A DNA stretch of 55,987 nt, filler included, from Dugesia japonica (taxonomy: Eukaryota), in assembly GCA_001938525.1 (NCBI GenBank). It is 6 parts of 6 records of this genome, joined end to end, with 100 filler letters (N's around TTAATTAATTAA, not from the genome) between each part and the next. Parts side by side here need not be neighbours in the genome. Positions count along the whole stretch, not along the records: positions 9,757 to 20,449 come from MQRL01604509.1; 5 more parts are not named here. One strand, written 5' to 3'. The first letter of the stretch is position 1. Every line of letters begins with the position of its first letter. The notes below the pieces were generated by a model. It saw only the letters and a program-made list of their open reading frames with translations, was not told the origin of the DNA and searched no databases. The position numbers and the translations under genes were made by a program. Below are positions 1 through 55,987 of the stretch, piece after piece.

Positions 1-755
1 ATAGAATTTGGTCAAACTGCTTTCACCCACGTAAATAACACAGACAGCCGACATTTTTTAGTTGTTATTTATATGTGTGTGCGGACCATTGTAGGAGACA
101 AGAGGTCGAAAAAGATATGTTCTTGGTTTAATAGATCAACGCAGTAAGTATGTAGCTTTGATAGCAATACAGAAAGTAATAATGGAGAATTGGATATTAA
201 AGTTCGGATGTCCGAGAGAAATTAGAGTTGATTGTGAAAAAGCATTTGAGTCTAAATCAATCAAAGATTTTGCAGCTGAACATGGAATTATCCTCAAGTT
301 TTCGAGTCTATATCATCAAAACTTTAATGGAAAAATTGAAAAGCAGTTTAGAACTATCCGAGATAATGATAAATGCGACACTTAAAGACAGGAAAACTTC
401 ACATTAGGCTGATGTATTTCCGGAGATAGAATTTATCTTGAATGCGAAAAAACAGAAGATCATCGAAAAAAGCCCTGCTGAAATTGTAGTTGGGAAGATA
501 ATAAGCAGAGAAAAATGGTACGAAACAGATTTTCAAAGAGAGCACTAAAAGCAAGATAAAGTGATACTAACCAAAATACAATTCGAGGTTGGTGATGAGG
601 TCTTAGTAAAAGTTGAAAGAAGAACCAAGATTGATTTGAATGACGCTATAAAATCAAAAGAAAGGTTCACGACAGAAGTCACATCCTGGAAGATACAAAC
701 GGAAAAAGTCTTGAAAGAAACGTAGAGAAGATTAAAAAAATTCTTGAAAGGGGGA
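1..755 (+). mobile_element. Degenerate Ty3/Gypsy integrase (rve core and C-terminus) ending in a polypurine tract
   Basis: ORF 158-385 reads WILKFGCPREIRVDCEKAFES...FSSLYHQNFNGKIEK, the rve core around the second D and the E. Purine run GAAAGGGGGA at 746-755 is followed directly by TG. Confidence 0.85.
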
Positions 756-1050
756 TGTAAGTATGTTTTGAAAAGCGAGCATACATCAAGCTTACTGTTT
801 TGATATTATAATTACCGATTATGATTACCAAATATCACTTGTTTTTTATATTTTTGTTGGGGTAAAGGTGTTTTATACTTTAGGGGACGGACCCCCAGGC
901 TTCTAAACGTCATTATACTAGTATTAAGTTTGCATAAGGAATAGAGCTGGTGATATAAGACATGATTGAGGGCATTCAAATATACACAGAAAATTCATTA
1001 AATCTCTTGCAATGAGAACAAGCCAAGAAGATACCCTCTACACATATCTC
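756..1050 (+). repeat. Probable 3' LTR of the Gypsy remnant (right end uncertain)
   Basis: Starts TGTAAG immediately after the PPT. The terminal CA cannot be fixed without the partner LTR. Confidence 0.5.
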
Positions 1051-3140
1051 ATCTGCAGATCAGTAACCATTGAAATGAATATAATTTACTAATATGTATG
1101 TTGTTCCAATTTAATTTATTTTTCAATATCGAAATTTTGTCAATTTATATTTATATTTATTTTATAGTCGTAATTATTTCATATTCTCATATTTAATGGC
1201 TGTTGATAGTAGTAGCCATGAAAATTTTATGAAAATCATTTCATTATTATTATTTAATTAAAATTATTTCATTGTCAAAATTATTTATTCACATTATAAC
1301 TATTATAACATTTTTCATTCAACTTAAAACAATTTCAAAATATTGATAAAACACTCACGTTATAAACATATTCACGGAGCAACACATCAGCATACAGGTC
1401 AACATCGAATTATAATGTGATAATGNNNNNNNNNNNNNNNTTTTTTTATCATTATTTGAAAAAGACTGCTAAAACTGTTATAAATTGAGTTATTGCGAAT
1501 TATGCATTCTTTCTAACTTCACTAATTTTTAACTTATCAAGTAACAACTAACTGAATTTTAATTTTCAACTGCTTAGATACCAATTTCTTCCGTAAGTGT
1601 ATCCTAAACAATTTTTTTATTTCTTGACCGCCGATTCTGAACTTTCTTTTTCTGTATTTGGTTGATTTTAATACTTTTATGGTTTCGGCCTTGACTGTTT
1701 CCTAACATTATAATATTAGTGTTCTGATCCCTCGTGATTGATTACAATGTAATTTCTTGTGTGTCCGAGTTTTCCTATATTCCCAACATATTGATTATGA
1801 GATTTCAGGTTTGATAAAATTAAATTTTTTAACGAATTAATATATCATTTCTTCTTAAATAATTTATTTGCAAAATTCTAATAAATAATTCTCTTCTTTC
1901 ACTTTAAGATTCTAATTTAATTAACCTTATTAATTAATTAATTTCTTNTCGAATAATTCTAGTGGTTTATTTATTTTCGTTGTTAATTTATTTATATCTT
2001 TAAGTTACTGATTTTTTTATTAAATAATTTTACTATTTAATAAATCATTATCTCCGGTACTTGATTTTTTCTTTCTTATACTCTGATCTTGTATTTTGTT
2101 CTCTCTAGTCTTTCTTATTTTTTATTCTCTGTCTATTATGTTGTTCATGCGTCACTATATTTCTTTTTCTTACTTTTCTCCACGGAATTCATTTGATTAT
2201 CATTCTTCTGCTTATACTTGTATTTGTTTAAGTACTCGCGAGGTTCAACCAAGTTAGCTGTCTTATTTGAAACATTAGGATTACTAATAATTTCTAGATT
2301 TATTTTGACTAACATCTAACTGGACAAGAATTTCTGTTTTTTCTCGTAATAGGTATTTAAACATGACCAAATTAGTCATCAAACGTGTTATACAATAAAA
2401 TTTATTTCATCTTAGTATAAATTTAATTTAATTTAATGAGATTCAAGATATGTGATGAGGCTTTTACATCAGATCTATGCAAATTAACTACCTAAATGTT
2501 ACTATATTTTTACTAGTCCCCGTGAAGCATCGTGGGCCTCGTGTATGAGACCCCTGTTTTAGAAAATCACATATTAAACAATATAGAATAACATCGGTAT
2601 ATATTAAGAATAGTACATAGTTGTGATGTCAAAATTTTCAGACCTCCTCACCCCCAGGTCATCATACATCTACACAAAAAAATTTACCTCCTCTTATAGT
2701 ACATGATATCATTTTTGGACAGCTCCTTTTTACTACAACAAATAATTTTTNACTAAAATTAAAATATTTAGCTTTTAAAATGATATCCTAAGAAATATTT
2801 GAGTTGTTAAAACAGTTAGTTAAGAAAACTACTGTATTTTAGAGTAAAGTTTGGAAATGTTTCTTAATTAATTTTTACGCAAATTGAATCGGAAAATATG
2901 GCCACAGCTAACAATCTGCATAATTTAGTCATCAGTCTGTTATTTTTCTTGTAGGATGCCTTTTAAATTTTTTTATTTTTTTCAACCATAGTCTTCTATT
3001 TTGTAAAAAAATAATAATTTGTGTCATATTTATCAATTTATATTTTTATGTAAATATTTTATTCANNNNNNNNNNNNNNNNNNNNNNNNNNNNNNNNNNN
3101 NNNNNNNNNNNNNNNNNNNNNNNNNNNNNNNNNNNNNNNN

Positions 3141-3600
3141 TGATAGTCCAGCACTGGTATTATCCATTACAGCCTTTTAAAACCTGGTCAACTCATTACT
3201 GTGGATGTCTACTGCAAATAATTTGATGACATGATGATGTTGCTTGCAATTAAGCAGTTGATATTAATCAATAAAGATAGCCCAATTTTCTTGTCAGACA
3301 ACGCTTGACTACATGTTGCCCAAGCATTGTTGCTCGAAAACCAGAGATTGAAATAGAAAATTTTCTATCATTCACCGCATTCACCAAACTTTGCACCAAT
3401 TGATTTTCATTTCTTTTAGGTCATAGACAACTTCTTGATGAGAAAATTATTCAAATCTTAATGAGTTGTTAAAATGTCTTTCATGATTTTATTGNATCTC
3501 TATCACCAAACTTTTTCGCTGCTGGAATCAACAAGTTTCCATTAAGATCACAGAACTATGTCAATAGTGTTGATACATATTTCCAAAAAATGTGTTGCTT
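3141..3600 (+). mobile_element. Mariner (DD34D) transposase remnant, C-terminal part
   Basis: Decayed frames give DNA*LHVAQ (HDNARPHVA) and HSPHSPNFAPIDFHFF (HPPYSPDLAPSDYHLF). Confidence 0.8.
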
Positions 3601-5997
3601 TTTGATTTATTTTTCTTAATGGCCTAACAGCAATTCATATAAAAGCAAAAAATAAAATCTTCCTAGTTCTATTTCAAAGCCATTAACTGTACTGCAATTT
3701 GGATGGAAATAATAGTACTCAATAGTACTTAGACTTAGGTCCATTTCGTACGGAGGTACAGGAGATACACTGCACCATAAGGGCAAAAATGATTTGTCAC
3801 CATGTAAAAGTTTCACCCGATAAACTATGGAATTCATCTTCAATTAGTGTTATTTTAGATTTAGATGATATAATGAATGATAATTTTTTTAAAAAACCAG
3901 AGGAAAGTCAAGGCTAAAGAATAAGATTATCCTTTATACAATATTATATGCATAAATTATAAATAATATCTTGTTATATTACTTTTTATATGAACGCTTT
4001 TATTTAAATATTTGTATGTTATTGTGATTATTNTTTGTAAGGTAACAATATAATTCTGCATAGGTAGGCACAAAACTGCCCTAATTGGAATTATCAGAAT
4101 AATTAAATTTCCCCTTTAATATTGAGAAAATTAATTTTAAATAACTCTATTGAGATAAGTTTTTGGACACAACGGGTAATTTCATTATGTTATCCGCAGT
4201 TGACGAAAAAATCGCCACACTCATTTTCTTGAGAATTTTTTATCTGTCAATATTCGTTCATAAATATCCACTCGTTATTTGCTGACCTACTCAATTGTTA
4301 AAATTGTTTTTATATTTGAACCCTTGAAATTAATTGATTAATGCACTGTATTTCTTCTAGTTTCAGTTGTTTATTTTGCTTTGAATTGAAAATGAAATTT
4401 ATCTGATTTATATCTTCATTTTTTAATCCAAATTATAGTGATATTTCGTCTGATTTTTCAATGATTTCTACTTACTTAAAACTATTTAGTTTGGTTTAAC
4501 TTTAATAAAAATAAATTCTAATTTAATTTCCCATATTTGTTTATTTGATCAAATTTTTCAACATTTTCGTTCGATGGTATTTATTCTGTAATAATTTATG
4601 TCCTCTTACTTTATATTTTTCATGGATATATTTATTTCCTGTCTAAATTGTAATGATTTTGATTAATAAATTTAATTGTGAATTATCAGTATAATTATAT
4701 TGTTTTAAATTAGAAATTTGTTTTGATTTTTCAATATTTTTATTGTAACATTTTCATTGTTTGGTTTTATTTATTGATGTGAGGCACTTGAAATTTTAAT
4801 CGCTTTTCTCCCAGTTTGGTTTTCCTATTTTCAATTTCAATAAAAAATTAAATATTTTCAAAATTACGAAAATAAATTTAGGCGTAGATCAAAAAAGTTT
4901 CAAAAAAATGTTTCTTTTTAAAATTTTTTATTAAAATAACAAAAACTTTTCCAAAAAAACGTTTCCTATTTTTTCCAAATTTTCGAATTTATCTTCTTCA
5001 GGAATTGTGATTGATTTATCCAATTTGAAGTTTAATATCAATTTTGTTTAAATTAAATCTTTTTATCCAGATTTTTATTGGATAATATTATTTAAATTAA
5101 AAATATTTTAATTTCAAGAAATTATAGAAATTTCAAGTTTTAATAATAATTTCATAATTTTATGAAATCAATAAAAGCTTTACCACTATATTATCGAAAT
5201 TAAGTAAAACTAAATTTAACAGAAAATGAACTCTTACCCATAAGATAATTTTTGAAAAATTATTAATTTAAAATAATTTATTTTGTAATTAAAAATATAT
5301 TTAAACAATTGGAGAATTATTCAAGTTTTTAAATCGATTTATGTTTTTCATAAATTAATCCTCATTTATTCATCTTCTGATATGAAACATTCATATATAA
5401 TAACAAATTTATATTGTTAAACTTTCATTGTGTAACATCTTTTTACAGAAATAAAACCATTTCAAAATTGATCAAAAAAACCAGTAATTTAATTTTAATG
5501 CTGAATCCTCTTATATTTTTTTTAATATAAAAGTCATTAAAACAATTTGAATGCAAAATTTATTATTTACACAACATTATTGATTATAATTAATAGTCTA
5601 ATATCTTTAATAAATAAAGAATTTATTATTGATATTCTTTTTTTGTTATACTTAATCTGAAATCAAAACATAACACTAGTTCTGTGACATTATTTACATC
5701 TACTGTCGACATCAATCTTGACGACGTTACAATGCACGATTGTCGCATCAAATCACTCTTCATAAGATCAATACACACCATTTATATTCAATTTAGAAAA
5801 CATACAAAAACACACAAACACGATAATAGCATAAGTAAAAATCAAACATGTTCAAACTAGGAACTTTTATTAAACCGATTGTCAACCAATCAAATTGTAG
5901 TAACCAAAAATGAAAATTTTCTTAAATTTGATTGGTTGTTGAAAGTATCAATAATTTTGAAAGTCATAAGGAGTATGAATATGTGTAAGGAAGCTAA

Positions 5998-6098
5998 TCA
6001 ATTTTTGGATAATTTGTTATTTGGAATGATTGACGGAACTGTTGAGGAAATGGCGAATGATAAAGATCGTGAAACTAAATCTTGGGGACTTGTTAGAG
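5998..6098 (-). CDS. Putative terminal coding exon of the ZNF608/609-like gene
   Basis: The acceptor AG at 6100-6099, with a T-rich tract, matches the phase-1 donor G|GTAAAT at 6184. The frame reads ALTSPQDLVSRSLSFAISSTVPSIIPNNKLSKN* with TGA at 6000-5998. Confidence 0.55.
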
Positions 6099-6184
6099 CT
6101 GAAAATAAAAAAAGCAATTTCAATATGAATTTTAAAATTTCATGAACAAAAAACTTGTTTTACTAAAATTAATTGAAAATTTAC

Positions 6185-9081
6185 CTTGAACACTAAATTT
6201 ACCACTATTGTTATTTAAAGGTGACTTTGATGATTTACTTCTGGTTTTTCCATTGTCTTCATTTGTTACGTGATTAGACTGAATTGTAGACTCCAATTGT
6301 TTATTGGTTTGATTGTTTTTGCTGTTTTCACCGTTAGTTTTATTTGTACGGCTATAATCATTAATAGCACTTGGGATTGCGTTTCGATTGATAGAAACAA
6401 ATTTATTAGAATCAGTGGAGGGAAATTCATGATTAGGTAGAGAAGATAATATTTGAGATTGGGAAGTTGTTAATGGTACTGATGAAAGAGTTTGAATACC
6501 TGACGACGATAATTGGAAAGACTTTCGATTAGACGACTGGGGTAATGTATTTTTTTTTGATGTTGAAACATTAATCCAGTCTGATCCAACTGATTTCTCT
6601 GAATTGAGTTTTCCTTTGCCAATATCTTTGACTTTATGAGCTCTTTTGTTAGTTAGAGGTTTTTTGCGGGAAGCTCTTGGTTTAATATCGCGATAATCAT
6701 GTTCATTGGTGGATCCGTTAACTAGATCTGAGCTAAGAACTGCTGGCATTAAGGCTGGAGGTTTATTTGAAAGATCTTTAGGATCATCATAATTCTCTGA
6801 GGAAGAGCTATTATGGCGATATGACGATATTCTATCAAATTCTGTACAAATGACTAATTTGTCACAATCTCCTGTTTTCAAATCAATTTCTTTCTCTAAT
6901 ATTGGTGCGGGAGTATCATTTGTTTCAGATAGATCAGAATATCCTGGACTATGACTATTTTCTTCATCAGTTTTGTATTTTTCACTTGATATACAAAATT
7001 CATCGGAATTGAGTTTAGAAGGAAAGTGCTCATTTGTTATGTGCTTCGGTTGAATAGGATTTAGAGTAAACTTTTTGTAACGGTTAGATTCGTGAAAATT
7101 TAATCTAATTTTTTTCTCTGGTTTTCTACGTTTTCTTTTTAGTGAACTGTTTTTAAGACTTTCAATTTTATGAATTAAATTTTCATCGATGCTTGCGCTA
7201 CAATCTGACTTTGAAATAGGACTAGGAAGAATTTGACGTTGATGTGATATATGAATATTAGAAATGCCAGATATGCTTGGTACAATTATTGATTGCGAAA
7301 CTGGATATGGAGATGTGTTTATACCAAGATGACTTGTAGTAACGGTAGAAGAAAACTGGGATGATTTCGGCTTTGGTTGGATGGGTTTTAAACTACCCAG
7401 TGTTGATAGCCCAGATGTAGATGTGAGATTTGTTGTAACAGACGTCCGTCTAACTGACAATTGCCCATTATGATACATATTGTTAAGTGAATTGGTAACG
7501 GACTGCCCTGTAATACTACTCGTGCTTGTTATAGATGAAGTACTAGAAATAGTAGTGGATGTAGCAGGTAATATTGGTGTTACTGGTGATATACTTGAAG
7601 ATCTGATGTGTCGTGAAGATGGATTTGGAGAAGTAACATTCAAGTGAGATGTAATTGGATACATTCTATTAACATTCGTGTTAGTATTTTGATTAACTGA
7701 TACTTTTAATGGAACCAACGGTCGTTTTTTAATTATTACTGGGGTGGAAGACGGAATTTGGAATGATTCTGTTGCGCAATTAGTCTGAGAATTGGATTTT
7801 GTTGATTTAAATTTACGGCTTTGGGAAGAATGATTGGCTGACCCTATTGGGTTTTGATTTGGTTTAGGTCGAATCAATGTTGGGCATGATATCGTAGAAT
7901 TTGTAAAATTATTTGATGAATTGATCAATTCAACTGGTATGGAAACGGTAGGAGCTGTTACAGTACGTATACTGGGTGATGAATGAGAAATTACGGTGGT
8001 TGAAGATGTAAAATCAGAAACACTTTGAGATATATTTTTTGAAGTCGCTGAGGTTGATTTACTTATTGATGCAATTGACTCGATAGTCATTGCAGAAGGT
8101 CTATCTTCAATGTTGCACGAAAACGTCTCTTTAATTGAGCAAGTTGTAGGCAACAAAATATCTGAACTGACAATAACATTTTCTGATACTTTTGGCAAGG
8201 TTACTGAAAGCTCTTGGAATTGTGGAGACAAACTTTCTGATTTGATAAAAGGCTTCATATCGTTTGTTTGATCAATGCTTTCTTTTTCTGATATTTTTAG
8301 ATCGCCTTTATTTTCAATATAATTATATGATAATTTATTTTGACATTTTTCTGTTTCAGAATCAGAATTGAATTCAAAATTATTCGTTTTGATATTGATT
8401 TCTTTATTAATTATTCCATTTAACTTAATTGTTTTTACGGGTACATTTTCCTGGGCATAAGAATCAATAATGGTGTTGTTTTTTTCTTTTTCATTAATCG
8501 TTGGTTCGATTTTAATGGAATTATTTTTACTGTTATCATCAAACAAACTACTATTATCATCAACAATATCATGAGTGGAAATATTTTCTTTGCTTCCATT
8601 ATTATGGCATCTTTGTACATGATATTGATAAGCAGTCAGATCAACAAAACGTTTAAAACAATTTTCTTTACTACATGGAATTAAGTTGATATTATTATCG
8701 TCAATAGAGTTGGAGTTATAATCACACAATGCTGTCTTGTTTAACTTAGTGATAGATCTCGTTACTGATCTCGTTTTGCTACTTGTGGAAAATTTAGAAT
8801 AAGAATTTTTATCTGTATCAGAATCGCCACTGGCACTGGCCGTTGCAGATTGGTTAGTGGAATCGAAATAGTTAATTAGATTATTACTTTGCCTGGTGGA
8901 TAATTTCTTGATCATGCCATCTGAATTAGAGGCATTCATTGATTCACTTAATCGACGACTGTGACGAATGTTATTTGACCGTAGACCAAAATGATTTCCT
9001 GGATTTCCAACTTGTCGTTTTTTCCCTCGAGTTGAGCGATTAGATGGACGTCCTTCGAATTTTCCTAGATTTTCTTGAGAT
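6185..9081 (-). CDS. Large internal exon of a ZNF608/ZNF609/scribbler(brakeless)-like C2H2 zinc-finger transcriptional co-regulator
   Basis: Open frame of about 965 codons, extending upstream of the ORF-track Met to an acceptor TTTTAG| at 9082 (SQENLGKFEGRPSNRSTRGKKRQ, resembling the RGRGKR segment of ZNF608/609). It has a single C2H2 finger, CSKENCFKRFVDLTAYQYHVQRCH, and the family motif HSPGYSDLSE (cf. SPAYSDISD). The remainder is Ser/Thr/Asn-rich. Donor at 6184. The upstream exon was not located in the window. Confidence 0.8.
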
Positions 9082-9656
9082 CTAAAATATAAATTTACTT
9101 ATAAATTTATAATATATTTACTCATAATTTTATTAATCACTTTATTTGTTTAAATCTCGAAATAAACTCAGTGTCAATTAAACATTTCCAAATCAGAATC
9201 AAAATGTTTTAATAAATATGGTTCTGATTGGGAATTCTGTTAATAATATGGTTCTAACTGACATTATACAACACTGGCCGGGAAACATTTTGTTAACGGC
9301 ATATTAAGTTAATTTAAAAATTTAACATCACACCAATTTCATTTTAATGTACTTGACAAATTTGAATTTTTACATTTTTTTATAGTTTTGGAAGTAAATA
9401 AGTTTTAATAAACAATCAATTCATATTTTAATGAGAAGAATGTGCTTGTTTTTGTTGACATATTAAATTTAATCGTGATTCTATGCTCAATAAAATAAAC
9501 ATAAATTCGACATAGCACAACTGAGAAATTACCATGGCACACAGTTTGCCGACCACTGATATACAGTATAAAAGAAATGTTCGTTCTACTATTGTTAGTT
9601 ATAACCAGAGTTTTACGGTTATTGATAAAATTTTCAGTAGTCATTTAAAAAAAATT

Positions 9657-9756
9657 NNNNNNNNNNNNNNNNNNNNNNNNNNNNNNNNNNNNNNNNNNNN
9701 TTAATTAATTAANNNNNNNNNNNNNNNNNNNNNNNNNNNNNNNNNNNNNNNNNNNN
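9657..9756. other. Assembly contig linker N44-TTAATTAATTAA-N44 (core also at 20494, 30067, 38699, 47346)
   Basis: An identical 12-mer with stops in all six frames is embedded in N runs five times. Confidence 0.95.
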
Positions 9757-12151
9757 AATAATAATAATCTTGATAGTAGTGGTGTATTAAGAAAATTCAT
9801 AACCAAAAGTAAGATTTTTCTTAAAAATTATTGAACCTCAATAAACCAGAGTGTAACTCCAAACCACATTAGATAATCAAAGAACTAATGGTGACAAAAT
9901 AAATCTGACAGAAAACAAAGTATTAAAAATTCAAAGAATTTTACCTTCATCGAAAAAGAAATAAAATAATTAATTAATGAAAAATAATAAATTAAATGAA
10001 AATTCGTGAATTTCTAATGAAAAAAGAAAAATCAAAAATTCCTGAAAAGAATAAATAACTCAAAAAAAATGAATTAAAATGTTGAAAAGCCTAGAAAGCC
10101 TAAGTATCTAAACATTCTTTACAATTTGAGATATTATTTAACAAGAAAAAGATGAACGAAAAGAGATAAAAATCAATGAAAAAAACTTATAAGTATAGAC
10201 AAACATTATTATCTCTCATACTAAAATGGCTGTAAAATCGAAAAGAATTCGTTATAAAAGAATTTTAATGAATCTCAACATAAATCTGAGCTTTGAAAAT
10301 AATAGAAACTAAGCTAAATAGGAGAATAAAGAGAGTTAAAAAATAAGCATTAATGAAATATTTTATAATATGGTAGATTTAACAGAGTTCANTTTAACTA
10401 ATTATTAGAACTTTTAACGATATGTTAGATTTCTCGGTAAATTACAGTTTTTAATTTACCGATGATGACATTATTATATTATTGAAGATTGTTCTTTTGA
10501 AAATATGGTATTAAAAGGTATGCTAATGGTGCCCTAGTTAAATTTTTAGCATTCAGACTTACCCTATTTTATATTATAAGTAAGTAGCTTAGTAGAGTTT
10601 AAAAGTTGTTTTCTGAGCAAAGATTTTCTTAGTAAAGAGTATTGGCTAAATAAAAAAGAATAAAGTTAAATAAAAATTTTAAACCGGAAATTGATCATTT
10701 TAAAATATTGAATACTTAAATTGATTTATTATCCTCAGTAGTATGTGATTTCTTTATACCGTTAAAAGTTTAATAAGTGAAAAAGTGCATTAAAATACTA
10801 ACCTCAAAATAATTTATTGTATTCTAATTGGCTGCCTATAATATAAATAAAATAAATTTATATGCATAAAANNNNNNNNNNNNNNNNNNNNNNNNNNNNN
10901 NNNNNNNNNNNNNNNNNNNNNNNNNNNNNNNNNNNNNNNNNNNNNNNNNNNNTTTTTATTATAGATAAGATTAAAAACTTATTAAACTTTTAACAGTATA
11001 TTAAAAAATATATGATGATTTCCGGATATTTTAATTTAAATCTACTTTGCGATCGAATGTTTAAAAAAATTTGGGTTTTTTGAATTTGAAAACTTAGTTA
11101 CTTTAAACTTAGCTTGAAAAAGGTTACTTGGTCAGTAGTTTAATAACTAGTAGTGGTTTGTAAATGGAGAACTGGGTACATAAACTTCATGCTACACAGC
11201 ACACCTAAAGTTTTGGATAAAAGTAATTTGATAATAATTATTATAGTTGATGTCCAATTTTTCTTAAATAACGACTGAATATAATTTTTTTTTATTAATA
11301 TTACTTTTATAAAAATTAAGAATTCTTTAATTTTTTAAAAGAATAAATTTTTAATAATAACTTCATAGTTTTAAAATAATTTTAATTAAATAGAATAATT
11401 GAAAGGGATTTTAATTTTAAAATTTTATCAAAACTTACATTGTTTTAAACCTTGGTGGTGGATGATTTTTATGGGAGGGCTGAATACAATTATAAATAAA
11501 AATCACTACGAGTTAAAAAAACACATTTTTATTGACAAATATTTATTTAAACATATTTATCATCATAAAATTATAAAAACCTGTTAAACGTAATATGACA
11601 CAAGTATAGACAAGCCAAAATACGTAGTGCGGACTGCGCTGTTTGCAGCTCACGATATACCTATGTAACATATATACATACATATACATATATACAAAAC
11701 GTATATTACGGGTTACCCCCACCTGCTCAATACACTGACTAAGCGGTGTGGCTTGGTCTGCACCAACTGCGGCCATGATGAGTATGCAAGCGCACTGACT
11801 TATATAATACACACATACAGAACGCTTATCGAGGTAACTAGTACCTACACTTCAAAAAATAAACATATTACTTACGGAAATAATATTTATTTTTAAATAA
11901 TCGCATAATAATGTAATAGCTATAATAATTTTAAAATGTTTTTATATTGATGGGAGGGCTGCAGAGGTCTACTTAAGATAAAAGGTGTTATTAAATTTAA
12001 TCTTTAAAATTTAACATTTTTCTTAAAACTTTATAGAAAAATATACAATGTAAATATTAAAAGACAACGCACCTTAATTTAACTAAATATTTTATTAAAG
12101 TTAAAAAAAACAATTTAAACATTTTAACTAAGAACATTTATCAGCAAAAGA

Positions 12152-12516
12152 ATGAATATTAATAGATTTCCAATTCAATATCATCATTCGAAAAATTCTT
12201 GGATGACTAGAGAAGTCTTCGATATTTGGAAAAATGAATTGAATCAACAAATGAAATTAAATCAAAGAAATACATTATGGATTGGAAACAACGCATCCCA
12301 TCATGTTAAGATTCAACTAAGCAATATTGACATGATATTTCTAACTCGAAGAACAGCATTTTTAATGCAGCAAATTGAATGCCGGAATAATAAAATCTTT
12401 GAACGATAATTGTGAAAACCTATATGTTAAACCTTATATTTTCTATGTTGATGATGAAATAAGCGTATGTTCCAAACAGATTGACATTCTTGATGTGATA
12501 AAATTAAAAATTGATG
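12152..12516 (+). mobile_element. pogo/Tigger (DDE_1) transposase remnant, left part; the right part resumes at 17332-17460
   Basis: YHHSKNSWMTREVFDIW...NNASHH...IFL..T..MQ is a DDE_1 signature. Removing the insertion restores IKLKID-AWHNVTEITIINCFNKAF. Confidence 0.8.
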
Positions 12517-12770
12517 TGTCTGGGTTCCACCTGAACTAGATAGTAGAGAAAAATAGTGGCTGGGGAAAAGCAGCCTTCAGGGGAACCCGTTCAAGAATTT
12601 ACCCTACCGCCCCTAGGATAGGTATTCAGCTCATAGCGGTTGACCTCTCTCTTAATGGGAGGTACACACCTATAAACCTTTGTTTTTGGGTTCATTATTT
12701 TCCCTATCATTACTAGCAGAAGGAAGAAATTACGATTTTTAATTACATATATTTTATTTCAAGAAAACTA

Positions 12771-13168
12771 TTATAGTAAATCCAGTGCCCCTGGGTCTAA
12801 CCACTGGGTGGGATCCGTTATCGAAAAATTGAAGGCGGCGATGTCGTCATCGTCGTCCCATTGAGTCCAGGTTGGGTTGCCTATTTGGCGGGAAAGATCG
12901 GCAATGTATTGTTTGAGGAAATCGATCTTTCGTAACAAAAGTTGCTTTGACTCGGTTTCTAAGAGTTTGGCTTGAACCTCAAGTCGTTCTGTTTCTTCAC
13001 GACGAGGTCTAGTTTTTTTATCAATCGGTCACGTTGAGCCAGATGTTTAAGGAGAGCCCGGTCTGCTTTTCGTTTTAGGTGGCGCTCCAATAATAGGCGA
13101 CGCATGATCCGGTGGCACCTCCGTAAACTTGTCTGGAATACAATTCGTGGCACTAAATAATGAGACAT
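12771..13168 (-). pseudogene. LTR-borne accessory ORF D: basic region plus leucine-rich coiled coil and acidic tail, interrupted by a frameshift near 13015
   Basis: ATG 13168 (MSHYLVPR...RDRLIKK), then the -1 frame from the A7 run reads TRPRREETERLEVQAKLLETESKQLLLRKIDFLKQYIADL...WDDDD...ALDLL* (TAA 12773-12771). AATAAA at 12758-12753. Confidence 0.5.
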
Positions 13169-13324
13169 TAACAACGGTGGAGAATTACTAAATATCAGTG
13201 ATATTGAACCAATTTAATCAAGATCTAAGCGATACATATTAAGACCAAAACTACTATTTTTAAATTTTTATTTGTAGAACAGAAAGTTTAGGTATGCGGG
13301 GTGGATTTTGTCTGTGTGCTCTTG

Positions 13325-13609
13325 TCAATCATGAGGGGTTCGAGGTATGATTTTTCTTAAGACGCCGGATATCATTGACCAGTTTATTTTCGCGGTCATG
13401 GACCGGATGATCTCGGCAAACGACTCTACCTGTGCTTTCCAAATTCTTTCTTGGTCGTGGGCGGCCTCCATCTCTTTGCGTACGTTAACGCATTTATTTT
13501 TATAGCGTTTCACTTTTGCGTTGGCCGTGAATATCCCGGCTCCGAATCGACGTTTCGCCAGTCGATATAACTCCCAGAACATTTCGGTGTCCTCGCTGGA
13601 GTCTCTCAT
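13325..13609 (-). CDS. LTR-borne accessory ORF C (94 aa from MRDSSEDT), unknown helical/coiled-coil protein
   Basis: GC-richer open frame. Acceptor-like AG at 13651-13650 and CAG|ATG at 13611-13610. AATAAA at 13272-13267. Confidence 0.55.
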   Translation of the reverse strand: MRDSSEDTEMFWELYRLAKRRFGAGIFTANAKVKRYKNKCVNVRKEMEAAHDQERIWKAQVESFAEIIRSMTAKINWSMISGVLRKIIPRTPHD

Positions 13610-13798
13610 CTGCTTATTGGGGGCCGATGGACGGTTTAATGAGGAATCACTATAACATAAACACAATAAAATTATGTAATCTAAATAAGACTGCTTATAG
13701 ATCAAAACAAAACGAAACAATAAGGGGTTTTAACCACTCGAAAACAAAAGACAGAGAAAAACCAATTCCTAACTAAAACTTTATTTTCAATTGCTGGG

Positions 13799-14227
13799 TT
13801 ACACTAGCACATCTGTGATTTCCTCTTCAGAGTTTTCGTTGTTATTGCTGGTCAAGTCATTACGGGCACTCCATAAATAATTATGCACGAAGGAAGACAG
13901 CTGCGAAGTTGAGGGTAAGCGGTTTTTGGTGATACCGATCAAAGATGGACCATCAAGCCATAATCGTTCTACTTGTGGAACCTCGGTTGATCGTTCAAAA
14001 GAAAGTGGTGCCGGTGAGAAGGCGACTCTATCTCTCCTTGGGCCACACCAACTATAATAGGCTGCTCTCTCAGTTGCATCCCATTGTCGATCTGCAGGGA
14101 TTTGTTCAATCGGGACATTAGAACGATCTACTAGCACACCGGCGTCACGATTATAGGAATTTTGATACCGCCGGAACATGGTTTGACCGGAACGGATGTC
14201 CAGGCTCACTTCCCATTTATATTCCAT
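13799..14227 (-). CDS. LTR-borne accessory ORF B (142 aa), unknown protein
   Basis: Intact GC-richer ORF. Acceptor TATTGTAG| lies 10 nt before the ATG. AATAAA at 13785-13780, just after the stop. Confidence 0.6.
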   Translation of the reverse strand: MEYKWEVSLDIRSGQTMFRRYQNSYNRDAGVLVDRSNVPIEQIPADRQWDATERAAYYSWCGPRRDRVAFSPAPLSFERSTEVPQVERLWLDGPSLIGITKNRLPSTSQLSSFVHNYLWSARNDLTSNNNENSEEEITDVLV

Positions 14228-14430
14228 ATTGTCGATTCTACAATATCAACCGGTGAAGTTACATCTAAAGTCAATAGGTATAATTTGATAATATTTAGAT
14301 TTTATTTAAAGTGAGTAATTTAAAATTAAAATAAGACCTAGGGTTTATTTTACAAGAATGGCATATAACTCAACACCAAAACAAAATGTATTTTCATGCG
14401 AATGGTTTCCCCATGATTTCGAGTGATCTG

Positions 14431-14616
14431 TTATTCCTCATCTATATCCACTTTATGCTCGATTGGAAACATTTCAAGGAAACATTGGAGATCTGTCTCG
14501 TCGGAGTGCTCCACCTTGCCCCTTGTTAAATAGTGGGCTATTAATTGTTTTAGGCGCGTAGTACGACGCTGTTTCCGGATTTGACGAAGGGTGACTCGTA
14601 GTTCCGTTGAAATCAT
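14431..14616 (-). CDS. LTR-borne accessory ORF A (61 aa; basic N-half, acidic C-half)
   Basis: TTTTAATTTTACTCTAG|ATG. AATAAA at 14349-14344. Confidence 0.5.
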   Translation of the reverse strand: MISTELRVTLRQIRKQRRTTRLKQLIAHYLTRGKVEHSDETDLQCFLEMFPIEHKVDIDEE

Positions 14617-17600
14617 CTAGAGTAAAATTAAAATTATAGATCTAATCATGATTCCTTTCTCTGGGAAGCGACTAACTAGAGAGGTTAATCTCGATGAAAT
14701 CTTAGTTGCTGAAGATATGGGTGTGATTGCTGCGTAATCCTATTCGTGATACCCGCGGGATCAAAGGAAAGTAGGGGTGTGATTGAGAATGGGGTAGGGA
14801 ACGCTGGCAAGAGTATAGGGTCCTTTACAATAACCAGTTGTATGCATTCCTTACAATGTTACCATTAACATCCACACTAGCGAAGACAGAATTCTAACAC
14901 GGAGGTTATTATCAATGGTAGGTTAATCCGGTGCACCAAATGGCCTTAGTAATATCAACCATTCTAATTGTTACGATTAGAACGCTTACTGCAGTACTAC
15001 GAATTATCACATGGATAACCAGAGACGGGTAATAATAATCGCGAGTAATTTACGGATAAGAATGACAGTAACCCGAATTATAATGACAATAATATATGAT
15101 AGAAACGTCATAACTTTGCATGTCTTTTCACCTAAAGCATGTATTGACAGATAATAAGAGGTTATATAAAATAAAAATTCATATTTGTTAATAATTCTTT
15201 TATGGTTATCGCTATAATTTCATAGAACCAATTTGGCAGTTTACTATTTTATCAATCTTTTATAAGGCGCCTCTAATATTCCCTTCAGTACTAGTTAGAA
15301 TAATGATAATAATAAGACTTAACTGAAATTAAGATCAACATTTATTAATAGATTTTCCATCGTTATCATAATAATTTTGTAGAACTAATTAAGGGCTTAG
15401 TATTCCATCAATATCCAAAAAGGTACCATTAATTACTCTCTTTACCGTTAATTAGCATAGTGATTAATTAATAAGAATTTATCTAAAATTTAAAATAGCC
15501 GAAACAAAAATTTATTTTTCTACTTACGAAATAATTTTATACGAATGAAAAATTATGAATCTAACTCCCAATCATTATGAAGTGTTATACCCATATGTCC
15601 TGCTGATAACCGCACGATACTCATATGCTCTTGGTCCAGATTTATATCTCCACTAGAGTATTTGAGTTGCTAACTCTAATTAAATTTCGAACGAGAACAG
15701 AAAGTTGGTGAGATATTGCAAAGTAAGTTATATACACTTTGTTATTGATTATCCAGATAATTTTCTACTATGCGGCGCTCAACTGATTATCCACGAAAAA
15801 TAATAGCACACGGATACAACCTGCTGCTTGCCGAGTTATTTGTCTATATATATGATGATTTCTTTTGTTGCGACACTCCTTCACTAAGTAACAGTTGGTG
15901 TGTATGACTAGTGATGTGGATTCCTTAATGTGTGTAAGTGAGCAATCGGGTTGTATTTGAGTTATGGTGTTACTTAGTTAAAAAAAAAGAAAATATTGCA
16001 CAAGGCTATGTAGAAAATCTGGTGAGTAATCCTAGCGGCTACTCCTGAACAATTCATGCTTCCTTCACTGTTTTGCATTTAGTGTAGTTAAAAAGGGATC
16101 GGCAGAAGTTGTGTTACTTTCCATTTGATCTCACAATCACCGATGACGACCTGGCAAGTGATATCTAAAAATTATGTTTCTTTTTTTTGTTGTCTTTAAA
16201 ATTAGTTTTATAATTCATTAAACTAAAGATAAATTATCATCAATTATTTATTAGATATTAGTACATATTTCTTGAAATATTATACTGAATTTAACATAGA
16301 ATATTTTACTCTCTCTTTCTAAATTTTCTCTGCAACGGTTAAAGATTTGTGGGTTGACTGTATCGTCTGCGATAAACGGAAATTCTCTGTTTTTCGGCTA
16401 GATCTTCCTGGTTCACCACTAGAGTATGCGTATACTATAAGTTCGAGAGAAATTTCGATTAATAAATTAATTGATAAATAATTCTGCCTTACACTTTACT
16501 CGTGATACAATGGTAAAGAAGGTCCTTTTACAACAAATTTGTTCTTTTTCGTGATAATAGTTTATCGTTGGTTTAACTAATAAATTATGCACAAGTTTAG
16601 TTCGGTTTTTTTGTAGTTTAATCTAAAATTTCGGAGGGGTTTAAATACGATTTTCTTACGCAACTCGGCATCATTGTGATTGGACACTATTTTTAATTCA
16701 AATTTCTTCCTTTCCATTGGTTCTAGTGTTGATTTTTTATATTTTTATGACTTTCTTGGCTTTCTATTGGCCTCTATTTTTNAATCAACATGTGATGATC
16801 GGGTCTTTGTTACATTTTCTTTTCTTATTACCCTATTGGCCCAATCTTCGAACCTTTGCAGGACCCCTCCTGATGGCAGTATAATTTTCTAGTAGTGAAT
16901 TTCTGATGCCCATTTACTTTTTCTTTTCAGTTTTTCTTAAAGAAAGTCTCTGTGGCTTCCCTGAGCCGAATTATTCGTGTACACCGGTTTTTTGCCTAAT
17001 TTTACTTCTTTTTTTTATTTCAGAATTAATTAATATTTTTTGATAATTAATTATTTTCTCATAATGATTTTCCGAACTTTTATTATTAATTTAATAATTC
17101 TTCTTAATTCTCAATATTGATGTATGTTAGTTTTATTCACCTGATTCTTCGCATCCATCACCAGTTTTATTCTTTCTAAGGATTATTTTCGTCATATCTT
17201 ACCGAGATCTTAATTGTTTTTCCCTTTTGATTTTTTTATGTTTGATGAACATAATGGCCCGATTGTTTTTCTTTACTGATTTGAGCCTTCGGCCTTATTT
17301 TCTTTTCTCTAAGGGGTGTTTTACTCCAACAGATGCATGGCACAATGTGACTGAAATTACTATTATCAATTGTTTTAACAAGGCATTTTCTTATAATAAC
17401 CCGATTGAACAAATCAATGAATAAGAAAACGAAGATATTGACTATAAGGTTGTTTTTAAAAAAGTGAATTAAAAATTTTTGTATGTTGAGACTAAATTTA
17501 TTAAAATTATATTATTGGATATTTTAAATTAAATCATTAAAAACATTTTTGAAATAAACATAAAATTTTTGTGCAATCAAATATTTGATGAAAACAAATT

Positions 17601-17856
17601 CTTAATTTGTAGTAAATTTAAAATTCGTAATTTACAGTGTATATAATAAAATATTATAATTTTAATTCGTAGTTATACATTAGTAATTTTAGTAATTAGT
17701 AATTAACAATTAGTAATTTTCTTTTAAAATATATTTTTTTACAATTGCAATTATTGCGAGAATAATTGTTGGACATAACCATTGATCGTTTTATAGAATT
17801 CATTTAATATAAAAGTTTAGATCAAAATTTAGGTTTTATTTATCGATGTTGGATAA

Positions 17857-17893
17857 CAATTCGATATTTCGACCTTGTCTTCGTCAGGAATTG
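17857..17893 (-). ncRNA. Minimal type I hammerhead ribozyme (Penelope-associated)
   Basis: Minus strand reads CAATTC-CTGACGA-A-GAC(AAG)GTC-GAAA-TA-TC^GAATTG: 6-bp stem I, intact core, 3-bp stem II, palindromic minimal stem III (ATAT), AUC cleavage triplet. Confidence 0.8.
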
Positions 17894-17929
17894 ACTTTTA
17901 GTCAATTCAATTCAATTAAGTCAAAAAGT

Positions 17930-17966
17930 CAATTCCTGACGAAGACAAGGTCGAAATATCAAATTG
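17930..17966 (+). ncRNA. Second minimal hammerhead ribozyme copy (one stem I mismatch)
   Basis: CAATTC-CTGACGA-A-GAC(AAG)GTC-GAAA-TATC^AAATTG, with a G-to-A change right after the cleavage site. Confidence 0.7.
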
Positions 17967-19722
17967 TTATCCGATATCAATTAATAAAACCTAAATTTTG
18001 ATCAAAGCTTTTATATTAAATGAATTCTAAAATATATTTGTTATTATATTTTCAAATTTTACGTTTATTTATTGAAAATTTAAATAAATTAAATTAATGA
18101 AATATTTTTTTAATAAANNNNNNNNNNNNNNNNNNNNNNNNNNNNNNNNNNNNNNNNNNNNNNNNNNNNNNNNNNNNNNNNNNNNNNNNNNNNNNNNNNN
18201 NNNNNNNNNNNNNNNNNNNNNNNNNNNNNNATTAGTGATGAAACGAAACCTAATCCTAATGTATAAAATTGCATTATATTAGGTAATATTAGTTAATTTA
18301 GGTTGATTTTTCCCTGTGTATTTAGTTGGGAAAATTTATTGTACACAAATTATGTCTTGAGTTTTTCGATGAAAATATGATTTTTAAAGGGTTAATTGTG
18401 GTGTATTTTTCTAATGATTATAGTTGGCAAAATTATTTTGCACATAAATTATGTTACTTTTAATCGCATTTTGAAAAGGTCGGCGAATTATTTTAAAATT
18501 TTAGACTTTTTAGCTGGAAAAAAGTTTTTAGGCTTTTTAAGCGGTAATATTTTTTCAAGCTTTTTAGTTGCGAAAATTTTTTTACGGGAATTTATTAGGA
18601 TTCCGGTCAAACCGTTCATGTTGTTTAAATAATATGAAGATTTAAAATTTGTTTATATCAATTTTTTTGGGAATCCAGAACATCCAACATTTAAAAAATA
18701 ATATTTTCAATTTTTATAACATATAGATATTTTTACATCAATTAACTCAGAAATTTACGGCAATCATTCTTGGTTTTCCAAATATTTTGCACAGAATTAC
18801 TGTTTCAAACTTGTTTTGATTTATAAAAGTAATAAAAGTAACAAAGTAGAAATTAATAAAATAAATCGTTTAATTATACTAACATTTATTTATAAAAGTT
18901 TATTCAATCTTGTGAGAATAATTATTAATTATAAGAAAATAATTATTATTTAATAATTTTAGCCAATATTAATATTAGCGATTAAATTGAATATTAAAAT
19001 TTAATTAATTTATCACTTATCATCTTATCAAATATCTGTTTTAGTAGTGAAATAAATAATGTCTGAAAATATTAGTTTTGATTTGGAAAATGTTATTATT
19101 AATTGAAGATTTCTCTAACAAATATAATTACTAAGAAATTTTATTAAAAATAGATATTAAAGTATGTTTTTGATTTTTTGGGCCAGTTTTCAAAAAAATG
19201 CCACAAAAACGAGGTTAGGCTGTATTAATAAAATAGTTTGTTTTATTTATTCCATTGAGGTTTAAAAGTCGACAAGCAAGCCCACATTTCATCCTCGATT
19301 TTGATAAATCTTTCTCAATCTTTTGATTTGGTTTCAGTTAATATATTTGCAAGAGAAAATTTTTATATTTTTAAATTTTCAATATTTTCTAACATTTTTA
19401 AAAGATTTTGTGACAAACCATTTGGAAAACATAATATAATATAATCATATTTCATAATCATAATTCTATAATATAATCACTTATTAAACTTTAAGTAAGA
19501 TTTTATACATATAAATCTATTTTACTTATATTATCGGCAGCCAATCAAAATACAAGAAATTATTATTAAGTTAGTATTTTTCACTTACTAAATTTTAAAC
19601 AGTATAGCAAATAATATTTTATAACTTAATGATAAAAATAAATCTCATTAATTATTGCATTTAAAATGTCAATAATGAAATTAAAGAGTCAATGAATACT
19701 AAAATAAATTCATATAACAAAA

Positions 19723-20259
19723 ATGGAGGAAAAAAGAAAACAGAAAATGGATTATTTTTCGTATTGTGCAGTTTTACTATCTTTATGCTTTTTAATAATA
19801 GCTCTATCCAGTCGTCTATGGGGTTGTGGTTATATTATAACGGAATGCTTTTATGACAAACGCATCCAAGAACATTGGTCACGTAAAATGGCACTAGTGC
19901 TTTCAATAATATTCTTTTTCATTGCCGGAATATTAATGATAACTTTTTCCATACTTTTTCTCATTTCTTTATGTTCCGCAAAAACTAATAATTTCAAATT
20001 AAGAAAAGGTATTATAATAGCGATATTGTCGATGAATATGTTGGCAAATATATGTTTTGCATTGGCATGCCATAATATTCTATGGAATCAAATGCTGTTT
20101 CTTGTCACAGGTCTTTGTTGGAGTTTAGGTGCGCTATTAAGATATCATGCTGAAATTAAAATTATAATGAGAAATAAAAAAGCTGACAAAAAATTGAGGA
20201 AACAGATGGGAAAAGATACGTGTCCTGAACCGATTTTGCATCCTTATTCATCAAGTTAA
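19723..20259 (+). CDS. Intronless four-TM membrane protein, claudin/PMP22-superfamily-like (flatworm tetraspanning-orphan/Sm25 type)
   Basis: Intact 178-aa ORF with four hydrophobic segments, W-G-C-G-x5-C (LWGCGYIITEC) in loop 1 and a basic C-terminal tail. Context AAAAATGG; AATAAA about 40 nt after the stop. Confidence 0.7.
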   Translation: MEEKRKQKMDYFSYCAVLLSLCFLIIALSSRLWGCGYIITECFYDKRIQEHWSRKMALVLSIIFFFIAGILMITFSILFLISLCSAKTNNFKLRKGIIIAILSMNMLANICFALACHNILWNQMLFLVTGLCWSLGALLRYHAEIKIIMRNKKADKKLRKQMGKDTCPEPILHPYSSS

Positions 20260-20549
20260 CTTTAAATTTTCTCAGTCAAAGTAGTATTAAACCAAAATAA
20301 AAACAAACAGAACTGTATATTTTATTAATTAATTAAAAAAATTATTTTAGAAGTATATTAAAATTTTTAATTGCTTCTGAATTTAAAATAATAAATCTTT
20401 AAACTGCTCTTATTATATGTATTGAAAGAAATTATAAATCTGAAATTCCNNNNNNNNNNNNNNNNNNNNNNNNNNNNNNNNNNNNNNNNNNNNTTAATTA
20501 ATTAANNNNNNNNNNNNNNNNNNNNNNNNNNNNNNNNNNNNNNNNNNNN

Positions 20550-20806
20550 TTCCACGCCTGTAGTTAATCAAATTTTGAAAATCTTTGATAACATCTTTCT
20601 CCTTCTCAAATGCCATGCGTAAATGAGCTTGAAAACCTTCAGCTTTTTTCAACGTCTTTGCATATTCTTCCAACAAATTTTCATCTAGCAAACAAGAGAC
20701 TACTTTCTCCTGTTGTTTCCCATGAGTGAAGGTTTTAGCTTCAAAATACAATTCACATCGCTTGATAAATTTCTCAATATCATCTCCTCTGTAGAACACT
20801 TTTGGT
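20550..20806 (-). mobile_element. Gypsy gag N-terminus fragment
   Basis: FYRGDDIEKFIKRCELYF.... Near-identical DNA recurs at 35061-35100, just downstream of a tRNA PBS. Confidence 0.55.
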
Positions 20807-22729
20807 NNNNNNNNNNNNNNNNNNNNNNNNNNNNNNNNNNNNNNNNNNNNNNNNNNNNNNNNNNNNNNNNNNNNNNNNNNNNNNNNNNNNNNNNNNNNNN
20901 NNNNNNNNNNNNNNNNNNNNNNNNNNNNNNNNNNNNNNNNNNNNNNNNNNNNNNNNNNNNNNNNNNNTTAACTAAATAATAATATTTAGTTATCTCAATT
21001 CTTATAAGCTGAAATTATTAATTAATAATTATTTCCTCATAGGATTATTTATTTATTTGTGCATCTAATATTAATGAATATATAACACTTTTACTTAAAA
21101 ATCCAGGGCTTCAAATTTCATTAGAACTAACCCCCTATCATATTGCTTGATGGATTATCTATAAAAACAAATGCTCTAATCTCTATCTCAAACCTCACTA
21201 AAATATTTGTTTATGTATAATTTTGGTTCATCAAGTTAGTTTTAGAGCCTTCAAATCTAATTATATATATATTCAATGTTGCAACCTGTTACCATTGTCA
21301 TTTTCTATTTTGATTTTGTAGTTGAAAATAAATAATCTGGATAATATTTATTATTATATATATATCAACTTTTTCATTCTTTTTACTAATTTCTGTAGTT
21401 CATTTCCCATCTTTTCAAAATTATTAATTTTATAGTAATAATAATTATACTAAAAATATTACTCGCAGTCTTTCATTTATATGTTAACAAGTGTGTTTTA
21501 AATTGATAATGTTTTTAAATATAATGATATTTAGAAACTTATTATCTGACAATTATAGACTTTCTTTTTATACATATAATTATTAATAATATTAGTATAG
21601 AATTTCATTTAATAAATCTCATGTGTTAAGAATTTCTGAAGCAAATATATACGATCTGAAAGGGAGGTACTATATTTACCCCCACTCCCCAACATACTAT
21701 AATCTATTTGTTAATTATAACTATTGTATTTATATTATACTAGAAACAATGCATAAAATATGACAATATATGTTGAGCCTTTTCTTTGTTAGTTAAATTA
21801 ATAAAAAAACCTTAAATTAGCAAATTTGTATTAAGAAATCTTGTCTAAAAAAATCTACAAAAAATTGAATACCAAATTTTCAGGAATTACTTTATTGATT
21901 CATTTATGATAAATAATATTGATTTTTAAATAGATTTTATACAAATCGGACTTTTTCACTCAATTTCCGTAAAAATCCAATTAAAACCTTTTGCGCAAAC
22001 TAAAAACATGGGTAATTATCAACGAAATTATATAAAAATTTGATACCGCTTTATTTCAATTTTGCTATATTACGCATAACGTTGTTTTACACTAAATACA
22101 CTGGAAAAAATCTCCGCAATAATGTAATCATTACCTAATATGATGTTATAAAAAGTCTAAACTAAAACCTCAGATTAAATTTCTTACATCAGTAATCCTG
22201 AGAGGCGAGATTTTGGCTAGTGTGCTCAGTAATATATATTTCGTAATAAAATTGCTAGGTATTCTGACCTTTTTAGTAATATTTTCTCAAATTGGTTCAT
22301 TGTTTTCATACGATGGTTATTATTTCGCTCATTTGACGGGTTAAACTTTTTTATAATAATTTTTCTCATTTTGACTGAAATCATTAATATAATATGCATT
22401 GTTAAAAAGTTTACTTCAATTCCTATAGTCACGTGTTTAAGCAAAATAGTATATTTTTGATTCATTCTTACATTTTCAGTGAAGTAATAGATAGTTCGAA
22501 ATCTTTTGATTTCTTAGGTATTCATAAAGCACACATAATTCTTTTTAACTTTCTTTGAAGATGCTGTTTTGAGTACATTTTTCGAAGAGGAAGCCAAAAT
22601 TAGTGGTTTTCTTATCTATGATGATCCTATTGTTGAAAGCCTTTTGCACAGTTATTATTAAGTAAAAAAAAATATGTTTCTAATTGTAATCAGAAAAATT
22701 AGGCTGACCAAAAATTTATTATATTTATC

Positions 22730-25360
22730 ATATTAATATCACAAAGACTCCCCTATTTGGTTATTTTTAATATTTATATTTTATAATGTTAATATCACAA
22801 AGACTCCCCTATTTGGTTATTTTTAATAGTTATTTTTTTATCATGAAAAAATCACAAAGACTCCCTTCTTTCAACTTTTTTGATAGATATATTTTAGACT
22901 GTCCAATATCTTGCAATCATATCAAAAACTAATAAAACTACCTCAATATTTTAATACTGAATACAATATGAATACAATATGAAAGCAATATGAATGCAAT
23001 ATGAATGCAATACAGCAACACGTGCCTGGGAATTTTTATTGATTTTTTTAAAATAATGCGTTATGTATGCATGTCAAATACCAAAAGAATGCAACACAAA
23101 TACACTGAAAATCTCGTGCCTTGCAATTTTTTATTACTAAAGGCAATAGGTATGCATCTCAGATGCAACTCAGATGCAACACACATACACTGAAAGTCAC
23201 ATGTCTATGAATTTTAGACTACCCATCCCATGCAAAATATAGAGACCACCCTGATCTCATGCAAAAAATAGAGATTACCCCAATATCATGCAAAATATAG
23301 AGACCACCACTATTTCATGCAAAATAAATTAATTTAATTAAAAAAATTGATTTAATTTAATTAAATTATATTAAAAAGATTTCCACCCACCATTGCAATG
23401 AAAAATTTCTTTTTATTTCAATTGCATGCCAAAATAATTTTTTTAAAATTCAAACGAAAATATTTTTTGAATTTCCGACCAAAAATAAAAAGACTCCCCT
23501 CTTTCCCGTTCGAAAAATATAAAATCCACCTTTCCTAGTCAAAAAATACTCAAAATCCATCATTTTTATAAAAATAACATTACTTTCATCTAATTCATCA
23601 ATTTAAGCAAAATACATCATTTTTAACAAAAATATATATTTCCAAAAATTCCGTCACACATACCTGTCAGAAAAATTTCAAATAATTATCATAATATCTG
23701 ATAATTAATTGTCTTTCTACACATACCACTCTCCCCCGCCCAAAAATTTTTTTACCACTTTAAATATCATAGACCATATTACTATGGAACCTTTATATAT
23801 CATAGACCATATTAATGGAACCTTTAATCATAATAGACCATATAATAATGAAACTTTTTTATTTGATTAACCTAAATTTACATTAAATTAATATATAAAA
23901 GAAATAAACTCACCATTTTAAAATTCTCCATTTTAAATGCATTTAAGATATTAAAATTTAAAATTCAATACATTATTAATTTTTGTTATTTTAATATCTT
24001 AATTGCATTTAAAGTTAAGAATGCTAATTTATATTAGCATAATTATAATAATTACAATAATGATAATATAAAATTAAGTAATCAATAATTATATTGATTT
24101 TTTAATTTCTTATTATCATAATTGTAATTGTTATAATTATGTTAATATAAAATGAAAAAAAATTTAAATCTTTAAAAACTATTTTATTATTTACATGGCT
24201 ACCGATTATTTACTTAGTTACCATTTCTAGTTTGCATTATTTAGATAGTTACCCTATGTGGGAGAGGTTTATTTTAGATTATTGCTTTATTTTAGTGGTT
24301 TGAGTAGTTTAAAAAAAATTTCCAGGCAAGTGTTGGTGTGTTGCAATTGTGTTGCATCTGAGTTGCTTAACTATTGTATTTATTTAAAAGAAAATTCAAA
24401 ATGGCAGCTATATTGAGTTTTAAAAAAATCTGAGACTTGTGATTTTCAGTGTATGTGTGTTGCATCTAAGTTGCATGGCTATAGCATTTATTAAAAAATC
24501 AAAATGGCGGCTATGTTTAGTTTTAAAAAATCAAAATCGTGGCAATGTTCACTTTTAAAAAATCAAAATGGTTGCTATTTTGAGATTTAAGACATCAAAG
24601 TGACGGTTATGTAGAGGTTTAAAAATCAAAATGGTGGCTATGTTTAGTTTTAAAAATTTTCAAAAGTGTGATTTTCAGTTTATGTGTGTTGCATCTGAGT
24701 TGCATACCTATTGCATTTATTAAAAAAATGCAAAATGGTGGCTGTATTGAGTTTTAATTTTTAGTGTAAGTTCGTTGCATATGAGTTGCATTATTATTGA
24801 AAAATTCTCAGTCACGTGTTTTCAGTGTATGTATGTTGTAGCTGTGTTGCATTTATTAAAAATATCTATCAAAAAAAACAGCAAAAATGGGGTCTTTGTG
24901 ATATTTTCATGATAAAATATATCAAAAAAAGTTCACAGAGGGGAGTCTTTGTGATATTATCATAATAAAATATTCTAATAAAAGTTCAAAGAAGAGGGTC
25001 TTTGTGATATTTTCATGATAAAATATTTCTATCAAAAAACTTTGATATTTACATGGTAAAAAAATATCAAAAAAATTCAAAGAGAGGAGTCTTTGTGATA
25101 TTTTCATGATATAATATTCAAATTAAAACTTTTTTTACAAGAATATAAAAAAAGATTTATTTTTTCATAAAAACCTTAACTATATAATTTTTTATATAAC
25201 GAGCATATAAGTGATGTAATTTTAAATAAAAAAAAGTATCATTAGTGTTGCAATTTTTAATAAAAAATCTCATTACTGTTGCAATTTTTAATAAAAAGTC
25301 TCATTAGTGTTGCAATTTTTAATAAAAACTATCATTACTGTTGCAATTTTTAATAAAAAA
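22730..25360. repeat. Modular foldback/tandem repeat region, probably the terminal or non-coding part of the adjacent Maverick
   Basis: ATCACAAAGACTCCC x3 (22740-22865) is mirrored by GTCTTTGTGATATT x4 (24890-25105). ATGCAACTCAGATGCAACACACATACACTGAAA (~23163) is mirrored at ~24445 and ~24675. Tandem units CATGCAAAATATAGAGACCACC, AAAATCAAAATGGxGGCTAT and CATTAxTGTTGCAATTTTTAATAAAAA are also present. Confidence 0.75.
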
Positions 25361-25691
25361 CATATTGGTTGAGAATATTTCTGAGAACAAAATATTTTTC
25401 ATAATTGTATAGGGTTTTATGAGTATATTATTTGCATATTAATCGTGTAATAAGATGTCACCATGCAAAATGTATGCGCGCGTCATTCACAATGCATGCT
25501 CGTGCTATGTTCATTAGTAATTTAGGTAACAAATTATATCCTTTTAAACAAATTACTTCCAATCATTTCCTTTAAAACATTTAGTGTCCAATAAAAACTA
25601 ACAAATAGCGAGTATTTATGTATCGCATCAAGTATATAAACATCAGGTTTTCTAAAATAAGTAACTTTTATATTTCAAAGTTGATAGCAAA

Positions 25692-25972
25692 ATGAACCAA
25701 ATCGAAAGAGGAATTAAGCAAATTACAGATGCAATTACCAACGGATCAGTGGAAGAAATGAATAAAGTGAAAATACAAATTAAAAAATTCGCAGATGAAA
25801 TTACGAGTGGATCCGTTAACGAAATTCAATTCATAAGCCCGATTGACAATGGTCTATTGAGAAAACATGAGTATCTTGATTTCATTGTTCGTTCAATATT
25901 CATGGAGAAAATTAAGAAAGAATTGAAGAAACAAAAGAGAAATAAATTTATTGCTGGTATTTTATTGACATC
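25692..25972 (+). CDS. Unknown ORF, probably Maverick-associated; runs into a gap
   Basis: 93 open codons from AAAATG; TATATAAA at ~25633. Confidence 0.35.
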
Positions 25973-26970
25973 NNNNNNNNNNNNNNNNNNNNNNNNNNNN
26001 NNNNNNNNNNNNNNNNNNNNNNNNNNNNNNGTTTAATAAATATATTTGAATAATAATTTTATTTTATTTTTCTTGCATTATTTATATCAAAACTTAGAAG
26101 TAATAAGTAATTATAATATTCTTTTTTTAATCGTGTATTATATGGTTTATTTACACAATAACCATGTATTTATACATGTTATGTTCACAATAATAAATAA
26201 TAATAGGATTTAAATAAATAGGTTTATTTAAATAGAGTACTTGTGTTTCTTAGTATTATTAAAAATAAATAATGAAGACCTTTTAATAAAACATATATTT
26301 GTTTATAATACAAATACATGCAAATAGATTTTTATGTGTAATGTTGCTTCTTTTATTATAAACTGTTATCTAGTGTTCTCCACATAAATTTGTTGAATGA
26401 ATATTGACGATTAAGGCATTTTTTACCGAAATAAGGTGATTTAAGTAACATTGATGTACTCCGTTTAATCTAAATAGAATTAATCAATAAATTAAACAAT
26501 AACTCTTACTTTATTACAAATATATCAAGAATGCATAGCATTGTTTACACCAATACTGTTCCGTTTTCTTTAATCTGAAATTCTTTTTCAAATACTCCAT
26601 AAATGTAAACAATTTTTACTTCGATTGTGTTATTTTTTTTTCTTTTTCCAATTGATCTGTCTGATTTCTTCACACGTGTCGTCCCTTAAACAGTAATCTC
26701 CACAAAATATTTGATTAGCAACGATCCTCTCTGTTAATAAGCTAATTCCGGATAACAATGAGCTTTTCTGTTCCAATAAGTGACTTTGTTCTGCTCCAAT
26801 AATCTGACCTTTAAAGTTTTTAATAAAATTTCTGCTTATTTTTTACAAAAATTCACCTTAATTTTAAAGGTCAGATTATTGGAGCAGAACAAAGTCACTT
26901 ATTGGAACAGAAAAGCTAATTTTATTAAAAATTTTAAAGGTGAATTTTTGAAAAAAATAAGCCGATGTTG

Positions 26971-27960
26971 CTAAAGCTTTCGCAAACTTAATTGACTCTG
27001 ATTTATTCCACAATTCATATTCTTATCCAAATATCCCATATTTCGTACTATAGTTTGCATATATGTTGTGGCATAATTATCGTTTGCAAAATCCTGAGTA
27101 TATATTTCTCGATGATTGGTGTTTTTCGTCAAGGAAACGGACAGAGCATCTAAATTTTGATATGTTGAACTTGAGCTTATATTCCTTATAAAACGATGAA
27201 CTATCTTTACTAATTGTAAATGCAACGACTTCTTTAGTTCTTATTGGGTAAACAGCATTTCGCTTTTTTAGACTCATTTGATGAGCAATTAGTACTGAGG
27301 ATTCAACGTGTACACGTCTAACCATTAATTTTGCATCTAGTAATACATATCTTGGTTTAGTAGCTGCAGATTCCAAACAAATCTTAGTAGGTGATCGTTT
27401 CAATCGAATATGAACATTGACACCTGGAATAAGGTATTTTGGTTGATCCATGAAATCAAGTTGCAATGAACCGCATAGAACCAATTGTTTTGATATTTTA
27501 ATAGACTTCTTTCTATCTGCTTCTGAACCATATTTCATTGCTGCAAGATATTTATTCTTGCTATCATCGTTATAATTTAATATAGTTTCAATTATTGCTT
27601 TATGAAGATAAGATCCATTTCCACCTTCAATTTTGAAATATATTAAGCGAAAGAATTACATCCTTAAAAAGCGCATGCAGCATATAATTACTAGGAACTG
27701 CATCATGAGTGTCATTCAAATCTTTACCAGCCTTATCAACCACCTTCACTTTAATATACAATAAAGTATCATTCAAATCCAAATATTNTGTTTGAGATCC
27801 ATAAAGAAAAAACTCTACATCACTTTGTGATTCAGAAATTGAATTCATAGAAAAGACATCTTCAAAAGTATCACTTTGAACTACAGCTTGTGGAGATGGT
27901 CGATCAAAAATACATAGTTCAGTTTTACCGCAAATCATTTTTCAAAGATTGTTCCATGTC
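26971..27960 (-). pseudogene. Maverick/Polinton major capsid protein (PY, double jelly-roll), fragmented
   Basis: KTELCIFDRPSPQAVV...DVEFFLYGSQTxYLDLNDTLLYIKVKV...LQLDFMDQPKYLIPGVNVHIRLKRS...AVYPI match recalled Polinton MCP motifs. Contains frameshifts and an internal deletion. Confidence 0.85.
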
Positions 27961-27964
27961 CTGT

Positions 27965-28377
27965 CATTCGTTTGTATAAACTGGATCCATGAGATTTCTG
28001 ACGTTTTCTACTATTTTGTGGTGTTTGGACTTGATTTGATAGCATATTTGTTATTTCAGATGGTATTTTATTAGTTATGCTTTGCGGTAATATAATTTCT
28101 ACTTTTGGAATCATACTAATTACTCTACTAGGTTAGGAAGAAACTACATTATCAAGTGCAGCTAATGGATTAGATTTCAATGTTGGTAGTATTTTTCCAT
28201 TATTAGTTAGAACATTCTGAGCTGTTTTCATATCAGAAGAACTAATACGTCTAAGAATAAGCAAAGCAAAACTCCCTTTGTTCGAAACCAACCAGATACA
28301 TAAAGTTTTTCGAGAAAGTAAGGTAATTCTCCACCTGCTTGACTAGTACTATACAATGATACAATATCAGGGTTCAT
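27965..28377 (-). pseudogene. Maverick small core-like protein lying between penton and MCP
   Basis: MNPDIVSLYSTSQAGGELPYF has a QxGG motif like adenain-type cleavage sites. Position in the capsid module fits. Frameshifted. Confidence 0.55.
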
Positions 28378-28379
28378 TA

Positions 28380-29482
28380 TTAATTTTTCTAAAATGTAAC
28401 ATTAAATGTGTTTTTGAATCTTCAGCAAAGTTGACTAGTTTTCAACTATCATCACGTATATAAATTTCTATATTGTTTATATATGACGAAAAAGTAGGTA
28501 AATATATTGAATGATCAACAATTATTTGTATTATCTCATCATTCTCATGTTTTTCTATCCATATTGCTTTCAATAAGGAAACATTAACATCTCCAACAAT
28601 TATAGGTTCAACAATACTACAATAGATGAACATTTTATTATAAAACTTTAATATTGTAGGTTTTTTATTACTTTTATATGATATTTCTTTATCATTCAAT
28701 TGTATTCGAGTATATTCAGAGTCTTTTAATCCTAATGTTTTTGTTAAGATTTTATCGAATTTACCACTTTTAGTTCTAGTTGCTAATGCAAATTCAAATA
28801 GTTCATCTTGCTTTAAGGAAAACGATTTAAATAACCGTGGAAGATGTTTCTTAAAATAGACATTTAGTTGATTTAAATCCTTTATATACATTTCAGATTT
28901 AAATTGAAAAGAATTTTTAGTTACAATCAGATAAAAATATTTAATTTTTATTTTTTCGATGGCTTCGTCGTTTTTAAAATGTTGAAAGCCAAAGAAAAAA
29001 TGTTGTATGTCCAAAATTTTTACTAGTATCAAAAACTAATTTAATATCCGCACTTACATATTCATCACTAAAATGTGTAAATCTTTCTAAAGTTTCCTTA
29101 GTATCAAAGAATAAACTGTGGTATGTATTATCACTAGTAAAGATTAAAACATTTTCTTTCGATAATTTTATAACTGTTTCAGTATTATTTTTATATTGGT
29201 CTTTACTATTAATAGTTAAAAGAACTTTTTTTCTTTATTGTTAACATCGAGTATTATTTCCTTTTCAATTAGTTTAAATAATTCATATTCAATTCTAGAT
29301 TGACTGTAAATCAGCTTGGCTGAATATACAAAGGTGAAATCCATCAATTCAACTTCCCATCTACTTTTCATGTAAATTGGATTTTGAAGTTCAACAATGT
29401 AATTACTAGCAGTATTATTTGTATGAACTAACGGACTACTAATACTAGGTAGAAAAGTATAGAAATTATTTGATTTCATCAA
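28380..29482 (-). pseudogene. Maverick/Polinton minor capsid (penton, PX), fragmented
   Basis: N-terminal FYTFLPSISSPLVHTNNTASNYIVELQNPIYMKSRWEVELMDF and C-terminal MFIYCSIVEPIIVGDVNVSLL...YLP...INNIEIYIRD. Confidence 0.85.
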
Positions 29483-30122
29483 AATTTTTGTCTTGGTTTA
29501 CTATTTGTGTTACTTATATCTCACTTTCTCTGTTGTTATTCAGAAATATTAAATTACAATTAATACGATATTTTGACATTATTCTACACTCGTTTTTGCG
29601 ATTTTCAATAGCAACGAAATCAGTTTCAATAAACTTTTCTTTGTAAATACTTGTTCCGAAAAAAACGTTATTAAAGAAACATTCAAAGTTATCATGATAA
29701 TTTAGTAACTGTGAATTCATTAAATTGACCATAAACAATGTTTTTGGAACTGCTGATTTCTGAATTGTGTATTTACGAAAACTTTTCTCCTTGTATGTAT
29801 CAATAAAAACGACTGAATCTTCAAGTAAATCAAGCTTCAAATTTCATTAGAACTAACCCCCGGGATTTACATTGCAAAATACAAAGATCATATTGCTTGA
29901 TGGATTATCAATAGAAACAAATTCTCTAATCTCTATCTCAAACCTCACTAAAATATTTGTTTATAGTATAATTTTGGTTCGTCAAGTTAGTTTTAGAGCC
30001 TTCAAATTTATATATATATATANNNNNNNNNNNNNNNNNNNNNNNNNNNNNNNNNNNNNNNNNNNNTTAATTAATTAANNNNNNNNNNNNNNNNNNNNNN
30101 NNNNNNNNNNNNNNNNNNNNNN

Positions 30123-30166
<44 letters not shown>

Positions 30167-30219
30167 TTAAATGATCACGGGATAAAAATAGCTTTTAGTA
30201 GTTAGATGGTGGCGCACTA

Positions 30220-31040
30220 GCTCACTCATTCCTCGCCCGTGAGTTATGATTTATGTGGCTTTAAAATTTTGCATTTAGACGACAAATTTAAGTTTAATTT
30301 TCTTTTCATTTAGACTTCAATTGGCTCAGAATTTGGTGGGAGTTTTGATTTTCAATACAGAATGTATGCGGATAAAAATGGTTGCATTGAATTTGGTATC
30401 ATTCAACTTGGAATAACAGATCTTCTTATACATTGTTAAACCTTTTCTGGGCCGGCTTTTTAAAGAAATGTTTTTTTAAAAAAATATTTATTTATTAATA
30501 GTAAAAATCAATTAAAAGTTAAAATCTCTTTTTCATCTAAATCATGTCATTTTACTATGCTTGGCGATGGACCTTTGTCATTCTGACGCTGATATAAAGT
30601 AGTTTCTTTGGTAATATGTTTTAAAACTTCATTTTCCAATTACAATTATTACGAGAATAATTGTTGGACATAACCATTGATCGTTTTTCTAGAATTCATT
30701 AAAATAAAAGCTTCGATAAAAATTCTTTTTTGTTTATGATAATAATTCTTTTTTTTCGACGTTGTTTTCGTTAGGAATTGACTTTTAGGGTAAATTCATG
30801 ACGAAGACAATGTCGAAAATTAGAATTATTATCAAAAACAAAAACATTTTGACTGAAGCTTTTATTTTAATGAATTTTAAAACTTCTTTATCAAAGAAAT
30901 ATCTAAATAATCTAATTAGAGAATTTCTTATACCTTGAATGCATTCATTTATTCCTGAATATTCTTGAAATATAAATTGATTGGGTTGAAAATAACCATT
31001 TTGCCAATTATTCACTAATGATGATGAAGATGTTTCTTGA
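30220..31040 (-). mobile_element. piggyBac transposase N-terminal remnant, interrupted by a Penelope-type insertion
   Basis: LFRYFFDKEVLK|HITKETTLYQ is restored across the insertion and matches the PGBD F..FF....L..I..ETN.Y motif. Confidence 0.6.
30631..30874. mobile_element. Second palindromic Penelope-type insertion with decayed hammerheads
   Basis: Same CAATTATTxCGAGAATAATTGTTGGACATAACCATTGATCG end as at 17748. 12-bp TSD TTTTAAAACTTC at 30619-30630 and 30875-30886. Mutated core ATGACGAAGACAATGTCGAAA. Confidence 0.75.
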
Positions 31041-31066
31041 TGGGAATAGCCTTCTTCATAATATAT

Positions 31067-32760
31067 TTATGTATCTGATGAACGCTTATCATTTTTAATT
31101 AATATAAGAGTTGAAAAACTTTGCTCATATACAAATGTCGTCGAAAATGGAAGAAGTGTTAAGATAGCTTTGTCTGAAATGCGAGGATATTCTTTTTTAA
31201 AGTAAATCCAAAAAGCATCTAGTGGAACTTCGGAAAAGTTAAGTTTTAATATCATGATATTATTTTAATCTGTAAATTCTTCTCGAATTTGCAGAAGCAG
31301 TGCTTCTGTAGATTTTACTGTATTTTTTGCAAAAGGATTTCGAATCCAATCGTATTGTTCCGTATTTATGGTATAAAAATATTGATCAAATTTATNCTGA
31401 AGCATACTTGAATGTTCTTGGGCCAGATTCAGAATTAGCTGTTTGCTTTTAATTGTATTATGATTGGTCCATTTGAACATTTCCAAACATTCTTTTTGCA
31501 ACTCTTTCGCCAAAGTTCGAGTTTTATTTTCAACCCCTGTAATTTGTCGGAGCTCGTCAATATATTTTCATTTCGACCTTGCATTTTTTATTAAGTTCAT
31601 TCAAATGCTCGAATATATCAGCCATGTATGCAAGTTTGGCTATCCAGTAATCATCATCGATGTGTTGGTATAGTTCAAGCATATTTTGATTTAAAAGAAA
31701 TTCACGCACCTCGGAACGAAGCTCAAAAAATCTAGCCAAAACATTGCATTGGGATAGCCAACGAATTTTAGTATAAAACCGTAAGGATTCATATTCGGAT
31801 CCAATTTCTGCACAAAGTATTCCAAAGATTCGTGAGTTTAGGGATCTTGATTTAATTATGTTAAATATTTTAATGCAATTAGTCATCGTGCTCAAAAATT
31901 CCTCCCGGCAAATTCTTGACCATTAATGCTTCTCAATGTATGCAGCAGTGTGTAAATTGTAACGTAGGATTTTTTTGTTTTACACAAGAAATAAAACCTG
32001 TTTTACTAGCCGTCATTGACACAGCGCAATCCGTGCAAACAGAAATGCAGTTGCTCCATTGGATATTATATCTTTTGAAAAAATCATCGATTAATTGAAA
32101 ACTTTCTTCACCGGTAGTTTACTCTGGAACCTTCTTACAAAATCAATAATGTTCTTTAATAAAGTCCTCGTCAACGAAACGTACAATAGTTATCAGCTGT
32201 GCTTTAATTTTAATATCGGTTGTTTGGTCGACCTAAAATGAAAATTTTTCAGCTAATAACAGTTTTTTTATCAGTGTTCCTAAAATATTGCCTGACATAT
32301 CGTGAATACGTCTTTTCACAGTATCAGCAGACAATGAAACTTTGCTTACTTCCTTAACTTCATTGGGCCCAAGCATAAGTCGAACCATTTCCCTGCATAC
32401 TGGTTTAATCAGTCTTTCACCGATAGTATGTGGTTTCTTCTGACGTGCAATTAACTTTGCAAGATGGTAGCTAGCTTCTAACGTCTTTTTAGAAACTATA
32501 ACGACTGATTTCACAAATTTCTTCTGTTTTTTTAATTTTGTTGTAAGCGCCTCTTAAAATATTGACTCTCTTCTTTGGCGTAGCTAGGATGGTTTGAATT
32601 TAGATGGCGATTTAATTGCCTCATTTGATAGCTGTTCGCCGCAAATGACGTACAGTGGTTTTGAAGCCTTTTCGTCACCACACCACGAGAATCCATATTT
32701 AATGTAGTCTTCGTCGTATTTTCTTTTCACTATCTTCTTCTAACACTGGTTGCGGAGCAC
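31067..32760 (-). mobile_element. hAT transposase (Buster/Charlie, SCAND3/ZBED8-like), near full length but decayed
   Basis: KRKYDEDYIKYGF, ASYHLAKLIARQKKPHTIGERLIKP, SLSADTVKRRI, KIRWLS, LAYMADIFEHLNELN and LLPFSTTFVYEQSFS (hAT dimerisation domain). Confidence 0.9.
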
Positions 32761-33049
32761 CGATTTAAGTTATTAAATGTCTACAAGAACTTAAAGTCAT
32801 GACAAATTTCAACCTTTCTCGAAAAGCGAGTTTATAACGAGATTTCCAAAACAGTTAGTTTATTGAGTATTTGTTTGTAGTGTAACTCAACCGCTGCGCC
32901 ATCATTGAATTTTCTTTTAATATCAAATGTTGCATGAATAGAGAATTTTCAGCATATTCCTTACTATCTCAGATCACCTTTTCGCAACGCAATGATTTTA
33001 TTGAATTTATTAAAGAATCTATATTCCTCTGCTTTAACGTCTAATGTAG

Positions 33050-34680
33050 CATCCCTTGCTTCAACCAATAGATTTGTGTACTGTACTGTTGTAATAATAG
33101 TAAGCCAAATTAAATTCATTACTACAATTTCATATCCCAATGTGAATTTTAACAACGACTATCAGGTATATTTTATTTCTGTAGATTAATGTAGATTTGA
33201 ATCAACTTCTTTTAGTACTAAATTAATAAGATTCAAAGAAGTCACAATCAATTTTGCGGCATTAAATCGAACATACCATCTTGTTTTTTATACATTAGTA
33301 AGAGATGTTTTACAGTGTTTCTTAAAGAAAGCCCAGCGAGATGTTGATGATGAGAAAAAATTCGAAAGTGATTGAAATTTTGCAAAAGAATTCGTCGATT
33401 AAGTGCAACACATATTTGCATCATTTTCAACCAAATTGAGTGTAAAAATGCCACAAAGAGAGAAAATTCAGGATTTGAATCTTTAAGTATAGCTTTGACA
33501 CCAATATTGATTCCTGACATTGAACTAGAGTTGTCAAAACTTCCAGTTACACAATTATTCATTATTAATTATCGATCCTCAAGAGATTTCTTTATGTTGA
33601 TCGAAATTTGTTTACCAGTGTTTCCGTAAAACTAGTAAAATCAAATAAATCTTTCTTAAACCAATGCGTGAACAATTGAAAATTGGTCACTGTGTCATCG
33701 ATCTGGAGGGCTGTCAGCAATTATAGAAAAATATTTTGCATTTTTAATTACCGAAATAATTTTTTTCTCCACATATTTTGATGAACTCATTTTGTATATA
33801 ATTAGAAAGATAATGAATTTGGAGCCCTTTTCCTTCGATTTTGAGGATTTGGAACCTTTATAACATGTTCATTGAGAACCACATCATAGTTGATTAATAA
33901 CTCGGTAATTACCGAAACGTTTCCATTTGACGGGTCTCCAAGTTTAAAGGAATCTGCAAAAAACGTGAGGCCACGTTCAACAAGAAATAAAATTACATCC
34001 AGAATCCGTCTCAAGATTTACTTCCATTTTCCTGTTTTATAATGATTCAATTTGTGTTTCGTTCTTCTCAGCAGATATATTATTTTCCCAATGGACATAA
34101 CTCTTTAAATGAGAGTTTCAAGTTTCATGCCTGCGAATTTTATCTTTTAATTTTCGCCAAACTTTATCACGATTCCAACCTTTTGTAAAATTGCTTTCTA
34201 ATTCATTCGAAAATTATCAGCATGCATAATAAATGGATTTCATCGAATTGCTATAACAAATCCAATCACGAGATGTCTTTTCGTCATTCTGAAATGTTTT
34301 ATTAAAAATGTGAACTGGGAAATTTTTATTGTCGATATCAATTGGAAGAATTTCAGAAATTATGCGTTTAATATTTGAGAATCAATTTCTGATATTCAGA
34401 TCATTTGACTAAATAAAACCGATATCAAAAACTGCTTTTGAAACTAAATAATGATCGTTTTGTAAATCATTAGACGTGTTTTGATCTCTGAATTTGCTGA
34501 ATTGTCATATTCTTGAATCATTCCATCTACCAAATCGTCATTAACAGATTTGATTGGAGATTTCACAGAATTCTCGATGTGACTTGTTTTTGTCAAAATG
34601 ATCTGATTTTAGAATATTGATCTATTGCTTCCTTTCGTTTTTTGCACACTTTTTTCTGCAACACTCTTGTGTCGTTTCAT
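33050..34680 (-). mobile_element. hAT transposase remnant (ZMYM1-like/Tip100 type)
   Basis: RILDVILFLVERGLTF...GNV..I.ELL..YD.VL.EH, KYFSIIADSPPD and SFDNSSSMSGINIGVKA. Confidence 0.8.
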
Positions 34681-35039
34681 CTAAATTAAACATTAATTAA
34701 GTAAGGCGATAAATTTAATTTAAATATATTAAAAACCTTATGATCCCATTTTATGGTTAAGATTAAAAAATTTGAAAAAAACAATGTAAATAATATAGGT
34801 TGGTTAATTAATCTGACGCTATTTTAATGAGCTTTACGCTAATTTAATGAACTTTATTCAGTTTAGTACCGAAAATTTAAAAATCATATTTCAACCGGAA
34901 ACGTTTGAAATAAGGAAAGCTGTTTCATTTCATTTGACAAATAACAATTAAATTGCAATGAAATTTAAAATTTTCTTTCAAATTCCACACAAGTTGAAAA
35001 TAAAATATTATGTCTCTCCTGTTGTTTCATTTGGGTGAT

Positions 35040-35151
35040 GCTTCAAAATATAATTCACTCCGCTTGATGAATTTCTCAATATCATCTCCTCTGTAGAACA
35101 AATTTGACAAACACCTATCTGTAATAAAATCGATATTTAGCGCTGCCACCA
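35040..35151 (-). mobile_element. Gypsy leader fragment: tRNA-Leu-type primer-binding site plus gag start
   Basis: Minus strand TGGTGGCAGCG (35151-35141) is complementary to a tRNA-Leu 3' end. It is followed by FYRGDDIEKFIKR. Confidence 0.6.
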
Positions 35152-36075
35152 GGTTAGGTAAATCTTCAATTGGTAATTAATTTTCCAAATCACAAATAAT
35201 ATTTTTAGACATCATTTAATTCACTACTAAAACAAATATTAATAATCAGAATTAATTAAATATTAATATTCCTTTTAATAACTTTCTATTTGCTGACATT
35301 ATTAAATAATAATTATTTACTTATACTTTTATTTATATTTTTTATAGTCTTATGAAAAATATTGTCGGACAACTCAACAGTTCCATAAATTTCCAATGTA
35401 AAGGAAAAATCATTTGCCAGATAATCGATCAGGTTGAGTTAATTTTTTTAATTACAAAAAAAAGATTATTTCTCCCATAGATTCTTGAACCATATGTGTC
35501 TTCAATCGGATGTTCTGTCAAACAATGCCAACCTTACACCAATATTTTAACATGTGTATATAATAAAAGGTATTTTTCATACTTTTATTGAAAATTATTT
35601 TTTACTGATATTAAGATATATTCGGAGTTTTGGAAATTTTTACGTTTTTGAAAACGAGATTTGAAATAATTATATTAAAAATTAGCTTTAAATTTTAATT
35701 TTACAATTACAAGAATTATTGCGAGAATAATTGTTGAGCTTAACTATTTATCGCATTTGAGATTTCATTAAATAAAAAGTTTCAATCAAAATATTTGTTT
35801 CTTTTTATTTCTTTTTTAGTAGTTAATCGAATTTTAGACTATTTTCTTTTTCATGAATTAAAATTTTCGATTGATATAATCAATATTAAAATATTATAAA
35901 ACATATTACAAGTATAATCAATGTTATTAAAACATTTAAGTAATAAAATGTATTAAACAGTATTAATGCTATCTCTTTCTTAAAAGAATAATAAACTCGT
36001 TCTCCGATATCATCCTCTATATTATTGACATGACTACTTTTACTATAAATATTGACATTTTGGGGATCACCCATT

Positions 36076-36950
36076 AGATTTTGAGTTCTACTGCTCCCTT
36101 ATTGGCGGAGCCTCTCTGTTTGGGTTTTTCCTTGGTTCATATACGTTTGCGTCATATTTGTTGTCACCATATCTACAGTCTTCATATATATCGCTGTCAT
36201 ATTCCTAGTTACTCGTCTCATAATTTTTCACTGTATTGATGTTAACATGTCTACCCCAAAATGAGAGCTTTTTGTTAACCTCATTTCTCTTATTTTTCGA
36301 AAGATATTCATTCCATCTATTGTATTCCATCTTTATGAAACAGTCTTCGGTTTTATGACCATTCTTTTTTCATTTCCCGACCTTTATATTGTTGCACCGC
36401 CTTCTCATATGCCTTAAAATTCTACATGCGTAGCATATACGAAGATCTCTGTCTGCGCACTCCCGCTATACGTGTCCCAGCTTTAACAGTTCAATCTTTC
36501 TACTTTCTCTGTTCTGAACTCCTTTCCGACATTTGGGCCTTTGAAGATGGATTCCTGCATCCTTGGTACTGTTCCTCTTGGTTCCGTGTATAATGCCTCC
36601 TTGTAGCTACGCATCACGGTTATTCCTTCTATCTTTTTGGTGATTCTTAAAACGTCTCTAATAATTTCTTTTATTTCTTTTGAGTCGAAAGCCTTTTTCA
36701 TCAGAATTTCTTTCTTTGCTTTCTTTGTTTATCAAGAGTGCTGCTAATAACGATATTTTTGACAGATTATGACTAAGCAGTTTATCTGCCAGTTTTCTAC
36801 GTCGTGGAAGAATACCTAATTTTTAGTGTTACCCTGTTACTATGTGTTACTCTCAGTGTTACTCTGTATCGAATGAATTCTTCTAGGACTTCACAAACGT
36901 TTCTTGGTCTTTCCACCAGTAGCCGTAGTCCTATTTAATCCTCCTTGACC
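36076..36950 (-). mobile_element. Probable Gypsy gag remnant
   Basis: GC-richer block with PBS-like TGGTGGAAAGACC near 36918 and a decayed knuckle tail GHKTEDC. Confidence 0.45.
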
Positions 36951-37695
36951 ATTCTCATTATAAATCATTTATTCAACACAATGTTTGTCGAAAATGAAAA
37001 AATTAAATCAGAAAAGTTTTAATATTCATAAAAATAAAGCGCAATAATTATTTTCTTTAAATATTTTAAATTTCTAAAATTATAAAAACACTTTTATTAG
37101 GCATAAAGGTTTGCAATTAAACAATTCAGATATCATTCTCACAACAATCTTATGATGTATTATTTAAATTTATTTACAAGAATATATATACCGACAAGAA
37201 TTTTAATAAAGAACTGTCTTTTTATTATGTCAACAAAATTGAAGGAAGGATGTTTGAAAACGTTTGACAATCTTTGGCAAGAAGGATGAGGGTGTTCAAG
37301 ATAAATTAACGTCAAACATTTTTTACGATAAATTTTATAAATCAAAAGAATTAGTTAAAATATAATTAATTTTTAGTGAAGGGTAAACATTTGTTGACAT
37401 AATTTTATTAAGGAGATCACTGGAAGTTTTACAGTTGTTGAAAAGAGAGAGGGAGGTGGTCAATAATTGCCTGAAAATTGTTGACGTAATTAATAAATTA
37501 AAACATAATTTTTATCTAAGCTTTTTACTTTATTGAAATTTTAATAATGCGATCTATAGTGAAGTCTAACAATTATTCTTCCAATCATTGTAATTTTAGA
37601 ATAATTGTAAAACATAAAAAATGAAATCAACTGGAAACTCTAAATGAAACATTCGATTAATGATTCTCTCATTGTAAAATTAGAAAAATTATATA

Positions 37696-38520
37696 CAGGG
37701 TGTTAGCTAAATATGGGGCAAAAATTTAAGGGATTATTCCTTGGATGTTTATACATTTAAATATATCATTATTTCTTTTCAAAATGATTTCGTTTCAAAA
37801 ATACATGCCTATAAAGATTTTAAAAACACAAATATTTTTTACAAATAATTTTAACTTAACAATCAATATATTAATAACACGAATACCAATAACAATATCA
37901 GTAATTTATATAAAATTTGTTGCAATGTATTCATTATANNNNNNNNNNNNNNNNNNNNNNNNNNNNNNNNNNNNNNNNNNNNNNNNNNNNNNNNNNNNNN
38001 NNNNNNNNNNNNNNNNNNNNNNNNNNNNNNTATAAAATAAATATTAAGAATATGCCTAAATCTCATATCACGAATCAATATACAAACTCCGAAAGGACGG
38101 ACATGCATTTTATGTATGGGTTAGCAAATGGGAATTCATTAAAGGTTAATCAGTTGTACGCCAAACAATTTCCAAAACGTCATGTTCCTGATAGGAAAAC
38201 TTTTGGAAGAATTCATTGACATCTTTACGAAACCGGACCGTTTAAACTCAATGGTGTACCAGGAAGACCAAAAACAGGAAGAATAATAGAAATTGAAGAA
38301 GATGTGTGTGAAGATTCACATACTTCAACTAGAATAATAGCAAACACATTAAATGTAAATAATTACACTGCGTGGAAAATGTTGAGGCAACTAAATTTTT
38401 TTCCATNCTACATTCAATACCATATCAAAAAATACCATAATGAATTTCCAAAATAATCATGTATGGGCTGAAGAAAATCCACATAATATACAATTATTTC
38501 ACTAATTTCGACATGTCTTC
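37696..38520 (+). mobile_element. Tc1-like transposon remnant (DUF4817-type HTH)
   Basis: TA|CAGGGTG terminus; YTNSERTDMHFMYGLANGNS...LYAKQFPKRHVPDRKTF..IH..L.ETG. Confidence 0.8.
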
Positions 38521-38754
38521 CACTTTTGGCTGCATCGAAAACACTTATTTGACAAGATGAAAATTTATCGGATCCCCTGAGGGGCTTTTTCACTACATAA
38601 CTCTTGAAGCTGATTAATAATTTCCTTATTACCAGTTCCCTTGATAAGTAAAAANNNNNNNNNNNNNNNNNNNNNNNNNNNNNNNNNNNNNNNNNNNNTT
38701 AATTAATTAANNNNNNNNNNNNNNNNNNNNNNNNNNNNNNNNNNNNNNNNNNNN

Positions 38755-38799
<45 letters not shown>

Positions 38800-39696
38800 G
38801 TAATAATAATAATAAGAATAATAATAATTATTATTTTTGTATTTTATTTAAATTTAAAATACACACACGCACACACATATATATTAATATTGATTTCTTT
38901 TTCAATTTGCTTTAATGTTTCTATTAAAACTTTCATTAACAAATAATTGAGTCAGATAATTTTGGAAAACTTAAGTAAATTAAATCCACCAAATCTCTCG
39001 CTAAAATATTTCTGTCTTAATGTAAAGTTATTAAATCTGGCAGATATCTGTATGACTAAATCCCTGTGGGTCAAAGATAACCAAATCAAACTATCAGATT
39101 TACATTAACTGTTCTATTTCTTAAATTGAGCAATGATTTATATAATTTAAACAAAACTTATTTTAGATCAAATAATTTCATTTTGTCAATTTGTAATTGA
39201 GTTTAATGAATATCGACTGTTGTTTATTAATTTAGACAAGAAACATTGAAATTTAGCAATCAATTATTATTATTTTTTAAAAGAAAATACAATTAATGAG
39301 AAAATGTTTGACAAAGTGCACAAAGATGTACAAAACACTGCTTTAATATAATCAGAATGAAAGAAATTCAGGATCTAGTAAACGATTTAAATGAAATTAA
39401 ACAAACAACAAAGATTATGTTGTTTTTTTTGTATTTTCCCGATTATAACTAACAATTTATGAGCATCAAATAATAATTAAACGAACCGATTGAATGAAGA
39501 TTATTAATATTGTTTAAATAAAGAAATAAAATACTTTAATTAATTAGAATAAGAGTTTCATTAAAACAAATATTATTTAAAATATTTTTTTATAAATGAA
39601 ATATAAATATTTTATTTTAATTTGCAATATATAAAACAAATAGTAATATTTTAATTGAAAAATTCTTAAAAATATTTTTTAAAAATAAAAATAATA

Positions 39697-52385: not shown

Positions 52386-52871
52386 AGCCCCGATTACAAG
52401 TGGTCAACGCATTTGATTATCTGAACCAAAAGATACATTTTTAAGGTTTTGTGGTACAATGATTGATTTATCATTAATCATAGATAATGTTTTTTGGGCT
52501 TGAGGCATTTGATTAGTGTTTGGTGCCTCAACTATTTTAGACATAATTAGTTTATTCGATAATTTAATTCCTTGGTGGCTAGTGCAATATTTCCAGTGTC
52601 CATGTTTTCGTTTCCGATTTTACTATGAAACTCCTGACGTGAAGCCAAGCTATCTTTCATTTTCCTTTCTTTTCTTTGTTTGCCTGCATACTTTAATGCG
52701 CCATCTTTCAATAACCTCGTTATTTTCTGCTACTATGTTTCTATCTTTTCATCGTCTTTTGGTTGCATGTCCGTTTTCCATTCCGAATTTACTTCTTTCT
52801 CCGTTAGTTCCCTTCCCCATTTTCTTCAGACTCAGCGTCCTCGCTGAGACTTCTTTTCCTTAATAATGATT

Positions 52872-53360
52872 CTAGACGACTCCATGGCGGAGGGTCAACT
52901 GGTTTAGACCATAATACCATACTATTAATATCGTATGGAAATTTTCAATAGCTCGCGTGAGAGTTTCGTTATAGATGCTGACACAACGTTCGCATAGGGT
53001 GTGTACCTCGTTCTGCTCCAATGGTGCTTGAACTGTCAACTTGTCATGCATTTTCGTAAATCTTCTTCTACTAAGTTCGTCTTGTTGTAACAACCAAAGT
53101 CTGCGCCCAGCGACTTCCCGTAATGCTGTTTTTAAAATTGATTGCATTTTCCGTATGCATGTCAGGCAATTGGCCTCCATTAGTGTTGGTGAGATTGGGC
53201 ATGTCACTCGAAAAAAGTGAGCAAAACAGTTTTCTGGTACTGGTGTCTGTGTTCCTCTTGGAATTATACGATATAGTGTTGTGATACCCAATGCTTTAAC
53301 TAAATGGCTTAACTGACTTAATACGAATACTGGGATTGACGATTTTCCGAGTATCATCAT
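52872..53360 (-). CDS. Unknown Cys/His domain, copy 1
   Basis: 162-aa ORF directly after the integrase C-terminus, with two CxxC pairs. Confidence 0.65.
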   Translation of the reverse strand: MMILGKSSIPVFVLSQLSHLVKALGITTLYRIIPRGTQTPVPENCFAHFFRVTCPISPTLMEANCLTCIRKMQSILKTALREVAGRRLWLLQQDELSRRRFTKMHDKLTVQAPLEQNEVHTLCERCVSIYNETLTRAIENFHTILIVWYYGLNQLTLRHGVV

Positions 53361-53419
53361 AGGTTGTTTTGATCATAATGTGTAACTATGCGATATATTT
53401 AGCTTTTTTCCGTATTTTC

Positions 53420-55245
53420 CTACTTACGTGGTCTATTGGGACCTCTGTGTTCCGTCGCAGTAGGAGCATTACTTGTAGTTGGTGTAATTTCCTCCGTCAA
53501 TGCGGCCGTTTTACATAAGTTGGCGTGGTATATTTTAGGTTTCTCTAAAGGAATTCCTTTTATCCGCACTTTGAGATTGGTTTCGGTTACCTCGATTACT
53601 TCGTAGGGCCCTTGCCATGGCCATTTTAATTTCGACGTAGTCGAAATATCAGGTAAATTGATCAATACCATGCGCCTTTTTTAAATGAATGTTGTAGGGC
53701 AGTTTTATCGTGCAAATCTTTTTAACTTTCTTGGTAAAATCCTTCGTTCTCCCTGGCTTGTTTCCATATTTTCTGCATAGTTTCTTTGGAATTTGCAGCG
53801 AAATCCGTTTCGTCTTGATATTGCGTTATAGGTGGCTGAAACTCTAAATCAATTGGCATGTTGCATTCATTGCCATACATTAATCTGAATGGTGTGTATT
53901 TAGTAGCTGGATGCACACTCATTCGGTATGCAAATAAACATAGTTGAATATGTTTGTCCCAATTATTCTGTTCCTTCTGCGCATAACTAGACAGCATAGT
54001 AATTAAAGTTTTATTAAATCGCTCTGCTAATCCATCTGTTTGTGGATGATAAGGTGAGGTTCGTAATTGACGTATTTTAAGGAAACTTGATACCTCCGCC
54101 AATATATTACTCATGAAGTTTTTTCCCTGATCAGTTAATATCTTCTTCGGAGTGCCATAACGACTGAAGGATGTCCGTACCAGTATGTCTGCTATAGTTG
54201 TGGCCTTTTGATTTTTCATTGGAAACGCCTCTGGGAATTTGGACAAATAATCCATTATGGTAAGTATGTAGACATTTCTGCCCAGTGTTGGTGGTAGAGG
54301 TCCAACTACGTCCACAGCTATTATCTCCATTGGTGCTGCAGGTACTGCGATAGGCTTTAATAATGCTTTCACTCGTTTGCACGTTCCTTTCCTGGCAGCA
54401 CATATTTGGCATTTTGCAATCCACTCCTTTACTGATTCAGTCATGTGTGGCCAGAAATATTTCTGTCTTAATTTTGACTCGGTTTTCTTATGGGACATGC
54501 GTACTCCTAGTACTCCATTGTGATATTGTTCGAGTAGTTTATTCCTTCTTCCCTTAGGAATGACCAAAACAGTATTTTCTCCGTCTTGTGCAATCAAACA
54601 TCCTTTGGTAAGTGCATAATGGCCACCGTTTTTCTTTAGGTGCTCTTTCAACTTGGGTTCACATTCCAACTTCTTTAAGTTGTAGCTCTCCATATATTTC
54701 ATGATGATCTTGATTTCTTCATCATCCGCCTGTGCTTGCTTCAATTCATCAAAGTTTCGGTCCTCCGCTAATATGAAATAGACCGTTCCTACTTTCTTTT
54801 CTAATAATTCACGTAGAGTGAATTTTTCCGTATCTTCCGGAATACTTTCTGTAGCTTCTGGTCCACCGATCCTTGACAGGCAATTTGTATTAAAATTGGC
54901 CTTACCAGTTTTAAATTTTAATATAGGACAATAATCCTGCATTGCCAGTTGCCATTCTATTCAATCGTAATGGTTTCTGAGCCATGAATGTGATTGGTAA
55001 GTGATCCGTATAGATTAGCACCTCATGCCTTTGTATCAATGATCAGAAATGTTTAGTGGCCTTTACTATTGCCATGATTTCTCGTTCGGTTGTGCTATAA
55101 TTTAGTTCAGCTCCTTGGAATTTCTTGCTGAAGTAAGCGATCACTCTCTCTCCTTTGTTCATCTAATTGACTTAATACGGCACACATCGCGTAACCACTA
55201 GCGCCAGTAGCTAATATGAATGGCTTTTTGAAATGTGGGTGCTTG
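53420..55245 (-). pseudogene. pol: Gypsy pol: RNase H, integrase (Zn finger, DDE, GPY/F)
   Basis: PFILATGASGYAMCAVLSQ, VIAYFSKK...NYSTTEREIMAIV, YTDH; KYFWPHM...CQIC; IAVDVVGP...ILTDQGKNF...PYHPQTDGLAERFNKT; WQGPYEV. Confidence 0.95.
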
Positions 55246-55599
55246 GTTTGTTTCAAAATTTGTAAAATTAAATATTTATATAGCGAATAATGTTTTGTTT
55301 AAAAATTTGCAAAATTAAATATTTTACTAACTAATGATTCTTTGTTTTAATATTTTGTTTAAGTTTTCAATTAAATTTCAATAACAGATAATTATTTTCT
55401 TAAATTTTCGAAGTAGCTTAAATAAAGTTTTAATTTAATTTTTTCAATTTATTAGATAATAATTTCCAATTGAACCATTGGTTTTAATTTGTTTGATTAA
55501 ACAAATAATGATGTTATGGTTTTTATTTGAAATAAATTTTATGGAGTTAAATTTTGATGTTGATAATCCGCTGAGTTCTCAAAACTCACCTGGCATGAA

Positions 55600-55987
55600 A
55601 TAAATTGTTTTTGTTTAAAACGTTCAAGGATAAAGATGCTATCAGAGAATAGTCACAAATTGATAAGATATTTTAAATCATTTTTGGTAATTTCTGGATT
55701 ATCTGAATGTTCTTTGTATCTTTCCAAGAAATCACTAACAATATTGATGACATTTTCTTGTCGCTTAAAGAGGATTGATCAATATAGATTTGTAATATTT
55801 AATGAACCATATTCATCATCTTTCTTCCAGTCATAATTGTTTTTTTGTTTAACAAACTCATAAATATTTTTCAAATGTTCTGGAATAAAACTTAATAGTG
55901 GTCTTAAACAATCTGCCATAAGCTTGTACAATGAAGTACATGGAGTATCAGAAGCGATGAAAATAGATCTTCTATTCATTGTTGTTT
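55600..55987 (-). mobile_element. Penelope-like reverse transcriptase remnant
   Basis: RSIFIASDTPCTSLYKLMADCLRPLL...HLKNIYEFV...SLNITNLY*SIP matches the PLE RT pattern RPI..P..L..L.PL..N..F..SLDV.SLYTNIP. Confidence 0.75.

Follow-up and report, generated by a model that had tools for sequence, protein, structure and literature searches.

A solo-LTR-like insertion in Dugesia japonica enclosing four minus-strand reading frames, each with its own acceptor-like AG and AATAAA

The insertion and its four reading frames

The window, that is, the whole stretch of Dugesia japonica DNA analysed here (55,987 nucleotides, filler included), contains a 4,815-bp unit with TG...CA ends at 12517 and 17331, which encloses a minus-strand array of four reading frames. 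A 4-bp target-site duplication lies on either side of the unit. The unit interrupts a transposase frame, which picks up again at the duplication when the two flanks are translated separately. The left flank matched PF03184 (DDE_1) at 12152-12406 (E 5.5e-7), and the right flank carries the motif AW..V...TI.NCF, which we take to be pogo-like. Contig 1 of the genomic DNA run X1 departs from the stretch at 12516.

12152..12512, plus strand: pogo/Tigger-type transposase remnant, left part, split by the insertion
12513..12516, plus strand: target-site duplication, left copy, 4 bp
12517..17331, minus strand (probable sense strand): solo-LTR-like insertion, 4,815 bp, TG...CA, flanked by the duplication, no end-to-end repeat
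12517..12752, minus strand: terminal ~240 bp beyond the last AATAAA, putative R/U5, highest read depth
13168-12771, minus strand: ORF D, ~130 codons, frameshifted; AG 13189-13188; AATAAA 12758
13609-13325, minus strand: ORF C, 94 aa, basic, predicted helical; AG 13651-13650 or 13611-13610; AATAAA 13272
14227-13799, minus strand: ORF B, 142 aa; AG 14239-14238; AATAAA 13785
14616-14431, minus strand: ORF A, 61 aa; AG 14618-14617; AATAAA 14349
14628..17331, minus strand: upstream part of the putative LTR, far lower depth (measured up to 16350)
17332..17335, plus strand: target-site duplication, right copy, 4 bp
17336..17420, plus strand: pogo/Tigger-type transposase remnant, right part; frame resumes at the duplication

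Given the TG...CA ends and the 4-bp duplication that splits the pogo-type remnant, the unit is most likely the solo LTR of a giant element, presumably of Ty3/Gypsy type. No direct repeat was found between its two ends, and no gag-pol was found within it by Pfam scan of ORFs A to D and by translation of the upstream 2.7 kb. An LTR border near 16135, our first guess, was dropped; there is no duplication there and read depth runs on past it. The minus strand is A-rich at 16517-17316, resembling the coding strand of a giant element elsewhere in the window, and on this basis it is taken as the sense strand. The stretch 16500-17331 is A-rich and possibly decayed coding sequence. The upstream part holds 9 stop-free stretches against 5.5 ± 1.9 in shuffled sequence (p 0.06).

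The preliminary description had reported four minus-strand frames with AG sites and AATAAA signals, three of the frames being intact, and had placed the array inside an LTR. Every coordinate matched to the base, ORFs A, B and C are open, and the location within an LTR holds for this copy. The frames have a GC content of 0.44-0.47 and the spacers of 0.24-0.33. Four of the five AGs rank 2, 7, 19 and 26 of 276 by a crude T-richness score and the AG at 13611 ranks 171; of the two candidate acceptors of ORF C, that at 13651-13650 is the likelier. Fifteen contigs depart from the stretch at 13647, near this acceptor. The AATAAA of ORF B (13785) is followed by a T/GT-rich tract. The frameshift of ORF D lies where two frames overlap (13028-12959); by eye, its product has a basic first part, a coiled-coil-like middle and an acidic aromatic tail. 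Three extra minus-strand AATAAA motifs are present within the array, at 14306 and, inside ORF C, at 13498 and 13388, and were counted on the negative side.

Chance, conservation and repeat depth

The four-frame layout is far above chance. ATG frames of at least 55 aa cover 0.59 of the minus strand compared with 0.095 in locally shuffled sequence, a coverage attained in 1 of 2000 shuffles. All four stops have an AATAAA within 90 nt, for which the joint shuffle chance is 7e-5 with a distance window chosen after seeing the data.

ORF B has a homolog, P0001, with 53% identity over 76 columns (E 1e-17) and the same start Met; residues 1-74 are conserved. This similarity supports the conservation of at least ORF B as a protein. 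The other of the two matches in this search, P0002, proved to be a leucine-rich repeat protein from a fern and was discarded. Among the differences listed for the frames (40 of 202 rows), 7 of 17 were synonymous, with 22% expected (p 0.066). No function was found for any of the four proteins. The Pfam scan of A to D gave neither a family match nor a transposase family, and word-based homolog searches with ORF B, ORF C and the second part of D gave nothing at E 0.01 among proteins of near lengths. Atlas returned no usable match for ORF B and only rows under 0.9 for ORF C, with recognition values of 1484 and 1659, under the mark of 2300. No PDB sequence matched at an E below 0.6, fold searches with the ORF C model gave no match at E 0.001, and Rfam gave 0 matches; the single-sequence models themselves were poor (pLDDT 40.5 for ORF B and 63.6 for ORF C). 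Related-locus scans gave two loci (E 1e-3), discarded because they lie in antisense to a gene of a phage tail region, and otherwise nothing. It is likely that the four frames are genuine accessory genes belonging to the parent element.

In run X1, 4,027 contigs were aligned to the stretch. The distal 2.1 kb belongs to a high-copy repeat, whereas abundance upstream of it is lower by a factor of 10-100. Bin depth was 1,336-23,104 in the coding bins, 340-1,400 in the three spacer bins, 5-142 upstream and 9.5 in the flank; by the tool's own warning, such depth is no copy number. It drops at 14628, upstream of ORF A, from about 1,300 to 86. The frames are thus common to very many relatives in the genome. 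The contrast between coding and spacer depth had p 0.005 at a cut chosen afterwards, with GC as a confounder; tested by rank correlation it was not significant (p 0.23). The cassettes had been suggested to be exchangeable between families; this finds partial support, in that A to D travel together in the high-copy set and the variation lies in the sequence upstream of ORF A.

The giant element at 47.4-56 kb of the window encodes rve, BIR and RING. Separated from the unit by 30 kb and broken by a gap (47302-47401), it has no sequence in common with 12517-17331. The array had been likened to the IAP region in layout but not in genes. The layout is indeed shared by two cassettes of that region, a third being interrupted by a gap, and there is no sequence similarity between the two cassette sets. 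In the giant element the order acceptor, ATG, stop and AATAAA is found on the pol strand, and internal poly(A) signals therefore do occur in cassettes on the sense strand of such elements.

Expression of the array and alternative explanations

Three RNA runs (5.2 billion letters, no positive control) yielded 15 partial reads, none of them 95% alike. There were 0 junctions in these runs, at almost no coverage, and no start or end pile-ups. Run X13 gave 0 reads, a result that the tool's own label discounts. The 14 reads of run X10, which stem from more diverged relatives, all fall on A, B and C, in 5 bins.

Minus-strand donor-like sites are found downstream of the array at 12669 and 12602 (2 of the four best) and upstream of it at 17140, 16917 and 15527. 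TATA-like minus-strand sites lie upstream of ORF A at 15852, 15646 and 15541. A weak TATAAT (12775-12770) stands directly before the last AATAAA; it overlaps the ORF D stop codon and failed the TATA pattern. Short-R retroviruses likewise have a TATA just before the last AATAAA. Two plus-strand motifs, the TATAAA at 12671 together with a GC box (12607), would suit the opposite orientation.

On balance we think it somewhat more likely than not that the unit is a solo LTR whose accessory genes, lying in U3, would be active in full-length elements, with expression from the 3' LTR, and not in orphaned LTRs, solo copies being passive. One promoter near the distal end of the LTR, in the 5' LTR, would drive a long transcript, and a common donor just downstream of it would be spliced to the acceptor of A, B, C or D. 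The AATAAA of each cassette would terminate its message. Copying would be limited to RNA that extends as far as the last AATAAA (12758) and thereby contains R, and in this way the whole array would end up in both LTRs. Recombination between the LTRs would then have left the solo copy 12517-17331, which may have been decaying since. We counted for this model the ends, the duplication and the interrupted transposase frame, the layout above chance, the ORF B homolog, the depth profile of run X1, the cassette layout of the other giant element, the donor-like sites downstream of the array, the TATAAT, and the 0 RNA reads 95% alike despite many copies. Counted against it were the plus-strand TATAAA and GC box, the upstream donor-like sites, the failure of the TATAAT in the TATA pattern and its overlap with the stop codon of D, the weakness of the depth contrast, the low share of synonymous differences, the 0 RNA junctions, and the finding of a homolog for ORF B and for none of A (by Pfam scan), C and D. 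No full-length element, primer site or polypurine tract was seen in the window or the short contigs.

A self-contained module, in which a promoter and a donor within the LTR and ahead of ORF A, in sense or antisense to the genome, would let every LTR, solo ones included, make the four proteins, is a rather unlikely alternative. The upstream TATA-like and donor-like sites agree with it. So does the plus-strand pair near 12607-12676, since the array would then be antisense and need its own promoter, as does the confinement of the X10 reads to 5 bins. However, these reads are mixed in direction, and DNA or pre-mRNA would fill the same bins; the would-be promoter region is absent from the high-copy set, and no close read or junction came from the three RNA runs, which had no positive control. 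Its broader form is a little more doubtful still; in it every LTR of the family would be a free-standing four-gene unit with a promoter, a shared leader, alternative acceptors and poly(A) sites, and hundreds of dispersed mini-operons for orphan proteins would persist after the element is gone and be reshuffled among subfamilies.

It is improbable that in most relatives the array is internal, before a shorter LTR, and was absorbed only where a rare subfamily shifted its LTR border upstream. The last 240 bp are the deepest (31,168 and 11,614, against a coding-bin median of 3,584) and the upstream part is rare, as such a shift would predict, but ORF C, at a depth of 23,104, matches the terminal bins, U3 variation between subfamilies explains the rare upstream part equally, and in this copy the array sits between the ends. 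A non-LTR mobile element with a 4-bp duplication and cargo genes is very improbable; neither a second LTR nor gag-pol is linked to the unit within the window, yet the unit has TG...CA ends with only 5 of 8 terminal bases inverted-complementary and no long inverted repeats, and A to D match no transposase family. That repeat DNA richer in GC produced these frames and signals by chance is scarcely credible, for although family, fold and Atlas matches are missing, the shuffle tests, the bias to one strand (4 vs 1) and the ORF B homolog with the same start argue against it and largely refute it for B.

Comparison with known systems

The usual view of LTRs is that they are regulatory and overlap no more than one gene. 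A single LTR with four orphan genes, each having its own acceptor and poly(A) signal, implies that expression follows a virus-like programme, with regulated read-through at several poly(A) sites. Repeat masking would keep accessory genes of this kind out of gene annotation. According to work cited in PMC13465017, host stem cells benefit from a planarian giant element through its accessory IAP gene, and further accessory genes hidden in high-copy repeats would therefore be direct RNAi candidates.

Burro/GYPSM1 elements, planarian Ty3/Gypsy, are described as having thousands of copies, more than 30 kb with LTRs, accessory ORFs and a BIR/RING gene (PMC6431247, PMC13465017), and the window too holds a giant element with rve, BIR and RING. 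The description in PMC6431247, as far as available to us, mentions neither genes inside LTRs nor per-gene poly(A) cassettes. The LTR at 12517-17331 is set beside Burro by description, there being no sequence link to a named Burro family. Burro1 is reported to be abundant in RNA (PMC8532177), whereas this LTR subfamily had no close reads in the three RNA runs.

MMTV sag resembles the array as an accessory gene in U3; it is described as expressed from a spliced mRNA, and the MMTV LTR as long because sag overlaps U3 (PMC9147501). However, MMTV has one gene in a 1.3-kb LTR by that account (PMC9147501), whereas here there are four in 4.8 kb, each with an acceptor and AATAAA, and no sequence similarity between sag and the array was found. 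Foamy-like fish ERVs are described with several 3' orphan ORFs under purifying selection, a long LTR and a 4-nt duplication, but the genes described there are placed either between pol and env or after env, none being arrayed within the LTR (PMC5210030). They are retroviruses, unlike the probable solo LTR here, which is presumably of Ty3/Gypsy type.

In the adenovirus major late unit, one leader is spliced to many acceptors, each group having its own poly(A) site. This is like the proposed working of the array, but in an unrelated DNA virus, whose replication, unlike that of the proposed array, needs no read-through to the last site.

Four minus-strand frames in an LTR-like unit

Four cassettes of orphan, likely accessory genes, each cassette being a frame with its acceptor AG and its AATAAA, form a real, well-bounded array within what is best read as a solo LTR. 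The coordinates in the preliminary description proved exact, and the frames are as follows.

Frames of the array
14616-14431, minus strand: ORF A, 61 aa
14227-13799, minus strand: ORF B, 142 aa
13609-13325, minus strand: ORF C, 94 aa
13168-12771, minus strand: ORF D, with a frameshift in this copy at the overlap of two frames

ORFs A, B and C are open as claimed, and ORF D is disrupted into two overlapping frames. The frames are indeed GC-richer than the spacers (GC 0.44-0.47 in A to D versus 0.24-0.33 between them), and each of the four stops is followed by its own AATAAA at 12-81 nt, as had been described. The joint shuffle chance of such signals after all four stops was 7e-5, for a 90-nt window picked post hoc. 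Three further minus-strand AATAAA within the array, two of these inside ORF C, speak against a tidy picture of one signal per frame. ATG frames of at least 55 aa take up a share of 0.59 on the minus strand and of 0.09 on the plus strand; local shuffles gave 0.095, and the observed coverage was met in 1 of 2000. By our own crude score, the AGs at 13651, 14618, 13189 and 14239 ranked 2, 7, 19 and 26 among 276, and the AG at 13611 ranked 171.

In two contigs of the DNA run X1, at depths 31 and 9, the ORF A stop is linked to the ORF B start (14227/14432 and 14228/14431) and the spacer of about 200 bp is missing. Their short side is only 22 letters; they weakly suggest that in some copies A and B may abut, with poly(A) signal and acceptor both gone.

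The unit that holds the array (12517-17331, 4,815 bp) starts with TG, finishes with CA and has a 4-bp duplication on its flanks. It splits the remnant of a pogo-type transposase (PF03184, E 5.5e-7), whose frame picks up on the far side, and an X1 contig of single-copy depth departs from the window sequence at 12516. Neither a direct repeat nor a long inverted repeat was found between the two ends. The unit is best explained as a solo LTR.

Also within the LTR, 14691-15098 (GC 0.40) corresponds to a 408-base X1 contig of depth 4.7, a single-copy level. Its minus strand has stop-free stretches of 57 and 45 codons, with a hydrophobic 70-codon stretch farther upstream, and it is possibly what is left of a fifth cassette, now decayed, that only this subfamily has. 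A degenerate tandem duplication of about 160-180 bp (68% alike) occupies 15151-15490.

Elsewhere in the window, the broken minus-strand frames at 27077-29732, which by eye we take to be Maverick/Polinton-like, gave no Pfam match for two of them and are flanked by mutually inverted arrays of 29-56 bp repeats (22.7-25.4 kb). On the minus strand, 6132-8939 holds an exon of 935 codons, rich in Ser/Thr, whose C2H2 finger is aberrant (PF17017, E 0.0075); it likely belongs to a host gene. An intronless hydrophobic plus-strand frame of 178 aa (19723-20259) had no confident family, and a palindromic MITE-like repeat family with arms of about 109 bp occurs at 17737-18032, 30632-30882 and 41481-41627.

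Relatives and protein products

We compared 12350-16350 at 88% likeness with X1 (one of the 8 runs with matches) and three of 7 raw RNA runs. X1 placed 4,027 contigs on this stretch, among them 2,388 at 90-95% likeness. X1 depth, which according to the tool's warning is not copy number, was 9.5 in the flank, 5-142 upstream of 14628, 1,336-23,104 in 11 coding bins, 340-1,400 in three spacer bins and 11,614-31,168 in the final 240 bp. Because single-copy contigs here have depth 4-9, we infer that the distal 2.1 kb is part of a family whose size is on the order of hundreds, if not more; the upstream part would belong to a small subfamily. Coding bins exceeded spacer bins in depth (p 0.005, with the cut picked post hoc and GC confounded), and the rank correlation gave p 0.23. 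Among the 40 differences listed out of 202, 17 fell in tested frames, 7 synonymous and 10 nonsynonymous with no stops. The synonymous share of those 17 (22% expected, p 0.066) is a weak test, since at most of these sites only this copy departs from the rest.

A full phmmer scan with ORF B matched two proteins. P0001, a singleton from a 512-base contig, aligns with residues 1-74 at 53% identity from the same Met (E 1.3e-17); it has diverged yet keeps the start and the tryptophans, which is good evidence that ORF B encodes a selected protein. The second match, a fern repeat protein, was discarded. Searches found no homologs of ORF C or the second part of ORF D, the ORF A scan covered Pfam only, and family, structure-sequence and fold searches, the last with ORF C, found no family, solved relative or fold. 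By eye, ORF D passes from basic through coiled-coil-like to acidic with aromatic residues, a make-up that, as a guess, would suit a trans-activator.

Orientation, proposed expression and RNA

At 16517-17316 the minus strand has an excess of A (skew 0.32-0.39), and this resemblance to the coding strand of the neighbouring giant element (0.22-0.27) suggests that minus is the sense strand of the unit. We infer the following scheme for U3/R/U5, promoter and splicing. The last AATAAA (12758) would mark the end of R, followed by a U5 of about 220 bp, the stretch that is shared most widely. A weak TATAAT at 12775-12770, directly ahead of that signal, would set the transcription start near 12745. R would then be very short and the poly(A) signal would sit within U3, as in MMTV and avian retroviruses. 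All four genes would thus lie in U3, and a 5' leader would be spliced into the 3' LTR; donor-like sites are present at 12669 and 12602, downstream of the TATAAT. Each cassette message would stop at its own poly(A) signal, and only read-through to the last signal would yield a copyable genome.

In a solo LTR so arranged, the promoter would lie downstream of the genes and A to D would be silent. The preliminary description had instead proposed a self-contained module, each LTR, solo ones included, expressing its own genes. We regard this as improbable; TATA-like and donor-like sites upstream, and a GC box with TATAAA on the plus strand at 12607-12676, keep it and an antisense reading alive.

The RNA portions read were 1,592 million letters of X9 (about 6 in 100 of the run), 1,888 million of X10 and 1,749 million of X13 (about 25 in 100 each). 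One X9 read, 14 X10 reads and no X13 read were placed on 12350-16350, all partial. None in these portions was 95% alike, and the 15 reads held no junctions, start pile-ups or end pile-ups. The X10 reads were confined to five bins over A, B and C in mixed directions; they come from more diverged relatives and may be true transcripts or background. The blank itself may reflect a diverged population, since there was no host gene as control and only the species label is shared with X1. The RNA result tilts weakly against strong expression of this subfamily.

Comparison with known systems

The primary Burro papers are reportedly Grohme 2018 and Lee 2026, as named in citing papers; these and their supplements, which may annotate such frames, lay outside the literature searched. 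Within that literature, including the available parts of PMC8532177, PMC13465017, PMC11410931, PMC13238120 and PMC13524379, no four-gene LTR array was found.

The neighbouring giant Gypsy-type element at 47-56 kb bears BIR and RING domains (comparable to PMC6431247). As the preliminary description held, the array has the same layout as its IAP region with other genes: acceptor, ATG, stop and AATAAA follow on the pol strand, and no sequence is common with A to D. This decayed element (47350-55987, minus strand) has an integrase followed by accessory frames, among them a coiled-coil-like one and a BIR...RING IAP gene that a stop near 48729 cuts in two. Following pol, two orphan frames (52872-53360 and 51783-52385) are mutual paralogs (31% identity, E 4e-20). 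Together with the AT-richness of the DNA, this Gypsy-type element and its BIR and RING domains suggest that the host is a planarian.

Burro elements bear accessory ORFs (PMC6431247) and foamy-like fish ERVs have multiple 3' accessory genes (PMC5210030). MMTV has a single gene, sag, in its U3 (PMC9147501), whereas the putative LTR described here carries four cassettes.

Follow-up and report, generated by a model that had tools for sequence, protein, structure and literature searches.

The 4,815-bp insertion at positions 12,517–17,331 of the Dugesia japonica window (the whole stretch of DNA that was analysed, 55,987 nucleotides with filler) was probably a giant solo LTR carrying an accessory gene cassette, akin to the U3-encoded sag of MMTV and nef of HIV, though made up of several genes. 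The element had split a pogo (DDE_1) transposase in frame, the host pogo transposon being dead, and belonged to a high-copy, abundant dispersed family. It is best read as the solo LTR of a large retroelement of Gypsy/Metaviridae type, which we regard as fairly likely.

Ends and target site of the insertion

The element began with TG(T) at 12,517 and ended with (A)CA at 17,331, with one copy of GATG at 12,513–12,516 and another at 17,332–17,335 (plus strand), so that the TG…CA ends and GATG target site duplication (TSD) of the first-pass annotation were borne out. These ends and the 4-bp duplication indicated an integrase-style insertion. By itself the pattern was weak evidence: of 1,000 randomly drawn pairs of ±50-bp windows, 206 also contained TG/CA with a matching 4-mer, and the real junction windows held three such pairs, one of which would place the left end at 12,496 instead.

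The interrupted gene located the site independently of this pattern. The left part of the pogo/Tigger-type DDE_1 transposase remnant (12,128–12,516, plus strand), itself frameshifted, matched PF03184 with an E-value of 3.2e-7 over 12,128–12,406, and its frame stayed open to the junction (ending at 12,515) and continued in register at the right TSD into the right part (17,332–17,421, plus strand). The two short junction pieces alone gave no Pfam match. A diverged pogo contig without the insert, present in both DNA runs, passed from 12,516 to 17,346 with 12 other letters between. The frame and this paralogue upheld the clean interruption of a pogo transposase that had been proposed. The left junction was also covered by a 242-nt contig of run X4 with no differences, and summed contig depth rose from 38–75 in the left flank to 4,100–32,000 just inside the element. 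The insertion was thus confirmed and its left end well supported by frame, paralogue, contig and depth step; the right end, which had likewise been called exact, was less sharp by depth since the right flank itself had a depth of 389–1,199. The assembly is gappy, with 27 N runs, and 21% of random window pairs match the terminal pattern, but an artefact of assembly or an accidental choice of boundaries is barely credible: the left junction is crossed without differences by a contig of an independent run, and the site is fixed by the pogo frame and paralogue. No paired copy, PBS or PPT was seen among the contig loose ends listed, in which those of the termini were displaced by a neighbouring MITE.

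No gag or pol was found inside the element, as had been claimed: a Pfam scan of five internal ORFs yielded no match below E 0.03, and tblastn of 81 pol relatives against the element gave none. Searches for tRNA and Rfam families also had no match. A terminal repeat pair, direct or inverted, was absent, only 8 of the first 20 terminal bases matching as an inverted repeat. A 23-mer of the left end had no match in metagenome contigs; a 15-mer had 58 matches in viral contigs, none of which extended (longest alignment 27 bp, best E 0.06).

Both Ginger1 and Ginger2 DNA transposons share TGT…ACA ends and a 4-bp TSD with the element, but they need terminal inverted repeats (TIRs) and specific targets: 40–270 bp and CCGG/CCGT in Ginger1, and 50–180 bp with a preference for RTATAY in Ginger2, according to the descriptions in PMC2836005. 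Since the element had no TIR and its target was GATG, we rejected both Ginger types, and a non-autonomous element of this kind is very improbable. The element showed TG…CA ends, a short (4–6 bp) TSD, no gag or pol, no long TIR and membership of a multi-copy family, all features of Gypsy solo LTRs. The proposal of a probable solo LTR therefore stood as the best reading after the Ginger-like alternative failed on TIR and target, with LTR status inferred by exclusion. In the solo-LTR reading, a full element would have integrated here and LTR–LTR recombination would then have removed its interior.

A cassette of short ORFs on the minus strand

The first-pass annotation had implied a non-coding footprint. 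This proved wrong: conserved protein-coding ORFs were present inside the element on the minus strand, where short ORFs (A, B, C and D/E) form an unexpected 1.85-kb cassette that appears, from its sequence, to represent four or five small genes. On this strand, ATG-initiated ORFs filled 60% of 12,771–14,620; shuffled sequences averaged 8%, and none of 1,000 shuffles reached the observed value. The putative genes shared a layout in which AG preceded the start codons of A–D by 0–19 nt and AATAAA followed the stops of A, B, C and E. AATAAA in all four post-stop spacers was seen in 0.55% of 2,000 shuffles, and in all four within 90 nt in none of 2,000, the 90-nt limit having been picked after seeing the data.

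ORF A (61 aa; 14,431–14,616, minus strand) had TAG directly before its ATG and AATAAA 82 nt past its stop. In the contigs, the alignment broke at the stop of ORF A and restarted at the ATG of ORF B (joint 14,227–14,432, short side 22 nt). ORF B (142 aa; 13,799–14,227, minus strand), with AG 10 nt before the ATG and AATAAA 14 nt past the stop, had a homologue, P0001, with 40 of 76 residues identical (53%), a shared start methionine and an E-value of 1.3e-17; a second match, to a fern LRR protein, was taken as chance. The start of ORF B has what we take to be a WW-like appearance, a resemblance without Pfam support.

ORF C (94 aa, predicted all-helical; 13,325–13,609, minus strand) had CAG directly before its ATG, AATAAA 53 nt past its stop and two further AATAAA motifs inside it. 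It coincided with a depth peak (18,908 and 10,764). A third contig loose end lay over ORF C; it contained stops in the reported frame and was open if shifted by one base (agreement 0.67). The protein search gave no homologue of ORF C, a viral fold search with its model gave no match at E 0.001, and the one of two candidate external relatives that passed gave no locus and probably reflects chance similarity over a short stretch.

ORF D (69 aa, basic and leucine-rich; 12,959–13,168, minus strand), with AG 19 nt before its ATG, was not a depth peak and had no homologue in the protein search. ORF E (12,771–13,028, minus strand), acidic with a Trp/Asp-rich end and AATAAA 13 nt past its stop (at 12,758), had no ATG of its own and overlapped ORF D in a different frame; it may be the second piece of one gene (D/E) broken in this copy. 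Over 20 codons of ORF E, diverged copies differed mainly by silent changes, with 9 silent and 6 replacement codons (P 0.004, hand count). By composition only, D/E resembles a basic, leucine-rich, acidic-tailed transactivator. Structure models were of low confidence (pLDDT 45 and 64). PHROGs and PDB sequence searches gave nothing significant, an Atlas protein search gave no usable match, and no external relatives were found for ORFs B, D and E or for alignment A1. As a guess, B, C and D/E probably encode small proteins that act in regulation or in interaction with the host.

A phase-compatible junction from B to C would allow a single long spliced gene spanning A–E. We set this reading aside, since stops and AATAAA motifs come with the individual ORFs and the homologue of ORF B is short and begins at the same methionine. 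About 25% of each RNA run gave a depth over the element of no more than about 2 (X10) or 0 (X13), and no splice joints within it. No spliced-leader (SL) reads were seen on it. In smedwi-2(RNAi) animals, LTR elements become derepressed (PMC8532177).

Copy depth and layout of the element

Family abundance was taken from summed contig depth (up to 32,000, against 38–75 in the left flank), which does not equal copy number. The depth profile divided the element, which like its blocks was annotated without strand, into two high-copy ends and a low-copy middle. Depth was highest in a non-coding terminal block at 12,517–12,770 (27,986 and 32,177 in the bin 12,582–12,775), which with the minus strand as sense would be a candidate R/U5. 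Its plus strand had a TATA-like site at 12,671 as well as a GC box near 12,608, and its RNA fold was nothing unusual (z −1.0). The opposite terminal block, 16,656–17,331, had a depth of 1,562–3,253 across bins 16,656–17,237 and 48% A on the minus strand, and is a candidate start of U3 under the same orientation. The subfamily-specific non-coding middle at 14,716–16,655 had a summed depth of 27–326 and contained TATA-like sites at 15,264 (minus) and 15,163 (plus) and, at 15,151–15,490, a degenerate tandem duplication (about 160 bp, 68% self-match).

Because the gap in depth between ends and middle was 100- to 1,000-fold, the 4.8-kb form may be rare or composite. In a composite, the two high-copy ends would form an LTR of about 2.9 kb and the middle 1.9 kb would be a secondary insertion or a recombined segment, as the low depth of the middle against thousands on both sides would suggest; a 20-bp, 80% inverted pair (12,631–50 and 14,678–97) also flanks the cassette. 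Yet depth climbed gradually over the middle rather than in a step at each edge, its borders lacked long repeats, whether direct or inverted, and none of the 15 joints listed out of 65 joined 14.7 kb to 16.6 kb, so that we consider a composite improbable. LTR subfamilies often show a conserved end and a variable middle, the pattern of depth seen here.

An equally improbable explanation is a stand-alone non-autonomous unit, never paired as an LTR, that has its own small gene cassette and is copied and inserted by a retroviral-type integrase in trans. The promoter-like middle, ORF cassette and poly(A) signals would make such a unit self-contained, and no internal retroelement sequence was attached at either end among the contig joints listed, although that is explained by only part of the joints being listed. 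Against this explanation, TG…CA ends combined with the lack of both a TIR and an LTR pair are not known to us from any animal class.

If the element is a solo LTR, we prefer a layout in which the minus strand is sense, ORFs A–E lie in a U3 of about 4.5 kb and the last 250 bp contain a short R/U5, and we rate its chances as even. Promoter- and poly(A)-type motifs were present on both strands. Within the same reading, a plus-strand sense with the cassette antisense is a lesser possibility, and a layout with its promoter near 15,260 and a very long R is less likely again. In the preferred layout, each ORF would be an alternative last exon, consisting of an acceptor, the ORF and its own poly(A) signal, made from the 3' LTR copy. 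The length of the LTR may be due to its absorption of the accessory-gene cassette from the 3' part of the parent element. In a more specific form, which we think unlikely, the LTR would be an operon-like expression unit of four genes with its promoter in the variable middle, the mRNAs being separated by alternative last-exon splicing or SL trans-splicing. Flatworm operons with SL trans-splicing share this layout, having same-strand genes less than 300 bp apart and a poly(A) signal followed by an acceptor, but are described for host genes in the account of PMC12582326.

Relation to giant retroelements and significance

Kinship to the element at 47–55 kb of the window had been thought possible, but the link to this gypsy is weak: no DNA or tblastx similarity was found, leaving a marginal ORF C protein match and a similar spacer layout. 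Among 240 window ORFs, the best match of ORF C was the last ORF of the gypsy (47,883–47,353), with a marginal score that was reached by 3 of 500 shuffles and, under block shuffling, by 12 of 500, making it weaker. The env-bearing gypsy terminates in small accessory ORFs whose AATAAA…AG-ATG spacers are similar to those of the cassette, and the order of its regions is integrase and then an env-like region. In Burro, env and BIR, which in this gypsy come after the integrase, lie instead within a gag-env-pol polyprotein (PMC6431247).

Membership of Burro itself is unproven. None of five published BURRO1/GLT2 primers matched the window, including the three BURRO1 primers, for which the position within Burro is not given. 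The planarian Burro/GYPSM1 elements resemble the present one in implied multi-kb LTRs, thousands of copies, accessory ORFs and an AT-rich host genome, and the length of 4.8 kb fits the review figures of an internal region of up to 25 kb and a total of over 30 kb, from which multi-kb LTRs are implied (PMC6431247). The primers gave no sequence link between them, and the account of Burro in that review makes no mention of ORFs inside its LTRs. Plant Ogre elements have long LTRs (1.9–6.5 kb; PMC6431247) and Retand has antisense accessory ORFs near its 3' end (PMC11963269), but in these descriptions the extra ORFs are internal rather than in the LTR, and the lineage is that of plants. Protein-coding sequence within an LTR is found in MMTV sag/rem and HIV-1 nef, which are encoded in U3 and expressed from the 3' copy by splicing, as outlined in PMC12789967. 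The cassette ORFs had no sequence relationship to these genes, and vertebrate retroviral LTRs have one or two genes, whereas here there were four or five ORFs with candidate poly(A) signals in 4.8 kb. Vertebrate retroviral LTRs are of the order of 1 kb.

A giant solo LTR alone would be an expected by-product of the known giant retroelements of planarians and modest news. The cassette offers a reason for the length of the LTR, namely the capture of accessory genes, and leads one to expect small proteins, as yet unannotated, from a repeat of very high abundance; because repeat pipelines mask LTRs as non-coding, such LTR-borne genes would routinely be missed. The ORFs are also targets through which the self-regulation of giant retroelements, or their regulation of the host, could be studied. 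If the operon-like reading is true, this would be the first multi-gene LTR-borne cassette that we found described for an invertebrate retrotransposon, although Grohme et al. 2018 or Repbase may already describe the LTR and its ORFs, and each solo LTR would be a lasting potential source of small regulatory proteins after the loss of gag-pol.

Boundaries and target site of the insertion

The 4,815-bp insertion at 12,517–17,331 begins with TG at 12,517 and ends with CA at 17,331, and GATG flanks it on each side. By itself this pattern was weak evidence: TG/CA ends with a matching flanking 4-mer were present by chance in 206 of 1,000 random window pairs, and in the true windows the pattern was equally compatible with a left end placed at 12,496. 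The left end at 12,517 was backed by three independent results, from the pogo reading frame, the contigs and the depth. The left flank encoded a DDE_1 transposase (E = 3.2e-7), and the frame of this pogo DDE_1 continued in register at the right target site duplication (TSD). A diverged pogo contig without the insert, passing from 12,516 to 17,346, was present in both DNA runs mapped, and a 242-nt contig from sequencing run X4 spanned the left junction with 0 differences. Depth, the summed contig depth over window positions, rose at the left end from 38–75 outside to thousands inside; the right end was not sharpened in this way because the right flank (depth 389–1,199) was itself repetitive.

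The in-register frame, the insert-free pogo contigs and the exact left-junction contig bore out the first-pass annotation, which had described TG…CA ends, a GATG TSD and an interrupted pogo transposase. The absence of gag and pol that it reported was also confirmed, as neither was found within the element, and no terminal direct repeat was found there. Terminal inverted repeats (TIRs) were absent, with matches at 8 of the first 20 bases and 23 of the first 50. A Ginger-like DNA element, named earlier as the alternative, was rejected on TIR and target, since the insertion has no TIR and its TSD is GATG (compared with the Ginger description in PMC2836005).

The minus-strand ORF cassette and its constraint

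The minus strand at 12,771–14,620 carries a cassette of five short ORFs: A (61 aa), B (142 aa), C (94 aa), D (69 aa) and E (approximately 69 aa), the last of which lacks an ATG, overlaps ORF D in a different frame, and may be the remaining segment of a single gene that is disrupted in the present copy. ATG-initiated ORFs covered 60% of this interval, compared with 8% in block shuffles (reached in 0 of 1,000), and none of at least 56 aa was found in the remainder of the element. Among 1.84 billion representatives, ORF B had one real homologue, the protein P0001, with 40 of 76 positions identical and the first Met common to both; the sole other match, a fern LRR protein, was judged to be due to chance. 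Family, fold and structure searches of the cassette ORFs gave no match assigning a function.

For ORF E, two loose-end consensuses from run X1 (17 and 15 contigs) were translated by hand; the 20 codons compared comprised 5 identical, 9 silent and 6 replaced, with 0 stops; on the assumption that one change in four is silent, the silent excess has P = 0.004. A third consensus, covering ORF C, contained stops in its reported placement and was open solely when shifted by one base. Depth maxima lay at ORF C, the start of ORF B and ORF E, and minima in the spacers; ORF D had no maximum, and the top depth bin was the non-coding end. Coding constraint was shown for at least ORFs B and E.

Candidate processing signals were present around the ORFs. 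ORFs A, B, C and E each have an AATAAA beyond the stop codon, at distances of 82, 14, 53 and 13 nt, respectively; AATAAA after all four stops was obtained in 0.55% of 2,000 shuffles and, within a post hoc limit of 90 nt, in 0 of 2,000. AG preceded the ATGs of A, B, C and D by 0, 10, 0 and 19 nt, and two additional AATAAA motifs lay inside ORF C. RNA depth, from approximately 25% of each run, was at most approximately 2 across the element in run X10 and 0 in run X13, with no splice joints, which is too sparse to bear on these signals. Short-spaced operons with SL trans-splicing are described for flatworms in PMC12582326.

Family depth and other features of the window

Depth, which is not copy number and was profiled from 4 of 24 sequencing runs, was 846–32,177 across 12,582–14,715, 27–326 across 14,716–16,655, and 1,562–3,253 across 16,656–17,237. 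We read this profile solely as abundant conserved ends with a subfamily-specific middle. A 20-bp inverted pair (80%; 12,631–12,650 and 14,678–14,697), which may be due to chance, flanks the cassette near the drop in family depth. No locus of the element was found in the public viral and metagenome contigs searched.

A MITE-like repeat of very high copy number lies at 17,737–18,030, with a 109-bp inverted pair at 17,791–18,032 and related copies near 30,644, 35,714, 41,481 and 46,075; it crowded the contig loose ends listed, 24 of 1,703. A single-exon ORF of 183 aa (19,708–20,259, plus strand), claudin-like by eye with several hydrophobic segments, had no significant Pfam match and was absent from the protein collection searched. 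An open exon of 988 aa (6,132–9,098, minus strand), Ser/Thr-rich with one C2H2-like finger and a weak zf-C2H2_aberr match, presumably resembles the ZNF608/scribbler host genes. ORF fragments at 27,077–29,843 (minus strand) had no Pfam match, and we take them to resemble Polinton major and minor capsid genes; fragments at 31,265–33,568 and 44,990–45,330 presumably resemble hAT-type (ZBED/SCAND3-like) transposases. Minisatellite arrays with periods of 11–56 bp cluster at 22,719–25,360. Retroelement debris at 95–385 (plus strand) and 20,494–20,967 (minus strand) comprised an integrase fragment (rve, E = 1e-5) and a gag-like fragment recognized by eye.

Possible relation to giant retroelements

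The decayed gypsy element at 47,402–55,240 (minus strand) contains an integrase (41–46% to its eight best pol relatives), an env-like region ending by eye, without database support, in a membrane-like segment, then a separate gene of IAP-like type (BIR plus RING) and an ORF with a coiled coil; an assembly gap truncates it before any LTR. A possible relation to the insertion, raised in the first-pass annotation, was weak: there was no DNA or tblastx similarity between the two, but the accessory ORFs of the gypsy element have AATAAA…AG-ATG spacers resembling those of the cassette, and its last ORF was the best match of ORF C among 240 window ORFs (score 55, attained 3 times in 500 best-of-all shuffles and 12 times in 500 block shuffles; BLASTP 9/24, E = 0.003). 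The spacers and the ORF C match suggested a design common to both elements, not that the insertion is the LTR of its neighbour. The order of pol then env in this neighbour differs from the gag-env-pol reported for env-bearing flatworm elements, six of which, from S. mediterranea, are tabulated without LTR coordinates in PMC13524379.

Burro elements have internal regions of up to 25 kb, totals above 30 kb, and env and BIR inside gag-pol (PMC6431247). Low GC and the repeat content suggest that the present host is a planarian. A 4.8-kb LTR is compatible with these dimensions, and by size the insertion is a candidate member; 0 of 5 published BURRO1/GLT2 primers (PMC8532177 and PMC10954484) matched the window. 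On visual inspection, the opening 400 letters of the published probe for GLT2, a planarian repeat (PMC8532177 Table S1), contain in reverse orientation an AT-rich spacer followed by AG and a lengthy open frame. This arrangement resembles the cassette in layout, with no match in sequence shown. Genes encoded in U3 are known from MMTV and HIV (PMC12789967), and antisense ORFs of Retand lie outside the LTR (PMC11963269). In the literature searched, no planarian LTR was described as containing a cassette of several genes; Grohme et al. 2018 or Repbase may already annotate the one reported here.

A minus-strand sense orientation was favoured because that strand carries the ORFs, because it shares A-richness over its first 680 bases with the sense strand of the gypsy neighbour (48% compared with 40% A), and because R/U5 would in that case coincide with the block of highest conservation. 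A plus-strand GC box and TATA-like site near the left end keep alive the reading of the cassette as antisense. Integrase-style insertion and an abundant family were shown, and the ends, the TSD, the lack of a TIR and the abundant family make the solo LTR of a giant element, as proposed in the first-pass annotation, probable; its interior would have been lost by LTR–LTR recombination. The LTR may have grown by absorbing a 3′ accessory cassette. The first-pass interpretation is upheld in part, and we consider it fairly likely that the insertion is a giant solo LTR carrying a previously unremarked accessory gene cassette.
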